Positions 1 to 64,000 of a stretch of 64,000 bases of DNA are shown here, piece by piece; position 1 is the first letter of the stretch, and each line of letters opens with the position of its first letter. The notes beneath the pieces are model-generated. The model worked only from the letters and a program-made list of their open reading frames with translations. It had not been told where the DNA came from and searched no databases. The translations under genes were made by a program, and so were the position numbers. Source of the DNA: an uncultured Chloroflexia bacterium (GTDB lineage Bacteria; Chloroflexota; Anaerolineae; Fen-1058); assembly GCA_963844815.1 (NCBI GenBank), contig CAWJPR010000003.1, positions 146,419 to 210,418 on the forward strand, written 5' to 3'.

Positions 1-1525
1 TCTTGTCGCCGGTCTGCGACGTATCGATCAGTTGGAAATTCTGCGGCATTAACGGGCCGACATTGGCAAACCGATCGATGCTCCACTTGTCCAGTGCCAC
101 CACATACTGACCATCGGGTGAAGCCGTGTCGCCCTCCGCCGCAGCGATGTGGCCGATGTTGTATTGCACGGGCAGGGCCTGCACCAGCGTCCACGGTTCT
201 TCGGGATGCTTGTCGGCATACGGGCCGCCCAGCGTCCAGCGCGTCACGGTGCTATCGAGGAACATCGAGGTGTAGGCGTAACCCTTATCGTCAAAGACCG
301 TGTGCAGCGGGCCAAGACCCAGCTCTACCTGTGCTTCTTTCGTGTCATCCAACTTCAACACCGGGACGCCAAAGGCATCCTTCTCAGTTGGACCAGCGGC
401 GATGGCCTTCTGAATCTTGTCGAAAGAATAGATCGTCACATGTGGATCGAGCTTGCCGCCCACCACGATGAACTCGCCGCCAGGAGTCACATCGGAGCCG
501 TGCGGACTCTTGGGTTCTGGTGTGAAGTACAGCAGCTTGTCGCTGATGGCCGTTTCAAGTGGAATGACACTGATGCCGTTGATGTCCTGACCCTTGCCCG
601 CTTTGAACGCGGCTTCGGCGGCTTTCCAGTTGATGATGTGCAGATAGTCGGTGTCATTCTGCGAGGTGCCCGCTTCGTAGGGCGCGCCCGTGCCGTCGGG
701 GCCATTGCCGGTCGCCATTTCGGTGTTGAACGAATTGCAGAAGATCCAGCCCTCGCTCACACCCTTGCCTGCGTCGCACAAATCCTGCCAGTAGGGCGGC
801 AGCTCCATCTGGAACGACTGCGCTTCGTCGATGCGGCCCTTCTCGCGGTCGAACTTCCAGAACGTGATCACGCCGCGATACTTCTCCTTGTATTCGCTCA
901 ACGGAGCGTAGCCCCAGCCAATCGGCGTGGCATACTGCGGGCCTTCGATCACGTACTCGGTGTTGGGCGTCACGAACGAGCCGCCGTGATCGACGATGGC
1001 GTTCGGGTTCTTCACGATCTGCTTCGTCTCGAAGTCGCGCAGATCGATCACGGCCACGCGCGCATTCGCCTTATCGTTGATGAACAGCCACTGGCCGTCG
1101 TACTCGCCGCCGGTTTCGCTGAGGCCGGGGTGGTGCGTGTCGCCCCACTTGATCTCTTGGTCGCCCACGTAACCTTCGGCCAGCACCTTATCGCCGCCGC
1201 CGCCAAGGCCGTAACCCTGCCACGGCTCCGGCGTGAAGACGCCGATCAGTCGCAGGATGCGCATCGAGGGCACACCGACGACCAACACCTGTCCGCTCTG
1301 CCCGCCTGACGCGAACATGATGTACGGATCGAGCTGCCCCGACGGCGTGTAGGTCTTCAGCGCTGCCGTAATATCGGCGGGGGTCAAGCCGCGCGCCGCC
1401 GCCACCGCGGCGGCATCCTGCGGAATGCCGGTGGCCGCTTCGGGCGTGGCCGGGCCGCCGCTGCAGGCTGCCACCAGGCCCGCAATAACCGCCACAACAA
1501 AAATAACCTTCTTCCAGTGTTTCAT
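1..1525 (-). CDS. nosZ: Nitrous-oxide reductase NosZ. It is partial: the C-terminal CuA domain runs off the window start. It carries a Sec/lipoprotein-type signal peptide, which is clade II-like.
   Basis: The reverse-complement translation from the ATG at 1523-1525 gives MKHWKKVIFVVAVIAGLVAACSGG..., with a lipobox. Conserved NosZ blocks follow: SGGQSGQVLVVGVPSMRILRLIGVF, EPWQGYG, DTHHP, and a His-rich CuZ-ligand region. A perfect AAGGAGG Shine-Dalgarno sequence lies 7 nt upstream. The listed plus-strand ORF at 149..1309 is an antisense artefact. Confidence 0.88.
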   Translation of the reverse strand, partial: MKHWKKVIFVVAVIAGLVAACSGGPATPEAATGIPQDAAAVAAARGLTPADITAALKTYTPSGQLDPYIMFASGGQSGQVLVVGVPSMRILRLIGVFTPEPWQGYGLGGGGDKVLAEGYVGDQEIKWGDTHHPGLSETGGEYDGQWLFINDKANARVAVIDLRDFETKQIVKNPNAIVDHGGSFVTPNTEYVIEGPQYATPIGWGYAPLSEYKEKYRGVITFWKFDREKGRIDEAQSFQMELPPYWQDLCDAGKGVSEGWIFCNSFNTEMATGNGPDGTGAPYEAGTSQNDTDYLHIINWKAAEAAFKAGKGQDINGISVIPLETAISDKLLYFTPEPKSPHGSDVTPGGEFIVVGGKLDPHVTIYSFDKIQKAIAAGPTEKDAFGVPVLKLDDTKEAQVELGLGPLHTVFDDKGYAYTSMFLDSTVTRWTLGGPYADKHPEEPWTLVQALPVQYNIGHIAAAEGDTASPDGQYVVALDKWSIDRFANVGPLMPQNFQLIDTSQTGDK

Positions 1526-1561
1526 CTTCTTCCTCCTTGGAGAAACGAATGTGGGTTAACG

Positions 1562-1903
1562 TCAAATCCGCTTCGGCAGTTCTGCAATCGCCGTGATCAA
1601 ATCGGCTGTGCGCGCGCCAATGCGCTGCTGCGTGATAACCTGCACGCTGTCGGCATTGAGATCGGCGTACAGGATGGGCAGATCGGGCTGCGTGGCGATG
1701 AGTTGGCCGTAATCGTGATCAGCCGCCCGATCGATCACGGCGACGATCACGGCATCCGGTCGATGCGTGGCAATCGCCGCCAAGGCCGCACCCGAAGTCG
1801 GCACACAGGCGGCCACCTCAACCTGATCAGACTGGGCCAGTATTTGCGACAGCGATTCTGCAAAGAGGGAGTCGCCGACGATGACGACGGTGCGCCGTTT
1901 CAT
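1562..1903 (-). CDS. Small receiver-like (pseudo-REC fold) hypothetical protein immediately upstream of nosZ on the same strand.
   Basis: The 113-aa ORF lies 37 nt upstream of nosZ. Its pattern TVVIVGDS...PDAVIVAVID...LPILYAD resembles a CheY-like beta/alpha fold but lacks the canonical DxxMP and K residues. Confidence 0.45.
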   Translation of the reverse strand: MKRRTVVIVGDSLFAESLSQILAQSDQVEVAACVPTSGAALAAIATHRPDAVIVAVIDRAADHDYGQLIATQPDLPILYADLNADSVQVITQQRIGARTADLITAIAELPKRI

Positions 1904-2093
1904 GCCAACAGATTACGCCAGAACCGCGCCTCAGTCTATCCGTCTTGATTGGTACAAAGGATGAAAAAAGAACGATCTTGCGATTGCTCGGGGGAAGAAG
2001 AACTAATTCTTTGTGTGGCGTATATTTTCGCGCGGCTTGAAGATTTCGCCGAAGAGGTCGTAGATCAGGTCGGGGTTGGGAGTGATACTCATG

Positions 2094-2912
2094 TCAGACT
2101 CCGCCCTTGGCACTCTGCCAGCCAGCACCGTTCCAGGCGAAGAGATCGGCCGTTGACGCGACTTCAAACCCCAGCCGTTGATACAGCGGGAATCCAGACG
2201 GAGTGGCGAACAATACTGCTGTTGAATATCCCGCGCTTTGAGCGGACTGCATAGCGGCGAGAGTGAGCGCCTGGCCGAGTCCGCGCCCGCGATAGGCGGG
2301 CAGGGTGGTAACGTGATAAATCCCCGCGACTGGCCCTGCGCGCAACAGAGTGGAAACGGCGCACGGCTCACCCTGCCAGCGCGCCAGGAAGTGCTCAAAG
2401 ACAGGTTGCGGCTCGGCAAGCGAGTTGGCCAGGAATTGTCCAAAATCCGGGCGCGACGGCTCTGGTTCCTCAAAGCCTGCCATGAACACCTTCAGCCAAT
2501 CGACCTGATCTTGCCGGGTCTCCACCCGGCTAAGTTCGACTTCTGGCGGAAGAGAGGCGCGCGGCGGATCCGCCAGCGCGCGCGCCATGGCAGGAAGACT
2601 GAGCGTCAAGAGCTCTAGCCCTTTGGAGATCAGATAACGGCCAAGGCCGGGTGTGCCAACCGCCGGCCAGTCCACCCAGAAAAAGGGCAGGTTCTGGGCG
2701 AGGAAAACAGCCAGGATCGGATCGGCCATCTTGTGCAAGCCCTCGGCGGGTGAGACTGCCGTGTGAAGCACACCGTTAAAACGAAACTGGCTGCGCCGCC
2801 CCGTGGTGAACCACGTGGCCTGTTCCTGCTCGATGTATTGACCGCCCAGATAACGGGCCATGCCCTTGTAGTAGGCCAGGGCGTTGTCCTCGATGGCGTG
2901 TATCAGGGTCAT
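2094..2912 (-). CDS. GNAT family N-acetyltransferase.
   Basis: The C-terminal GNAT motif A is present: YRGRGLGQALTLAAMQSAQSAGY. The start was chosen as MTLIHAIED, which is internal to the longest ORF. Confidence 0.65.
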   Translation of the reverse strand: MTLIHAIEDNALAYYKGMARYLGGQYIEQEQATWFTTGRRSQFRFNGVLHTAVSPAEGLHKMADPILAVFLAQNLPFFWVDWPAVGTPGLGRYLISKGLELLTLSLPAMARALADPPRASLPPEVELSRVETRQDQVDWLKVFMAGFEEPEPSRPDFGQFLANSLAEPQPVFEHFLARWQGEPCAVSTLLRAGPVAGIYHVTTLPAYRGRGLGQALTLAAMQSAQSAGYSTAVLFATPSGFPLYQRLGFEVASTADLFAWNGAGWQSAKGGV

Positions 2913-2979
2913 GTTTGCCTGCCCCCTCCACTTTGACCCACATTGGCCGGACTCAACAATCTCTGCCGCATACAAGCGA

Positions 2980-3747
2980 TCACTCATAAAGCCGTCCCGT
3001 CACATCATTCCCGCAAGCATTTTCAATTTCTCTTGCGTTGGGGAGCAGCGCATACGTCGCGGCGGAGTTGATCTTTGCCGCTGCTGGTTGGAGGTAATGC
3101 TGATGGTGTTCCAACTCAAGCGGCGGAATTTCGAGCAGATCCCAGATCGCGGCGATCTGCTGTTTCTGGTGTGACATGTCCGAAAAGTAGAGTTCCTCAT
3201 AGGTTAGTTTGATGGCTTTGTTCCCGGCTCGCTCGTCAACGACCGACTCGAAGAAATCCAGGCGCTGTTTCAAATCGGCCACGCGCAGTTGAACGTCTTG
3301 AATATCGAGCGGCCGGAGGTCCCGATAGTATTCCTCCAGCGGCCTGGTCATTTCCCACTTCTTCCACACCTGTGTTTGTTCGGCGATGAGAACAGAGACA
3401 ACCGCCTGCAACAAATTTCTGCGTCGCAGAAAGATGATTTTACAGTCGGGGCGCCGCAGTAAATGGACGGCGAGGCCAGTCGGAAGTTGATAATCGAGTA
3501 GTTTGATGCCATTCTGGGCTGTGAATATTTCCGCGACCTGCGCTTCCAGCGATGGGATATCAGTGACCAGCTCCCGGTAGTTTTTGTTGGCGGCATCCCA
3601 GCGCGCGAAGTTCTCGTTGAACGGCTCCTCCAGGATATCCAGCTCGGGGTGAGATTGAAGGATTTCGTAAAGACTGGAACTTCCGCTTCTCGGATGAGCG
3701 AAAAATATGACTTGAACATTTCGGTTCATGATGGTTATTGACCTCAA
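2980..3747 (-). CDS. Sulfotransferase family protein (Stf0-like).
   Basis: The N-terminal PAPS-binding P-loop FFAHPRSGSSSL and a RRRNLL region are typical of sulfotransferases. Its start overlaps the AOR stop by 4 nt. Confidence 0.55.
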   Translation of the reverse strand: MRSITIMNRNVQVIFFAHPRSGSSSLYEILQSHPELDILEEPFNENFARWDAANKNYRELVTDIPSLEAQVAEIFTAQNGIKLLDYQLPTGLAVHLLRRPDCKIIFLRRRNLLQAVVSVLIAEQTQVWKKWEMTRPLEEYYRDLRPLDIQDVQLRVADLKQRLDFFESVVDERAGNKAIKLTYEELYFSDMSHQKQQIAAIWDLLEIPPLELEHHQHYLQPAAAKINSAATYALLPNAREIENACGNDVTGRLYE

Positions 3748-5585
3748 ACAGCCTCCACGACAAATTCCAAACGATATTTTTCGAGCGTGGCTTGTGTAGG
3801 TCGCCCGTTCATTTCATCCCAGCCGCGGGCGGCGTAGTATTCCTGCATGAGAAGGTTGAAATTGGGCACATGACCTGCGTTAGGACCATCAGGGACGGGG
3901 GTCAGCAAGATCTGGGGCAGGCTATCATTGGCTCGGGTTAGGCCGCAGCGGTGGTTGATTGCCCTTTTGAGATTCCATATGCGCCCGCCAGCCAGCATCA
4001 ATTCTTCCAGTGACCAGTCCAGGCCGGCCACGGCGTTGTAGAGCGCTAACTGCACTGGAATTGGAACGCGGGCAAACATGCAAATCGTCAGGCTGTTGCT
4101 GACGGCGCGATAATCTTGGTGAATGGCGACCAGCTTGGCTTTTCCCTCATCCGGAACGGGCGGAGTCATGATGGGTATGCCGATCTCCGGTTTGCTGGAT
4201 CCCATTTCAGCCAGGAAAAAATCGCTTTGCATGTGGCAGGCGCCGCGCGGCGAAGTCGCGTAGACAATGCTCATGCCGGTCATAGCCCTCGGATCGTGAT
4301 AGGGCATCTCCAAATTGTTGACGTGCGCGGCCAGGTCTTCTACCTGGTAATGGCGCGCCACTGCCCTGGCGCCACGGCGCATCAGTGCCCCGATCCCTTC
4401 TCCTGATACGATTTTGTGAACCAGAACCTCCGCCGGGTGTGGATCACCCCAGACCAGCCTGAGCCCGTCAAGGTCAGTTTCAGTCAGGAATCCGCGATTG
4501 TATAGTAGGTAGGCCAGGCCAATGGTGTTGCTGGTACTGATCGTATCTAGTCCATAGGCGTCACACAGCAGTCCAGTATGGGTGGCGGCGCTCATGTCGC
4601 TGCTGCCAATCACCGATCCGAAGCCCATCATGGTTTCCCACTCGGGCCCTTTGCTCTCTGGTTCTGCGTAGGGACCGTCTGGAACGGTCACGCGACGTCC
4701 GCAGGCAATCACACAGGCGTGGCAGGTGGTCACACCGGTTAAGATCGTGTCGGCCACTACATTTCCGCTGACCAGTTCCTGGCCTTCAAATTGCCCGCAC
4801 GTGAAGTAATGGATCGGCATTTCACCGTAGAGCTGGTATATTTCTGCGGCGGCCCCGCTGCCGGCAGCCCGCAGCGCGCGCGTATCGTTTTCATCGACCA
4901 GGGCCCTGTTGGCTGCGGAGCGAAGCTGCATGAAGACTTCTGGACGCGCAATAGGCAACGGCTGTTTGCCCCGGACGGCAATCGCTTTCAGATTCTTGCT
5001 GCCCATCACGGCGCCCATACCGGTGCGACCGGCAACGCGCCCATGATCGCAAAGGATTGACGCAAAAGGAATCTGACTCTCGCCCGCCTTCCCGATGCAA
5101 GCAACCCGGGCCAATGATTCACCAACCTCTTGTTTGATCAAATCCTGGGTTTCATCAGTAGCGGTGGTTCCCCAGAGACGGGCAGCCTCGCGCAATTCGG
5201 CTTTACCATCGTGAATCCACAGATAAACCGGCGTGGAGGCTTTTCCTGTGACCAAGATGCCATCACAACCTGCAAAGCGAAGTTCACTGCCCCAAAATCC
5301 GCCACAATTTGATTCACCCCAAATACCGGTGGCCGGAGATTTCGCACAGACACTGAACCGGCCATTGGCCGGGCCCGCGGTTCCTGTCAGAGGGCCGGTG
5401 ATGAACAGGAGAGGATTGTGGGGACTAAGTGGATCGAGCTCCTGTGTCAGACGATCCCATAACAGCCGGGCAGCAAGCCCAGCTCCCCCGATAAATGGCT
5501 CGATCAGACCTGTCTCGAGTTGTTCTTGCCATATCTTGCCAGTATCGAGCTCGACGTTGAGAAGGCGGCCAAAGCGATTGATCAT
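3744..5585 (-). CDS. Aldehyde:ferredoxin oxidoreductase (AOR) family, tungsten/molybdopterin-type.
   Basis: The 613-aa product has the AOR N-terminal domain (GGAGLAARLLWD, GPLTGT) and C-terminal AOR motifs (RGACHMQSD, the Cys cluster CHACVIACGRR). Confidence 0.88.
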   Translation of the reverse strand: MINRFGRLLNVELDTGKIWQEQLETGLIEPFIGGAGLAARLLWDRLTQELDPLSPHNPLLFITGPLTGTAGPANGRFSVCAKSPATGIWGESNCGGFWGSELRFAGCDGILVTGKASTPVYLWIHDGKAELREAARLWGTTATDETQDLIKQEVGESLARVACIGKAGESQIPFASILCDHGRVAGRTGMGAVMGSKNLKAIAVRGKQPLPIARPEVFMQLRSAANRALVDENDTRALRAAGSGAAAEIYQLYGEMPIHYFTCGQFEGQELVSGNVVADTILTGVTTCHACVIACGRRVTVPDGPYAEPESKGPEWETMMGFGSVIGSSDMSAATHTGLLCDAYGLDTISTSNTIGLAYLLYNRGFLTETDLDGLRLVWGDPHPAEVLVHKIVSGEGIGALMRRGARAVARHYQVEDLAAHVNNLEMPYHDPRAMTGMSIVYATSPRGACHMQSDFFLAEMGSSKPEIGIPIMTPPVPDEGKAKLVAIHQDYRAVSNSLTICMFARVPIPVQLALYNAVAGLDWSLEELMLAGGRIWNLKRAINHRCGLTRANDSLPQILLTPVPDGPNAGHVPNFNLLMQEYYAARGWDEMNGRPTQATLEKYRLEFVVEAV

Positions 5586-6052
5586 TGAAGTGAAGATCCT
5601 TTTGACATGTCAGTGAGAAAATGGGTCGGGATGGTCGCCGCAACTTCCACCAGGCGCTGCGTGCCGCCGACATTGCGTAGAATGTAAGCGAGATTTCCGT
5701 AGACACGGACCTGGCCGCTGATCATTGCCTGTATAGGTCCGATTTCTTGAGAGAGCACCCGCTTCCAATTGCCGAGCGGCGCCTTGATTTGAAATGCAGC
5801 CGGCCTGGCATCCTCTTCCAGGCAGAAGTCCACGCTGCGGCAGGTGCCATGCCACGAGTCAATGTAAATGACCTGGCTGCTCCTGGCACCCAGCACTCCC
5901 TCAATGTACAGGTTAACGTCGCCCTCCCACCGGCCGCCAACTGATTTGAACTTGGCGTCAGCGTTGAGGCGAATCATTAGCTCGGTCGACCATTCCAGAC
6001 TGGGGAATGTGTAAGTTATGGATCTATTCCTTGCGATATAATCTTGGGTCAT
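5582..6052 (-). CDS. SCP2 (sterol-carrier) domain-like small protein.
   Basis: The SCP2-like pattern MIRLNADAKFKSVGG...DVNLYIEG...GNLAYIL is present. Its stop overlaps the AOR start by 4 nt. The start at 6052 was chosen because a GAGAGG ribosome-binding site precedes it. Confidence 0.4.
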   Translation of the reverse strand: MTQDYIARNRSITYTFPSLEWSTELMIRLNADAKFKSVGGRWEGDVNLYIEGVLGARSSQVIYIDSWHGTCRSVDFCLEEDARPAAFQIKAPLGNWKRVLSQEIGPIQAMISGQVRVYGNLAYILRNVGGTQRLVEVAATIPTHFLTDMSKGSSLQ

Positions 6053-6106
6053 AACGCCTCTCGACTGGGTGAGATGAATTTTAGAAACCATGTCTTAAAT
6101 CTAGGT

Positions 6107-7009
6107 TTATTTGCCTGAATGATTCAGTCCATTGCGCAGCTGCGTCGCGAGATTCGACAGGTCTTCCAGCTCCGCTTCGCTCAAACATGACCAGGGGGTA
6201 AAGAAGTAGCGGTCGGTCAACGCTTCGGCTTGTGCGCGGATGCGTTTGCCATCGGCGGTCAACAGATATTTGCCTGATATTTCCTCAATCCATCCGCGCT
6301 CCATGAGTTCCTGCAAAATTCGAGCATACTCGTCGCGGGTAATTCCACGGAACGACAATTCCTCAAGTAATGTAGCGAGCGTATTGATTTCGCCGCGCCA
6401 GATGTACGACAGCACTTCCCAGCGATTACCTTCGATGTCATGCACCTGCCACGCCGCAATGTGGGAGTCGTCGCGATAAGCGGCTAATTCGCCGAAAAGA
6501 ACGACGAAGCGTTCGAGCGGATACACGGTTCCAAAGCGGTGATAATTTTCCCGCTTGTGGGAAATAAAGAAATGAGGCGGCGGTACGGACGCAGCCAGCG
6601 AGGCTTCGACAAGTTGGGCCAGGGCCTCGAATAGTTTTTGCAGATATCCTTCTGGCATCGGTTGCAGGTGCGCAAGCGAATCACCCGCTCCTCGCCACAC
6701 TCTTTGCGCGGCGATTATTCCGGCTGCGGTGGGGGTATAGCCATTTTTCCCGTCTGAAAGCAAATACCCTTGTCGCACCGCAGCGACAAAGCGTTCCTCG
6801 TTCAAATGCGCCAGGCCATAAGGGAGCATGCGCATGAATTCCGCAGTTGTGATCGGTTCTGAGCCAAAAAGCCATATCGCCGAAATCCAGGTCATCCACC
6901 CAGGTTCAAGACCCAGTTCAGCGGCAGCCTTACCCATCGCGGGGAAGCCGTAGCCGCCCAGGAGGTCGAAACATTCTTCGAGAACAGGCCAGATGGAATT
7001 TGGGTTCAT
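6107..7009 (-). CDS. Hypothetical protein with a C-terminal winged-helix-like region.
   Basis: The ORF is about 300 aa. An AAGGA ribosome-binding site lies before the ATG at 7007-7009. The C-terminus (LATLLEELSFRGITRDEYARILQELMERGWIEE) looks like a winged helix-turn-helix. Confidence 0.45.
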   Translation of the reverse strand: MNPNSIWPVLEECFDLLGGYGFPAMGKAAAELGLEPGWMTWISAIWLFGSEPITTAEFMRMLPYGLAHLNEERFVAAVRQGYLLSDGKNGYTPTAAGIIAAQRVWRGAGDSLAHLQPMPEGYLQKLFEALAQLVEASLAASVPPPHFFISHKRENYHRFGTVYPLERFVVLFGELAAYRDDSHIAAWQVHDIEGNRWEVLSYIWRGEINTLATLLEELSFRGITRDEYARILQELMERGWIEEISGKYLLTADGKRIRAQAEALTDRYFFTPWSCLSEAELEDLSNLATQLRNGLNHSGK

Positions 7010-7080
7010 AGGATTCCTTATCTCAGTCAAAGTGCGTTAGCCGGGAAGTCGGCGGACAGTATGCGGCAGACAATGCTGCG

Positions 7081-7464
7081 CTAGCGCAGCCGCCTGGCCA
7101 TCTCGAGGCCAAGCGCCTTCAGGCCGTTGGCCGGGCGAATAAAGACCTCGAATTCGGCAATCAGGCCGTCGTCGTCCAGCCGAATCAGGTCAATCCCCTT
7201 CATGGACAGATCGCCCACCCGGGCGCTGAACTCCAACGCCCAGTCGTTGCCGTCGATCAGCTCGCGGTGATAGGCGAAGTCCTGAAAGACCTCGCTGACG
7301 GTGGTGAGGATCGGCCCTGCTGCCTGACGCCCGTGGTACGGCTCCCACAAATACGGTGAGCGAAAGACGACGTTTTCGGCCAGCATCGCTTGCAGATCCT
7401 GCCTGTCGCGCTTGAAGACGATGTTGTGCCAGCGATCCAGGTGGGGGTGTGAAGAGAGAGCCAT
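7081..7464 (-). CDS. NTF2-like / SnoaL-like small protein.
   Basis: The 127-aa product has a composition typical of ketosteroid-isomerase-fold proteins. Confidence 0.45.
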   Translation of the reverse strand: MALSSHPHLDRWHNIVFKRDRQDLQAMLAENVVFRSPYLWEPYHGRQAAGPILTTVSEVFQDFAYHRELIDGNDWALEFSARVGDLSMKGIDLIRLDDDGLIAEFEVFIRPANGLKALGLEMARRLR

Positions 7465-7719
7465 GCGCTTTTTTAGTTCCTTTCCTGGGCTGTTTACACT
7501 TGTGCAGCCGATGAGTGACTGTCCTGATTAGAATTCCGTTACCTGCACCTCGGGTTCCAGGCTCCTAAGCCATGCGGACGATGGAACAGAAATGCTCAGA
7601 TTCACCAAGACTTTCTTTCAGGGAGGTCAACGGGAATGCCAAACTGTCCAATGCCTGGACGCCACTCTCTGTAAGCTGGATGTTATACCGCAGGCACTCC
7701 GTTGACCTCTCGCGCGATA

Positions 7720-8013
7720 CTAGGCTGTTTTCTGTGCGGCCACCGTCCCAGCCGTGATTTCGGGCGGACCTGCGACAAGTGATGCGATGTTCTCTTTAAC
7801 CCAGTCCGCCGCCATGCGGTTGGACTCCTCCGCCCCAGCTTGATCCTGAAAGATACTGACTGAAGCAACTACGTCGTTTCCTGCATCTACAACGTAGTAA
7901 GCGACGAAGCCCGGGGCTGTGCTGATAATGGGCACAAAGCCTGCATTCACTCGCCTGGCTAGGCCGGAGGCGGCACCTTGGGTTGTCTTGTACCGTCGTA
8001 TGCTGGCGTACAT
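7720..8013 (-). CDS. Small alpha/beta-barrel protein, likely ABM/Dabb-like.
   Basis: The 97-aa ORF has good codon usage, but the fold assignment is tentative. Confidence 0.35.
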   Translation of the reverse strand: MYASIRRYKTTQGAASGLARRVNAGFVPIISTAPGFVAYYVVDAGNDVVASVSIFQDQAGAEESNRMAADWVKENIASLVAGPPEITAGTVAAQKTA

Positions 8014-8414
8014 TTTGTCTCCTTTTTGGTGTTTGACACGCGATCACGTGCTTACAGAGAGCAGGACCGTGTAGGACGCAAGTGTTAGGCCATAGATCGG
8101 TTGCGTGCTTGAATCAAACTAACCGCACTCGTGTGCACATACTAAATACTCCAGTGGTCTAGCCCGCGCAAGACAAGTTTGGTTGAAATGATCCGGTTTG
8201 TGTCCCTCTTTACAAGTAAGAGGACGGGCGAACTTCAGCAAACTTGCTGACGACCGCGCCATCGGCGGCGATGCGGCCAACAGCCTCGAGCTAAGCCGCC
8301 TGGCCAGCCCGGAGTCTTGATGCTAACCTTAGGCTGGCCGGGGCAGCTCCCTGCGAGCGATTGAGCGGCAGGAGGGAGTGCGGTGACTACTCCTTAAAGC
8401 CGGACGTCATCGGC

Positions 8415-8915
8415 TCAAGAGACCTGCGCCCCCCATCGTCGGTGGAGCGCAGATCGACAGGCACGCCAAGGGTCTGCGCCAATCCTTCGCAACCCCAGCG
8501 CATGATGGTCCCGAAGCTCGAGCGGACGACTCTCGGCGCGAACGGGATAGGGAGGTTCATCCACCACCGGTTGGTTCGGACGTCGACGTCGAAGCGAAGT
8601 CTCCGTCCCTCCGTCGACCGGGGCGAGCGTCCACCTGCAGGTGCCCGCCAGGTCACCGCTCGCACGTCCGTCGAGCAGCTTCCCGCCCTCGATCCGAAGC
8701 ATCTCGAGGTCGAAGACGAGAGTGTACGGCACCCAGCTGCGCCACCGTTGGCGCAGGACGGTGCCGACGCCGCTCTCGTCGCCACGACGCAACACCTCGA
8801 CGCTCCGGATGCCTCGCCACCAGGTGGGCCAGGTGGCGTAGTTGGCCAGAGCCTCCCATACCCGCTCGGTGACGGCGGGCGTCCACCACACAGTCAGGAA
8901 ACGGTAGTCAGCCAT
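8415..8915 (-). CDS. SRPBCC (polyketide cyclase/START-like) family protein.
   Basis: The product begins MADYRFLTVWWTPAVTERVWEALANYATWPTWW and is preceded by an AAGGAGG ribosome-binding site. Confidence 0.5.
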   Translation of the reverse strand: MADYRFLTVWWTPAVTERVWEALANYATWPTWWRGIRSVEVLRRGDESGVGTVLRQRWRSWVPYTLVFDLEMLRIEGGKLLDGRASGDLAGTCRWTLAPVDGGTETSLRRRRPNQPVVDEPPYPVRAESRPLELRDHHALGLRRIGADPWRACRSALHRRWGAQVS

Positions 8916-9031
8916 GGATCCCTCCTTAGTTGCCTCGCGCCGCATGCTTGGCTCACGTGCGCAGGCTGGCAACAGCCTCTGTCAATACCTCCCGTATCGG
9001 CGTGTACACCGATCCAAGCTCTCGCTTGGCT

Positions 9032-9751
9032 TTACTGCCGTCGATTTGAAAACCCTGTTTCATCATTCTCTCGGTCTTGCGGCCATGGTGCACCTGTTTG
9101 CAGGGCTGTTGCATATTCCTGAAGCCGCTGGTCATCATGCCCACGGATTTGCGTCAAGAAAGGAAAATCCTCCGGTGTGACCATGAGTTTCGCCAATGGT
9201 TGAACAGGCACGAGGCTTGCCACCTGTGCGATATGAACTTCATTGGGGCCAAAGGTGATCGGCGGTTGAAGCGTGAAGGTGCTGCGTGGCAAGAGATAGA
9301 CTGTGCCCGTTCGCCAGGGTTGATTTGGAAGAGCCGCTTGGCTGACGGAGAAGACATAGTATGGCCCGTGGAGGTTGCCGGTTTCGTCGGCAAGACGAAC
9401 ACAGGCATTGGTGATTGACATCACACGCTCGCGATCGACGATGGCAAAGAACATGGCCCACAGCCCATCCACTGCAGCATAGACGGCTTTCCGATTGCCA
9501 AATTCGTTGAGGTCATTGGATTGGCGTGGCTCGAATAGGGCGATATTGGGATCACCGGAACCGTGCAAAGCAATATCATGATGATCGGCGATATGGCAGA
9601 GGAACTGCCACTTGGGCCAGGGCAAAGTGAACTGAATAGTGGGGCATCCGTCGATGCCGAGAGTTGTATTGAGCAACTCATCAAAAGCAATCTGAGTTCC
9701 TTCGTCGAAGTGCTCGTTTGGGCGTGTCAGCCAATAATCCGGTAGCAGCAT
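9032..9751 (-). CDS. Hypothetical protein.
   Basis: A 239-aa ORF with no recognisable family. Confidence 0.4.
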   Translation of the reverse strand: MLLPDYWLTRPNEHFDEGTQIAFDELLNTTLGIDGCPTIQFTLPWPKWQFLCHIADHHDIALHGSGDPNIALFEPRQSNDLNEFGNRKAVYAAVDGLWAMFFAIVDRERVMSITNACVRLADETGNLHGPYYVFSVSQAALPNQPWRTGTVYLLPRSTFTLQPPITFGPNEVHIAQVASLVPVQPLAKLMVTPEDFPFLTQIRGHDDQRLQEYATALQTGAPWPQDRENDETGFSNRRQ

Positions 9752-9959
9752 GTGTCTGACTCCATTCCTTCAGCCGCCTAACTACTTCTTGTCCGAAAAC
9801 CCAGCAGGAGCGGCTCCCACGCCGCGAATTTGCCAGGCACACATGCACCCACTGCGTGCAGTGCGGTGTGGGAGCCCGGTCCGCTACTTTTCGGACAGAA
9901 ACTAACTATGTGTTGACCCGCCGTACAACGGTTGTAGATAACGCGCTAAACTGAATCCA

Positions 9960-10205
9960 GCGAAAGCGCGTCGATAACTTAGCAGCGTAATCTTCCAAAT
10001 CGACATGCGGTAGCCGGAACATTTCGCGCCACGGACGATGCGCTTCGTAGAGCATCACCGTGGATGGCGACAGCAATTCGACCTGGTGATCGGACACTGC
10101 CGCGCCGATGATCTCCAGGCCCAACGGCTCGACCTTGGCGAGGTGTTTTAACCCGATGGTGAGCTCACCGCTGGGCGGGCTGACGAGCAAAATCCGCATG
10201 GCGCC
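9960..10205 (-). pseudogene. Remnant of the N-terminus of a B12-binding-domain radical-SAM-type gene (copy A).
   Basis: The translation MRILLVSPPSGELTIGLKHLAKVEPLGLEIIGAAV...MLYEAHRPWREMFRLPHVDLEDYA is typical of a B12-binding N-terminal domain. The ORF then degenerates. Confidence 0.4.
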
Positions 10206-10278
10206 TCCACTGGATATGATGTCCCCGTCAGGAGTGCCAGCTGGCGAGCCGGCACTCCCCCAAACCACGCTTCTCCAC

Positions 10279-11790
10279 TTAGTTGAACTTGAAGTTGGCT
10301 ACATGATCGGTGCCATCACTGAACCGCACGATCAATTGACGGCAGGTCCCTGACCATGATTTAACGGTCTTCCACACGTAGGTATAGGTATTTGTGACAG
10401 GATCGTACGACAGACCGCTGCTTCCTGCGGTTGCTGTTTCCTCGATAGGGTCAAGCGGCGCGCTGCTATCGCAGGCGATTGGCCGCGCAACTGGATAACC
10501 CGCGGCAAAGATGCTCAAGCCCTGATCGCCGCCCAGGTTAAACTTGATTGGCGTGGCACTGCCTGCCCTGGCGATGTTTAGCGCCGGGAGATTGTCTACC
10601 GGCTGGAAGAAACCGGTAAAATTGTAGGTGATGATAATCGTGTAACTCTGGCTGCCTGTGCTACCGTTGGCATCCGTTGCCGTCACGCTGAAGGAAAAAC
10701 TGCCGACTGTCGTCGGAGTGCCAGACAACAATCCCGCGGCGGATAGGGTGAGCCCTGGCGGCAATGCGCCTGAGGCGACTGCAAAGGTGTACGGAACGGC
10801 GCCGTTGCTGGCCGAGATGGTCTGGTTGTATGGAACACCCTCCATTCCGCCGGGAAGCGATGTGGGGGAGAGCACGATAGGAGACTGGACCGTCGTCGTC
10901 TGCGCTGGCGGCATTGTTGCTCGTGTCCGGGTCGCTCGTAGCGGTGGTGACGACGACGTGGTTGGTGATCGTGCCGGGCAGTTGGGCGTCATGCGGATGG
11001 TCAGCACGACCGAGCCGCCGGAGTTGATCGAGCCGAGCTGGCAGGCCAGCAGGGGGAAGGCGATGCCGCACGAGCCCTGGTTGATGGTGGCGAAGTTGAA
11101 ACTGGCGCCGGCGGGCAGCGTGTCGGTCAGCAGCACGGTCTGCGCCGTGTCCGGCCCGTTGTTCACGATCGTCACCGTGTAGGTCAAGGGCGAGCCCTGC
11201 GTCACCGGGTCGGGAGTATCGCTATTGGTGACGGAGAGGTCGGCCTGGAGGGCGATCACCGTCGTGTCCTGGCTGGCGGAGTTGTTGGCGATGTTCGGGT
11301 CGGTGGTGGCGGTAGTGGCAACGGCGTGGTTGGTGATCGTGCCGGGGGAGTTGGGTGTCATGCGGATGGTCAGCACGACCGAGCCGCCGGAGTTGATCGA
11401 GCCGAGCTGGCAGGCCAGCAGCGGGAAGGCGATGCCGCACGAGCCCTGGTTGATGGTGGCGAAGTTGAAGCTGGCGCCGGCGGGCATCGTGTCGGTCAGC
11501 AGCACGGTCTGCACCGTGTCCGGCCCGTTGTTCACGATCGTCACCGTGTAGGTCAAGGGCGAGCCCTGCGTCACCGGGTCGGGAATATCGCTATTGGTGA
11601 CGGAGAGGTCGGCGGACTGAATTGCAGACAGCGGCCTGGATAGGACGCTATTGACCGCGGATGTCGCCAACGAGGATCTTGCTTGTGCTGATTGCCCTGT
11701 CGTCAGCACAAATGCCAACAGTCCAGCCAACATGACTGCAAAAGATAAAACTGACCCAGTGCGAGAATGGACCATGCGATGAAAACGTCG
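10279..11790 (-). CDS. Secreted surface protein with two tandem DUF11 domains, an Ig-like domain and a C-terminal domain. It contains compensating internal frameshifts.
   Basis: A signal peptide (MRRFHRMVHSRTGSVLSFAVMLAGLLAFVLTTGQSAQA) is present. Two copies of DLSVTNSD.PDPVTQGSPLTYTVTIVNNGPD follow. In the second copy, about 33 aa is read out of frame between roughly 10875 and 10975. The alternative frame there reads GTITNHVVVTTATSDP..., which matches the first copy. Confidence 0.7.
   Translation of the reverse strand, partial: RRFHRMVHSRTGSVLSFAVMLAGLLAFVLTTGQSAQARSSLATSAVNSVLSRPLSAIQSADLSVTNSDIPDPVTQGSPLTYTVTIVNNGPDTVQTVLLTDTMPAGASFNFATINQGSCGIAFPLLACQLGSINSGGSVVLTIRMTPNSPGTITNHAVATTATTDPNIANNSASQDTTVIALQADLSVTNSDTPDPVTQGSPLTYTVTIVNNGPDTAQTVLLTDTLPAGASFNFATINQGSCGIAFPLLACQLGSINSGGSVVLTIRMTPNCPARSPTTSSSPPLRATRTRATMPPAQTTTVQSPIVLSPTSLPGGMEGVPYNQTISASNGAVPYTFAVASGALPPGLTLSAAGLLSGTPTTVGSFSFSVTATDANGSTGSQSYTIIITYNFTGFFQPVDNLPALNIARAGSATPIKFNLGGDQGLSIFAAGYPVARPIACDSSAPLDPIEETATAGSSGLSYDPVTNTYTYVWKTVKSWSGTCRQLIVRFSDGTDHVANFKFN
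10955..11695. repeat. Two tandem units of 370 bp at about 90% identity, internal to the DUF11 gene.
   Basis: The string catgcggatggtcagcacgaccgagcc recurs at about 10989 and about 11359. The period is not a multiple of 3. Confidence 0.8.
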
Positions 11791-11961
11791 CATGCTGCGC
11801 AAATTTCCTGCGAAAATCTTGGTTTCGGCTACGAATGGTAAAGACATTTTTCTCTCCTTTTATCTAGAAAAGCCAACGGTACAAAACACAACGCGCTGAG
11901 GCCGTCGGTCAGCGCCACATGAAAGCCGGGCATGGGCGCATGCATCTGCAGACGCAAGCGC

Positions 11962-12321
11962 TCAGGCCGCCTCGCGTCGCAATGCGATACCTGTCCAGAT
12001 TCCACATCCGGTATCCCAGGCGCCAAATAGCAGTACGATTGGCGGCGCTATCCCGAGAACAACAAAGACAACGAAGGTAGGGAAAACGACCAGTCGGCCA
12101 TAGAAGGTCCAGCGGTAGAAACTCTTATTGCCCTCGCGAATAGCCATGGCATAGTAGAAGGCCAGTATGCCCATAACCATGCCAAATATCCTGATCCACA
12201 GCCCATCAGGCGGAGCGAGGCCAACTAGCGCCGCGAAGTTGCCGGGGAAGACAATGAATACGACGCACAGCATAGCCATATAGATCGCAAAGACCAGCAT
12301 ACTGAGTGTGCTCTGCTTCAT
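11962..12321 (-). CDS. Small integral membrane protein with 3 predicted TM helices.
   Basis: The product begins MKQSTLSMLVFAIYMAMLCVVFIVFPG. The upstream part of the long listed ORF has non-coding character. Confidence 0.45.
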   Translation of the reverse strand: MKQSTLSMLVFAIYMAMLCVVFIVFPGNFAALVGLAPPDGLWIRIFGMVMGILAFYYAMAIREGNKSFYRWTFYGRLVVFPTFVVFVVLGIAPPIVLLFGAWDTGCGIWTGIALRREAA

Positions 12322-12467
12322 AGTTCGCCTCGCTTGAAATGGATTCGGCAGATAGCGACGACCGCAACGGAACGCAACTGAGCATAGAAGCCCAACTACT
12401 GCTTGACCCGCTGCAGGCCCGTTGCAACCGACAGAACAAACTTGATCTGGTGAAAGTGCGCGGCTAG

Positions 12468-12690
12468 TCAGCCTGCGTAATCTTCCAGATCGACATACGG
12501 CAACCCGAACACCACCCGCCATGGGCGATGGGCTTCGTAGAGCATGAAGATGGATGGCAACAACATTTCGATCCAACATGGGATCACATCGACGTCTTCC
12601 GGCTCGACGGCGAACAGCAGCACGTTGGCAGGCTGACGAGCAAAATGCGCATGTGGCCTCCGCGTCATGGAGGTAGAAACAAGTTGGTCG
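12468..12690 (-). pseudogene. Second decayed copy (copy B) of the B12-radical-SAM N-terminal fragment.
   Basis: It translates to ...MLYEAHRPWRVVFGLPYVDLEDYAG, compared with copy A ...MLYEAHRPWREMFRLPHVDLEDYAAKL. The two are about 75% identical at the nucleotide level and in the same orientation. Confidence 0.4.
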
Positions 12691-12935
12691 GCGTGCGTGG
12701 CTGGTGCACGTGAAGACGTACCTATTATAGGAGCAAGGCGCTGCTAAAGATAGAGTCTGAGCCAACTGAGAAGACTGATTTTGGAGTGAAATTCGGCAAC
12801 CGCCGAAGAATTAGTTCCAAATGCGCGGCGCCTGCGAGGCGGGGGAGCATCGCAGGCGCCGCTAGCCAAGGGAGGCGATTGGTGAAAATCCTTACTGGCA
12901 GCAGTATACAGGCGCCGGCTGGTTGGCGATATGAT

Positions 12936-13616
12936 CTAGATCAGCTTCGCTGAAGGCGTCGGTGATTTGTCGTGCCCGGCCAGTTTGGCCGCCTGCCGGC
13001 GGTTAATCGCGTGGGTCTTACTGAGGATATTACGGACGTGGCTCTTGACGGTATGCAGGCTCAACGACAACTGCTCGGCGATCTCCCTGTCGGTCGCGCC
13101 TGTGGCGATGAGGTCCAATACTTCCTGCTCGCGCACCGTCAACGCGTAGTCGTCGCCGGTGGCAGGCGTCGAGGTGCTTGGACGGCTGGACAGGCGCGCG
13201 AACTCGGCCAGCAGCCGCGCGGCCAGCCGGGGGGGCAGCACCGCTTCGCCATTCAAGGCGCTGCGTACCCCGCGCAGAAAATCAGTCGAATGCAGGCTCT
13301 TCAGCATATAGCCCTGCGCGCCGGCTCGAATGGCTTCAAACAGTTTCTCGTCCTCGTCGTGCACGGTGAGCATGACGATGCACGCTGCGGGCCACTCGGC
13401 TCGAATCAACCGGGTCGCCTCCAGGCCGTCGCAGATGGGCATGTTGATATCCATGATGATCAACGCCGGTTTCAAATCGCGCGCCAGCGTCAATGCCTCC
13501 AGCCCGTCGCTGGCCTGCCCGGCCACTTCCAGATCGGGCTGAGCCTTGATCAGGCCAGCCAGCCCTTCGCGGAACAATTCGTGATCATCCGCTAATAAGA
13601 TGCGTGCGCGTGACAA
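12936..13616 (-). CDS. NarL/FixJ-family response regulator (REC + LuxR-type HTH).
   Basis: The receiver motifs ILLADDHELFREG...IIMDINMP are present, and the C-terminus has a LuxR helix-turn-helix (REQEVLDLIATGATDREIAEQLSLSLHTVKSHVRNIL). Confidence 0.88.
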   Translation of the reverse strand: MSRARILLADDHELFREGLAGLIKAQPDLEVAGQASDGLEALTLARDLKPALIIMDINMPICDGLEATRLIRAEWPAACIVMLTVHDEDEKLFEAIRAGAQGYMLKSLHSTDFLRGVRSALNGEAVLPPRLAARLLAEFARLSSRPSTSTPATGDDYALTVREQEVLDLIATGATDREIAEQLSLSLHTVKSHVRNILSKTHAINRRQAAKLAGHDKSPTPSAKLI

Positions 13617-13628
13617 GTCAATCCAGTC

Positions 13629-15599
13629 CTATGCCATTTCAGCCGCGGGCAAGTCGGCCACAATTCTGGTGCCGTGCCCCGGCGTCGATTCCACCTGCAG
13701 CGATCCGCCGCAGCGTTCGGCGCGCGTGCGCATGATGGTCAAGCCTAGATGGTGCCGCCTATCCACTTCTTCCGGTCGGAAGCCGCGCCCGTCGTCTTGA
13801 ATGCAGAAGCGGGCCAGGCCGTTGCAGCGCTCGGCCGTGATTTGCACGCGCTGCGCCTGCGCATGCCGCTGCACGTTGAGCAGCCCCTCGCGTACGATAT
13901 GATAGGCTTGCGTCTGCACCACGCGCGCCAGCGCCAGCGCGGAGGCATCGACCAGGTTTAACTCCACCTGCAGATCGGACGAAGCCCGCACGTCGTTCAC
14001 GCACGCTTCCAGCCGGGTACGTAGATCGTCGGCGTTGGGCGCCGCTTCGCGCAGGCCGGTCAGTGCCGCTCGCACTTGACCGTAGGCCGTGTCGATGGCC
14101 GACTTCATCTGCGTCAACTCCTGCACGGCAGCGTCATCGCTGGAGTGCGTCTCGACCATCTCGCGCAGCCGATCGGATTTCAAGTTGAGAAAACTCAGCG
14201 TCTGCGCCAGATTGTCGTGCAGTTCGGCTGCCAGCCGATCGCGCTCGGCGGCGCTGGCAGCCTGCTCGGTCTGACGGCGCTGCTCGTCGACGAGGCGCGC
14301 ATTGGTCAATGCCACCGCCGCCGAGTTCGCCAGCAGAGTCAGGGCGCGGGTCTCGTTCGCGTCAAACGCTTCCGGGCTGCGGCGCACGACACACAACGCG
14401 CCCAGCGTCGCGTCACCCGAACGCAGCGGGGCCACGGCGCAGTGGCCTGGCGCGTGCGCGCCCAGAAAAGCGCAGTCGGAGCAGCCGGCCGCCAGCGTCA
14501 CGGTTTCGCCCGCGCCCACCACCTGCTGTGCGGGATCGCGATCGATCGCTTGCTGCAAGTTGAGCCATGACGAGCCGCTGCCACTTTGCGCAATCAGGGT
14601 CAGCTGCGAAGGGTCACGCTCGATCGAGCACAGGGAGGCCGCCACGGCGCCGGTTAGCGTCCGCGCCCGATCAACCGCCGATTGCAGCAGCTGTTCCACT
14701 TCGATCTGCGCGCTGATCTCCTGGCTGAGCTCAAAAGCCGACGTCAACTCGCGCGTGCGCTGTTCCACCCGCGTCTCCAGTTCATCATGCGCGGCGGCGA
14801 TTTCGGTGCGCATCGTCTCGAAGGCGACCGCCACTTCCCCCAGCTCGTCACGGCGTTCCGCCGGGACCGGCTGTGTTAAGTCGCCGCGGGCCATCCGCTG
14901 CGCCGCCTGATCCAGCGCGTTGAGCGGTTTCAAGAGCTGGGCGCGCAACACGTAATAACCGCCGGCCAGCAGCGCCACCGCCGAGATCAGGAAGAGCGCT
15001 TGAATGATTTGCAGCTGCGCCAATTTGTCCTGCGCGCGCGTTTCGTAAGCGTGGACGACGCGATCGAGTTGAGCGAGCAATTGCGCGGACACTGCCTGCA
15101 GCTCGCCCGAATACGGCGCGGCCAACTCCGCGCGGAACAGCGACCAGGTTCTGGCGGCTTCGTCCAGCTGAGCGCGCAGCGCAGCGTCTGGCGGGGGTGG
15201 CAAATCGATCGGGCGGTTGGCCGTGTCTGGTGTGGAACCGCCGTAACGCAGCGCGTCCAGGGTCTGATCGAACAGCTGCGCCGGCTGTTCCAACATCGTT
15301 CGATCGGGGTAAGACAAGGCCAGCCACAACATCCGCTGCGACAACATGCGCTGCCGCCCGGCCAGGTTGATGACGGTGGCATCGGCAGCCTGTGTCTGGA
15401 TCGCCAGAAACGTGGCCAGCGCCGAAGCCGCCACCAGCAGCAAAAAGCCGACGAAGATGGCGCTCAGCCGCGCGCGCAGTGATCGGAACATGCTCCCCCT
15501 GCCAATCGGCAGATCCATCCGCATTGCAGTGAAAGTTGGGTCTGTCGGGCTGCGCTTAGTGTAACGCCAACGCTCGAACCGGCGTATGATGTCCGTCAT
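13629..15599 (-). CDS. NarX-like sensor histidine kinase: PilJ/NarX P-box sensor, HAMP, GAF, HisKA_3, HATPase_c.
   Basis: After a TM helix comes the P-box INLAGRQRMLSQRM. A HAMP linker, a GAF-like region, the H-box ERDRLAAELHDNLAQTL and an ATPase domain follow. The true start may be the internal MFRSLRARL. Confidence 0.82.
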   Translation of the reverse strand: MTDIIRRFERWRYTKRSPTDPTFTAMRMDLPIGRGSMFRSLRARLSAIFVGFLLLVAASALATFLAIQTQAADATVINLAGRQRMLSQRMLWLALSYPDRTMLEQPAQLFDQTLDALRYGGSTPDTANRPIDLPPPPDAALRAQLDEAARTWSLFRAELAAPYSGELQAVSAQLLAQLDRVVHAYETRAQDKLAQLQIIQALFLISAVALLAGGYYVLRAQLLKPLNALDQAAQRMARGDLTQPVPAERRDELGEVAVAFETMRTEIAAAHDELETRVEQRTRELTSAFELSQEISAQIEVEQLLQSAVDRARTLTGAVAASLCSIERDPSQLTLIAQSGSGSSWLNLQQAIDRDPAQQVVGAGETVTLAAGCSDCAFLGAHAPGHCAVAPLRSGDATLGALCVVRRSPEAFDANETRALTLLANSAAVALTNARLVDEQRRQTEQAASAAERDRLAAELHDNLAQTLSFLNLKSDRLREMVETHSSDDAAVQELTQMKSAIDTAYGQVRAALTGLREAAPNADDLRTRLEACVNDVRASSDLQVELNLVDASALALARVVQTQAYHIVREGLLNVQRHAQAQRVQITAERCNGLARFCIQDDGRGFRPEEVDRRHHLGLTIMRTRAERCGGSLQVESTPGHGTRIVADLPAAEMA

Positions 15600-15695
15600 A
15601 CTGCCAGTCGGTTGGGCTTCGACCGCGCAATCTCAAGCTATTCTGTGCTCGCGTCGTCTGTGCCGGCTCTCCCGGCCCAAAACGGTTATTTTGAT

Positions 15696-16364
15696 TCACG
15701 CCGCCGGTTCAGGCCGGGGTTTCGGCGTGTCGTCGGGCAGGGTGCCGAACACCGCATCCCACGTCGGCGAGCTGACGCCGAAACGCTCATTGGGCGTCTT
15801 GTAGTGGTGCAGCATGTGATAACGCTTCAATGCCTTGAGCACACCCCAGCGCATGGGGAAGTGATGCGTGGCGTAGTGGATCATATCGTAGCACACGTAG
15901 CCAATGATGAAGCCCGCCAACAGCGGCGCGACCCACTGCGGCGCATTGAAGAAGCGCCCCACGACGAGCGTGAACAGACCGTAGAAGACGAAGGCCGTCG
16001 GCACACTCACGATGGGCGGCATGACGAGGCGTGTCTTGCACTGCGGCTGCACGTGATGCACGCCGTGGAACAGGAAGATGGCGCGCTCCACCCACGGAGG
16101 CGGGTTCTTTGGCTCGAAGTGGAAGACGAAGCGGTGCATGGTGTACTCGGTAAATGACCACACGATCGCGCCGAGGATCAGCGCGACGATGATCTGCCCT
16201 GCACTCAACGTTTGAGCGACGATCGGGCGTGAGAGAAAGTAAGCGGCCACCGGCAGCCACATAATCGGCACGACGGCGGGATGGATGTGCGTGAAGAACT
16301 CCAGAAAATCCGATTTGAACAGGCGGATGGGCACATCGCTGTGATTGGTTGGCATGTACGGCAT
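15696..16364 (-). CDS. Fatty acid hydroxylase / sterol desaturase superfamily membrane protein.
   Basis: The histidine boxes HRFVFH, HGVHH, HHFP and HMLHH are present. Confidence 0.78.
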   Translation of the reverse strand: MPYMPTNHSDVPIRLFKSDFLEFFTHIHPAVVPIMWLPVAAYFLSRPIVAQTLSAGQIIVALILGAIVWSFTEYTMHRFVFHFEPKNPPPWVERAIFLFHGVHHVQPQCKTRLVMPPIVSVPTAFVFYGLFTLVVGRFFNAPQWVAPLLAGFIIGYVCYDMIHYATHHFPMRWGVLKALKRYHMLHHYKTPNERFGVSSPTWDAVFGTLPDDTPKPRPEPAA

Positions 16365-16501
16365 AAACCCTCCCTTGGGTTACGAGGAATTTCCGGCAGA
16401 TTCGCTGGCTGGGCGAATCGAGGGCGGATGGGGCAATTGTACCTCATCTTGTTTATTCGGAGGCGATGCTGAACTCAAGCAATCCTTTCCAGGCGAAAGG
16501 C

Positions 16502-17053
16502 TCACTTCACTTTCCAGAGGCGAGCATACTTCTTGCGATACTTGAGGTCCGGTTCTGTTTCGATTAACTCCAACGCCTGCTCTCGCACTGTTTCGTCCTT
16601 GACGGCGTCATACAGATTTCGCAGGCTCTGGCTGATGTCGTAACGGATCAACGTACAGTTCTTCTCTGCGGCGCACTCTGCGAACCGGCCGGCGAGCCTA
16701 TCCACCAACCGCTTCTGCTGTTTCTTTCCGGCCGCGCCAACTTTCCATAGCGCTTGCAAGCAGTGCCGGGCCGTGACGAAGCGCTCGTCTCTGGTCACGG
16801 CGAGCAGCGCGTCAAAGTCCTTGAGAATCCGACCCTGCGGGTCGCTCTTCGCCAGGTTGCACAAAACCTGAGCCGCGATCGCCCGGTTGTGGTTGTCTTT
16901 GTGACTCAAGTTGGCCACAACCTCATCCCACGCATCGTAAGCCCAGTCAACGGGTTTGTCCGTTGCCTTGAGGATGGTGATAAACGCCTTGTGCTGCAAT
17001 TCTCTGTCGTCCGACCACAGATTATCCAGGTTGGTGCGTGTAGTTTTGTTCAT
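16502..17053 (-). CDS. HEAT-repeat protein (DNA-alkylation-repair-like).
   Basis: The start at MNKTTRT is supported by a GAGAGGGAG ribosome-binding site. The product has an all-alpha repeat character. Confidence 0.4.
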   Translation of the reverse strand: MNKTTRTNLDNLWSDDRELQHKAFITILKATDKPVDWAYDAWDEVVANLSHKDNHNRAIAAQVLCNLAKSDPQGRILKDFDALLAVTRDERFVTARHCLQALWKVGAAGKKQQKRLVDRLAGRFAECAAEKNCTLIRYDISQSLRNLYDAVKDETVREQALELIETEPDLKYRKKYARLWKVK

Positions 17054-17070
17054 CGCACTCCCTCTCGCGC

Positions 17071-17835
17071 CTACAAAGCAAGTGTGTTGATGAAGTTGAG
17101 CATCCGCGTCCACGCATCGGCTGAGGCAGCGGCGTATTCGGCGTACTTACGATCGAAGAAGCTGTGCGGCGCGCCTGCATAAGTGACGATGCGATGGCCC
17201 ACACCGGCGAGGTCGAGCTGCCGATCCAGTTGCTCGATGTCGCCGGCGGGAATGCCGGGATCGGCGCCGCCAAACAGGCCAAGGACAGGATAGCGAATCC
17301 TGGCGGCTTGCTCCAGTGTGCTGTCTTTGCTGCCCGGAATGAGGCGGCTCAACCCGGCATAGAAGGGAATCAAGCCGGCCAGATCGAATTCTTCTGCGCC
17401 GGTGTGCAGCGCCAGCGTGCCACCGCGACAAAAGCCGACGATGAACGTAGGCCGCTCGGCCTTGCTGAGATCGCGCAAATAGGCGAGCGCCGCCGTCACA
17501 TCGGCGAGGAATGCCGGAATCGTCATCTGCTCGACGTGAGGCATATACTCAAAACTGTCATCGCGCGGCGTGAGGCCGGCGGTACGCCCGAAGTAATCGA
17601 TGGCCAGGGCGCGCACGCCCACCTCGGCGAAGCGCAGCGCGAGTTCTTTGTAGAACTGATGCAGGCCGCGCACGTCGGGATAGATGACGACTTGCGGGCC
17701 GTCCGGCTGCGCGGCGTAGGCAATGTAGGCGGCGAACTGATTGCCGTCCTGTGCCGTCAAGACGATGTCTTTGCCATCCGCCGCGCCGCCTGAAATGGGC
17801 GGGTAGGGCGGCCGGGCGTCAGAGTCGTAACACAT
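17071..17835 (-). CDS. Dienelactone hydrolase family protein.
   Basis: A nucleophile-elbow-like GFCRGG motif and overall architecture are characteristic of dienelactone hydrolases. Confidence 0.75.
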   Translation of the reverse strand: MCYDSDARPPYPPISGGAADGKDIVLTAQDGNQFAAYIAYAAQPDGPQVVIYPDVRGLHQFYKELALRFAEVGVRALAIDYFGRTAGLTPRDDSFEYMPHVEQMTIPAFLADVTAALAYLRDLSKAERPTFIVGFCRGGTLALHTGAEEFDLAGLIPFYAGLSRLIPGSKDSTLEQAARIRYPVLGLFGGADPGIPAGDIEQLDRQLDLAGVGHRIVTYAGAPHSFFDRKYAEYAAASADAWTRMLNFINTLAL

Positions 17836-18108
17836 GCTGAGTCTCCCTCTTCAATTTCGAATTGTCAGACCATCACGCGAGACCTCAACTGCCCGGTGCG
17901 CAAACACAGTTGCGCCGGACAGCCGGTGTTCAATTGAGCAGTGTACAGGTAAAACAGTGAAGAACGGGCTGCGGCTTAGCAGCCTACCCTGGCTGCGTTA
18001 AGGGTACCTGATTTGCGGAGAAAGTCAATTGGAAAAAGGTGAGAACTTCGACTACCTGAGATGACTAACCACGTCAGTAAGCCGCTGCTGGGCGGGCGGA
18101 ATTAAACA

Positions 18109-18741
18109 CTATGACTTGTGCTTCCTCTCTTCACCTGGGCTCACGATATACCGCATGACTCGCCTGCCCTTATCCGGCGAAACTACTGCGCGAAAGCCGG
18201 CCTTCCGAAAGGTGGACTCGTAGCCCATGTGGCGATAGGTGGCGGGTTGCAGGTTCCCGTCCGCGCGAGGCTCCACCGGAAACCCTTCGATAACTTGCGC
18301 CCCATGTGAGCGGGCATATTCCACAGCCGCCTGCAGCAACTCTACCGTGAAATGCTGCCCCCGCATATGGGGAGCTACAAAGAAGCACACGACCGCCCAG
18401 GCAGTTTTGTTGTCAACTCGCTTGATGGTCTTTGAACGTTCTAAAAGTGCATAGGTCTCACGAGGGGCCATTGAGCACCAGCCGACGGGTTCTTCGCCCA
18501 GGTAACCTAGAATTCCAATCGGCATGCCCGCGCGGACGCGTCCTTCGAGCGCGCGCTTGCGGTCTGCACTCTTCAGTCGCCTGAACTCGCTACTGGATAG
18601 CCGCCAGCGCATGCACCAGCAGTAATTGGGATTCCCGTGGCGCTCGAAGAATCGAACGAGGTCAGGCCACCGATCAGGCGTGACCGGATGGAACTTGAAA
18701 GCAGGCACTTCGTTTCGGGTAGACGGCATATCGCTTTTCAT
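18109..18741 (-). CDS. GNAT family acetyltransferase.
   Basis: A 210-aa product with a GNAT fold pattern (AVVCFFVAPHMRGQHFTVELLQAAVEYARSHG). Confidence 0.65.
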   Translation of the reverse strand: MKSDMPSTRNEVPAFKFHPVTPDRWPDLVRFFERHGNPNYCWCMRWRLSSSEFRRLKSADRKRALEGRVRAGMPIGILGYLGEEPVGWCSMAPRETYALLERSKTIKRVDNKTAWAVVCFFVAPHMRGQHFTVELLQAAVEYARSHGAQVIEGFPVEPRADGNLQPATYRHMGYESTFRKAGFRAVVSPDKGRRVMRYIVSPGEERKHKS

Positions 18742-19071
18742 GACTGGCTAACGGTCGGGTTCAGCCGCATGGGGGGCGAAAATGCGGGCCTGCTCGACTG
18801 CGGCATGCTCAAATAATCGCCGCCATTGTGCGCCGTTGCCTGCGGTGGAACGGCCCCCGCGACGATTTGGGGGGCGGTGGCCAACAAGACAACGCAAGTT
18901 GAGGCCACCTGGCGTTTCCGACCTGTGCGACATTAAACAGAGGCGTTGTATCGGCTGATTTCTTACAGTTTCAGCGCGTCAGTTTGGCCTTTCGTGCGAT
19001 TTTCCCGATTCGCGGTCTGAGCGCCACGGCGGAAAGGCGTGCGACCCTTCGGGTATCATTTATCTCAGGAA

Positions 19072-21037
<1,966 letters not shown>

Positions 21038-21298
21038 AGTGCCAGTCCTTTTCGTGCTCAGATGTGTTTGCCGGACACCAGTCCGGTGATCGCCAACGTC
21101 CAGACACGCAGACCGTGGAGAAAAGTCACGGGCTTCTGGCCACTCGGCGCCTGACAAGCCTGTAATTTGTTGACCGACTCGTCCGATCGGCCCCACTTGC
21201 AGCAAGTCGCTAAGATCGAACGGTGCACCGTCTGCCTGCGAACCGGGGCCACGCAAACCGAAACGACCTGTGGGGTCACGAGTCTCGCTGCTGCTTAG

Positions 21299-21469
21299 GC
21301 CTCACCCGCGCGCTTGCTGCAGTTGAACCGCGGTCATTGGGGCGTGGAGAATGGCCTGCACTATCGTCGCGATGTCACGCTCCACGAAGATGCGGGACGG
21401 GCCAGCGCCCCCTCATTCGATCACACGATGGCGGCCTTCAACAACTTGGTGATCGGCCACACCATCTGA
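21299..21469 (+). mobile_element. C-terminal fragment of a DDE transposase (ISAs1/IS4-like). It is an IS remnant pseudogene.
   Basis: The fragment translates to ...NRGHWGVENGLHYRRDVTLHEDAGRASAPSFDHTMAAFNNLVIGHTI*. This carries the hallmark HWxIENxLH..RDVT..ED motif of ISAs1-family transposases. No intact upstream ORF is present. Confidence 0.5.
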
Positions 21470-22013
21470 AAAGGCTGGCGACATTTAGCCAAAGCCCGGC
21501 GGTATTTCGGCGCACACCCTGATCGAGCGCTGCGCCTGTTATTTGCACGGCCAGGGGAGACCTTGTGAGAGCCGTGCCAATCAGCGGTCTAACGAATAAG
21601 GATTGATGCGGCGCGGGTCAGCGAAGCCGCGTGTGTGAAACGGCATAGCCCGCTGCAGTGGAGACGGATCGCGTTGAGAGCCGCCCGGCAAGCTCTGCGT
21701 CACGTAATCCCAAGTTGAACTAAGCCGGGCGAGACAGGCCGTTCTGGAAATTAACGGCCAAGCTGTGTAGGTGCCGCCAGCGGTAGCGGCATTCCTCTGT
21801 CTGAGATTGTACACCCGAATAGCCCACGGAAGCAAACGGCAACCGGGCTGATCGGCTGGCGGGGAGGTAGTCCCTTCGGAAGTCTTTAGCGCTATAATAA
21901 GGCTGGTCGCAGGTTAGTCTTCTGTTTCTGTCTCGTGAAGTCGCCCATCGCGTATGTCGTACGCTCTTCGGAACAACAATCCAACATCTAACTTCTAATC
22001 TGCAACTTCCAAC

Positions 22014-22811
22014 ATGCCATCACTGATCACCAGCCACAGCAACCCCAAGATCAAACAGGCCCGCGCCCTGCGCCAGCGCAAACAGCGCGACGCGGCCGGC
22101 TTGTTCCTGGTTGAAGGGCTCTTCCACATCGGCGAGGCACTGGCCGCGCAGGCTGCGCTTGATGCTCTTTTCTACGCGCCCGACCTGTTGGACAGTGACT
22201 TTGCCGGCCGGCTGATCGATCGCGCTGTGGCGGAGGGTGTTGCGTGTTATGAAACCACCGCCGACATCCTCGCGTCCATCGCCGAGAAAGAGAATCCGCA
22301 GGGCGTAATCGCCGTGGCGCGGCAGCGGCGCGCAAAGCTGGACGATCTCACTCCGCAGAATTTCCCGTGGGGCGCCGCGATCGTTTCTCCGCAGGATCCC
22401 GGCAACGTGGGGACCATCCTCCGCACGATCGATGCGGTGGGCGCCAGCGGCTTGATCCTCCTCGACAGCGGCGTCGATCCCTATCATCCCACCGCCGTGC
22501 GCGCCAGCCTCGGATCGATCTTCTGGTATCCGATCGTCTCCGCTTCCTTCGTCGAGTGGTCACACTGGGCGCAGCGGCAGGGTTATCACATCTATGGCAC
22601 TACGGCCAGGGGAAGTGTGGACTATCGAGAAGTCGAAGCGTACGAGCGGCCGCTGATTGTCCTGCTGGGCAGCGAACGTGAGGGACTCTCGCGCGAACAG
22701 GCTGCCGTCTGTGACCAACTGGTGCGGCTACCCATGCACGGCCACGTCAGTTCACTCAACCTCGCCGTCGCGGCCGGCGTCGTGTTGTACGCCGTGCTGG
22801 AGAAGACTTAA
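22014..22811 (+). CDS. TrmH/SpoU-family RNA 2'-O-methyltransferase (RlmB-like).
   Basis: The SpoU motifs LLDSGVDPYHPTAVRAS, LLGSEREGLS and LNLAVAAGVVLY are present. Confidence 0.82.
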   Translation: MPSLITSHSNPKIKQARALRQRKQRDAAGLFLVEGLFHIGEALAAQAALDALFYAPDLLDSDFAGRLIDRAVAEGVACYETTADILASIAEKENPQGVIAVARQRRAKLDDLTPQNFPWGAAIVSPQDPGNVGTILRTIDAVGASGLILLDSGVDPYHPTAVRASLGSIFWYPIVSASFVEWSHWAQRQGYHIYGTTARGSVDYREVEAYERPLIVLLGSEREGLSREQAAVCDQLVRLPMHGHVSSLNLAVAAGVVLYAVLEKT

Positions 22812-22909
22812 GTAATGACAGGTAGGGCAGGTTGCCGTCATTGCGAGCCGCGCAGCGGCGAAGCAATCTCCAACCCCGCAGAGCAAGATCGCCTCGGCGC
22901 AAAAAGACT

Positions 22910-23884
22910 TCACTCCGTTTTCACCACACACACCTTGAGGTAAGGCTGCGCGCCGGGGGCCGCCGGAAAATCGAGGTTGGGCTCATGCCGCGTCTCGACG
23001 ATCCTGGCGGCCACTCCCGCCAGGCCTTCGCGCACACGGCTCACAAATCCCCGCTGCGGCAACTGTTCGTAGTTCGTGCAGGCGATCAAAGTCCCGCCCG
23101 GCTGCACGACTGGCGCGGCTAACGCCACCAACCGGGCCGTATCTTGCTCCACTGCAAAGCGCGTCTCGTGGGTGGTGGAATAACTCGGCGGATCGAGGAT
23201 CACCACGTCAAACTTCTGCCCGCGCCTGCCCAAGCGCTTTAGCCAGTCAAACACATCGCCCTTCACAAAATCGGTTGGCACGGTCGCAAAACCGTTAAGT
23301 TCCACGTTCTCACGTCCCCAATCAAGGTAGCGACGCGAAATGTCCAGGTTGAGCACGCGCGCCGCGCCTCCCTGCAAGGCCGCCACGCCAAACGCACACG
23401 TGTACGCAAAGCAATTCAGCACCGTCTTGCCGGCGGCGCTGGCGCGCACGAACTCGCGCGCTTCGCGCATGTCCAGAAACAAGCCGGGATTCAAACCCTG
23501 GGCCGGGCGGATGATGAAACGCGCTCCGCGCTCAATCACATCCAGGCGCTCGACCGGCGAGCCAATCAGCGGCTCGATGGGGGTGAGCGCGCGCTGCGCT
23601 CGATCATCAAGCACATTGCCCTGCACCGGCCGATATTTGACGTAAACGGCTGCGGCCCCAACCCGGTCGGCCAACGCCTGCAACACGGCTCGCGGCGGCG
23701 AGACCTTCACGCCCTGGCTGTAGACATGCGCCACGAGCACAGCGCCATAGCGATCGACGGCCAGATCAGGAAAGCCATCACCCGCGCGATTGACCAAGCG
23801 GTAGGCATTGGTGTTCGCCGAAGTGTGCAGGGGAGCGCGGCGCTGCCAGGCTGTATCCAATTTGGAGGGTAGATCAGAGGACAT
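22910..23884 (-). CDS. Class I SAM-dependent rRNA methyltransferase (RlmI/RlmK-like).
   Basis: It has a PUA-like N-terminus and a SAM-binding VLNCFAYTCAFGVAA...VLNLDIS motif. Confidence 0.75.
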   Translation of the reverse strand: MSSDLPSKLDTAWQRRAPLHTSANTNAYRLVNRAGDGFPDLAVDRYGAVLVAHVYSQGVKVSPPRAVLQALADRVGAAAVYVKYRPVQGNVLDDRAQRALTPIEPLIGSPVERLDVIERGARFIIRPAQGLNPGLFLDMREAREFVRASAAGKTVLNCFAYTCAFGVAALQGGAARVLNLDISRRYLDWGRENVELNGFATVPTDFVKGDVFDWLKRLGRRGQKFDVVILDPPSYSTTHETRFAVEQDTARLVALAAPVVQPGGTLIACTNYEQLPQRGFVSRVREGLAGVAARIVETRHEPNLDFPAAPGAQPYLKVCVVKTE

Positions 23885-23909
23885 GGCGTAAACCAACCAG
23901 AAGACCGCC

Positions 23910-24410
23910 CTAAGGCGTCTTTTCCCGGAAGTACAACAGCAGATCGAGATCGCCCGGCGACTGCCCGTAGGCCGTTAAGGCGATCCCCGCCTCCGCCCTA
24001 AACTGTGTGCCGTGATTGACCACGTGCGCCAGCAAATTCCACAGCACGTTCTCAAACGGCACACCTTTGGTGGTCTTGTACTGCACGGTTTGATGAAGTG
24101 CTTCGTCGCTGAGCGAGTTCAAATAGGCGCGCATCTTCTGCTCTTCGTCCCGCCAGAGCTCGCGCAGCATATCCTGCGTAGGGAACCCCGCTTCATCCGG
24201 CAAAGCCGAGGGCGAGAGGCCTTCCGCGCAGCGCGAGCGCCATACCATCTCGGCACCCAATATGTGCACCAACGCCCCGCGCACACTGCCATGACTCAAC
24301 CCGACAGGCGCTGTGAACTGATCGAGGGTGAGTTTGGCCGCCGCGTTCAACACGCGCGCATTCGCCCAGTAATTGTAATCATACAGCGTGAGAATATCAT
24401 TCTTGTTCAT
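23910..24410 (-). CDS. DinB-family (DinB_2) protein.
   Basis: The product begins MNKNDILTLYDYNYWANARVL and carries LLAHVVNHGTQFRAEAG. Confidence 0.75.
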   Translation of the reverse strand: MNKNDILTLYDYNYWANARVLNAAAKLTLDQFTAPVGLSHGSVRGALVHILGAEMVWRSRCAEGLSPSALPDEAGFPTQDMLRELWRDEEQKMRAYLNSLSDEALHQTVQYKTTKGVPFENVLWNLLAHVVNHGTQFRAEAGIALTAYGQSPGDLDLLLYFREKTP

Positions 24411-24446
24411 CCGTGCCCTCCTGCGCGACCTAAATTGCTCAGCCGG

Positions 24447-24851
24447 TTAACGGCTGCGCGGTACGGTCGTCCACACCGCTGACGCGAGCAGCAGCACCGC
24501 TCCCGGCACGAAAACTATCCCAAAACTGAATCCCGTAATGATCGCTACCATGAAGCTGAAAAAAGTTCCTCCCCAGCGAACAAGCAGTATTCGTCTGCGG
24601 TTTGTGTCTTGAGCGCTGCCCACGGCCAAGACACCTGCCCCGATCATTGCGATCAGGATGCCATATCCTAATGCATTGCCGCCCAGTTGAATGTAAGAAA
24701 TTCGGCCGCAGATCAGTTCGCCGCCTGCCTGCCTCGAGCAATTCCCCAGCACAGGCAGAAACAAGACCGCCAACGCTGCGGAGATCTGTACCAATCCGCC
24801 CACGATGGCGAATACTGCTGCGACTCTTGATCGTCTGGCGGGTGCTGCCAC
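24447..24851 (-). CDS. Small membrane protein.
   Basis: The 134-aa product has 3-4 hydrophobic segments. Coding status is tentative. Confidence 0.35.
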   Translation of the reverse strand: MAAPARRSRVAAVFAIVGGLVQISAALAVLFLPVLGNCSRQAGGELICGRISYIQLGGNALGYGILIAMIGAGVLAVGSAQDTNRRRILLVRWGGTFFSFMVAIITGFSFGIVFVPGAVLLLASAVWTTVPRSR

Positions 24852-24863
24852 AGGTGTGCGCCG

Positions 24864-25349
24864 CTACAGTTTGTATCCGATCTTCCGCAGGAAGTCCTTG
24901 CGCCACGCCACGTCGGCATCGGTCTCGATGCCCTTGGTGCGCTCGCCGTCGATCACGCCCAGGATACCGCGTCCCTGCTCGCTCTCCGCAATGATGACCT
25001 GCACGGGATTGCCGGTGGCGCAGAAGATGCGGCACACCTCCGGCGCCAGCTTCACCGCGTTGAGCACGTTGATCGGAAAGAAGCCCGCACCCAGGAAGAT
25101 GATGAAGGAGTGTCCCGCACCCAGGGTCAGCGCGTTCTTTTTCGCCAGTTCCACCAGCGCTGCATCCGTCCCCGACGCGCGCACCAGCGACACGCCGCTC
25201 GCCTCGCAGAACGCCAGCCCGAACTTGATGCCCGGCACGGCTTGCACCAGCGCCTCGTGCAGGTCCTCTACCGTCTTGATGAAGTGCGACTGGCCGAGAA
25301 TGACATTCATATCTTCCGGCTTATCGAGTGCGATCAGTTGGAGTTCCAT
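24864..25349 (-). CDS. Conserved hypothetical protein (possibly adenosine-specific-kinase-like, PF04008).
   Basis: The 161-aa ORF has good codon usage, but the family assignment is uncertain. Confidence 0.45.
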   Translation of the reverse strand: MELQLIALDKPEDMNVILGQSHFIKTVEDLHEALVQAVPGIKFGLAFCEASGVSLVRASGTDAALVELAKKNALTLGAGHSFIIFLGAGFFPINVLNAVKLAPEVCRIFCATGNPVQVIIAESEQGRGILGVIDGERTKGIETDADVAWRKDFLRKIGYKL

Positions 25350-25428
25350 GTTTACCTCACCTGAATGTTGAATGTGGAATGTTGAATGCGGAATGAAAAT
25401 TCTACATTCCGAGTTCCAAATTCCGAAT

Positions 25429-25770
25429 TTAGCCGGGCGGCCAGTGCAGCGCGCGACCGCCCAGCAGATGCACGTGCAGGTGAAACACCGATTGCCCCGC
25501 CTGCATGCCGGTGTTGATCACCAGCCGGTAGCCCTGGCTCAAATTCTCCTGCTGCGCGATCGCTTTGGCGGTGGTGATCATCCGCCCGATCAGATCTTCA
25601 TCCTCGGCAGTGGCCTCGGCCACCGATCCGATGTGCTTCGCCGGGATGATCAGGATGTGCGTCGGCGCCTGCGGGTGGATGTCGCGAAACGCGATCACGT
25701 CGTCGCCGCGATAGACAATCGCCGCGGGTCGTTCACCGGCGGCGATCTGGCAGAACAGGCACGAGCTCAC
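25429..25770 (-). CDS. HIT (histidine triad) family protein.
   Basis: The HIT motif HLHVHLLGG is present, and the N-terminus reads CLFCQIAAGE. Confidence 0.88.
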   Translation of the reverse strand: MSSCLFCQIAAGERPAAIVYRGDDVIAFRDIHPQAPTHILIIPAKHIGSVAEATAEDEDLIGRMITTAKAIAQQENLSQGYRLVINTGMQAGQSVFHLHVHLLGGRALHWPPG

Positions 25771-26429
25771 GGTTTCACCTCGCTCACCTTCAGATTGTCG
25801 AACGCAATCTGCACACCGGCGTTGTCGAACAATGTCCCGGCCGTCACGCCGATATTCCCGGCGGGGAAATCGCCGTCACTGAAGGTCTTCACCGTTTCGC
25901 CGTTGACGTTGAACGTGAATTGACGGCCCTGGGCGATCACCTGCAGGTGATTCGTGGCATGGCCCTGCTTGACGGCCGGCGTTTCGACGTAGTCCTGCAC
26001 TTTGGTCCACACGCCGTCTTTGCGCTTGGACACGGCGTAGTAGCCGTCGCCGCTGATGTCGAGCCGATAGAAGTTGCGATCATCCTGATAGCGGAAGATC
26101 ACGCCGTAGGTGTTGTCGTCCGGGCCGGCGACCTGCTGCGCGTCCACATCCAGCACAAAATCGCCGAAGCGTTTATCCCTGGGCGTCGACCACGCGATGG
26201 TGTCGAGATCGTCGATTTTGAAGTGCAGCGCGCCGGCCTGCACGCCGATCTTGATCGCCTCGTCGCTGGCGGTCTTCCAGCCGCCGTCGGCCGTGGAGAA
26301 ATCTTCGGCATAGGGTAAGGGCGTCAAGGCCGGCCCGCAAGCCGCCAGCGTGAATGCGCACAGCACGATGATCAAGAACAGAAATCGCCGCACAACAAGG
26401 CTCCGTATTCTGCACGCTGCATTCCGCAT
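25767..26429 (-). CDS. Lipoprotein of unknown function.
   Basis: A signal peptide with a lipobox (FLFLIIVLCAFTLAAC) is present. The start overlaps the HIT stop by 4 nt. Confidence 0.55.
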   Translation of the reverse strand: MRNAACRIRSLVVRRFLFLIIVLCAFTLAACGPALTPLPYAEDFSTADGGWKTASDEAIKIGVQAGALHFKIDDLDTIAWSTPRDKRFGDFVLDVDAQQVAGPDDNTYGVIFRYQDDRNFYRLDISGDGYYAVSKRKDGVWTKVQDYVETPAVKQGHATNHLQVIAQGRQFTFNVNGETVKTFSDGDFPAGNIGVTAGTLFDNAGVQIAFDNLKVSEVKP

Positions 26430-28592
26430 TCAATTCAACTGCCGTTTCACTTCAATCACATTCGGCAGCCGCTCGATGCGATCCATCAACTTGGACAACT
26501 GCGCTGTGCCGGCAATTTCCAGCGTGGCGACAAAGGTGGCCAGGTTCTTGTTGGTCGTTACGTGCACGCTGCTCATGCTGACGTTTTCACCGGCCACCAC
26601 AGTCGCTACGTCGCGCAGCAGGCCGTCGCGATCGTAAGCCGAAATTTTGATCGTCACCGGATACGTGCGCTGGCTGGTGCCCCAGGAAACTTCGATCAAC
26701 CGCTCGGATTCGGAACTATTCAACATGTTGACGCAGTTGGCGTGATGAATCGTCACGCCGCGCCCGCGGGTTACAAAGCCCACAATCGGATCGCCCGGCA
26801 CCGGCTTGCAGCACTTCGCCAGTTGGGTCAGCATGCCGCCCGTGCCGCGCACCGCCAGCCCGGCCACTTCCGGCCTGGACACCGGCACCATGGGCACCGG
26901 CTCCTCCGGCGGCGGATTCGCCTTGCGATCGGCTTCGATGACTTTGCTGACGATCGCCTGCGAACTGATGTCACCGCCGCCGATCTTCTCAAAAAAGTCG
27001 TCCACCTTGTCGAAGCCGAACAGCTTCGCGACGGAATCGTGCGACATGGCGTCCAGGCTCAGGCGGTGCAGTTCGCGTTCCACCACATCCCGACCCTGCG
27101 CGATGTTCTGCTCGCGATCCTGCTTCTTGAACCACTGTTTGATCTTGGTGCGCGCGCGCTGCGTCTTGACGTAGCCCAGATTGGGATTGAGCCAGTCGCG
27201 GCTGGGACCGCCGCGTTTGGCCGTGATGATCTCCACGCGATCGCCGGTCTTCAAGGGATAATCAAGCGACACCAGCGCGCCGTTCACGCGCGCACCCCGG
27301 CAGCGATCGCCGATGTCGGTGTGGATGTGATAGGCAAAGTCAATCGGCGTGCTGCCGGTGGGCATATCCACCAGCTTGCCCTTGGGCGTGAACACGTAGA
27401 CGCGATCCTGAAAGACGTCGGAACGCAGCGAATCGACGAACTCCCGCGCATCGCCCACGTCGTGCCGCCAGTCCATCAGCGAGCGCAGCCACGCAATCTT
27501 CTCTTCGTATCTCGGATCGCGCTTGCCGCCTTCCTTGTAACGCCAGTGCGCGGCAATGCCCAGCTCGGCGCTTTCGTGCATCTCGCGCGTGCGAATCTGC
27601 ACTTCCAGCGTCCGGCCCTCGTCGGCCACCACCGCGGTGTGCAGGCTCTGATACAGGTTGTCTTTGGGATTGGCGATGTAATCGTCGAACTCGCCGCTGA
27701 TGGGCCGCCACATCGAGTGCACGATGCCCAGCGCCGCGTAACACTGGGGCATCGTGTCCACCAGCACGCGAATGGCCCGCACGTCATATACCTGCTCGAA
27801 CGAGCCTTTGCGTTCCATCTTCTTCCAGATGCTGTAAATGTGTTTGGGACGTCCCGTGATTTCGGCGTTGATGCCCTCGGCCTTCAGGCGTTCCTGCAGC
27901 TTGAGGCTGACTCGTCGAAGATACTCTTCCCGATCGGGCCGCTTCTCGTCGATGAGCTGCGCGATCTCTTTATATTTGTCAGGATACTGGTGGCGGAAGC
28001 CCAGGTCTTCCAGTTCCCACTTCATCTGCCAGATGCCCAACCGATTGGCCAGCGGCGCGAAGAGTTCCAGCGTTTCCTGCGCGATGCGCTGGCGGCGCTC
28101 TTCAGGCAGCACGCCCAGCGTGCGCATGTTGTGCAGCCGATCGGCCAGCTTGATCAAGATCACGCGTGGATCGTCCACCATCGCCAGGAACATCTTGCGC
28201 AGCGATTCCAGTTCGCGCTCGTCATACGATCGGGCCGCCTGTGAATCCAGATGATCGAATTGGCCCAGCTTGGTCACGCCCTCCACCAGGCTCAGCACTT
28301 CTTTCCCGAATTCCTTTTCCATTTGTTCGCGGGTGTAGGCGGTGTCTTCCAGCGTATCGTGCAGCAAGCCCGCGGCGATGGTGGGCGCATCCAGGCCGAG
28401 GCCGGTCAGGATGTTGGCGACAGCCAGGCAGTGCTGCACGTACGGCTCGCCCGAGGTGCGTTTCTGGCCTTCGTGCGCCTGGTCGGCCACCTGGTAGGCG
28501 CGCAGCACCAGATCATGACCGGCATTGCTGCGCAGCGCGGGAATGTCTTGTTCGAGCAGGGCCTCGATGTTGAGGGTGGGATACTTTGGCAT
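26430..28592 (-). CDS. rel: Bifunctional (p)ppGpp synthetase/hydrolase, RelA/SpoT family.
   Basis: It has an HD domain (HDTLEDT), a RelA/SpoT synthetase domain, TGS and ACT. The start was set at MPKYPTLNIE. Confidence 0.88.
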   Translation of the reverse strand: MPKYPTLNIEALLEQDIPALRSNAGHDLVLRAYQVADQAHEGQKRTSGEPYVQHCLAVANILTGLGLDAPTIAAGLLHDTLEDTAYTREQMEKEFGKEVLSLVEGVTKLGQFDHLDSQAARSYDERELESLRKMFLAMVDDPRVILIKLADRLHNMRTLGVLPEERRQRIAQETLELFAPLANRLGIWQMKWELEDLGFRHQYPDKYKEIAQLIDEKRPDREEYLRRVSLKLQERLKAEGINAEITGRPKHIYSIWKKMERKGSFEQVYDVRAIRVLVDTMPQCYAALGIVHSMWRPISGEFDDYIANPKDNLYQSLHTAVVADEGRTLEVQIRTREMHESAELGIAAHWRYKEGGKRDPRYEEKIAWLRSLMDWRHDVGDAREFVDSLRSDVFQDRVYVFTPKGKLVDMPTGSTPIDFAYHIHTDIGDRCRGARVNGALVSLDYPLKTGDRVEIITAKRGGPSRDWLNPNLGYVKTQRARTKIKQWFKKQDREQNIAQGRDVVERELHRLSLDAMSHDSVAKLFGFDKVDDFFEKIGGGDISSQAIVSKVIEADRKANPPPEEPVPMVPVSRPEVAGLAVRGTGGMLTQLAKCCKPVPGDPIVGFVTRGRGVTIHHANCVNMLNSSESERLIEVSWGTSQRTYPVTIKISAYDRDGLLRDVATVVAGENVSMSSVHVTTNKNLATFVATLEIAGTAQLSKLMDRIERLPNVIEVKRQLN

Positions 28593-28678
28593 GGTACGAA
28601 TTGTAGCACAGGCGTCGGGCTGCGTACTATAATTGAGCCACGAGATTGGCAATCGCGATCATACTCAGGAATAAAAAC

Positions 28679-31519
28679 ATGACAACCGATCAACCCGCCA
28701 CAACCTTTGAACCACCGCGCGCGGCGGCTTCGGCCGGCGGCGGGGTGCCGCCGTATCGCCAGACTGTCGCCACGGTCGTTAGCCCGATTATCACAGCGAT
28801 GCGGCACGCGGGCTGACCTCGGCCGCCGCCAGAGACGCACTGGCGCATGCGGCCCCAACGAGCTGCCCACGATTCCACCCGAGCCAGCCTGGAAACGATT
28901 CCTGGCGCAGTTCCAAAATCCACTCACCATGCTGCTCATCGTCGCCACGGTGATTTCATTCGTGGCGTGGGTCATCGAAGAAGAGGGCGGGTTGCCCTAT
29001 GAAGCGCTGACCATCCTCGCCATCGTCATCCTCAATGCGGTGCTGGGTTACATGCAGGAGAATCGCGCCGAGCAGGCCGTGGCGGCGTTGCAGGCGATGG
29101 CCGCGCCGCTGCGCGCGTGCTGCGTGATGGCCAGCAGCAGCAGATTCCCACGCGCGAAGTGGTGCCCGGCGACATCTTGCTGATTGAAGAGGGCGACACG
29201 TTGGCCGCCGATGGGCGCGTCATCGAATCGATCGCGCTGCGGGTGGCCGAAGCCGCGTTGACGGGTGAGAGCACGTCGGCGTCCAAGGACAGCGAGCCCA
29301 TCGTCGACGAGGTGGGCATCGGCGATCAGCAGAACATGATCTTCAGCGGCACGGCGGTGACCTCGGGGCGCGGGCGAGCGATCGTGACGCACACCGGGCC
29401 GGATACGCAGATCGGCAACATTGCGGGCACCTTGCAGCAGCAACAAGAAGAACCCACGCCGCTGCAAAAAGAACTCGATCGCGTGGGCAAGCTGCTCGGG
29501 CGGATTGTGATCGCGATCGCCATCATCATGGGCCTGACGTTGCTCATCGTTAATCGCCAATCCCGATCGCTGGATCAGCTCGTCGATATTTTGCTGCTGT
29601 CGGTGTCGCTGGCCGTGGCCGCCGTGCCGGAAGGCTTGACGGCGATCACGACCATCGTGCTGTCGTTGGGCATGTCGCGCATGGCCAAGCGCAATGTCAT
29701 CGTCCGTAAGTTGAGTGCCGTGGAGACGCTGGGCTCCACAACGGTGATCTGCACCGATAAGACCGGCACGCTGACCAAGAATGAGATGACCGTGCGCACG
29801 GTGGTGGTGCCGCTGGGCCGCGTGGAACTTACGGGCGGCGGTTACGATCCTGTCGGTGAAGTGCAGTATCAGGGTCAGACGTTGGCCGAAGGTGATCTGC
29901 TGCGGCAAGTCAGCGGACACTGCGTTTCGCCGCGCTGGCGAATAATGCGGCACTTCTGCAGCAGGATGGACGCTGGATGGTGCAGGGTGATCCGACCGAA
30001 GGCGCGCTGGTGGTGGCAGCGCGCAAAGCGGGCATGACCGAAGAAGATTTGTCCGAGCGTTACACGCGCGTGGGCGAAGTGCCGTTCTCGTCGGAACGCA
30101 AGATGATGAGCACTGCGTTGGAGGATGCCGAGCGCGAAGACATGATTGCCGTGGCCTCCAAGGGCGCGCCCGATGTGCTGCTGGCCCGCTGCACCCATGA
30201 GCGGACAGGCGGTAAAGAACATCTGCTCACGCCGCACGCCGCGCCGAAATTCAGGCCGAGATCGATCGGTTGGCCGAGGACGCGCTGCGCACGATCGGCG
30301 TGGCGTACCGCTGCTGCATAAAGATGCGGTCAGCGATACCATCAGCGAGGATGCCGAACGAGAATTAGTGTACCTGGGCGTGGTCGGTATGATTGATCCG
30401 CCGCGTGCGGAGGCCGAGCGAGGCGGTAGAGGTGGCGCGCCGCGCAGGGGATGCGCTCCATCATGATCACGGGCGATCATCCCACGACGGCGGCGGCCAT
30501 CGCCGCCGAACTGGGCATCATGGCCAAAGGACAACGCGCGGTCACGGGTATGAATTGCAGAAGACGGACGATCAACGTCTGCGTAAATTGGTCAAGGAGA
30601 CCGCGGTGTTTGCGCGGGTCGCGCCAGAGCACAAGCTGCGCATCGTGCGCGCCCTGAAAGCCGATGGGGACATCGCGGCGATGACGGGTGACGGGGTCAA
30701 TGACGCGCCCGCGCTGAAAGCGGCAGACATCGGCGTGGCGATGGGCATCACCGGCACGGACGTATCCAAGGGCGCAGCCGATATGATCTTGACCGATGAT
30801 AACTTCGCTTCGATCGTGGCCGCGGTGGAAGAGGGCCGCTCGATCTTTGCCAATATCCAGAAGTTCCTGCGCTATCTGCTGTCGTCCAACATCGGTGAAG
30901 TGCTGGTGATGTTTTTCGGCGTGGTGCTGGCCAACACGATCGGCTTACTGCCCGAAGAAGGCTCATCCATCATCGTGCCCTTGTTGGCGACACAGATTTT
31001 GTGGATCAACTTGCTCACCGATTCCGGCCCCGCGCTGGCGTTGGGCGTGGAACCGGCCGATCCCCATGTGATGAAGAAGCCCCCGCGCGATCCGCGCACC
31101 CGTGTGATTACGCGCCGATGTGGTTCGACATCTTCTTCGTCGGCGTCATCATGATGATCGGCACATTAGGCGTCATGGACTGGGCGTTGCCCGCGGGCTT
31201 GATTCCGGGCGGCACGGGCGATATGAAGTATGCACAGACACTGGCTTTTACGACCCTGGTGTTCTTTCAATTATTCAACGCGCTGAATGCTCGCTCGGAT
31301 GAAGACAGCGCGTTCAAGGGATTGTTCAGCAACAAGTGGTTGTGGCTGGCGCTGTTCATCTCGGTGCTGCTGCAAATCGCCGTGATTTACCTGCCATTCC
31401 TGCAAACGCCGTTCAATACCGTGCCGCTCAGCGCGCAGGACTGGCTGCTGTGCATCCTGGTGGGCAGCACCGTAATGTGGCTGCGTGAACTGGTGAAGGT
31501 GTTTCAGCGGCGGCGCTGA
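28679..31519 (+). pseudogene. Ca2+/cation-transporting P-type ATPase (type II) disrupted by at least 10 single-base frameshifts.
   Basis: The conserved blocks lie in changing frames: [74 protein letters not shown], and the C-terminal TM region. Frame switches fall near 28815, 28850, 29107, 29907, 30235, 30310, 30415, 30445, 30545 and 31105. There are no large deletions. Confidence 0.8.
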
Positions 31520-31662
31520 CCGGGGCCGGTTGTTCAAGGGTCTGCCGCTGTGGTAGGATTGCGGGGGAAATGACTAATGACCACATAACAAAGAGCAATG
31601 GTAATGAACCATAGCGGCCAACCGTTGTATTTCATTGGTACCCATCAGTTAACACGACAACT

Positions 31663-32217
31663 ATGCGCGTCATTTCTGGCGCGGCCAAAGGCCGCAACCT
31701 CCAATCAGTTCCCGGCGATTCTACCCGCCCCATCACCGACAGGGTGAAGGAGGCGCTGTTCAACATCTTCGGCGCGGATATCGTCGAGGCCCGCTTTCTC
31801 GATCTGTTCGGCGGCACGGGCGGCGTGGGCATCGAGGCGCTCAGCCGCGGGGCAGCGCACGCCGTCTTCGTCGAGAAGAACCGCAAGGCGCAGGAAACCA
31901 TCAAGGCAAATCTGCTGCTCACCCGGTTGAGCGAACGCGCCGAGATCGTGCGCGGCGATGCGTTTGCCTATTTGCGGAATGTGCCGCAGCCGTTCCACTA
32001 CATCTACATCGCGCCGCCGCAGTATCAGCGCCTGTGGATCGACGCGCTGACGCTGCTCGACGAGCAGCCCGGCTGGCTGGCCGACGACGGCGAAATCATC
32101 GCGCAGATTCATCCCAAGGAATACGAAGCCGCGCCGCTGGAGCATTTCGAGGAGATCGAGCAGCGCCAGTACGGCAGCACCCTGCTGGTGTTTTACGAGC
32201 ACAAGCAGGCCGCATGA
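31663..32217 (+). CDS. rsmD: 16S rRNA (guanine966-N2)-methyltransferase RsmD.
   Basis: The product reads MRVISGAAKGRNLQSVPGDSTRPITDRVKEALFNI...LDLFGGTGGVGIEALSRGA. Confidence 0.82.
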   Translation: MRVISGAAKGRNLQSVPGDSTRPITDRVKEALFNIFGADIVEARFLDLFGGTGGVGIEALSRGAAHAVFVEKNRKAQETIKANLLLTRLSERAEIVRGDAFAYLRNVPQPFHYIYIAPPQYQRLWIDALTLLDEQPGWLADDGEIIAQIHPKEYEAAPLEHFEEIEQRQYGSTLLVFYEHKQAA

Positions 32218-32298
32218 AGCAGGAGCAGGATGCATGAAGCATTCTGAGCGGAGCGTAGCGGAGGCGAAGAATGCGGTAGGCATGGTGCAAGAAGCACG

Positions 32299-33240
32299 TT
32301 GCGTCTTGCATCCCGCAGCTTGCATCCTGCTTGTGGTGAGTCGTCTGTGCTCGCTGCCTGTGCGCCGGCCAGCGCCGCCTCATCACCTCTGCCGACATTG
32401 GCCGCACCGTGGCTGGCGACGCGCACGCCGCTTGCGACGATCACGCCTGACCTCACGGCGACTCTGCCCGCGCCGCAACCGTCGCCCACCTTGATGCCGA
32501 CTGTCGCGCCGATCACGGCCGAGGGATGGCAGCCCATCCGATTGGGCGTCTCTGTCCGCGAGATGATGGCTGACCCGATCGGAAAGACCGGGCGCGTGGA
32601 TGTCGTCAGGATCGATCCGTCGCTAGTTGATTTTCACGTGACCTATCAACCGGAGTCGCCGCTGACCGTGCGCGAGTGGTACAGCGCCACGCAGGCCCTG
32701 GTCGTGATCAACAGCAGCTTCTTTGACAAGGCACACAACGCGGTCGGACAGCTGACCAGCGACGGTCAGAGCGGCGGGCAGTCGCATCAACGCATGGAAG
32801 GCGCGTTCTATCTCACCGGCGTCGGCGCGGCCGTGTGGCCGCTGCGCGGCTGGACCAAACCGGCGGGCCTGCAGATCATCGAATCGATCGAATCATTTCC
32901 GATGCTGTTACTGCCGGGCGGAATCGTCAATCCTGAAATCCCCGACGATGCGCGTACCGCGCGGCGCACGGTGATTGCCGCGGATCGATCGGGCAACTTG
33001 CTGTTCGTCGCCACGCCCTCGAGCTCGTTTACGCTGCATGGCCTGGCGGTGTGGCTCGCCAACAGCGATCTCGACATCGACACGGCGCTGAACTTTGACG
33101 GCGGCAGTTCGTCGGGCATTGCCGCGTGGACGCCGACCCACGTGTGGGGCTTTGATTCGGTGGGGCGCGTGCCGGCGGTGGTCACAGTGGACGTGAAAGT
33201 GCTGGGCACGGTCGGGCCGGGCGGTGGCGAATGGCCGTAA
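32299..33240 (+). CDS. Phosphodiester glycosidase family (DUF2233/NAGPA-like) secreted protein.
   Basis: The family patterns VVINSSFFD...FPMLLLPGG...LNFDGGSSSG are present. The true start or signal peptide may lie upstream in another frame. Confidence 0.55.
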   Translation: MRLASRSLHPACGESSVLAACAPASAASSPLPTLAAPWLATRTPLATITPDLTATLPAPQPSPTLMPTVAPITAEGWQPIRLGVSVREMMADPIGKTGRVDVVRIDPSLVDFHVTYQPESPLTVREWYSATQALVVINSSFFDKAHNAVGQLTSDGQSGGQSHQRMEGAFYLTGVGAAVWPLRGWTKPAGLQIIESIESFPMLLLPGGIVNPEIPDDARTARRTVIAADRSGNLLFVATPSSSFTLHGLAVWLANSDLDIDTALNFDGGSSSGIAAWTPTHVWGFDSVGRVPAVVTVDVKVLGTVGPGGGEWP

Positions 33241-34099
33241 ACCCAGCCTGGCTCACACGCCGCGCCCGCGTGGTGCGCAGACGCACCGCGCGAATCACCA
33301 GCCGGCTGCTCCTGGCGATTAGCCTGCTGGTCTCGTGCGGCTGCTCGATCGCTCAACGCACACCGACGGTGGTCATGCCACCGCCGAGCCTACCCCGCCC
33401 CACGGCTACTTCCGCGCCGCGTGATACAGGTTGGCAGTCGATCGGGGCAGGTGTGGAATATCGCGAACTCCAGATCGAGCAGGGGGATCGCTCTACGCTT
33501 CGCTGCGGATCGATCCGGCGCAGACTCGTCTGCGCGTGCTCTATGATCCCGATCGGCCCCGGCGCGTCAGCGCATGGCTGTCCGAATCCAGGGCGCTCGT
33601 CGCCGTCAACGGCAACTTCTTCGATCCGCAGAACCATGCGCTGGGTCTGGTGATTCAGGACGGGCAGAGGCGCGACGGCGTGGTCTATCAAGGCTTCGGC
33701 GGCATGCTGGCGGTGAGCGGCGACGAGGTGCGCGTGCGCTGGAACGTGCAGGAGCCGTATAACGGCGAGCCATTGACTTACGCGCTGCAGAATTTTCCGA
33801 TGCTGGTGCTGCCCGGCGGCTCGCCGAACCTGGAGATCGACGACAACGGGCGGGCTGCACCGCGCACCGCCGTGGCGCAAGATCGATCGGGGCGCCTCAT
33901 CTTCGTCGTGAGTCCCCTGCCAGCCTTCACGCTGACGGAATTTGGCCAGTGGCTAGCGGCGAGCGATCTTGATCTGGAGGCGGCGCTGAATCTGGATGGC
34001 GGCACATCGTCGGGACTGGTGCTGCGATCGGGCAACCGGAACCTCGGCACGGATTCGTGGGTGGAAGTGCCGAATGTGATTGTGGCGGAGAAACGTTGA
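33231..34099 (+). CDS. Phosphodiester glycosidase family lipoprotein, a tandem paralog, with a frameshift near 33475.
   Basis: A lipoprotein signal (LLLAISLLVSCGCS) is followed by VAVNGNFFD...FPMLVLPGG...LNLDGGTSSG. Frame changes occur at a ggggg run. Confidence 0.55.
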
Positions 34100-34103
34100 C
34101 AGG

Positions 34104-34883
34104 TTATTCAAAACGCGCAATACGCAGCGTGAAGCGCCGCTCTTCGGTGATCGGTTTATCCAGCGGGCCGATTTCTTGCTGGCACCAGGTAGTGAGCTCT
34201 TTGAAAGTCGCCTCAAACACTTCGTCGGGCACATCCCACGCATCGGAACAGACACGGCTATGGATCTGGTCCAGCCGTTCGCGGGGTGTGGCGGTGGCAC
34301 TGTACCGCAGCACTTCCACGGCTTCCACCTGTCCGCCCACCCTCTGCAATTCGGCGTCGAGCTCGGGATGGGTTTGCACGCCGGGCCGCCGCCACTGCGC
34401 GCCCTGCGCCTCAACCAGCGCGCGCCAGTGATCGCGAATGCGCGTCAGTTGCGATGAGACAGCGTGCCATTGCACGCTGTCGATGTAGACGCCGCCCGGC
34501 TTGAGCACGCGCCGATATTCGCGCAGCGCTTCGCGCCACGGCCCGATCAGATGCATCACATGGGTGGTCAGCACGGCGTCGAACTGCCGGTCCGCGAAGG
34601 GCAGGCGCGCGGCATCGGCTTGCGCCACAGGGGCGGCGGGATACTTCTGGCGCAGCCTGCCCATCATGTTCAACGACAGATCGATGCCGGTGACGTCCGC
34701 GCCCAGACGCAGCAGCGGCACGCTGATCCGGCCCGTGCCGGTGCCTACATCCAGAATCCTGCCGTGAGGCGCGAGGTGCTGCAACACTGCGGGGATGCCG
34801 TGGGTCGCAATCGGTTCCGGCAGTTCACGGGTCTGATCGTAGTAGTCGGCGGCGCGATCGAAGGAGCGGCTGGGTTGGGTCAT
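34104..34883 (-). CDS. Class I SAM-dependent methyltransferase.
   Basis: The SAM motif ILDVGTGTGRISVPL is present. Confidence 0.78.
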   Translation of the reverse strand: MTQPSRSFDRAADYYDQTRELPEPIATHGIPAVLQHLAPHGRILDVGTGTGRISVPLLRLGADVTGIDLSLNMMGRLRQKYPAAPVAQADAARLPFADRQFDAVLTTHVMHLIGPWREALREYRRVLKPGGVYIDSVQWHAVSSQLTRIRDHWRALVEAQGAQWRRPGVQTHPELDAELQRVGGQVEAVEVLRYSATATPRERLDQIHSRVCSDAWDVPDEVFEATFKELTTWCQQEIGPLDKPITEERRFTLRIARFE

Positions 34884-35233
34884 GGCAGTCCAAGCGCAGC
34901 CAGAATGGTCTCAACTTCATCCAGGAAGTGCGGCAATTCTGTGGGAAGTCGACCTTCTGCGCTGGTGTCGTGTGCCTCGGGCGAGGCACTCGTGTGCTGA
35001 TGCCACACGCCGGCGACTTGATCGCGAGCGTATACACGCTGGTTGTTATGGATCAGAGCAAAGTTCGTCGTGTCAAAGCGGTCGTTGCGATAGACTTGTA
35101 CAAAGAGATCGGGCGCGATATGCAGCCGGGCTTTTATGAGATTGGCGCTTTGATCGAGAATCTCCACGCGCCGCAGGTAGGCCCGGCGCGCCGCTTCGTT
35201 TTGCAAGGCTGCCGCCAACTGCGCGACGTTCAT
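34880..35233 (-). CDS. Hypothetical small protein. It is the downstream member of an overlapping pair, possibly a toxin-like component.
   Basis: A 117-aa product. A 4-nt overlap joins it to the upstream ORF and the methyltransferase start. Confidence 0.4.
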   Translation of the reverse strand: MNVAQLAAALQNEAARRAYLRRVEILDQSANLIKARLHIAPDLFVQVYRNDRFDTTNFALIHNNQRVYARDQVAGVWHQHTSASPEAHDTSAEGRLPTELPHFLDEVETILAALGLP

Positions 35234-35565
35234 GCCGCTTCGCTCAGCTGCTTCAGGCGTTCGATTTCCTCTGCCATGTCACTGACGCCCGTGACCGCCA
35301 GCTCCCAGTCAAAGTAATCTTGTTCCATTTCACCAGAGATATCTTCGCCCGCGACGGCTGCGCGTACCGCGTCGAATCCCTGCGGGTACTTCGCTTCGAA
35401 CTGGCGCGTGGCCGTCTGATATCTGATGAGATTCTTTTGAGCGCGTTCTAGTAGCAACTCGGCCATTGCCTGATCGAGGCTCAGGTTGGGAAATAGGCGG
35501 CGCGCGCTAGCTTCAACGGTCAGATACGCTGCGGCAGTTTCCTTTATTGGCTTTGGCTCGCTCAT
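35230..35565 (-). CDS. Hypothetical small acidic protein. It is the upstream member of the overlapping pair, possibly antitoxin-like.
   Basis: A 111-aa product. Its stop overlaps the next start by 4 nt. Confidence 0.4.
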   Translation of the reverse strand: MSEPKPIKETAAAYLTVEASARRLFPNLSLDQAMAELLLERAQKNLIRYQTATRQFEAKYPQGFDAVRAAVAGEDISGEMEQDYFDWELAVTGVSDMAEEIERLKQLSEAA

Positions 35566-35612
35566 GACTGCCTCCCGCTAAAACCAATTTCTACGAGAGA
35601 GTATAGCACATC

Positions 35613-36520
35613 CTATCGCAGATACCGGCTAGCGACTTCGGCTACCTGACGGCGCACCGGATCGGCGCGCCACTGCCCCAAGACTGGCTTCACCACTTCC
35701 GGTCTGGCCTTGCCTAACTTCACCGTTGCCGAAGCGACTGCGCGCCACACGAAGCGGCGCTCATCCGCGGCCAGATCGGTCAGGAGTTCCATACCTTGTT
35801 CGGCGTACTTGCGCCCGCCCACGGCACTCCAGACCATGGCTACGTTCCAGCGCTCGAATTCGTTCTGGCTGCGGGCGTGTTTGCGCAGCCACTTCAAGGT
35901 GAGGTCGGGGTAGTTCTTCAGCAGCGCCAGGCTGATGGCAAACGGGCCGAGATTGACGCGCACGTAACGCGACTCGTCGCGCATCAACGGATCGAGCAAC
36001 CTCAGCAGCCTGGCGCCGCGCTGGGGATGATTCGCCTTAGCCGCTTCCATCGCGGCGATGACCACCGCCCGCCGCACATTTTCCGATTTGTGCTGTGACC
36101 ATGCCTGCATCACCGGATACACTTCCGCAAAGTGCTGATCGAGAATGCGCCCGGCGCAGACTGCCCGCGTACTCCCGCACGGCCCAGTTGTCGCTGCCGG
36201 CGTGGCGTTGAAGCAGTTGCAGAGCAGCCTGCGGTTTCTGATCGTACACATCGGACAACATGACCAGCCCCAACTGATGCCCGTTGTAATCGCGTCGGGT
36301 CAGCAGGCGCTTGACCCAACCGAATAAATTGCCAGGAGCTTGAAGCGCGCGATCGGATCAGCCGGGCGGCCAGCATGACGTCGGCGCCTTTGGCCGTGCC
36401 GGGATCGGCGCCCACGGCAAAAGCGCCCGATCCGCGTTTGGCTAAAGCCGCGACGACGGCGTCGAGGTCCTCACGTTCAACGGCGGCAGTGAGTTCGCGT
36501 TCGAAGGCGTCCATGGTCAA
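35613..36520 (-). CDS. DNA alkylation repair (AlkC/AlkD-like HEAT) protein, frameshifted in its N-terminal third.
   Basis: The C-terminal 212 aa has the DNA_alkylation HEAT pattern. The N-terminus MTMDAFERELTAAV... and a WAVREYA segment lie in other frames across about 36150-36330. Confidence 0.55.
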
Positions 36521-37032
36521 TCACCATTGAAGCGTATCATCAACCGTCCTTGTTCATCATACTGATAGTGCGCAAAGAAGGGCGGGGCGTTGGACGGTAA
36601 ATCAAGCGCCCGCGGCAGGATCGTCGGCAGGTCTTCCACCAGATCGATCTGCGCCAATTGATCGCGCGCGATCCACTCCAGCGTGCCTTCTTCCGACGGG
36701 ATGGGATCACCCGATCGGGAGGCGGCGGTAAAGACGAAGAGCAGGATGCCGGCCGGCTGATCGCCGTCAATGTTGATCAAGCCGACGAGGCGCAGGCCGT
36801 CAACTTCAAGACTGGTTTCTTCATGGACTTCGCGCCGGGCGGCGGAGTAGATGTCTTCGTCGCGTTCGATGTGTCCGCCGATGCCGTTGTATTTGTTGGC
36901 CCAGATGCGTTTCAGCGGAGAACCGCGCAGCAGCAAGACGCAATCGCCGCGCGCGATGAAGACCAGCGTGCGGGGAATGACAGTGTAACGCTGGCGCTTG
37001 AGGCTGACGTCGATGCCTTGATCAGATATGGG
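36517..37032 (-). CDS. NUDIX hydrolase.
   Basis: The Nudix box GGHIERDEDIYSAARREVHEETSL is present. Confidence 0.85.
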   Translation of the reverse strand, partial: PISDQGIDVSLKRQRYTVIPRTLVFIARGDCVLLLRGSPLKRIWANKYNGIGGHIERDEDIYSAARREVHEETSLEVDGLRLVGLINIDGDQPAGILLFVFTAASRSGDPIPSEEGTLEWIARDQLAQIDLVEDLPTILPRALDLPSNAPPFFAHYQYDEQGRLMIRFNGD

Positions 37033-37096
37033 CATGCTGCGCAACCCATGAAGCTTAAAACATCAGGCGCAAACTGCGGCGAGCGTTTCTGACAGT

Positions 37097-37717
37097 TTAC
37101 ACCGGGCGTGGCACGAACGGCTTCGCCAGCAGCTCTTGCAGGCGTGCTTTCACGCCGGGCCATTCGTCGTCGATGACGCTGAAGTACACCGTGTCGCGCA
37201 GGCGGCCGCTGTCGGTGATCATGTGCTGGCGGAAGATGCCTTCTTCTTTGGCGCCGAGGCGCAAAATGGCCGCGCGCGATCGAGCGTTGAGCACGTCGGT
37301 CTTAAATTCCACGCGGATGCAGTGCCAGACTTCAAAGGCGTGCTGCAGCATCAGGAACTTGGCCTCAGTGTTGACCGGCGTGCGCTGCCACGGCTTTCCG
37401 ATCCACGTCCAGCCAATCTCCACGCGATGATTGGGCGCATCGATGTTGCCAAAGCGGGTGCTGCCCACGATTTCATCAGTGGCCTGCCAGATGGTCACGA
37501 AGGGCAGGGCGACACCCAGTTCTTGCCCGTCGAGTGCGGCGCGGATATACGTCCGCATCTTCTCGCCTGAATTGATTTGATACGGCGCCAGCTTCCACAG
37601 TTCGGCGTCCTGCCCGACTGACCAGAGTGGATCGAAGTGTTCCATCTTCAGCGGTTCGAGCCGGACGTACTGTCCTTGCAGAGTTACTGGTTCAACCGCC
37701 ATCGGCGTATGTTTCAT
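37097..37717 (-). CDS. GNAT acetyltransferase (RimJ/RimL-like, Acetyltransf_3).
   Basis: The start at MKHTPMA is supported by an AAGAGG ribosome-binding site. Family pattern: LEPLKMEHFDPLW...RVEIGWT. Confidence 0.7.
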   Translation of the reverse strand: MKHTPMAVEPVTLQGQYVRLEPLKMEHFDPLWSVGQDAELWKLAPYQINSGEKMRTYIRAALDGQELGVALPFVTIWQATDEIVGSTRFGNIDAPNHRVEIGWTWIGKPWQRTPVNTEAKFLMLQHAFEVWHCIRVEFKTDVLNARSRAAILRLGAKEEGIFRQHMITDSGRLRDTVYFSVIDDEWPGVKARLQELLAKPFVPRPV

Positions 37718-37850
37718 GAGCGGCCTCTTGGAAAGATAACGAATGAGGAGTCTCACAGGGAGGCTGCGCGCTGACGCGTGACGGGAGCACTGCACCGCAT
37801 GGTGTGAGTGAATGGCACACGCTGATTATTCGCGCTTCACATTTCATTCG

Positions 37851-38435
37851 TCACTCATCATAGTAATTGAATTCACCGGCGCTGATTTTGGAGAAAATCA
37901 GCGTGCTGCGGAGTTCGGCGCTCTCGTCTAGGCTATCATGGCGCAGGATGCCTTCCAGCAGGAAGCCGCAGCGCTTCGCAACGGCCGCGCTGCGGATGTT
38001 TTGCGCATCGCAGCGAATCTCCACACGATTGGCGTGCAGGTGCTTGAAGGCAAAGGCGGTGATGCCGTTGACGGCTTCCGTCACGAAACCCTGCCCCATA
38101 AATTTCGTCCGCACCCAGTAACCGGTCTCGAATTTGCCGACCTGCCAATCGATGCGGTGCAGTCCGCTGCTCAGGACCAGCGTGGACGTGCCTTTGAGAT
38201 AGGCGTGCAGCACCAGCTCTTCGCGCGTGATCCATTGGGCCATCACCTGCCGCTGCCGCGCGATCTGGAAGTCGAGCGTCGGCGGTTCCTTCGCCCACGG
38301 CATCCACGGGCGCAGCTCCGGCAGCGATTCGTTCACGGCCTCGACGATTTCCTGCGCGTCTTCCACGCGCGGCGCGCGAATGGTCAGGCGTTCGGTATCG
38401 AAGGTCTCAGGAAAATCGAGCAGGAGTGGATTCAT
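37851..38435 (-). CDS. GNAT acetyltransferase (RimJ/RimL-like).
   Basis: The product reads MNPLLLDFPETFDTERLTIRAPRVEDAQEI...RVEIRCDAQNIRSAAVAKRCGF. Confidence 0.7.
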   Translation of the reverse strand: MNPLLLDFPETFDTERLTIRAPRVEDAQEIVEAVNESLPELRPWMPWAKEPPTLDFQIARQRQVMAQWITREELVLHAYLKGTSTLVLSSGLHRIDWQVGKFETGYWVRTKFMGQGFVTEAVNGITAFAFKHLHANRVEIRCDAQNIRSAAVAKRCGFLLEGILRHDSLDESAELRSTLIFSKISAGEFNYYDE

Positions 38436-38504
38436 GAACTCGCTCAGAACAGATGGGACACGGATCTTCGCGGATGCCACGGATGCAAGCCTCATCCGTG
38501 TTCA

Positions 38505-39908
<1,404 letters not shown>

Positions 39909-39965
39909 CTAGCGATTCCCACAGGGAAGCTTCGCGCCGACGAGTGACGAGCGATGCGCCTCCTC

Positions 39966-40793
39966 TCACTTCACATTCCGCACCAGAAAATCCACATTCC
40001 CGCAGCTCTTCGCCGCATCCTTCTGAATCTCTGTGCTGCACGCGGTCGGCTGGCCGTCGCGCGAGAAGCACACGACCAATTCTTTCAGGAACCGCCCTGA
40101 TCCCGAACACTGCACGGCCAGCGCGTCCTCGCTCAGCGACGAATTCACATCCACGAAGGCCGTCTTCAGGTCATCCACGGTGGCGCGAAACGCTCTGGCA
40201 GGATTGCGATAGGCCGGAGGGATCACGATCGATTCTTTTAGCGACTGGGAGAGTGTTAGGTACTCGAGAGGCTTCAAGCCGGAGCAGGTGCCGTGCTTGT
40301 CCCATTCGTGTGTGTACAACTTGGCGTTAGGGTAGAGATTGGGGAACTTTGCTTGAACGTCTTGGGGAAAGGTTACGTTGGAGCAGTCGCTAGGATAGCC
40401 GCGCGTGTATTGCGGCCACAGGCCGTGCAGCACAAAGCCCAGTTTCTTGCCCAGGCGGCACTGCTGCGGATCGTCGACGTTGGTGCCCGCGCAGTAATCG
40501 GGCGACCACGACAGGTCCATCGCGTAGAAATCGAAATCCCCGGGCGTGTTCTTGACGCGCCTGCCCGCGGTTGGCGTGGGCGCAACGTTTTTGGTCGCCG
40601 CCCGCGTCGACTTCTTCGCCGGCTGTGCTTCAGCGACAGCCGCCGCGAATGTAGATGAGCCGGATAACGTGTGCTTGATGTCCTGCGTATCTGACGGGTT
40701 GCAGGCTGCCAGACTCAGCATCAGCAGCAATAACAGAACTCGAGTTAAGCTCCTGCGTTTCAAGTGGATCACTGTGCGTTCTCTCCAACGCAA
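39966..40793 (-). CDS. Ribonuclease T2 family lipoprotein.
   Basis: The CAS I motif FVLHGLWPQ and CAS II motif HEWDKHGTC are present, plus a signal peptide with a lipobox (LLLLLMLSLAAC). Confidence 0.8.
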   Translation of the reverse strand: MRWRERTVIHLKRRSLTRVLLLLLMLSLAACNPSDTQDIKHTLSGSSTFAAAVAEAQPAKKSTRAATKNVAPTPTAGRRVKNTPGDFDFYAMDLSWSPDYCAGTNVDDPQQCRLGKKLGFVLHGLWPQYTRGYPSDCSNVTFPQDVQAKFPNLYPNAKLYTHEWDKHGTCSGLKPLEYLTLSQSLKESIVIPPAYRNPARAFRATVDDLKTAFVDVNSSLSEDALAVQCSGSGRFLKELVVCFSRDGQPTACSTEIQKDAAKSCGNVDFLVRNVK

Positions 40794-40951
40794 GTACCGA
40801 GCTGGCTGACGGTTTCACCCCCGAGCAGAGCGAGGGATCTTTACGCCTGGGTAGTGAGATTCCTCGCCTCGCTCGGAATGACACGACCTTCGAACCTGTC
40901 AGTACATATTGCGCGTTACGCATTACACATTACGCACCACGCAATATCGTA

Positions 40952-42110
40952 TTACGCTTCCCGCTCAAAAATATGCGTCACCACGTTCGAGCCGCTGCCG
41001 CCGATGTTCTGCGTCATGCCGAGGGTTGCCTCTTTGACCTGATTCTTGCCCGCCATGCCGCGCAGCTGCACCAGCGCTTCGACGATCTGGTACATCCCTG
41101 TCGCGCCGACTGGATGTCCGCGCGCCTTCAATCCGCCCATCGTGCAGATCGGCAGCCTGCCACCGATGCTGATCTCGCCGTCGAGGCCAAGGCGCACGCC
41201 CTGGCCGGGTTCGGCAAAGCCGCTCGCTTCCAGGCTGGCCACCGCCGTAATCGAAAAGGCATCGTGCACTTCAAAGAAATCAATGTCGGCGGGCGTCAAC
41301 TTCGCTTGCTCGAACGCTTTCTTCGCTGAGGCTGCCACTGCTTCCAATCCCAGCAAGTTGTGCCGATCGTGCAGCGCCAAACTGTCGGTGGCTACCGCGC
41401 TGCCGCGCACCTTGATCTGGAATGGGCTGAATTGCCGCGCAATCTCGGTCGGAACCAGCACGACCGCCGCTGCGCCATCGCACACTGGCGAGCAGTCCAG
41501 CAAGCTTGATCGGATCCGCGATCATGCGGGCTTTGTTGAACTGCTCCCGGGTCAGCTCATAGCGCAGCATGGCGTTGGGGTTGTTGACGGCGTTGTGATG
41601 CGAATTGATCGGGAACGGCGCAAAGTCTTCGTGCTGGACGCCGTACTCGTGCATGTAACGCTGCATCAGGCGCGCATTGATGGCGACGAAGGTATCTCCC
41701 ATCGCCGATTCCCAGTCTGCATCCGACGCGCTGACCAGCCCTTCGGTGATTTCTTCGCCCGGATGGTCGAGCATCTTTTCCACGCCGCACACCAGGGCGA
41801 AGTTGACTTGTCCGCTCGCCACGGCCAGATAGCCTTCCCGAAAAGCCACGCCGCCCGACGAGCAAGCTGCTTCGACCTTCACGGCTTCCACGCCCGTTAA
41901 GCCGACCTGATCGGCGGCGAGGCTGGCCAGCGAATCTTGTCCGGCCAGCGTACTCGACAGCATGTTGCCGACATATACACTATCGATTTGTTCGACCTGG
42001 GAGTCGCGGATCGCCGCCAGCATGGCTTCGACGGCCAGGATGTAAATGGGCTTTTCCCACAGATCGCCCACGGGCACTTGCCCGATCCCGATGATACTTA
42101 CCTCACGCAT
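40952..42110 (-). CDS. Thiolase-family (SCP-x-type / ketoacyl-CoA thiolase-like) protein, with a 1-nt insertion frameshift near 41515.
   Basis: The N-terminal part (VEAACSSGGVAF) and C-terminal part (CDGAAAVVL...GHPVGATG) lie in adjacent frames. Removing one g in aagcttGctggactgc restores ...DPIKLLDCSPVCDG. Confidence 0.78.
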
Positions 42111-42197
42111 GTTCTTATCCTCGAAGGCCGCGCCCCACGGCGCGGATGGTTGTCGTGCGATTCTACACCTGTTTCACTATCGCACCACGTCACTGCT

Positions 42198-42959
42198 TTA
42201 CTTCCACCAGATGCCGGTGCATTCCGGCGTAATGATCCAATTGTTGCGGCGGGCCATCTCGCCGAGCTCATCATCCCAGAAAAAACTCAACAACTCCACC
42301 GCCTCGTCCAGCGACGCAAACTGATAATCCGTGCGCACCCACATGGAATGGAAGCCCAGATCGTTTTCCAGGACCGCGTAGTAATCGGCGAGCCAGCCGG
42401 CAGGCGGGGCGGGTTCGGCGCAGCCGGTCCCCAGTGTCTCGACGATGATGATCGTGCCGCCGGGACGCAGCACGCGCTGCATCTCAGCGATAGACTGGGT
42501 AATCTGCTGCTGCCAGGTCTCGCCGGTAAACTGCCTGCCCAGATAGCACAATGTCCAACCGGCCAGCGCTACGTCGGCCACCCGATCGGGCAGCGGCGCC
42601 CGCCGGTGATCGGCAGCGACTAAGTACCATGGCAGAGATTCGAACTCGCGGTATTTTCCGGCGGCGATGCGCAGCATATGCGGATTGAGATCGCAGGCAA
42701 TGAGCGACCTGGCCTGCCGGGCGACGAGGGCTGAGAGCCAGCCGGTGCCTGCGCCCCACTCGACGAGGTCGGCGCGATCAAACGATCGGATGGCTGAGAA
42801 CGCCGCAGGCAGCCGCTGCTGGTAATCCTCGCGCGCTTTAAGCCGATCATAGCGATCCGCGTGTTGGCGATAGATGGTGAACGGATCGGACACGGGCGCA
42901 GTATAGCACGCTTCGCGGGGGCATGCCTTGCGACGCCTGCCCCGCCATGTTAGAATCAA
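42198..42959 (-). CDS. Class I SAM-dependent methyltransferase.
   Basis: The SAM motif DLVEWGAGTGWLSALV is present. The true start is probably downstream of the first listed M. Confidence 0.65.
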   Translation of the reverse strand: MILTWRGRRRKACPREACYTAPVSDPFTIYRQHADRYDRLKAREDYQQRLPAAFSAIRSFDRADLVEWGAGTGWLSALVARQARSLIACDLNPHMLRIAAGKYREFESLPWYLVAADHRRAPLPDRVADVALAGWTLCYLGRQFTGETWQQQITQSIAEMQRVLRPGGTIIIVETLGTGCAEPAPPAGWLADYYAVLENDLGFHSMWVRTDYQFASLDEAVELLSFFWDDELGEMARRNNWIITPECTGIWWK

Positions 42960-42986
42960 CGCAGATTCGGTGTGAAGGGGCGCAGT

Positions 42987-44156
42987 ATGCGAGTGTCATT
43001 CCGGCGTATCGCCGGTTTTTTGTTAATTGGCTTGCTGATCGAACTGGCCTTCTTTGCCGGCATCGTGCTGGGCCCGCAATTGACGGGAGTGCTGGCGGGC
43101 CGATCGAGCGGCGGACACGCGCCGTTGCTGAATGAAGCCTGGGATATTGCCGAAAGCCAGTTCTACGGCCAGCAGCCCACCGATCAAGCCCGCACCTATG
43201 GCGCGGTGCGGGGCATGATGGAGTCGTTCCAGGACCCGTATTCGATCTTTGTCGAGCCGCCGCAGACCGAACTGCAGAGCCAGCAGCTCAGCGGCAAATT
43301 CGGCGGCATCGGCGCAAGCGTGCGGCGCGAGAACGGCGGGCGCATCGTGTTGTCGCCGTTTCCCGATCGGCCGGCCGCTCAGGCCGGGGTGAAAGAAGGC
43401 GATGTGCTGATCAAGATCGACGACACGCCGATCGCGCCGGAAACGAAATTCGAAGAGGTGACTTCGCTCCTGCGCGGCGAGGTGGGGACGAAGGTCAATA
43501 TCGAGATCGAGCGATCCGGGCAGCAGCTGGCCTTTGCCATTACGCGCGCCGAGATCAGCGTGCCGTCGGTGACGTGGCGCATTATGTCGCAGACGCCAGA
43601 CGTGGGCTACGTCCGGCTCAACATCTTTGCGCAGACCTCCAAAGACGAATTGATTAAGGCCGTCGCCGATCTGAAGCAGCTGGGGGCCCGGAAACTGATC
43701 TTCGATCTGCGCGACAACGGGGGCGGTTTGCTGGACGCCGCGATCGGCGTGGCCAGCCAGTTCGTCGACGGCAAGGTGGTTAGCGAGAAGCGTCGTGATG
43801 GCGGCCCGCGCGATTTCGCGGCGGAAGCGAATGGCGCGGCGCGCGATCTACCGCTGGTGGTGCTGGTCAACGGCGGAACGGCCAGCGCGTCGGAGATTGT
43901 GGCCGGCGCGATTCAGGACAGGGGACGCGGTGTGCTGGTGGGTGTGAACACCTATGGCAAAGGCTCGGTGCAGAATGTGATTCCCTTGTCGGATGGATCG
44001 TCGCTGCATGTCACCGTGGCCGAATGGCTGACGCCGGACGGGCGGCAGATCACCGGGAAAGGATTGCAGCCCGACGTGTCGGTAGACCTGTCCGCTGATG
44101 ACGCCGCTAACGGGCGCGATCCCCAACTCGATCGGGCCATCACAGCTTTCCGGTGA
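42987..44156 (+). CDS. ctpA: C-terminal processing peptidase (S41, CtpA-like) with a PDZ domain.
   Basis: It has an N-terminal TM helix, a PDZ domain, and the S41 core VLVNGGTASASEIVAGAIQDRGRGVLVGVNTYGKGSVQ. Confidence 0.85.
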   Translation: MRVSFRRIAGFLLIGLLIELAFFAGIVLGPQLTGVLAGRSSGGHAPLLNEAWDIAESQFYGQQPTDQARTYGAVRGMMESFQDPYSIFVEPPQTELQSQQLSGKFGGIGASVRRENGGRIVLSPFPDRPAAQAGVKEGDVLIKIDDTPIAPETKFEEVTSLLRGEVGTKVNIEIERSGQQLAFAITRAEISVPSVTWRIMSQTPDVGYVRLNIFAQTSKDELIKAVADLKQLGARKLIFDLRDNGGGLLDAAIGVASQFVDGKVVSEKRRDGGPRDFAAEANGAARDLPLVVLVNGGTASASEIVAGAIQDRGRGVLVGVNTYGKGSVQNVIPLSDGSSLHVTVAEWLTPDGRQITGKGLQPDVSVDLSADDAANGRDPQLDRAITAFR

Positions 44157-44247
44157 TTCGCGGCAAACCTTCATCAGGTGTTAAGCGCGGCTTAAGGCAG
44201 TGCAGGGACAATTGCTGGAATCCGGATTCCCGTAAGGCAGGCAAACA

Positions 44248-45529
44248 ATGAAAACGAATCGCATACTGATTGGCGTTCTGGCGTTCATCTTGGTGGTGGC
44301 GATTGCCACCGGCGGCTACATGCTGGGCTATGCCAGCGGGCACACGGCTCAACCGGCGGCAGCCGCTGTGCCGCCTGAAACAAAACCGCCTGTATTATCC
44401 CCGGCGCCGGCCGATACGCCTGCAAAATCGGCGGTCAGTGGCGACAATGATGCGCAATCGTCTGCGCCGCAAGATCAATCGCTGAAGACGTTTTGGGAAG
44501 CGTATAACCTTCTGCAAAAGGAATACTATGGCGATGATCTCCCCAGCGGAAAGGATCTGGAGTACGATGCCATTCGCGGCTTGATTTTCGGGCTGGAAGA
44601 TCAATTCACCTCGTTTATTTCGCCGGAGGCGGCCAAGCTGATCGAAGAAGACGCCACCGGCTCGTTCAGCGGCATCGGGGCGTACGTGCAGTTAAACAAG
44701 CAGCGTGCTCTGCAGCTCACCAAGATATTCCCGGACTCGCCTGCGGAGAAAGCTGGACTGAAAGCGGGTGACCTCATCACCGAGGTGGATGGCAAATCGC
44801 TCGTGGGCGATGACCTGAATGCCCAGGTCGCCAGAGTGCGCGGTCCTGAGGGATCCACCGCGACGTTCACGATCGTGCGCGAGGGCGAAGACCAGCCGTT
44901 CAAGGTGGACATCACCCGCGCCAAGATCGCGATCAAATTGGTCGAGTCGAAGCTGCTGGACAACAACGTGGCTTACGTGTCGCTGAGCAAGTTTGATTCA
45001 TCCACGACAGCCGAGCAGCTGCAGGCGGCAGTTCAGGATGTGCTGGCGAAGAATCCCAAGGGGCTGATCGTCGACCTGCGCGACAATCCGGGCGGGTTCC
45101 TCGATCAGTCGGTTCAGGTGGCCGACATGTTCTTGAAGGACGGCGTGGTGTTATACGAGCGCTCGAAGAACGGCGACGAGCAAGTGTTTCGATCAGATGA
45201 TCGCGGCGTGGCGCAGGACGTGCCGCTGGTGGTGCTGGTCAATGGCGGTTCGGCCAGCGCGGCTGAAATCGTAGCGGGCGCCATTCAGGATCGCGGGCGC
45301 GGCGTGCTGATTGGTGAGACGACCTTTGGCAAGGGATCCGTGCAGCAGATCAATCACCTGTCCGACAGTTCGCAGCCTGCGGGTGACCATCGCGCACTGG
45401 TTTACGCCTAACAACCGGGGCATCCATGGACAAGGCATCGAGCCGGATATCACCGTGGAGCGCGGTGATGATCCCAAGGCGGATCCGCAGCTCGATCGGG
45501 CGGTGGAGTACATCCTGACCGGGAAGTAA
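44248..45529 (+). CDS. Second S41 C-terminal processing peptidase paralog, with a frameshift near 45365.
   Basis: It has a TM helix, a PDZ domain and the core VLVNGGSASAAEIVAGAIQDRGRGVLIGETTFGKGSVQ. The C-terminal tail (RVTIAHWFTPNNRGIHGQGIEPDITVE) lies in the adjacent frame. Confidence 0.8.
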
Positions 45530-45561
45530 TCACCCATTGATACTCAGTGGTTGAAATAGAA

Positions 45562-45606
45562 GACGTAGACGGCTAAAATGAATCAGCCGCTACGTCTTTT
45601 TTTGTT
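45562..45606 (+). terminator. Rho-independent terminator after the ctp pair.
   Basis: A GC-rich hairpin (gacgtagacggc...gccgctacgtc) is followed by a tttttttg run. Coordinates may be off by 1-2 nt. Confidence 0.6.
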
Positions 45607-45656
45607 TCGGGTGTATACTTAGGCCGTAGTTATGCCGCACTGCATCATAAATTACC

Positions 45657-46128
45657 ATGAACAAACCGGCGAGTGACGTCAAGGTCATTGCGACTAATCG
45701 AAAAGCCACCCACGACTATTCCATCGAAGATCGCTTCGAGGCGGGCATTGCCTTGCTGGGCACGGAGATCAAATCGATCCGGGCGGGGCAGGCTAATCTG
45801 CGCGAAGGGTACGTGCAGCCGCGCGGCAGCGAGCTGTTTCTGGTGAATGTGCATATCTCGCCGTACGATCCGGCCGGACGAGAGGGACACGATCCGCTGC
45901 GGCCGCGCAAACTGTTGTTGCACCGCAAGGAAATCGCGCGCATCCTGACCAAGCTGAAGCGAGAAGGGCTACACGTTGATTCCGCTGCGGATGTACCTGA
46001 AGAATGGCCGGGCCAAAGTAGAGATTGCGCTGGCGCGCGGCAAGCGGCAGTACGACAAGCGCCAGAGCATTGCCGCGCGCGATGCCGCCCGCCAGATCGA
46101 CCGCACGCTGAAAGGACAGCAAGAATGA
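45657..46128 (+). CDS. smpB: SsrA-binding protein SmpB, with a 1-nt insertion frameshift near 45968.
   Basis: The product reads [44 protein letters not shown]...[19 protein letters not shown]. The canonical C-terminus ([39 protein letters not shown]...) is in the +1 frame after an extra g in a ggg run. Confidence 0.85.
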
Positions 46129-46973
46129 CCGTGGCAGAGCGGATCTTGACGCCGGACAACACGCGGTTTATCGCGCCCGATGGTTCCTTGTTGAACTCGC
46201 TGGCGACGATCAACCAGTTGCCGGATGACGTCCGTGACCAGGTCTATCGGACGCTCCTGGACGATGATCTGCTCGATCGGTACGCCATCGATCGGCAGAC
46301 GCTGCGCAATCCGCGCGGCGAGCACGTGGTGACTTTTGACACTTCGCCTAACATCGGGCTGCTGGAGCTGCGTGTGTGGCGGCAGTTGACCGATCGGGAT
46401 CCGCTGCTGTACATGCAGTTGGCCGACACGACCAACAATCAGATCGTCATCCTCTTGTTCATCACCAGCAACCCCGAGGCGCCGCGCTTTTCCGTGGATC
46501 GCGATTGGGGCGGCGAGCCGACCAAGTTCGGTACCCTGTCACGCAACATTGAGGCGGAAGTGGCTGCCATGCAAGCGGGACTCTCACCGGGACAGGTGCG
46601 GCAGGGGCTGCGCATGGCGCGCAAGATGATGCCCAACTTCGAGCGCTTTATTGCGCGGCTGGGCCATGAGCTGTTCCTCATGGAGCCGCTGGCCTATCAT
46701 TCAGCCATTTTGTTTGAAAGCTTTGGTTGTGCTTACAGCCAGGGGCGGCGGCGTATGGAGCGCACTCATCAGGGATTCCAGCCGGGCGGAGAATATTTCG
46801 TGCGGCTCGATGATTCCACGCCCTTCCGCCGGCCCGGCGCCGAGAAAACCGTGCGCGGCCGCTCGTGGGCCATTCACGATGGTATTCTGGGCGAGCCCTA
46901 CACTGATTACCACATGTACAAGCACGTCGGCAAGCAGGCGGACGTGTGCACGTTTCCGCAGTACGTGTGGTAG
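46125..46973 (+). CDS. Conserved hypothetical protein, translationally coupled to smpB by an ATGA overlap.
   Basis: A 282-aa product beginning [21 protein letters not shown]... with good codon usage. No recognisable family. Confidence 0.55.
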
Positions 46974-47001
46974 GGAGTTGAGAACGCTGCGTTTCGCCGC
47001 T

Positions 47002-47325
47002 CTAAGGCGCTCGCTCGATCAACCGCGTTGCCCCGATCGTTATTACCATCCATCCGACGAACAGCACCAGCAGGTTTAATCCCAGCCAACCCAGCGAAGA
47101 CCACTCGGACGAACTTGACTGCGAACGGCGTTCGGCAAACAACAGGTCGAGCATATTCGCGGCCGGGCGCGAGCATATGAACAAGCCCAGCAGTACGCCG
47201 ATGACACCCTCGAGCCGGGGAATGCCCGTGATCGTGCGTTGCGTGACCAGCCAGCCGCCGTAGAACAGCGCCAGCACCACGGCCATGCCCAGGGTTTTGT
47301 AATTGCGCCCACGCGGCTGTTCCAT
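47002..47325 (-). CDS. Small membrane protein.
   Basis: Two to three hydrophobic helices are predicted. The start is uncertain. Confidence 0.35.
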   Translation of the reverse strand: MEQPRGRNYKTLGMAVVLALFYGGWLVTQRTITGIPRLEGVIGVLLGLFICSRPAANMLDLLFAERRSQSSSSEWSSLGWLGLNLLVLFVGWMVITIGATRLIERAP

Positions 47326-47409
47326 GCCTGAAGCATAACACAAAAGAAACCGGGTTTCTCCGTTTGAGTCGGCCGGGGCAAACAAGGTGGAGAAACCCGG
47401 TTTCTACTA

Positions 47410-48519
47410 CTATCGCTTATCTATCAGCCACAGGTTGCGCAGCGCCAGGCGCCAGCGGGGATCAGACAACAGATCGGTGTTGTCGCTGACTTGATCGATG
47501 CTGCCGATCACTGGAAAGCGGGTCAGGCGGCGCACTGCGGGATCAGCAATGCGGGTGCAGATGGCGTCGCTGAACTTCCCGCCCCAGATCACGCGGAACG
47601 GGCGGCCAAAGAAGAGCGTGGTCTTTTCCGGCAATATTTCGGTAATACCCAGCTCGTTGTGCCACGCGGCAAGATATTCGTAAGCCACGCACAGCTGCTC
47701 CTCACGTTCCTGCCAACTGCCGGCGGATAGCGCTTGCTGCAAGACTGGCGCCAGGCTTGCGGCGCGGCTCAATTGCTTGAAGGCCGTGCCAAACCACTTG
47801 GGATAGGGAGCGTACTGCCGCTCCATCAAGAAGCACAGGCGCATGACATCGCGTACCAGGCGCGCGCCGATCAAGGCGGCACCGATTTCGTCCCCGGCAC
47901 ATCCGGCGCGCCCCATCAAATGTTCTTCTTGCCCGAGACGGGCCCAGCCCGCCGCCAGCAAATACAGCCACACCTCGTGCGGATAGTAGGCGAAACGCTC
48001 GCGCGCCGCTTGCAGCCCGATTCCGTCATGAAAGACCGCTCCCGATACGAGCGCGCGCAGCTTCTGCTCGGGAAATGTCAGCCAATCGACGGTCTCGATC
48101 TCAAGGTCAATATCAAAGTTCAAGTAATCCAGCCAGAAACCGCGCACGGTAAGAAGGTCCACGCGATGATTGATCGGGCCGGTGTCTGCGGCCTGCAGCA
48201 GCTGTGTGCCGCTGTCTTCGAGATTCGGCGGCGTGAAGTTGGTGGGATAGCCCTGAAACGTGCGCGGCAGTTGTTCGCCAAGCGATCGGCGCAGCGCGGT
48301 ATGATAACGGGCGTGATCCGCTGCGCGCAGGAACAGCATCACCCGCGGTCCCCAGTGATGATCGCTCGACATTTCGGTGTCGAAGCCCAACACCTCCGAT
48401 CCGCTGCCGATGAGTGCTGCGCTGTATGGCACACCCTGATACTCTGCCGCCAGAATGGGCGCCACCGCTTCACCAAAGAATTCCGCGCTTAAGCGCAAGC
48501 CGGGAATAAAATTGGTCAT
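47410..48519 (-). CDS. DUF4037 domain protein (nucleotidyltransferase-like).
   Basis: The pattern GSGSEVLGFDTEMSSDHHWGPR is present. An AGGAGGA ribosome-binding site precedes the ATG. Confidence 0.55.
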   Translation of the reverse strand: MTNFIPGLRLSAEFFGEAVAPILAAEYQGVPYSAALIGSGSEVLGFDTEMSSDHHWGPRVMLFLRAADHARYHTALRRSLGEQLPRTFQGYPTNFTPPNLEDSGTQLLQAADTGPINHRVDLLTVRGFWLDYLNFDIDLEIETVDWLTFPEQKLRALVSGAVFHDGIGLQAARERFAYYPHEVWLYLLAAGWARLGQEEHLMGRAGCAGDEIGAALIGARLVRDVMRLCFLMERQYAPYPKWFGTAFKQLSRAASLAPVLQQALSAGSWQEREEQLCVAYEYLAAWHNELGITEILPEKTTLFFGRPFRVIWGGKFSDAICTRIADPAVRRLTRFPVIGSIDQVSDNTDLLSDPRWRLALRNLWLIDKR

Positions 48520-48611
48520 GATCCTCCTGCTCGAGAACGAAGACGCCCGGCTGCCGGCAGCCTCTGGCAGCCGGGCGTCTCCGCCCTTCAATCAAAAACC
48601 GCGTGCGCTGC

Positions 48612-49028
48612 TCAGACGATCCGAAGCGCGTCGCCTACTTTGATCTCCCCGCCCTCGATGACCTTGAACAGCGTTCCCCGCTTGCCGCCCATCGCGGCGC
48701 GCAGGCCGGGCTGCTTATCCTCGATGAACTGGCAAGGCAGGCAGTCGAGCGTGGCTTCGAGCAGGGCCAGGCCCACGCGAACCCGGGTGCCGGGCGCCGT
48801 CCCGGCGAGTTGGATGCCCTGCACGGTAATATTCTCGCGCACATCACCGACGGGCAGTTGAAACTCATCCAGCAGTTCGCGCTCGATGATCAACACCTGG
48901 CGCCGGCTGCGCCCTGCGTTCGCATCGTCTTTCAGGCCGTAGCCGGCAACCGCCACGATAGAAGGCACCGGCTTCATCGGTGCGCCTGCCGCGGGTTTGA
49001 TCTGCAGGTGAACGATGGTAGCTGACAT
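48612..49028 (-). CDS. MOSC domain-containing protein.
   Basis: A conserved Cys pattern (LDCLPCQ) is present in a 138-aa product. A GGGAGGGG ribosome-binding site precedes the start. Confidence 0.6.
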   Translation of the reverse strand: MSATIVHLQIKPAAGAPMKPVPSIVAVAGYGLKDDANAGRSRRQVLIIERELLDEFQLPVGDVRENITVQGIQLAGTAPGTRVRVGLALLEATLDCLPCQFIEDKQPGLRAAMGGKRGTLFKVIEGGEIKVGDALRIV

Positions 49029-49116
49029 GATCCCCTCCCGGTTGTGAAGAATTGACAACCAGATAACAAGTATCGAGCACTGCGTAATACCAGCGGTTAC
49101 TTGTTACTCGTCACGC

Positions 49117-50454
49117 TTACGCGACTTCCAGGTAACGCTCCAATTCCCACTGCGACACACGGATGCGATACTCGTCCCACTCTTCTTGCTTGACGCGCAG
49201 GTAGTCTTCATACGAACGTTCGCCCAGGACGCCGCGCACCACCTCGTCCTGCTCCAGTTCCAGCAGAGATTCTTCCAGTGTGCCCGGCAGCACCGCAATG
49301 CCGCGTTCCCTCAACTCGGCGGGCGTGAAATGATACACGTCAATGTTGTTGACGTTGGGCGGCGGCGTCAGTTTCTTCTCGATGCCGTCCAGACCGGCGG
49401 CCAGGATCGCCGCGAACGCCAGGTACGGGTTGCACGACGGATCGGGGAAGCGCAGCTCGATGCGCGTGGCCTGATCGTTGCCCGACGTATAGCGCGGAAT
49501 GCGGATGAGCGCCGATCGGTTCATCTGCGCCCAGCAGACGTAGACCGGCGCTTCATAGCCGGGGACCAGGCGCTTATAGGAGTTCACGGTTGGCGCGACG
49601 ATGGCGGCTAAGGCGCGCGCGTGCTTCAACTGCCCGGCCAGATACGCATAGGCGATCGGGCTTAACTTGAACGCATCGTCGGGATCGAAGAACATGTTCT
49701 GGCCGTCCAGCGAGAACAAACTCTGATGTGTGTGCATGCCTGATCCATTGATGCCAAAGATGGGCTTGGGCATGAATGTCGCCAGCAGATCGTGGGCATT
49801 GGCCACCGCTTTGACCACGTACTTGAACGTCACCGAGTTGTCGGCGGTGCGCAGCGCGTCGGCATACTTGAAATCGATCTCGTGCTGACCCAGCGCCACC
49901 TCATGATGGCTCATCTCCACTTCCAGCCCCATCGCCTCCAGCGCCAGCACGATGGCATTGCGCACGCGCTGCGCTTCATCGCTGGCCGAGAAATCGAAGT
50001 AGCTGCCCACGTCGTGCGGCACCGCCTGCACCGCGCCGCCGTTGGTTGGCCGCAGCAAAAAGAATTCCAATTCGGGCCCCACGTTGAAGGCATAGCCCAG
50101 CTCTTTCGCCCGGGTGAGTTGCTTCTTCAAGATGTAGCGCGGATCGCCGTCAAAGGGCGTGCCGTCCATGTTGTAGATGTCGCACAGCACGCGGGCGCGG
50201 CGGCGCTCCGGCGCGCTCCACGGCAGAATCTGGTACGTGCCGGCATCCAGGTGCAGGTGCATGTCGCTTTCCTGAATGCGCGCAAACCCCTCAACCGACG
50301 AACCGTCGAACCACACACCCTGCTCCAGCGCGTTCGGCACGCGATGCGCTGGAATATCGACGCTCTTCACCGTGCCCAGCAGGTCGGTGAATTGTAGCGA
50401 GAGGAACTTCACGCCGTCTGCTTCAATCCGTTTGATCAACTCCTGGTTTTGCAT
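49117..50454 (-). CDS. glnA: Glutamine synthetase, type I.
   Basis: A beta-grasp N-domain and catalytic motifs typical of GSI are present in a 445-aa product. A ribosome-binding site (GGGAGACGAG) precedes MQNQELIKRI. Confidence 0.88.
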   Translation of the reverse strand: MQNQELIKRIEADGVKFLSLQFTDLLGTVKSVDIPAHRVPNALEQGVWFDGSSVEGFARIQESDMHLHLDAGTYQILPWSAPERRRARVLCDIYNMDGTPFDGDPRYILKKQLTRAKELGYAFNVGPELEFFLLRPTNGGAVQAVPHDVGSYFDFSASDEAQRVRNAIVLALEAMGLEVEMSHHEVALGQHEIDFKYADALRTADNSVTFKYVVKAVANAHDLLATFMPKPIFGINGSGMHTHQSLFSLDGQNMFFDPDDAFKLSPIAYAYLAGQLKHARALAAIVAPTVNSYKRLVPGYEAPVYVCWAQMNRSALIRIPRYTSGNDQATRIELRFPDPSCNPYLAFAAILAAGLDGIEKKLTPPPNVNNIDVYHFTPAELRERGIAVLPGTLEESLLELEQDEVVRGVLGERSYEDYLRVKQEEWDEYRIRVSQWELERYLEVA

Positions 50455-50761
50455 GATCTCGTCTCCCTGAAAAAATGAACGCACCGACGGTTAAGTAGCG
50501 AAACGCCATTCGCTAATCCGGGGGTGCGTGGCACGGATTATACCGCCGATGTCAGTTTTGCGTGAGGGGTGCATATTCTTTGCACCGTAAATGCTTCTCG
50601 GCTGCTTCGGCAGTCTGCACTGGGCCGTCAGACCCGATTCACGTCCGGCTGAGACATCGCGGCGCAGCGTAGTCGATCTGGTAGCTCGTTTGATCGAGCT
50701 GCGTGGCGTATTGGCAGTTTCACAAACTTCTTGACAAGCGAACCTGGAGTGATACAATAAT

Positions 50762-50790
50762 ATATGACCAAAATGTTTTTATAGTCATAT
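50762..50790. promoter_or_regulatory. Perfect 7-bp inverted repeat, ATATGAC-N15-GTCATAT, 18 bp upstream of the TetR start. It is a candidate TetR operator and promoter.
   Basis: The inverted repeat is read directly from the sequence. It is AT-rich and overlaps TATAGT-like -10 hexamers. Confidence 0.5.
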
Positions 50791-50807
50791 AAAGATTGAG
50801 GTCGGCC

Positions 50808-51464
50808 ATGCCAAAAGGGTTTACGGAATACGAAAAGGAATTGATCCGCAAGCGGCTCATCGAGCAGGGGTACAAGCAGTTTTCTGCTTACGGATTGAAA
50901 AAGACCAAAGTGGAAGAACTGGCTGAAGCAGCCAAGATTTCCAAAGGAGCGTTCTACCTTTTCTACGAGTCCAAAGAAGCGCTCTTTATGGATGTCGCAG
51001 AACTGGCCGAACAACGCTACCGACAGGAAATATTGGCAACGATTGCCCTGCCAGGGCCATCGCCCCGAGCTCGCCTGCTGGCTGTTTTCAAGAAAGCATT
51101 AGCCCTTTTGAAAAAGATTCCCATTTTGCAGTTTTTCACGAGCAGTGATTATGACCTGCTCTTTCGCAGAATTCCTGCAGAAAAACTCCAGGAGCACCTG
51201 GCCAGCGATCGAATGTTCTTCGAAGAACTGGTCACTCGCTGCCAGAATGCGGGCATACCTATCGTGGCACGGCCCGAGGAGATCAGCAGCCTGTTGTATC
51301 CACTCGTTCTGGCCATCATGCATGAGGACGATTTGAGTCTGACAAACTTTAGTGGCAGTATCGATTTGCTGCTGGAACTGGTCGCGGCTTTCTGTCTGGG
51401 CGAGGTTGAGATCCAGATTCAAAAACCACTCGCCCCGCACCGGATGCGGAAAACGAGAGCCTAA
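50808..51464 (+). CDS. TetR/AcrR-family transcriptional regulator.
   Basis: A TetR helix-turn-helix is present (YKQFSAYGLKKTKVEELAEAAKISKGAFYLFYESKEALF). A GAGGT ribosome-binding site precedes it. The GC content is distinctly lower than the flanks. Confidence 0.82.
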   Translation: MPKGFTEYEKELIRKRLIEQGYKQFSAYGLKKTKVEELAEAAKISKGAFYLFYESKEALFMDVAELAEQRYRQEILATIALPGPSPRARLLAVFKKALALLKKIPILQFFTSSDYDLLFRRIPAEKLQEHLASDRMFFEELVTRCQNAGIPIVARPEEISSLLYPLVLAIMHEDDLSLTNFSGSIDLLLELVAAFCLGEVEIQIQKPLAPHRMRKTRA

Positions 51465-51466
51465 CA

Positions 51467-52395
51467 TGAACCTGGCGATTGAAACAGAGGACCTCGGGAA
51501 ATACTACCGAGACGTAAAGGCCGTCGAGCACCTTTCCCTGCGGGTCGCCGAGGGAGAAATTTACGCTTTCCTTGGCCTCAATGGCGCAGGAAAAACGACC
51601 ACGATCCGCATGTTGCTGGGGATGATCAAACCCACCACCGGGTATGCCAAGGTGCTTCAAACGAGGGTACGCATAGGGAATCGGGAACCCTGGGAATCGG
51701 TGGGGTATCTGGTAGAGATACCCCACAGCTATCCAGAGTTAACCGTCTACGAGAACCTGGAGGTTGCCCGCCGCTTACATCCGGGCACGCCACGAGAGGC
51801 AGTCGGGCAAATCATCGAGCGCATGGGGTTGGCCGCTTATGCGGATCGGCGGACGGGCAACCTTTCTCAAGGCAATGCACAACGACTGGGATTGGCCAAA
51901 GCCCTATTGCATAGTCCCAAACTGCTTCTTCTGGACGAGCCTGCCAACGGACTTGATCCGGCCGGGATCATCGAGATCCGCGAACTCTTGCTCGAGCTGA
52001 CTCGCGAGCAGGGCGTGACGGTCTTCATGTCGAGCCACATCCTGGCTGAGGTCTCACGCCTCGCCCAGCGGATTGGGATCATTCACAAGGGCCGCTTACT
52101 CCAGGAATCAAACATCGACGAACTGGAACGGAATCGCCGGCGGCGCTTGTTGATACACGCCCGTAACGCCGAGTCAGCCCAGCGGGCGTTGTTGGCCGCC
52201 GGACACGCGGCCCATATTCTAGAAGATGGCACGATTGAGATCAAAAGCGCGTTTGCGCTAGAACGACCCGATGAGATCAACTGCTTGCTGGTCCAGGCCG
52301 GCAGCGCACCCACTCAATTCATGATTGAGGAGGAAGAGCTGGAACAGTATTTCATCAGGCTGGTTGGTGGGAATGGAGAACTGCATCATGACTGA
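51467..52395 (+). CDS. ABC transporter ATP-binding protein (ABC-2/bacitracin-type).
   Basis: Walker A (GLNGAGKTT), signature (LSQGNAQRL) and Walker B (LLLLDEP) motifs are all present. Confidence 0.85.
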
Positions 52396-53167
52396 CTTCC
52401 GGGATATGCTGTGGATCGAGCTGCGTAAGGCCATTCGTTCACGCCTGCCGTTGTGGACGGCTATCGGTTACCTATTCATGCCGGTGGGCATGACCTTTCT
52501 CATCTTTATGGCCAGGAATCCTGAGATTTCCCGGCAGCTGGGTCTGATGAGCGCCAAAGCGAACTTGGTCGCTTATTCCGCTACCGACTGGTCCGCTTAC
52601 TTGAGCCTGTTTGCGCAGATCATCGCCGCGGGCGGTTTCATGTTTTCGGTTTTTGCCGTGAGCTGGATGTTTGGCCGCGAGTTCGCCGATGGCACGCTGA
52701 AAGATATGCTGGCGGTGCCTGTGCCGCGTGGCAGCATTCTCCTGGCGAAATTTGTCATCGTCGCTGCGTGGTCGGCGGCACTGGTTGTGCTGGTGTTCGT
52801 CGTCAGCCTGATCATGGGCACGCTGCTGCAATTACCCGGTGACATGCTGAGCATTATTCAGCAACGCATTACGCCCATCGCAATAACGGCCTGTCTGATG
52901 ATTGCGGTGGTCGTGCCCTTCGCGCTCTTTGCCAGCGTAGGGCGAGGTTATCTGCTGCCAGTGGGGGTGGCGATCCTCGCGCTGATCATGGCAAACCTGG
53001 TGGTGGTAGCAGGGTGGGGCGAATACTTCCCCTGGGCAGTGCCCATGCTCCATGCACAGGGAAAAAGCCCCCTGACGCCGATTAGCTATGGGATCGTATT
53101 TCTGACCGGTCTGGCGGGGATGATCGGGACGTATCTCTGGTGGAAATTCGCCGATCAGAACCGTTAG
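52388..53167 (+). CDS. ABC-2 family transporter permease.
   Basis: Six predicted TM helices. The start overlaps the ATPase stop by 8 nt. Confidence 0.72.
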   Translation: MTDFRDMLWIELRKAIRSRLPLWTAIGYLFMPVGMTFLIFMARNPEISRQLGLMSAKANLVAYSATDWSAYLSLFAQIIAAGGFMFSVFAVSWMFGREFADGTLKDMLAVPVPRGSILLAKFVIVAAWSAALVVLVFVVSLIMGTLLQLPGDMLSIIQQRITPIAITACLMIAVVVPFALFASVGRGYLLPVGVAILALIMANLVVVAGWGEYFPWAVPMLHAQGKSPLTPISYGIVFLTGLAGMIGTYLWWKFADQNR

Positions 53168-53257
53168 CCACGTGATGCAAACTGCCGTCTGCCGATACGG
53201 TGCGCGCGACATGGTTGCATGCCGCCAACGCGGATTCCGAGAGCCCAGAAAGCGCGT

Positions 53258-53929
53258 TTACTTGGGAATTCTGGTTACAAACATCGTGAAGAGAGTCGAG
53301 CGAGCGTTTGGAGAAAAGCAGTGACCGTAGAAGAACGGAAAGCTTAATGGAATGTTCAACGACGCGTTATCGCCGGTCAGGTTGACCCTGGCAATCAGCT
53401 GTGTTTGCTTGAGCGGCGTACACCAGTTGCCCCAATCGAACATGAGCATAGCGGCTTCGCCGGGCCTTAAATACATTTTCAATGGTTCACCGCTTGGACT
53501 CGTAGCAGTCTCCACAGGCGGAGAATAGTCAACAGGTAACGTTTCCCCTTGAGCATCAACCAATTGGACCTTGAAGGGTGGCTGCAAAACGCAGCCCATG
53601 TGGCTGGTATTGGTCATCGGCAAGTAGACAAAATCGTGCTGCGTTGCGCCGCCCATTGTGCCTTCGCCCGACGTCAGGTTTGCTGCTGAGCACGGGCGCG
53701 CGTCAGCCGGAATAACTGGTGTCGGCTCCGCGAGTGGCTGCGCCTGTGCTGTTAGCAACAAGGAATCGACTTTCTCAGAGATCGTCGCAGTTGGAGTAGC
53801 AAGAGGCGATGTTAAAAGAGGACTGAGTGGTGATGTTAGCCGAGAGACCGATGTCTGAATGTAGGTATTACAGGCCGGCAGCCAACTGAAGAGCGCACAC
53901 AATATTCCGCACAAGAACCATTTGCGCAT
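53258..53929 (-). CDS. Secreted lipoprotein, DUF4232-like.
   Basis: A signal peptide with a lipobox (ILCALFSWLPAC) and a conserved Cys pattern are present. The GC content is lower than the flanks. Confidence 0.5.
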   Translation of the reverse strand: MRKWFLCGILCALFSWLPACNTYIQTSVSRLTSPLSPLLTSPLATPTATISEKVDSLLLTAQAQPLAEPTPVIPADARPCSAANLTSGEGTMGGATQHDFVYLPMTNTSHMGCVLQPPFKVQLVDAQGETLPVDYSPPVETATSPSGEPLKMYLRPGEAAMLMFDWGNWCTPLKQTQLIARVNLTGDNASLNIPLSFPFFYGHCFSPNARSTLFTMFVTRIPK

Positions 53930-53946
53930 GACACAACCCGCTCAAA

Positions 53947-56352
53947 TCATGCTCTGGCTTTAGCCTGCCGTGGTTTGCGTCGCGAAGCTTGTCTCTTGCT
54001 TCGTGCCTTTTGCTTCTTCGCAGGCGGCAGCAAAGCCTGCTCTACCACCTCATCCATGTGCTCGACCAGGATGCAGTTCAAATCGTCCAGAATCTTCTTG
54101 GGGATCTCCACCATATCCTTCTGATTCTTCTTCGGCAGGATCATCGTCTTCAGCCCGGCGCGATGCGCCGCCATCACTTTTTCTTTCAGCCCCCCGATCG
54201 GCAGGACGCGGCCCCGCAGTGTGATCTCGCCCGTCATGCCGACTTCGCGCCGCACCGGCCGCCGGGTAAACGCGGAGATCAGCGCCGTGGCCACGGTGAT
54301 GCCCGCCGAGGGGCCATCCTTGGGAACGCCGCCTTCCGGCACGTGGACGTGAATATCGGTCTTTTCAAAGTTAGCGAGATCGATCTTCAGGGCCTTGGCG
54401 CGCGAGCGGGTATAGGAGAGCGCCGCCTGGATCGATTCCTGCATGACCTCGCCCAACTGGCCGGTCAACGTCAGGTTGCCTTTGCCTTCCAGCAGCGTCA
54501 CTTCGATCGGCAGGATGTCGCCGCCCGCTTCGGTGTAAGCCACGCCGGTGGCGATGCCCACTTCGTCTTTCGCTTCCGCGCGGCCGAACGAGTAGCGCGG
54601 CGGCCCCAGATACTTGTCGAGGGCGTCCGCGGTGATCTCGCGCGTGTGCCGCTTGCCCTCCGCGACTTTGCGCGCAGTCTTGCGCGCCAGGTTGGCCAAC
54701 TCGCGATCGAGATTGCGCACGCCCGCTTCAAAAGTATACTCGCGGATGATGCCGCGCACCGCTGCTTCAGCGATGTGCAGCTGATCGGCTGCGAGTCCGT
54801 GCTCCTTCAGCTGTTTCGGGATCAGGAACTGCCTGGCGATGGCCACCTTTTCTTCCTCGATGTAGCCGCTGAAATCGATGACTTCCATCCGATCGCGCAG
54901 CGCCGGCGGAACTGGATCGAGCGTGTTGGCGGTGGTGACGAACAGGACCTTCGACAGGTCGTACGCCACTTCCAGATAGTGATCACTGAAAGCATTGTTC
55001 TGCTCAGGGTCCAGCGTTTCCAGCAGCGCCGCCGACGGATCACCGCGAAAGTCGCTGCCCAGCTTGTCGATCTCATCCAGCATAAAGAGCGGATTGATGG
55101 TTTCGGCGCGGCGCATGGTCTGAATGATGCGCCCCGGCATCGCGCCGATGTAGGTGCGGCGGTGTCCGCGGATCTCGGCTTCATCGCGCACGCCGCCCAG
55201 ACTGATGCGCACGAACTTGCGCCCCAGCGCTTCGGCGATGGATTTGCCCAGCGAGGTCTTGCCGGTGCCCGGCGGACCGACGAAGCACAGGATGGGACTA
55301 TGCATCTCGCTGCCGGCCAACTTGCGCACCGCGATGTATTCCAGAATGCGCTCTTTGGCTTTGGGCAAGCCGTAATGCTGCGCATCCAGCACTTTGCCCG
55401 CGTGCACCACATCCAGATTATCCGGCGTAACTTCGTTCCACGGCAGTTCGAGCAGCCAATCCAGATACGTGCGGATGATGCCCGACTCCGGTGACTGCAG
55501 CGGCATCTGGTTCAGCCGTTCCAATTCCTTCTCGGCTTTGAGGCGCGTCTCTTCAGGAAAGTCCTTGGCGGCGATCTTGTCGCGCAGTTCGTTGATCTCG
55601 CGCGTCAGCGGATCGCCTTCGCCCAACTCGGTTTGAATGGCTTTCATCTGCTCGCGCAGATAGAACTCGCGCTGGCCGCGATCGACCTCGCGCTGCACGC
55701 GCGAATGGATTTGGTCTTCGAGTTCGAGGACATCCAGTTCCTTCGCCAGCAAAATCGAGAGGCGCTGCAGCCGGTTCTCAGGACTGAAGGTCTCCAGCAA
55801 TTCCTGTTTGACCGTCACATTCATTTCGATTGTCGACGCGATCAGATCGGCCAGCCAGCCCGGCTCGGGCACGTTCATGGCGTAGACGTAGGCGTCTTCC
55901 GGCAGGGCCCGATTGAGCTGGATGACCTTCTCGAATAGGGCCAGCACGGCGCGCATCAAGGCTTCGGTGGCCGCCGGTTTGCCGATCGGATCGTCGCTGA
56001 GCCGCACTTTCACGCGATAGTAGGGTTCGGTCTGGACGAATTCCAGAATCTCGGCGCGGCGCTGGCCCTGCGCCAGCACACTGGTCGTGCCATCCGGCAT
56101 GCGCAGCGAGCGTCCCACCAGCACTTCGGTGCCGATCGTGTAAAAGTCTTCCGGGCGCGGGTCTTCGTTATCGGGATCGCGCTGCGTGACGACGATCATC
56201 GATTCATGGCCGGCTTGCGCGGCCTCGATCGCCTTGATCGATCGATCGCGTCCCACGAACAGCGGCGAGACCATGTGGGGAAACAACACCGTATCGCGCA
56301 CCGGCAGCAGCGGCGCGTCGATGATGTCACTGTGCGAGCGCGGGCGCTGCAC
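53947..56352 (-). CDS. lon: ATP-dependent Lon protease.
   Basis: It has the LON N-domain ([27 protein letters not shown]), AAA+ Walker A (GPPGTGKTS) and the S16 active site ([18 protein letters not shown]). The probable start is a GTG at 56352, giving about 12 aa before the LPLRD block as in E. coli Lon. The listed ORF extends spuriously to 56715. Confidence 0.85.
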
Positions 56353-56686
56353 CGGGCGGAACCAATCGGTAGATGGTTGGGCGCCAAAATCCGTGATGGC
56401 TGAAGGGTTCAGCCAGTTTTGTGTCAGCGAGCGATTGAGCAACTTGCCTCCAGAATCCCACTCCTGCCTTGCGACTATTCTCGCACAAGTCGGGCAGATA
56501 TCCAAATGAACAAAAACCGGGCAGTTGGCCGGTTCCAGCCGATTTTCTAACCGTTTTGCTATGGACGTTATCATGGTGTAATGGGATACTGGACGAACCG
56601 GGATATAATCAGTGCGTCCGCCTGGGGCGTAAGCCATGGTGTCATTCGCTCCAGTACCCAGGCGGTGGAGACTTCCGGGTGAAAGC

Positions 56687-59600
56687 ATGAAGTGTCCGCG
56701 CTGTGGTTTCGACAATCCGGCCGGCTTTGCTTTCTGCGGCCAGTGCGGCAGCCAACTCGCGGCGTCTGAAGATCAACTGACGCCCGCCGAGTTGGATCAG
56801 CTGCGCCGGTATCTGCCATCGTCACTGAGCGACGCCTGGCGCTTTGATCTGGCTGAGCCTCCGCCCCAGCTGCTTAAGCAATCCACCGATCATCTCTATC
56901 GCCTCGTCGACACGACCGCGACTTATCTGCCCGCCCACATTGTCGATCGCATCCTGCGTGATCCGGTGCCGGGCCAGATCGGCGGCCAGTTCGTGGAAGG
57001 CAGTCTGTTGTTCGCCGACATCAGCGGCTTCACGGCGATGTCCGAGCGCTTGAGCCGCCTGGGGCGCGAAGGCGCCGAAGAGATCACCGGCATTGTGAAT
57101 CGCTACTTCAGTGCCATGTTAACGCTCCTGCGTGAATACGACGGCTATCTGGTGAAATTTGGCGGTGACGCGCTGCTGGGTTTGTTCCTGGAGCCCTATG
57201 GCGCTCAGCGGGCCGTGCAGTCTGCCGTGCGCATGCAAGAGGCGATGCGTGAGTTCACGGAATTGCGCACCTCGCAGGGTGTGTTTCTGCTGCGCATGAA
57301 GATTGGTCTGCACCAAGGGCGTTTCTTCTCCGCCCAGCTGGGCAATGCCGAAAACATGGAGTACATGCTGTTCGGTCCGGATGTCAATGCGGCGGCGCTG
57401 GCGGAGGGCGTGGCTGCCGCCGGAGAAGTGCTCGTCGATCGGGCTACGCACGCTGCGCTGAGGATGCCGTGCCAGGTCAGGCCTGCGCAGCATGATGATC
57501 GCTTCTTCCACGTCGAGTCTATCGATACCCGGCGCGATTTCCAGCGCGCGCCAACGATCATGACCATGCTGCCGGCGCCCACCTTGAAGGGCTTGCGCCG
57601 CGCCGTGAAAGTGCTCGACGCTCTGACGCCCTATCTCCCCGCCGGATTGCTGGCGCGCCTGGCGAACAGTCCGCAAGGCATGGTGCAAGAGGGTGAGCAT
57701 CGGCTGGTGGCGGTGACGTTTGCCAACGTGCACGGCCTGGGCGAGCTGGTCGATCGGTTGGGGCCGGGCCGCGAGGAAGAGATCGTCAACGCGCTGAATC
57801 ATTACTTCGTCGGCATGGACCAGGCGGTGCACGGGCTGGGCGGCGTGATCAACAAGCTGGATCTGGCCGAGCAGGGCGACAAGCTGCTGGCTTTCTTTGG
57901 CGCGCCGGTGGCGCATGAAGACGATGCCGAGCGCGCGGTGCGCGCCGCGTTGAACATGCAAGCCGCCCTGCGCGAGATGAGCGGCGCTGTGCCTGAACAG
58001 GCCGGCCTGCCTGATCTCAAGCTGACGCAGCAAGTGGGGATCAGTTGTGGCTACGTTTTTGCAGGCTACGTGGGCACGGCGTGGCGGCGCGAGTACACGG
58101 TGATGGGCGATGAGGTCAATCTGGCGGCCCGCTTGATGTCGGCAGCGGAGCCGGGCAGCATTATCGTCAGCGGCGCAGCGCAGCGCAAACTGCAGGCGCT
58201 GTTCAACCTCACCCCGCGCGGCGCAGTGCGCGTCAAAGGCAAGAGCGATCCGGTTGCCATTTTTCAGGTGGCCGGACTGCGCGCCACGGCCGGATCGCTG
58301 CGCGGGCTGGAGGGCTTGCATTCTGAATTGGTGGGGCGCGACGCCGAATGGAAACAACTCTCGACTGCCATGCAGCACTTGCGGTCGGGACGCGGGCAGA
58401 TCGTCTCGATCATCGGCGAAGCGGGCCTGGGGAAGTCTCGCCTGGCAGCCGAATTGCGCGCGCAGACTGCCAGCGGCCGATTCAGCCCCACCGCGATCGA
58501 GTGTGCGCTGGTTCGAGGGGCGCTGCGTCTCGTTTTACGAGTCGGCGAGCTACCGGCCGATGCAGGAACTCCTTGGCCGGATAATCGACCTGCAATCCGA
58601 TGACGGCATTGCGGAGGCCTGGAGCAAGTTGCGCACGGCAGTGGACGCCTGGCCTTCCGCTGAGAACGCCGCGGCCAGTCTGCCGTATCTTGCCCACTTT
58701 CTGGGCTTGCCGTTGTCCGACGCGATGCAAGCGAAGGTGCGTTACCTCAGCGCCGAGGCCCTGCAGCGCCGCACCTTCATCGCCATCCGCACGCTGATTG
58801 AGATGCAGGCCAAGACTGCGCCCGTGGTCTTCATGCTGGACGACATCCACTGGATGGATCAGGCCTCGCTCGATCTGTTGGAGTATCTGCTGCCAGTGAC
58901 GGATGCGGCGCCGGTCATGTGGCTGCTGCTGTATCGCGCCGAGCGCACGAAGAGCTGCTGGCAAATTCGCGAGAAGGCCGCGCGTGATTTTCCGCACTGC
59001 GCCACCGAGATCGCGCTCGAGCGGTTGTCGCCAGACGAGACCTGGCAACTGCTGTCCAATTTGATCCGCTTGACTCGATGGCCGTTGAGCGTGCAGGAAT
59101 TGATCTTGCAGCGCGTCGAGGGCAATCCCCTCTATCTGGAAGAGGTGCTGCGCACCTTCATGGAGAACGGCGCTGTGGTCCGTGACGAGCGCGGCGCGTG
59201 GCAAGTGCGCGACGACGTCGCCGCGATCACAGTGCCGGACACGCTGCAGGGCGTGATGATGGCGCGTCTCGATCGGCTGGAGGAACCGCCGCGCCAGACC
59301 GCGCAGGTCGCGGCGGTGGTGGGGCGCGCGTTCCCTTATGAGGTGTTGTCCCACGTCATCGACACCGAATACATTGAGCTGAAGGCGTGCCTCGCGCGTC
59401 TGCAGCAGAACGAAATCGTGCGCGAGGATCAACGCCTGCCCGATTTGATTTACGCATTCCAGCATACGCTGATGCAGGAAGTGTGTTACGAGAGCTTGCT
59501 GGCGCGCACGCGCCGCGAGTATCACCGTAAGATCGCGCAATTCCTGGAGGTCAACCGTTCGGATCCGCGCAGCGCCGCCGGGGATGTGGCGCTGCTGGCG

Positions 59601-61022
59601 CATCATGCTTATGCCGGGCAGGACTGGCCGCGCGCTCTGATCTATCAGATTGAAGCGGGTCAACATGCCCAACGGCTGTTCGCCAACCGCGCGGCAATCG
59701 ATCACTTCAACAAAGCCCTCCACTGTGCCGATCAATTGCCGCCGGACGATACGGCCGCGCAGCGCCTGGCGATTCAGACGGCGCTGGGCGAGCTGCTCAC
59801 CACCACCGGCCAATATGAGCCAGCGCTGGAGCATTTGAATACGGCCCGCACTCTAGCGCTGGCGTTGGGGGATTCGAATGCGGCAGCGCGCGTGGACCGC
59901 TGGCTGGCGCGGCTCTACGAGCTGCGCGGCGAGTATCCTGCGGCAATTGATTGGGTGTGGCAGGGGCTGAGAGCTCTGGCAGGCCGCGAGACTGCCGATG
60001 CCGCCGAGATGCTGATCACCGCCGGGCTGATCCATACCCGGCAGGGGGACTACGATAGCGCTCTGGATATGTGCCAGGAAGCGCTGCGCATTGCCCAACG
60101 CCTGGATGAGGTCGCCGTCCTCGCCCGCGCCTACAATTTGCGGGGACACATTACGCGGTTGTCGGGCCAGAGCGCCAAGGCAATTGAGGATTTTGAGAGG
60201 GGTCTGGAGCTCTATGAGCGCGCCGGCGATCTGCATGGCCAGGCCATGTCACACAATTTGATTGCCAATGTCTATTTCGATACCGGATACTGGCAACAGG
60301 CCAATGAACGGTATCGCCAGGCGCGCAGCGCTTTCGATCTGCTGGGCGATGTCTACAACCGTGCTTTTGCCGATAACAATCTGGGCGGCATCGCGTTGAA
60401 TCAAGGCCGCCTCGACGAAGCGCTGGACGACTACCACAGCGCGCTCGAGGCGCTCGCGCGCATCGGCGGATCGGAATATGTGCTGGGCGTGCTGCACAAC
60501 AATCTGGGCGCCACCTGCGTCCGGCGCGGGGAGATCGAAGCGGGGCGCGATCACCTGTACACCAGCCTGCATTACTTCGAGCGCACCCAATCGCGTGATT
60601 TCCTGCCGGAACTCCACCGGCATCTGGCCGAAGCTGCTATGGCCGCGGGCGAATACGCTGAAGCAGAGACGCAGGCCCAACAAGCGCTGGCGGTGGCGCG
60701 GGAATTGACGATGCGCAATGAAGAAGGCACTGCACAGCGCGTGCTGGGGCAGGTGCGCGCTGCGCAGCAGCAATGGCCGGAAGCCGAGCAGTTGTTGAAC
60801 GACAGTCTGTACGCGCTGGAAGAAGCCCGCGACACCTATGAAGCGGCCCGCACGCGCCTGGCGCTGGCGCACATTCGCTGCGCACAGGGACCTTGTGCTG
60901 GAGCGCTGCCGCTGATCGATCAGTGTGTGGAGGTTTTTACTCGCTTGAACGCGCAACTCGATTTGGCTGCTGCGCAGACTTTGCGCGAGCAGGCTCAAGA
61001 GAAAAATAGGAGGCCATCATGA
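56687..61022 (+). CDS. Large multidomain signalling protein: Zn-ribbon, 2x class III adenylate/guanylate cyclase, STAND/AAA (AAA_16) NTPase and TPR repeats. It has a frameshift near 58490.
   Basis: The domains are visible in order. The Zn-ribbon reads MKCPRCGFDNPAGFAFCGQCG. The two CYC domains include FADISGFTAMSE and VTFANVHG...MGDEVNLAARL. The P-loop is GEAGLGKSRL. Then comes VRWFEGRCVSFYESASYRP, in the shifted frame. Extensive C-terminal TPRs follow. The listed ORFs 56636..58603 and 58254..61022 are one gene. Confidence 0.82.
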
Positions 61023-64000
61023 AGAACGTCAGACTCGCTCTCTGTGTTATCCCGGCGGTGAGTTTCCTGGCCGGGCTGCTGGCCTGGCTGGGCAGCGTGA
61101 CGACGCAAGTGCAGGCCGCCCCGCGGCGTGAAGCGGCCGCGGGGGCTGTTCGGGCCGGCTTCAATCGCGGCTCGTTTCTGGCTAATGACGACGACTCACT
61201 TGGTCCGGTGCAGTTGGGTTTCGATGTGAATTTCTTTGGCTTGAACTTCAATCAGACTGTACGTCAACAACAACGGCAATGTGACCTTTGACTATTATCT
61301 GTTTGAGTATACGCCCAGCGATTTGACCAGCATAGGTCACCAGATCATCGCTCCTTTCTGGGCCGATGTCGACACGCGCGGCGCAGGTTCGGGCCTCGTA
61401 ACCTATGGCACAGGCTCGATCGATGGGCACCCGGCGTTTGGCGTCAACTGGCTCAATGTCGGGTACTTCTACAGCAGTATTGACAAACTGAACAGCTTTC
61501 AGCTGATTTTGATCGATCGCTCGGACACCGGCCCGGGTAATTTCGATTTCGAGTTTAACTACGACAAAGTCCAATGGGAAACTGGCGATGCCAGCGCAGG
61601 CACGAATGGTCTGGGCGGCTTTTCGGCACGCGCCGGTTATTCCAATGGCAGCCAGCGTTTCGGCACGTCCTTTGAGCTGGCCGGATCAGCCGTACCCGGA
61701 TCATTCCTTGATACGAATCGGGCGACCGGGCTGATCTATCACAGCCTGAACAGCAGCCAGCCGGGACGGTATGTGTTCAGTGTGCGGAATGGGACGATCA
61801 GCCCGCGCGACACGGCGACCGTGATCGGCGCGGGCCTCCCCGTGACCGGGTCGGCCAGCGCGGCGATTGGCGCGAACTGGTACAAGATCGCGGTGCCGCA
61901 GGCCGATTCGATCATCCACGCGACGCTGAGCGGCCTGGCGCAGGACTATGACTTGTATCTGTTTGCGCCGCAGGTCGATGAAGAGACGGGGCAGATACGC
62001 GATCTGGGGCAACTCAGCAATGTGGGCCAGCTCAGCAACGTCGGGCAGCTCAGCAATGTGGGGCAGCTCAGCAACGTGGGCCAGCTTCAGCAATGTAGGC
62101 CAGCTGTCCGATCTAGGGCAGCTCAGCAATGTCGGGCAGCTCAGCAACGTCGGACAATTGAGCAATGTCGGGCAGCTCAGCAATGTGGGCGAGCTGGGCG
62201 ACATTGGCACGCTCGTCGCATTGTCTGCCCATCCCGGCGCCACGCCGGAGAGCATCGATTACGATGTGCACGAACTGGCGGGGCCCTACTATCTGGCCGT
62301 GGTCGGCCACATTACCCAGACGGCCGGCACGCTGTACACGTTGACCGTCACGGTCGATCCGCCTGTGTTCCCCTACAGCCCGATCACGTATACCGTCCCG
62401 ACGAGCTTCACGACTCCGGCCAAGGACCCTTCAGTTCGCACGCTGATCCTGTACAACACGGCGCGCTTCAATAAATACTATGCCGGCAACGACACGATCA
62501 CCTCGACCAACCTGATCGCTCGAATCAATAACCTGGCCAACAACGCCAACGTGAACGGCAAGGCCTTCGACTTGTCGACATATACCGACATCAACTTCGG
62601 CTACAGCCTGTGGGACTCGCAGCCGGGTAATCCGTTGGCGGCCAACTATGTGGCGGCCAGCATCAAGCAGTTGCTGTATGACCTGGCCCCTGCGTATCCG
62701 AATTTGCAGTACCTGGTCATCGTCGGCGACGACCGCCTGATCCCATTCCGGCGCATCCGCGACGAGGCGCTCTATGCCAACGAGCGCCACTACGCGCCGA
62801 CCGCTTACACGCCGATCTTGTCGTCATCGCTGGGGCTGCGTTTCTTCTTGAGCGACGACTACTATGCCGGATTGCTGCCGCTGCCCTTCAAGGGACGCGA
62901 GCTGTATCTGCCGCAGGTCGCTCTCGGCCGGTTGGTGGAGAAGCCATCGGAGATTGCCCGCGCAATCGACGCGTATCTGGCCCGGCCGGTTGTGGCGCCG
63001 CGGGATGCGCTGGTCACCGGGTATGATTTCCTGATCGACGAGGCGACCGCGATCCGCACTGCGCTGCAGGCGCAGGGCGTCACTACGCTGACAACGCTGA
63101 TCAACAACACGTGGACGGCCAGCGTCTTCAGCAGCACCTTCTTCTCGCGGGCCACGGCCTTCAACATCTCGTCGCTCAACTCGCATTTCGAGCATTACCG
63201 TTTCTTTCCGAACGATCCCAACAACATCTTCGCCACGCAGGTGGCGGCCTCCACCAACTACAGCGGCAGCCTGATCTTCACGGTGGGCTGCCACTCCGGC
63301 CTCAACGTGCCCGATGAACAAATGCCTAGCCAATTGTTGGGCACCGACTGGGCGCAGGCCTTCTCGCGGCAGCGGGCGACTTACATCGCTAACACCGGTT
63401 ACGGCTACGGCGATTCGGACCTGATCGCCTATTCCGAGCGCCTGATGGCCAACTTCGCACAGGAGCTGGGGTACTGGGGCAAAGGCCCGCAAACGGTTGG
63501 CAAGGCGCTGCTCAATGCCAAGCACCGCTACTACAACAGCCTGCCCGTGCAGACGTTCAGCAACTACGACGAGAAGGTACTGGGCATAACGACCCTGTAT
63601 GGCCTGCCGATGCTGCGGGTCAACATGCCGGTGACGACGACTGCCAAACCGGGTGACTTGTTGGAATCGCTCGAAGGCACGGCGCCGACGGCCGCCGAAC
63701 TCACGACCGAGACCCTCACTTTACGCTTCACCTACGTGCCCAGCAACACGAATTCGGGTACCTTCTTTCAGGTTGCCAATGTGGACGACCTGCAGATTTC
63801 GGCCGGCCGGCCGGTTCAGCCGCGCACGAGCAAAGATATTCATCTGCCGGATACCATTGCGCACGGCGTGTTGATGCTAGGCGGCGTCTTCCAGGCCTTC
63901 CCTGACTTCGACCCGGTCATCTCGCAAATCGTGACCGATCGAACGCCTCTCAACAACGAGCCGTTGTACGACACGACCGAATGGTATCCCACCGTGCTGG
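61019..64000 (+). CDS. Secreted NIDO-domain / (GQLSNV)n-repeat / peptidase C25 (clan CD, gingipain-like) protein. It is 3'-partial and has frameshifts near 61262 and 62088.
   Basis: A signal peptide is present (MKNVRLALCVIPAVSFLAGLLAWLGSV). The NIDO domain reads FGLNFNQTV|YVNNNGNVTFD...APFWADVDTRG. About 12 GQLSNV hexapeptide repeats follow. Then comes a C25-like region (YLVIVGDDRLIPF, FTVGCHSGLN) that continues to the window end. The start overlaps the cyclase gene stop as ATGA. Confidence 0.65.
61995..62215 (+). repeat. About 12 tandem 18-bp units encoding the hexapeptide GQLSNV, with GQLSDL and GELGDI variants.
   Basis: The units gggcagctcagcaatgtg and gggcagctcagcaacgtc iterate. One unit carries an extra t at about 62088. 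Confidence 0.8.

Follow-up and report, generated by a model that had tools for sequence, protein, structure and literature searches.

The P2-type ATPase gene that is interrupted by ten frameshifts in the 64,000-nucleotide stretch of DNA analysed here (the window) is very probably a normal, selectively maintained gene, its frameshifts being consensus errors of the assembly that are concentrated where a strain-variable cassette had thin read support. The case is chiefly a caution on data quality: an annotation that took the sequence at face value would call a pseudogene here, and might score it as decay of the gene or as loss of Ca2+ export in an uncultured Anaerolineae-like organism. Most likely, a pump gene that decays purely by indels is not a real feature of this DNA.

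The frame-corrected ATPase and its indel sites

The ATPase coding region starts with an ATG at 28679 and stops with a TGA at 31517-31519 on the plus strand. Along it, the frame changes in the order 2, 1, 0, 2, 1, 0, 2, 0, 1, 0, 2 (codon start modulo 3), and in the sequence as assembled the initial frame ends after 45 codons. To place the indels, the DNA was aligned with the intact orthologues of L083 (91% nucleotide identity), L087 (90%) and L084 (87%), which resolved exactly ten sites: seven of -1, two of +1 and one of +2. The gene and the indel sites are listed here, with the evidence for each.

28679-31519, plus strand: P2-type (Ca2+-type) P-type ATPase coding region (stitched frames, NCBIfam models and solved relatives)
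28778-28797, plus strand: indel site 1, where the orthologues are 2 nt shorter, explained by one +2 near 28782 or by a pair of +1 near 28778 and 28797 (nucleotide alignment)
28847-28848, plus strand: indel site 2, -1 nt (nucleotide alignment)
29107-29108, plus strand: indel site 3, -1 nt (frameshift-aware and nucleotide alignments)
29912-29913, plus strand: indel site 4, -1 nt, one base where the orthologues have AA or GG (both alignments)
30235-30236, plus strand: indel site 5, -1 nt (both alignments)
30310-30311, plus strand: indel site 6, -1 nt (both alignments)
30419, plus strand: indel site 7, +1 nt, an additional C between two GAG-like codons (both alignments)
30446-30450, plus strand: indel site 8, +1 nt at an AGGGG run, the sole site adjoining a 4-nt homopolymer (both alignments)
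30550-30551, plus strand: indel site 9, -1 nt (both alignments)
31116-31117, plus strand: indel site 10, -1 nt (both alignments)

The first-pass annotation of this region had counted at least ten frame switches between 28679 and 31519, and both the number and the coordinates were correct. Once the frames were corrected, the gene measured 947 codons, compared with 946-947 in the orthologues, and the VLARLSQDAARGL reading at indel site 1 recovered the consensus length of the Cation_ATPase_N domain. Frameshift-aware alignment of a relative of 947 aa (P0121) to the DNA covered 937 codons at 72% identity and crossed no in-frame stop. Likewise, the 940 codons read of the stitched ATPase contained no in-frame stop, and the nucleotide alignment with the three intact orthologues revealed neither an indel of a multiple of 3 nt nor a deletion of more than 2 nt, all of the indels being of 1-2 nt. 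These results are in agreement with the earlier description of a gene free of in-frame stops and of deletions.

The homopolymer slippage that had been put forward for the indels is not supported by their positions: within the ATPase, all three 5-nt runs escaped, and only one of the twelve 4-nt runs (GGGG at 30446) was hit. The possibility that the sites have a sequence motif in common, for example one of the methylation type, also found no support; the contexts are GC-rich, several of them following GCGC or CGCC, with no consistent motif. The other frameshift sites of the window differ in context from those of the ATPase.

The stitched protein matched Listeria LMCA1 (lmo0841) over its full length (E 2e-181) and also SPCA1. 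These two proteins are its best solved relatives; residues 26-947 align to LMCA1/SPCA1 and residues 29-947 to TIGR01522. The NCBIfam models of PMR1-, SERCA- and PMCA-type Ca2+-ATPases all matched it. Scores were below the cut-off for the PMR1-type model (712 versus 798) and the SERCA-type model (658 versus 703), and just above it for the PMCA-type model (522 versus 507), but in this last case the match was in two stretches. The diagnostic P-type ATPase blocks, which had been described as fully conserved, were indeed all kept: the stitched protein carries the phosphorylation motif DKTGT (as ICTDKTGTLT, in a column that is invariant in 116 homologues), the A-domain TGES (as LTGES), the hinge motif and PEGL, and the TM5 N/E and TM6 N/T/D ion-site residues could be read from the sequence. 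Orthologues that are 89-92% identical carry all five Pfam domains (Cation_ATPase_N, E1-E2_ATPase, Cation_ATPase, Hydrolase and Cation_ATPase_C). In a contig scan with the stitched protein, the best among the matches listed was 71% identical. The family models and the LMCA1/SPCA1 match support the assignment made in the first-pass annotation, that of a Ca2+-type P-type ATPase at family level, with Ca2+ as the predicted substrate.

Selection on the corrected gene

The ATPase is under purifying selection, and its substitution patterns contain no sign of relaxed selection. Pairwise dN/dS between the window gene and L083, L084 and L087 was 0.09-0.14, compared with 0.08-0.12 among these intact genes. 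When the corrected protein was set against 116 full-length homologues, none of 232 invariant columns and none of 313 columns conserved at 98% or more was violated. It deviated at two of the 374 columns conserved at 95% or more, the median of the intact homologues being three. Substitutions private to the window gene amounted to 19 in 2239 four-way columns, 13 of them synonymous and 6 nonsynonymous (P=2e-4 versus neutrality), a ratio that resembles that of the intact relatives. Simulations showed that 10 unconstrained substitutions produce a stop or a conserved-column change with probability 0.95, and 20 do so in 99.7% of cases. Since neither a stop nor a conserved-column change is present, the simulations indicate that fewer than ~10 free substitutions accompany the 10 indels, so that indels are at least as numerous as free substitutions.

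These figures bear on the alternative that the gene is a true, very recent pseudogene. In that case the clade would be losing an accessory ATPase, and this strain would keep a dead copy with ten real small indels. Spontaneous bacterial mutation spectra contain several substitutions per indel. A dead copy is difficult to reconcile with a gene that has no stop, no conserved-column change, a dN/dS of ~0.1 and private changes at 13:6, and in which ~10 free substitutions at most stand beside 10-11 indels. Its long homopolymers are free of indels, and no deletion exceeds 2 nt, both of which also speak against decay. In addition, true prokaryotic mutations are mostly substitutions, and long-read errors mostly indels (PMC12424758).

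Frameshifts elsewhere in the window and in related assemblies

The window was surveyed for frameshifts with a codon-usage frame HMM, with Pfam split-domain tests and by comparison with relatives, either through tblastn or by aligning the DNA. Eight frameshifts were confirmed in the 61 kb outside the ATPase (0.13/kb), compared with ten in its 2.84 kb (3.5/kb; Poisson P(>=10) ~1e-11), and the ten ATPase indels fall within 2.4 kb. Thus, the indel density of the ATPase is far above that of the rest of the window, as had been claimed, but the remainder is not clean. At least seven other genes of the contig are split by small indels, which are single-base where a reference resolves them.

33494-33505: NAGPA2 (second NAGPA paralogue), split by a frameshift
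~36160 and ~36341: DNA-alkylation-repair gene, split by two frameshifts
~38895: enolase frameshift, Enolase_C profile positions 2-179 and 170-295 on its two sides
~41504: thiolase, split by a frameshift
~45375: S41 peptidase frameshift, profile positions 1-137 and 135-165
~45965: SmpB frameshift, profile positions 1-96 and 92-142
~58505: adenylate-cyclase/AAA_16/TPR protein, split by a frameshift

Comparison with related assemblies showed that NAGPA2 is intact in L088, a contig of the same species with a short-read-style (k141_) name. The partial DNA-alkylation-repair gene of L088 does not have the additional base that splits the window's copy at 36160, and L084 has a full, unbroken copy of this gene. 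Scattered split genes (G6PD, FtsX, transaldolase, relA, adenosine kinase and PRTase) were found in the Flye-style 'contig_N' relatives L001, L002 and L083, and no split genes in the short-read contigs L084-L086 and L088. The ATPase itself is intact in L083-L087. L083 shows the opposite of the window, with a split relA and an unbroken ATPase, which indicates that breakage tracks the assembly and not the lineage.

An ATPase indel density 27 times the window background, next to perfect relA and rsmD neighbours, is what a recently killed gene could look like; against it, the housekeeping genes enolase and SmpB are broken by the same small indel type in the same contig. Because the ATPase retains the pattern of purifying selection and housekeeping genes of the contig carry the same class of small indel, we consider a recent pseudogene unlikely. 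The first-pass annotation had left the choice between a pseudogene under relaxed selection and an assembly or coverage problem; the second is the one favoured here, and the first is disfavoured. More generally, indels without substitutional decay, housekeeping genes with the same defect and intact orthologues in short-read assemblies make up a signature that distinguishes consensus error from decay without recourse to reads.

In its residual errors, the contig resembles a metagenome assembly made from long reads only (Nanopore-type), a technology that we infer. Nanopore-only assemblies need ~40x coverage to reach near-finished quality (PMC9262707). At modest coverage, Nanopore-only metagenome assemblies keep indel errors and their genes are fragmented (PMC9262707, PMC12313526, PMC12007338), and long-read errors are known to cause frameshifts that pseudogenize genes (PMC12007338).

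A strain-variable cassette between relA and rsmD

The position of the error cluster was compared with the gene order and the ancestry of the locus, in which the following features were delimited.

26433-28592, minus strand: relA/spoT, 720 aa, intact, left flank, divergent from the ATPase (alignments to L084 and L088)
28612-31543, unstranded: strain-variable segment (ATPase cassette), absent from six of the six informative closest relatives (alignments to relatives)
28900-31600, unstranded: discordant-ancestry block, where L083 and not L084 is the nearer relative (sliding identity)
31663-32217, plus strand: rsmD-like methyltransferase, 184 aa, full length, intact, right flank (comparison with relatives)

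Both flanking genes proved to be intact, as the earlier reading had stated. The window relA aligns over its full 720 aa to the relA of L084, and its alignment with the same-species contig L088 has zero gaps in 2316 nt, with identities of 96.9% at the nucleotide and 98.8% at the amino acid level. The comparison with orthologous loci that the first-pass annotation had suggested was run, and it separated two groups. The more distant relatives L083-L087 carry the ATPase in the same position between relA and rsmD. All six informative closest relatives, in contrast, are devoid of it, and in the cassette-less relatives relA and rsmD lie ~110-180 nt apart. In L088, ~47 nt replace the window positions 28612-31543, and the gap between rsmD and relA is ~130 nt. 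The same arrangement, without the cassette, was found in a JGI contig (3300075153) whose relA is 96% identical in amino acids. The cassette is also absent from four metagenome contigs (L091, L099, L100 and L107; 85-97% identity) that were found by means of an 18-mer downstream of the ATPase.

The cassette spans ~2.9 kb and contains all ten indel sites. Sliding identity revealed that the window is always nearer to L084 than to L083 from 24.9 to 28.9 kb and from 31.6 to 34.0 kb, and nearer to L083 in the block between. The indels were also compared with the points at which a two-parent mosaic would switch; the string of informative sites was interleaved and the association was unconvincing. The biology itself is ordinary: close relatives differ in whether they carry an accessory P2-type ATPase cassette between relA and rsmD.

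These observations suggest how the cluster could arise from consensus error. The residual errors of a long-read-type assembly would be small, mostly single-base indels, at the ~0.13/kb found across the window. If the sampled population were mixed for the cassette, as its presence/absence polymorphism would imply, the flanks would be covered by reads of every strain and the cassette by those of a minority, possibly by one or a few reads. In such a segment the polisher may leave near-raw-read indels, at a deletion-biased rate of ~0.35%. The error cluster would be local because the closest relatives do not have the cassette and because its ancestry is distinct from that of the flanks. Error clusters in metagenome contigs can mark strain-variable segments.

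Three observations weigh against the explanation by consensus error. A local error density 27 times the background is a large excess. At single-read quality, ~10 mismatches would be expected, 2-3 of them at conserved columns, and none was observed (P ~0.06). Finally, the closest relatives evidently do without the gene, and real decay is thereby more probable a priori; the absence of the cassette from six close relatives, and hence its dispensability in the clade, also speaks for a recent pseudogene.

Other origins of the frameshifts and comparison with known systems

The discordant ancestry of the cassette led to a second alternative, that of a chimeric assembly, in which the organism would have no ATPase and a read or reads of a related organism carrying the cassette would have been joined between relA and rsmD at near single-read quality. 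This reading, which would still make the frameshifts an artefact, accommodates a cassette body that resembles L083/L087 between flanks that both resemble L084/L088, and the finding of the cassette in none of the six informative close relatives. It also accommodates the 19 private substitutions of the window, compared with 76-133 in the other three taxa, a number that places the gene near an internal node or makes it a mosaic. However, neither the upstream spacer nor the 5'-terminal ~200 nt of the gene is L083-like, and the flanks are 97% L088-like up to the breakpoints. Moreover, the flanks of the known donor-like relatives are only 81-88% identical, a divergence across which a long-read assembler would probably make no join. 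We regard a chimera as very unlikely.

Also very unlikely is the case in which the indels are real: in a clade that is shedding this accessory Ca2+-ATPase, one strain would carry a copy that it had lately acquired from a related lineage by import or recombination. Many small indels outside homopolymers, arising in one burst and only within the recombined tract, would then have killed this copy; error-prone synthesis during recombination is one conceivable source. If true, this would be gene death by indels only, without substitutional decay. Programmed recoding, or any other biological read-through of the frameshifts, is effectively refuted: no support for it was found, the ten shifts go in both directions and have no slippery motif in common, and in the orthologues a single frame is enough to encode this protein.

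Consensus error in a strain-variable segment is thus the explanation that we retain for an intact pump gene, and the protein itself has close counterparts among the P2-type Ca2+-ATPases. It resembles LMCA1, the SPCA1/PMR1-type pumps and SERCA in its full-length match, its motifs and its TM5/TM6 ion-site residues. By our own reading, it differs from SERCA in TM8, where a Q stands in place of the site-I glutamate, as in single-site pumps. Compared with the PMR1-type and SERCA-type equivalogs, it scores under both curated cut-offs.

Indel-laden pseudogenes of reductive genomes, such as that of Mycobacterium leprae, also gain stops and larger deletions, and their conserved sites undergo nonsynonymous change. 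The ATPase is like them in having multiple frameshifts in a recognisable gene and in being lost in sister lineages; unlike them, it has no stops, no conserved-site changes and no larger deletions. It is closer to the genes fragmented by long-read (Nanopore-type) errors that are recognised in IDEEL or Kastor-type tests, in which small indels split conserved genes, including essential ones. As in those systems, the orthologues here are intact in short-read assemblies and other genes are split in the 'contig_N' relatives. The difference from ordinary, uniform low-coverage error, which does not predict such a pattern, is that the errors here form a dense cluster that coincides with a strain-variable segment.

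Frame breaks in other genes of the window

Genes of the window carrying frame breaks or indels (window coordinates, strand, gene, position of the change)
33231-34099, plus strand, second NAGPA paralogue, -8/+1 change at 33494-33505
35619-36514, minus strand, DNA-alkylation-repair gene, two +1 insertions relative to L084 at ~36160 and ~36341
38505-39908, minus strand, frameshifted enolase, junction at ~38895
40955-42173, minus strand, split thiolase, junction at ~41504
44236-45526, plus strand, split PDZ/S41 C-terminal processing peptidase, junction at ~45375
45651-46125, plus strand, split SmpB, junction at ~45965
56633-61019, plus strand, large split zinc-ribbon/adenylate-cyclase/AAA_16/TPR regulator, junction at ~58505
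61245-64000, plus strand, NIDO-domain ORF, probable frame change at ~62084

The first enolase ORF matched Enolase_N and positions 2-179 of the Enolase_C profile, and the remainder of the protein (Enolase_C 170-295) was found in the ORF at 38543-39001. Because enolase is an essential glycolytic gene, its disruption is a strong sign that the contig carries assembly error. The N and C domains of the thiolase likewise lie in separate ORFs (41283-42173 and 40955-41521, respectively), and both the S41 peptidase (Peptidase_S41 profile 1-137 and 135-165) and SmpB (Pfam profile 1-96 and 92-142) are divided between two frames. The 440-codon ORF at 45651-46970 consists of the SmpB N-terminus continuing out of frame into the following gene. 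Towards the window end, the break in the large regulator falls inside AAA_16 (profile 1-75 and 50-166). The coding signal of the NIDO-domain ORF ends at ~62083, 390 nt ahead of the stop of this first ORF, and another frame takes over to the window end; we regard this as a probable additional frameshift.

As for the smaller changes, the +1 at ~36160 in the DNA-alkylation-repair gene was present relative to L088, a same-species short-read-style contig, as well as to L084, a more distant short-read-style relative. Relative to L088, the first NAGPA gene carries an unpolarised -1 at 32347, within its N-terminal region; this is a possible further frameshift.

In L089, a JGI contig, a HIT-family gene at 1317-1821 is broken into three small ORFs and adjoins a relA 97.8% identical to that of the window. 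Fragmented genes are therefore also found in at least one further public contig from the clade.

Gene content among relatives

Two small genes of 117 and 111 aa (34890-35595, minus strand) were found in the window, L084 and the JGI 3300075153 contig and were missing from L088 and L092; this pair is a second presence/absence difference between close relatives. An additional 346-aa gene without a Pfam hit lies between the ATPase and rsmD in L084 (12906-13946), L085 and L086, which are more distant relatives with the ATPase, and is missing in the window and L083. The ORF that runs off the window start (2-1555, minus strand) encodes a nitrous-oxide-reductase-type propeller repeat (nos_propeller) and has no relation to the ATPase finding.

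Edges of the ATPase cassette

Upstream of rsmD, the string GCCGCTGTGGTAGGATTG (31544-31561) resembles an extended -10 promoter element (TGnTAGGAT). Relatives without the ATPase keep this string exactly in their relA-rsmD spacer, and it also matches ~18 apparently unrelated metagenome contigs. A short string lies on either side of the cassette itself, GATTGGCAATC at 28647-28657 and GGTTGTTCAAGG at 31526-31537. The two look like imperfect direct repeats, are similar to a single TTGGTCAA at the L088 junction, and may mark the breakpoints of a deletion or insertion.

Follow-up and report, generated by a model that had tools for sequence, protein, structure and literature searches.

A soluble adenylyl cyclase-like STAND protein gene and a gene for a secreted gingipain-like protein form a probable two-gene cassette of Chloroflexota

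At the 3' end of the DNA stretch analysed here (64,000 nucleotides of contig CAWJPR010000003.1 from an uncultured Chloroflexia bacterium, hereafter the window), the gene of a large cyclase-type protein runs directly into the gene of a secreted protease-like protein, which raises the question of whether the two belong together. As far as can be judged from their sequences, they probably function together as a unit not described so far, because the genes neighbour each other and co-evolve across many Chloroflexota genomes. The explanation we favour, and consider fairly probable, is a conserved two-gene cassette of Chloroflexota in which each protease has a cyclase of its own, dedicated to it as an intracellular signalling partner. 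A preliminary description of the locus had held the coupling to a secreted NIDO/C25 protease to be undescribed, and no description of a cyclase–C25 pair was found in the literature searched. The features of gene 1 and of its junction with gene 2 are as follows.

56687..61022, + strand, gene 1, sAC-like adenylyl cyclase-STAND NTPase-TPR protein, 1,444 aa without the extra base 58502
56684..56758, + strand, N-terminal zinc ribbon (CPRCG...CGQCG), from the translation and Pfam DUF7577, DZR and Zn_Ribbon_1
56978..57535, + strand, cyclase homology domain 1 (C1-like), from the ADCY10 alignment and conservation in 33 partner cyclases
57017-57019 and 57167-57169, + strand, C1-like metal-binding Asp residues, from the human ADCY10 alignment
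57155-57157, + strand, C1-like Lys equivalent to sAC K95, from the same alignment
57689..58249, + strand, cyclase homology domain 2 (C2-like), from Pfam, the ADCY10 alignment and partner-cyclase conservation
57725-57727, + strand, C2-like Asn in place of the first metal Asp, as in sAC
57854-57856 and 58097-58099, + strand, C2-like Lys (sAC K334) and Thr (T405)
58118-58120 and 58130-58132, + strand, C2-like Asn (sAC N412) and Arg (R416)
58325..58922, + strand, STAND/AAA_16 nucleotide-binding domain, both halves matched by Pfam AAA_16, split by the extra base 58502
58415-58438, + strand, Walker A, GEAGLGKS
58502, + strand, single-base insertion shifting frame 2 to frame 0 (ATCGAG, the extra T, then GTGCGCTGG)
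58824-58859, + strand, Walker B, VVFMLDDIHWMD
59808..61019, + strand, TPR sensor region (MalT-like TPR), from five Pfam TPR_12 matches and TPR_MalT
61008..61022, + strand, AGGAGG Shine-Dalgarno sequence of gene 2 within the 3' end of gene 1, with the ATGA stop/start overlap

The open reading frames 56636..58603 (frame 2) and 58254..61022 (frame 0) merge into a single protein once the extra base 58502 is deleted, which restores the sequence ...AIEVRWFEGRC... conserved in orthologues. The protein is 1,461 aa long if counted from the ATG at 56636, or 1,444 aa from the ATG at 56687 that had been chosen before, and the intact orthologues in loci L002, L003 and L004 are 75–81% identical to it. The architecture previously read from the translation (zinc ribbon, two cyclase domains, STAND/AAA_16 and TPR in about 1,445 aa) is matched by Pfam throughout: the ribbon lies at residues 17–41 (DUF7577, 29 bits, also DZR and Zn_Ribbon_1), the Guanylate_cyc match falls in two stretches (E 4.8e-43), and the halves of AAA_16 on either side of the frameshift cover profile positions 1–47 and 51–166.

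The cyclase part aligns with human ADCY10 in one collinear alignment spanning C1 and C2 (profile E 1.5e-36), and all catalytic residues are kept. By this alignment, soluble adenylyl cyclase (sAC, ADCY10-type) stands nearest to gene 1 among known proteins, and the gene 1 protein is predicted to be a cytoplasmic homologue built like the full-length mammalian enzyme. The two share a pair of different cyclase homology domains per chain, with the metal Asp pair in C1 and the degenerate Asn together with Lys, Thr, Asn and Arg in C2; the C1-like domain of gene 1 has no Asn/Arg pair. Among the ADCY10-aligned positions, the equivalents of D47, D99, T405, N412 and R416 are common to both arrangement classes of partner cyclases, while those of K95 and K334 and the degenerate Asn occur only in the upstream class, of which the window pair is a member. 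As in full-length sAC, for which a STAND domain with a P-loop has been predicted (PMC12802110), a P-loop STAND module follows the cyclase domains, and the protein appears to be soluble like sAC, a hydrophobic-segment scan having found no transmembrane-like segment in gene 1. It differs from sAC by the additional N-terminal Zn-ribbon, by a plainly recognisable TPR sensor (the likeness to sAC covers the alignment of the cyclase domains) and by being bound to one specific neighbour gene. Bacterial "sAC-like" cyclases include a bicarbonate-activated Chloroflexus enzyme (Kobayashi et al. 2004, as cited in PMC11006738). In gene 1 the bicarbonate-site Arg176 of sAC is replaced by Ala, and sAC-type regulation is therefore not to be assumed.

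Gene 1 had earlier been likened to mycobacterial cyclase-AAA-TPR regulators. This comparison holds insofar as Rv0386-type cyclase-ATPase-HTH proteins, cyclase-AAA_16-TPR regulators and TIGR03903 likewise combine a class III cyclase with a STAND-type ATPase and helical repeats; as nearest kin, however, they give way to the ADCY10-type sAC. TIGR03903 (TOMM kinase/cyclase fusion) is the top NCBIfam match of gene 1, but the two halves of gene 1 score 91.5 and 188.5 bits, far under the 705-bit cut-off. Unlike gene 1, the Rv0386-type and TIGR03903-type proteins have just one cyclase domain, accompanied by a module that binds DNA or acts as a kinase, and we know of no C25 partner described for them.

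Gene 2 begins at the very end of gene 1 and runs beyond the window.

61019..64000, + strand, gene 2, secreted protein with NIDO, PPC-like domain with hexapeptide array, C25 peptidase and prodomain-like module, truncated by the window end
61019..61117, + strand, signal peptide (MKNVR, hydrophobic core, VQA/AP cut), hydrophobic segment at residues 3-28
61250..61787, + strand, NIDO domain, from Pfam on the corrected sequence, extra A at 61256
61842..62355, + strand, PPC-like beta-sandwich split by the array (NWYKIAVP...DYDLYLFAPQVDEETGQIRDL, array, GTLVALSAHPG...GPYYLAVVGH...YTLTVTV)
62005..62189, + strand, 18-nt tandem repeat of about 12 hexapeptide units, from TRF, extra T at 62086/62087 within it
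62434..63633, + strand, C25 (gingipain-like, clan CD) catalytic domain with a candidate His/Cys dyad
63688..64000, + strand, start of a gingipain-prodomain-like module after the catalytic domain, running past the window end

Its reading passes from frame 2 to frame 0 at the extra A 61256 and to frame 1 at the extra T 62086/7, giving 993 corrected residues inside the window; intact orthologues are 1,169–1,231 aa long. The earlier assignments of a signal peptide, a NIDO domain, a (GQLSNV)n array and a gingipain-like C25/clan CD region are all borne out. A signal-peptide-like N-terminus is found in 58 of the 63 homologues with a complete N-terminus. NIDO is matched at 97.5 bits (E 1.3e-27) and is absent from the orthologues L002 and L004; it is an optional N-terminal module of the family. 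The tandem repeat (period 18, 10.2 copies by TRF) encodes GQIRDL, five GQLSNV, GQLSDL, four GQLSNV and GELGDI, and this 1+5+1+5 layout is kept in relatives, always in the same loop of the PPC-like domain; the insertion point is identical in the 31 homologous segments compared. The motifs, read by eye, suggest that the host domain is PPC-like; the Pfam PPC model gave no match to the window gene 2 sequence, and the strands flanking the array are modelled at pLDDT 70–80.

Pfam gave no match to the window's own 640 aa of the C25 region; the 98% identical fragment P0001 reaches 43.8 bits for C25 (cut-off 23), and PF01364 is present in many homologues. The AlphaFold model of the domain matches RgpB and Kgp, and the candidate dyad, His 63184-63186 and Cys 63289-63291, is conserved in at least 90% of 46 aligned sequences, so that the clan-CD (caspase-type) fold with a conserved His/Cys pair is recovered; another conserved His lies at 63193-63195. 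Sequence identity to these gingipains of Porphyromonas gingivalis (MEROPS C25, clan CD) is only 13–19%. The prodomain-like segment, which in gingipains is N-terminal to the catalytic domain, is C-terminal to it in gene 2: among PDB sequences, the A1 profile matches only the RgpB pro-domain (4ief_A, E 1.2e-4), and does so in the region 63688..64000. Gene 2 further differs from gingipains in the split PPC-like domain with its array upstream of C25, in a C-terminal tail formed by a YLP-box instead of a T9SS C-terminal domain, in its host phylum, Chloroflexota, and in having a cyclase partner gene.

The junction reads aatAGGAGGccatcATGAag, with the ATG of gene 2 at 61019-61021, the TGA of gene 1 at 61020-61022 and AGGAGG 5 nt before that start codon, which agrees with the ATGA overlap reported before. 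The operonic coupling proposed from it stands only in part: the genes are neighbours across genomes, but the ATGA is confined to the window, since the closest orthologous loci (L002, L003, L004 and L082) have spacers of about 35–105 nt with Shine-Dalgarno sites of their own. Order and strand differ between lineages: elsewhere the cyclase gene is found downstream of the C25 gene or on the other strand, and in five paired loci the two genes converge, so that the pair need not be co-transcribed.

Across related genomes the pair is adjacent far beyond chance. Of the 80 best-matching C25 loci, 46 have a cyclase-STAND-TPR gene no more than 10 kb away, as do 26 of the 31 whose flanks extend the full 10 kb on both sides; the two ORFs abut in nearly all paired loci. 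The cyclase is missing from 5 of these 31 full-flank loci, and from the vicinity of all three C25 paralogues of one MAG. ORF clustering of the C25 loci revealed no other neighbour family in more than six loci, nor any further conserved gene that could bridge both compartments, for instance one for a cAMP receptor. The pairwise identities of cyclases and C25 domains are correlated (r = 0.886, a value that none of 2,000 Mantel permutations reached). Single MAGs can hold paralogous pairs (L008/L040 and L055/L042), and these are less alike (32% and 45–47%) than pairs of the same class across MAGs (51–64% and 53–66%).

That an abundant regulator family merely came to lie beside an abundant secreted-protein family by chance is barely credible to us. 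Cyclase-AAA_16-TPR proteins are indeed numerous, a reciprocal metagenome scan with the cyclase profile listing at least 600 matches, most of them without a C25 neighbour. The five most similar cyclases listed nevertheless all have one, as does 1 of about 75 more distant cyclases (none was seen at the rest, many of which are short-flanked), and both the lack of other conserved neighbours and the co-divergence argue against chance. It is also rather unlikely, if the least so of the alternatives, that the cassette is dead here, both genes being pseudogenes of a once-functional pair. Three single-base insertions within 7.3 kb (58502, 61256 and 62086/7) would fit such decay, as would their concentration in the pair, most other sizeable window genes tested looking intact. 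Each frameshift, however, is one extra base whose removal restores orthologue-conserved sequence, no in-frame stop occurs, and none of the catalytic residues is lost. The frameshifts are likely to be assembly errors, because the near-identical contig L001 (95.5%) carries different insertions: it lacks the T at 62086 and has three other single-base insertions. The translations of the fragments P0001 and P0242 also look frameshifted by eye, as expected of an error-prone assembly, and mixtures of paralogues and strains possibly worsened such errors.

Two further readings concern function. In a conflict or immunity system, the STAND cyclase would sense an invader and the clan-CD protease would be the effector, or the cyclase would be a Pycsar-type signal generator. 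Bacterial defence does make repeated use of clan-CD proteases and of STAND NTPases with TPR sensors. PADLOC PycC models match the cyclase domains (E 4e-24), a PADLOC TPR model matches the TPR region, and the family, with its repeat arrays, exists in multiple copies and diverges fast; we nonetheless judge this reading improbable. Still less probable, in our opinion, is that the C25-like domain is a sorting transpeptidase for YLP-box proteins, analogous to PorU or GPI8, with the cyclase reporting the surface or sorting state. Gene 2 resembles PorU, the C25-like T9SS sortase, in its clan-CD fold, predicted surface location and association with C-terminal sorting-signal proteins.

Under the favoured reading of a signalling cassette, the mechanism that we infer, including the enzymatic activities, the cAMP product, co-transcription at this locus and the direction of information flow, would be the following. 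Gene 1 would form a C1–C2 pseudo-heterodimer in which one active site is complete and the other degenerate; the STAND switch comes next in the chain, then the TPR sensor. If the protein works like other STAND proteins, binding of a ligand to the sensor would open the nucleotide-binding domain and let ATP replace ADP, which would bring about oligomerisation and release or raise the cyclase activity. The product is likely to be cAMP, because the adenine-selecting Lys/Thr pair of sAC is kept. Gene 2 would be exported by Sec as a large surface or extracellular protein with a constant core (the split PPC-like domain with its hexapeptide insertion, the gingipain-type peptidase with its candidate His/Cys, the prodomain-like module and Ig-like domains), variable N-terminal adhesin-type modules, here NIDO, and the YLP-box as a putative sorting tail. 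Each protease paralogue appears to retain its own cyclase, so that the cue sensed or the response given would be pair-specific; in our view, regulation of the protease by the cyclase, or a response of the cyclase to it, is more likely than mere co-expression. In the RRNPP quorum systems (Rap-Phr, NprR-NprX, PlcR-PapR), too, the gene of a cytoplasmic TPR receptor lies beside one whose product is exported by Sec, and the two genes of each cassette diversify together. The likeness is one of logic only: where those systems export a small pro-peptide and act through a phosphatase or transcription factor, this one would export a protease exceeding 1,100 aa and act through a cyclase.

In the genomes compared here, the adjacency of a gene for a cyclase-STAND-TPR protein and a gene for a gingipain-like peptidase (family C25, clan CD) looks obligate, and several private cyclase/protease pairs are found per genome. 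The preliminary description had recognised at the end of the window a giant cyclase-STAND-TPR protein next to a secreted protein with a NIDO domain, a repeat and a C25-like region, and this observation was correct as judged by Pfam for the domains, by the repeat array and by a model of the C25 fold. On the plus strand, from 56.6 kb to the window end, there are two long coding regions, both with frame breaks:

53947-56715 (-), Lon protease gene, divergent from gene 1
56687-61022 (+), gene 1, the cyclase-STAND-TPR gene
61019 to beyond 64000 (+), gene 2, the secreted NIDO/C25 gene
61250-61787 (+), NIDO domain of gene 2
62005-62189 (+), 18-nt tandem repeat of gene 2, 10.2 copies

A profile of the C25 part of gene 2, scanned against one genome per species, gave at least 598 confirmed loci out of at least 599 stretches, and the family is thus abundant in species-representative genomes. 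The best 80 of these at least 598 loci lie nearly all in Chloroflexota MAGs, and the closest among those listed belong to Thermoflexales and Anaerolineae, with 68-70% identity. A cyclase neighbour, defined as a tblastn match to gene 1 at E <= 1e-20 within the fetched flanks, accompanies 46 of the 80 and 26 of the 31 loci among them that have 10 kb on both sides. The cyclase is upstream on the same strand in 28 of the 46, as it is in the window, with about 50% identity (75-81% in the loci L002-L004); it is downstream on the same strand in 13, with about 33% identity, and downstream on the opposite strand in 5. According to the ORF maps the two genes are directly adjacent in nearly all cases; where gaps of 8 kb appear, they are C25 genes some 3,500 codons long. 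When 618 flank ORFs were clustered all against all, the cyclase and C25 families alone were widely shared and the next family occurred in 6 loci. In the reciprocal test, a metagenome scan, the five cyclases nearest to gene 1 among the matches listed all had a C25 neighbour, as did one more distant cyclase-STAND-TPR gene; beside about 74 other, more distant listed genes, many of them with short flanks, no C25 neighbour was seen, and an alternative conserved partner of these cyclases was not found either. Neither locus set showed a third conserved gene, such as one for a cNMP-binding regulator.

The pairwise identities of the cyclases and of the C25 domains are correlated (r = 0.886, 496 pairs), and none of 2,000 Mantel permutations reached this r. 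Two MAGs carry one upstream and one downstream pair each, named after the position of the cyclase gene, and because the pairs within one MAG are less alike than same-class pairs from other MAGs, the pair evidently duplicates and diverges as a unit. In some loci (L018, L019, L042, L052, L054, L064) a second cyclase-STAND-TPR gene lies across the C25 gene, leaving the protease flanked by two. The three giant C25 paralogues of the MAG DATHYN01 (L021, L028, L033), which have unrelated C-terminal tails and no cyclase in the fetched flanks, look like a subfamily outside the cassette. Adjacency, the reciprocal test and co-divergence together support the proposal that the pair is a functional cassette, with corrections. 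The translational coupling claimed for it holds in the window, where the ATG of gene 2 at 61019 overlaps the stop of gene 1 as ATGA with AGGAGG 5 nt upstream of it, but the overlap is not conserved: in the orthologous loci L002, L003, L004 and L082 the genes are separated by spacers of about 35-105 nt and have their own ribosome-binding sites. Since the gene order is variable and includes convergent cases, the link between the partners is probably one of protein function or of regulation and not one of translational coupling. Scans for promoters and terminators gave nothing relevant to the pair above shuffle expectation. On the other side of gene 1, the Lon ORF has some 110-130 additional codons before the conserved Lon N-terminus; Lon therefore probably starts within the ORF, and the intergenic region to gene 1 would then measure about 250-300 nt.

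Translation of gene 1 follows frame 2 from the ATG at 56687 (a second in-frame ATG lies at 56636) up to about 58500 and frame 0 from there to the TGA at 61020-61022; once one base at 58502 (ATCGAG[T]GTGCGCTGG) is removed, a single uninterrupted protein of 1,444 aa results. Pfam finds in it a Zn-ribbon, Guanylate_cyc in two stretches (E 4.8e-43), AAA_16, five copies of TPR_12 and TPR_MalT; the AAA_16 profile match is divided exactly at the frameshift, with Pfam matches on either side. The Walker A motif GEAGLGKS and the Walker B motif hhhhDDxHWMD are kept in the alignment of partner cyclases and the NTPase is followed by helical repeats, and by these P-loop and Walker motifs and the repeats the protein may be classed as a STAND NTPase with a TPR sensor. 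It contains no hydrophobic segment of the kind expected for membrane insertion. Assignment to the TOMM kinase/cyclase fusion family TIGR03903 was rejected, the two halves of gene 1 scoring 91.5 and 188.5 bits against a cut-off of 705.75 and a kinase domain being absent.

The best match of a profile built from gene 1 and 13 orthologues is human ADCY10, the soluble adenylyl cyclase (sAC). One single HMMER stretch, query 95-490 against ADCY10 31-419, spans both cyclase homology domains of ADCY10, C1 and C2, in collinear order; its E-value is 1.5e-36 for the profile and 6e-26 for the window sequence. Within the alignment FADISGFT of gene 1 corresponds to FVDISGFT of ADCY10 (sAC D47), VKFGGDALL to LKFAGDALL (K95, D99), FANV to FVNL (the degenerate C2 position), INK to INK (K334) and YTVMGDEVNLAAR to YTVIGQKVNLAAR (T405, N412, R416). 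If the sAC residues have the roles in metal, base, ribose, phosphate and bicarbonate contacts that we take them to have from the sAC structures, C1 would provide the metal ligands (two Asp) and C2 the residues contacting base, ribose and phosphate (a Lys/Thr couple of adenine type, Asn and Arg), and the two would thus share one complete active site beside one degenerate site. Both arrangement classes among 33 partner cyclases retain the two metal Asp and the triad of Thr, Asn and Arg; the C2 Lys and the degenerate Asn are retained in the upstream class only. As to the bicarbonate pair of sAC, Lys95/Arg176, the Lys is present (VKFGGDA), whereas the position of Arg176 is occupied by Ala in the window and by Arg in no aligned partner cyclase; with this equivalent missing, bicarbonate regulation of gene 1 was set aside and is not to be assumed.

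Bicarbonate activation of a Chloroflexus sAC-like cyclase is reported in the account of Kobayashi et al. in PMC11006738. Full-length sAC (sACfl) has a predicted STAND domain with a P-loop, for which a regulator in mammals has not been found (PMC12802110). Given the collinear C1-C2 match and this P-loop, gene 1 may be regarded as a bacterial counterpart of full-length sAC in which the TPR sensor is clearly recognisable. Common to both are a pair of unlike cyclase homology domains within a single chain, with one complete and one degenerate site, and the STAND/P-loop region; the Ala in place of Arg176 is a difference.

In gene 2 the reading frame shifts at 61256, where an A is extra, and at 62086/7, where an extra T lies within a repeat unit, and the gene then continues past the window end; its modules are, in order, a signal-peptide-like N-terminus, the NIDO domain, the 18-nt repeat and a C-terminal part of 640 aa. 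This last part has no Pfam or NCBIfam match in the window, PF01364 being missed even at E 10 in three sequence versions, and the full-length orthologues from L002, L003 and L018 lack the PF01364 match too. The homologous proteins P0001, P0002 and P0006 reach 43.8, 52.9 and 41.1 bits against a cut-off of 23, and because P0001 is 98% identical to the window we take the missing match to be probably a borderline effect of the HMMER speed filters on a long, weak match. The miss was circumvented by means of homologues, a profile search and a structure model. In a collection of 5.8 billion proteins the C-terminal part has 155 relatives, mostly metagenome proteins of Chloroflexota/Anaerolineae, many with precomputed PF01364 matches and a few named 'C25 family cysteine peptidase' by NCBI. 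The AlphaFold2 model from 46 sequences (pLDDT 90.9, pTM 0.92), for which Foldseek ranks RgpB and Kgp first and then caspases, separase, legumain and GPI8, predicts the gingipain catalytic-domain fold. The motifs N-x-H-[FA]-x-H and G-C-[HQ]-x-G are kept in at least 90% of the 46 aligned sequences, and the candidate catalytic residues of the window are His 63184-63186, His 63193-63195 and Cys 63289-63291, the equivalent of RgpB His211 having been picked by eye from the 'NGH'/'TGH' motif, without superposition. As expected of clan CD, the candidate His and Cys each come behind one of two consecutive beta-strands.

When a profile of the C25 family (A1) was compared with PDB sequences, its sole match was the RgpB pro-domain and the catalytic chain was left unmatched; as the match aligns past the catalytic domain, the prodomain-like module would be C-terminal, not N-terminal, to it. 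Gingipains proper possess an N-terminal inhibitory prodomain and a T9SS C-terminal domain, whereas the family of gene 2 has its prodomain-like segment on the C-terminal side and a YLP-box tail; the T9SS domain found no match in the full-length relatives. Most upstream-class C25 proteins end in [IVF]YLP[LVI]xx[RK], sometimes with the motif duplicated, and 39 C25-family ORFs match it (in L002-L081, e.g. L003:8618-12124 and L022:2621-12208). NCBIfam models this tail as 'YLP-box putative sorting motif' (NF053834, NF050076), and P0002 scores 11.9 bits with NF053834 (cut-off 10). Gene 2 in the window ends about 180-240 residues short of the C-terminus, and its 92%-identical homologue P0021 ends in YVYLPVIKR. 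No relevant paper on the motif was present in the literature searched, and no sorting enzyme for it is apparently known. In several loci with the cyclase downstream (L040, L042, L049, L051, L056, L062, L065) the conserved tail is GG[NS]IK[IV]H[QRK], with no YLP-box, which suggests a second kind of C-terminal signal.

Elsewhere in the window, a YLP-box tail as in the C25 family, LEYLYLPLIMRGQ, closes a secreted-type protein with BNR/sortilin repeats at 19075-20388 (-), which scores 213 bits with the NCBIfam model F510_1955 glycosylhydrolase. The adjoining ORF at 20360-21301 (-) has matching BNR/sortilin repeats in another frame, and both may belong to a single gene broken by one more frameshift.

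The NIDO domain (PF06119) of the frameshift-corrected gene 2 scores 97.5 bits against a cut-off of 25 and covers profile positions 1-185 of 186. Although it had been described as part of the unit, and is present in the L003 and L082 orthologues, it is absent from those of L002 and L004, and the N-terminal modules elsewhere in the C25 family are beta-helix, PKD, thrombospondin-3, PD40 and others. With the N-terminal half of gene 2 as the query, the homologue search returned NIDO proteins only. Short PEP-CTERM, MYXO-CTERM and VPLPA-CTERM proteins, which come from Cyanobacteria, Planctomycetes and other phyla, have NIDO domains that share 60-70% identity with the one in the window, a level unusually high for a promiscuous extracellular module.

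What stays constant in the C25 subfamily is the hexapeptide array. Runs of G-x-L-x-x-[IVL] are present in at least 32 of 92 family ORFs, and the insertion point was identical in every case inspected, after ...D[YF]DLYLFAPxVDEETGQLRD[IL] and before GTLVxxS...P...YxVHELAGxYY. The units are near-identical within one protein and differ between lineages (GQLSNV, GQLGNV, GGLANI, GALADI, GRLSNI, GQLNTL, GSLSDL, GLLGDT), and their common layout, 1 + 5 + one odd unit (G[DE]LxDL) + 5-6, is also that of the frameshift-corrected window array. We read the two halves flanking the array as a putative single PPC-like beta-sandwich, from a pattern recognised by eye; Pfam PF04151 (PPC) has no match on the window sequence and is listed for more distant homologues. 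A single-sequence AF2 prediction has beta-strands on either side of the array with pLDDT of 70-80 and a value of about 30 for the array itself, and as a homologue-search query the PPC and array segment returned two fragments only. Two candidate folds were considered for the array on sequence grounds: a left-handed beta-helix, whose pattern [LIV]-G-x-x-[STAV]-x is matched by the units, and, in view of the 1+5+1+5 layout, a two-armed hairpin. Collagen is excluded for the window unit GQLSNV, in which the Gly-X-Y pattern is broken. The unit of the closest orthologues (L002:4423-7974, L003:8618-12124) is GQLGNV, equal to two Gly-X-Y triplets, and their arrays score as Pfam Collagen and as the NCBIfam Scl collagen-like adhesin.

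The frame breaks at 58502, 61256 and 62086/7 are all single-base insertions. The contigs L001, P0001, P0241 and P0242 of an ENA assembly are near-identical to gene 2 of the window and have many single-base insertions at other positions: L001 (ENA ERZ25039461 contig_186154), 95.5% identical over 62052-63997, is without the extra T at 62086 and has three other single-base insertions, and the translations of P0001 and P0242, read by eye, appear frame-broken as well. The scatter of these insertions points to an error-prone type of assembly for this population. Every frame correction in the window brings back conserved residues, and the catalytic residues are all kept. From the different insertions in L001, P0001 and P0242, and from the restoration of conserved residues with no catalytic loss, we favour assembly error as the probable origin of the frameshifts. 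The other window genes tested are mostly intact, suspicious adjacent ORF pairs being mostly separate genes, so the errors are concentrated at this locus; a high error rate throughout the window is not shown, and the assembly-error reading draws mainly on L001, P0001 and P0242, with a true pseudogenised copy in this genome as the less likely alternative.

Gene 1 is thus a predicted cytoplasmic sAC-type cyclase with intact active-site residues, a STAND switch and a TPR sensor, and gene 2 a predicted Sec-exported gingipain-fold peptidase with intact dyad residues and a prodomain-like module. In the work on MalT and PH0952, as presented in PMC6468293 and PMC4381067, the STAND mechanism consists in ligand-triggered, ATP-dependent oligomerisation. 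By this general mechanism a cue bound by the TPR sensor would cause oligomerisation of the STAND module and so gate cAMP synthesis. The protease would be exported as a latent enzyme and act on surface or extracellular proteins, and the cyclase would control, or report on, its own protease. It is also conceivable, in our opinion with rather low probability, that the TPR-STAND module senses a product of its own exported partner, such as a re-imported protease-derived peptide, with RRNPP-like logic. Such a peptide would be released by removal of the prodomain-like segment or by cleavage of surface proteins by the gingipain-like protease and then re-imported, and each cassette would form a private 'protease activity to cAMP' circuit, of a feedback or quorum-like kind. 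The similarity to RRNPP would be one of logic, the output here being a second messenger. If true, a first class of natural ligands would be established for the STAND region of an sAC-type enzyme.

A STAND protein next to a caspase-like one might also be a defence system, and PADLOC, Pycsar included, gave generic PycC and TPR matches for gene 1 only; gene 2 had no PADLOC match, its protease is predicted to be extracellular and resembles the gingipains far more than it does CHAT proteases, and defence is therefore unlikely. A PorU-like role in the sorting of YLP-box proteins is conceivable but fits poorly with proteins that are giant, variable, multi-copy and self-tagged. Chance juxtaposition is contradicted by the adjacency counts, by the lack of any other shared neighbour, by the reciprocal test and by the co-divergence of the partners.

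Both genes are new members of known families. No description of the pair, or of the combination of C25, Chloroflexi and cyclase, was present in the literature searched, and within it the fixed partnership of an sAC-like cyclase with a C25 peptidase and the conserved array-bearing peptidase architecture appear to be undescribed. Among the structural features of the protease family, so far unstudied, are a homogenised array that always sits in one loop beside the catalytic domain, a prodomain-like module behind that domain and the YLP-box tail. If the partnership is real, the private, co-evolving partner genes would give experimental access to what is sensed by the STAND module in sAC-type cyclases, and in filamentous Chloroflexota cAMP signalling would be linked to extracellular proteolysis or to remodelling of the surface. 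As circumstantial background, in Chloroflexus aggregans cAMP and an exogenous secreted protease, each separately, promoted gliding and aggregation, according to the summary of Hanada et al. and Morohoshi et al. in PMC11434263.

The whole 64-kb window (1-64000) yielded no tRNA or tmRNA genes and no Rfam families at gathering score. A full NAGPA (phosphodiester glycosidase) domain is encoded by each of two tandem genes:

32248-33237 (+), first NAGPA-domain gene
33425-34096 (+), second NAGPA-domain gene
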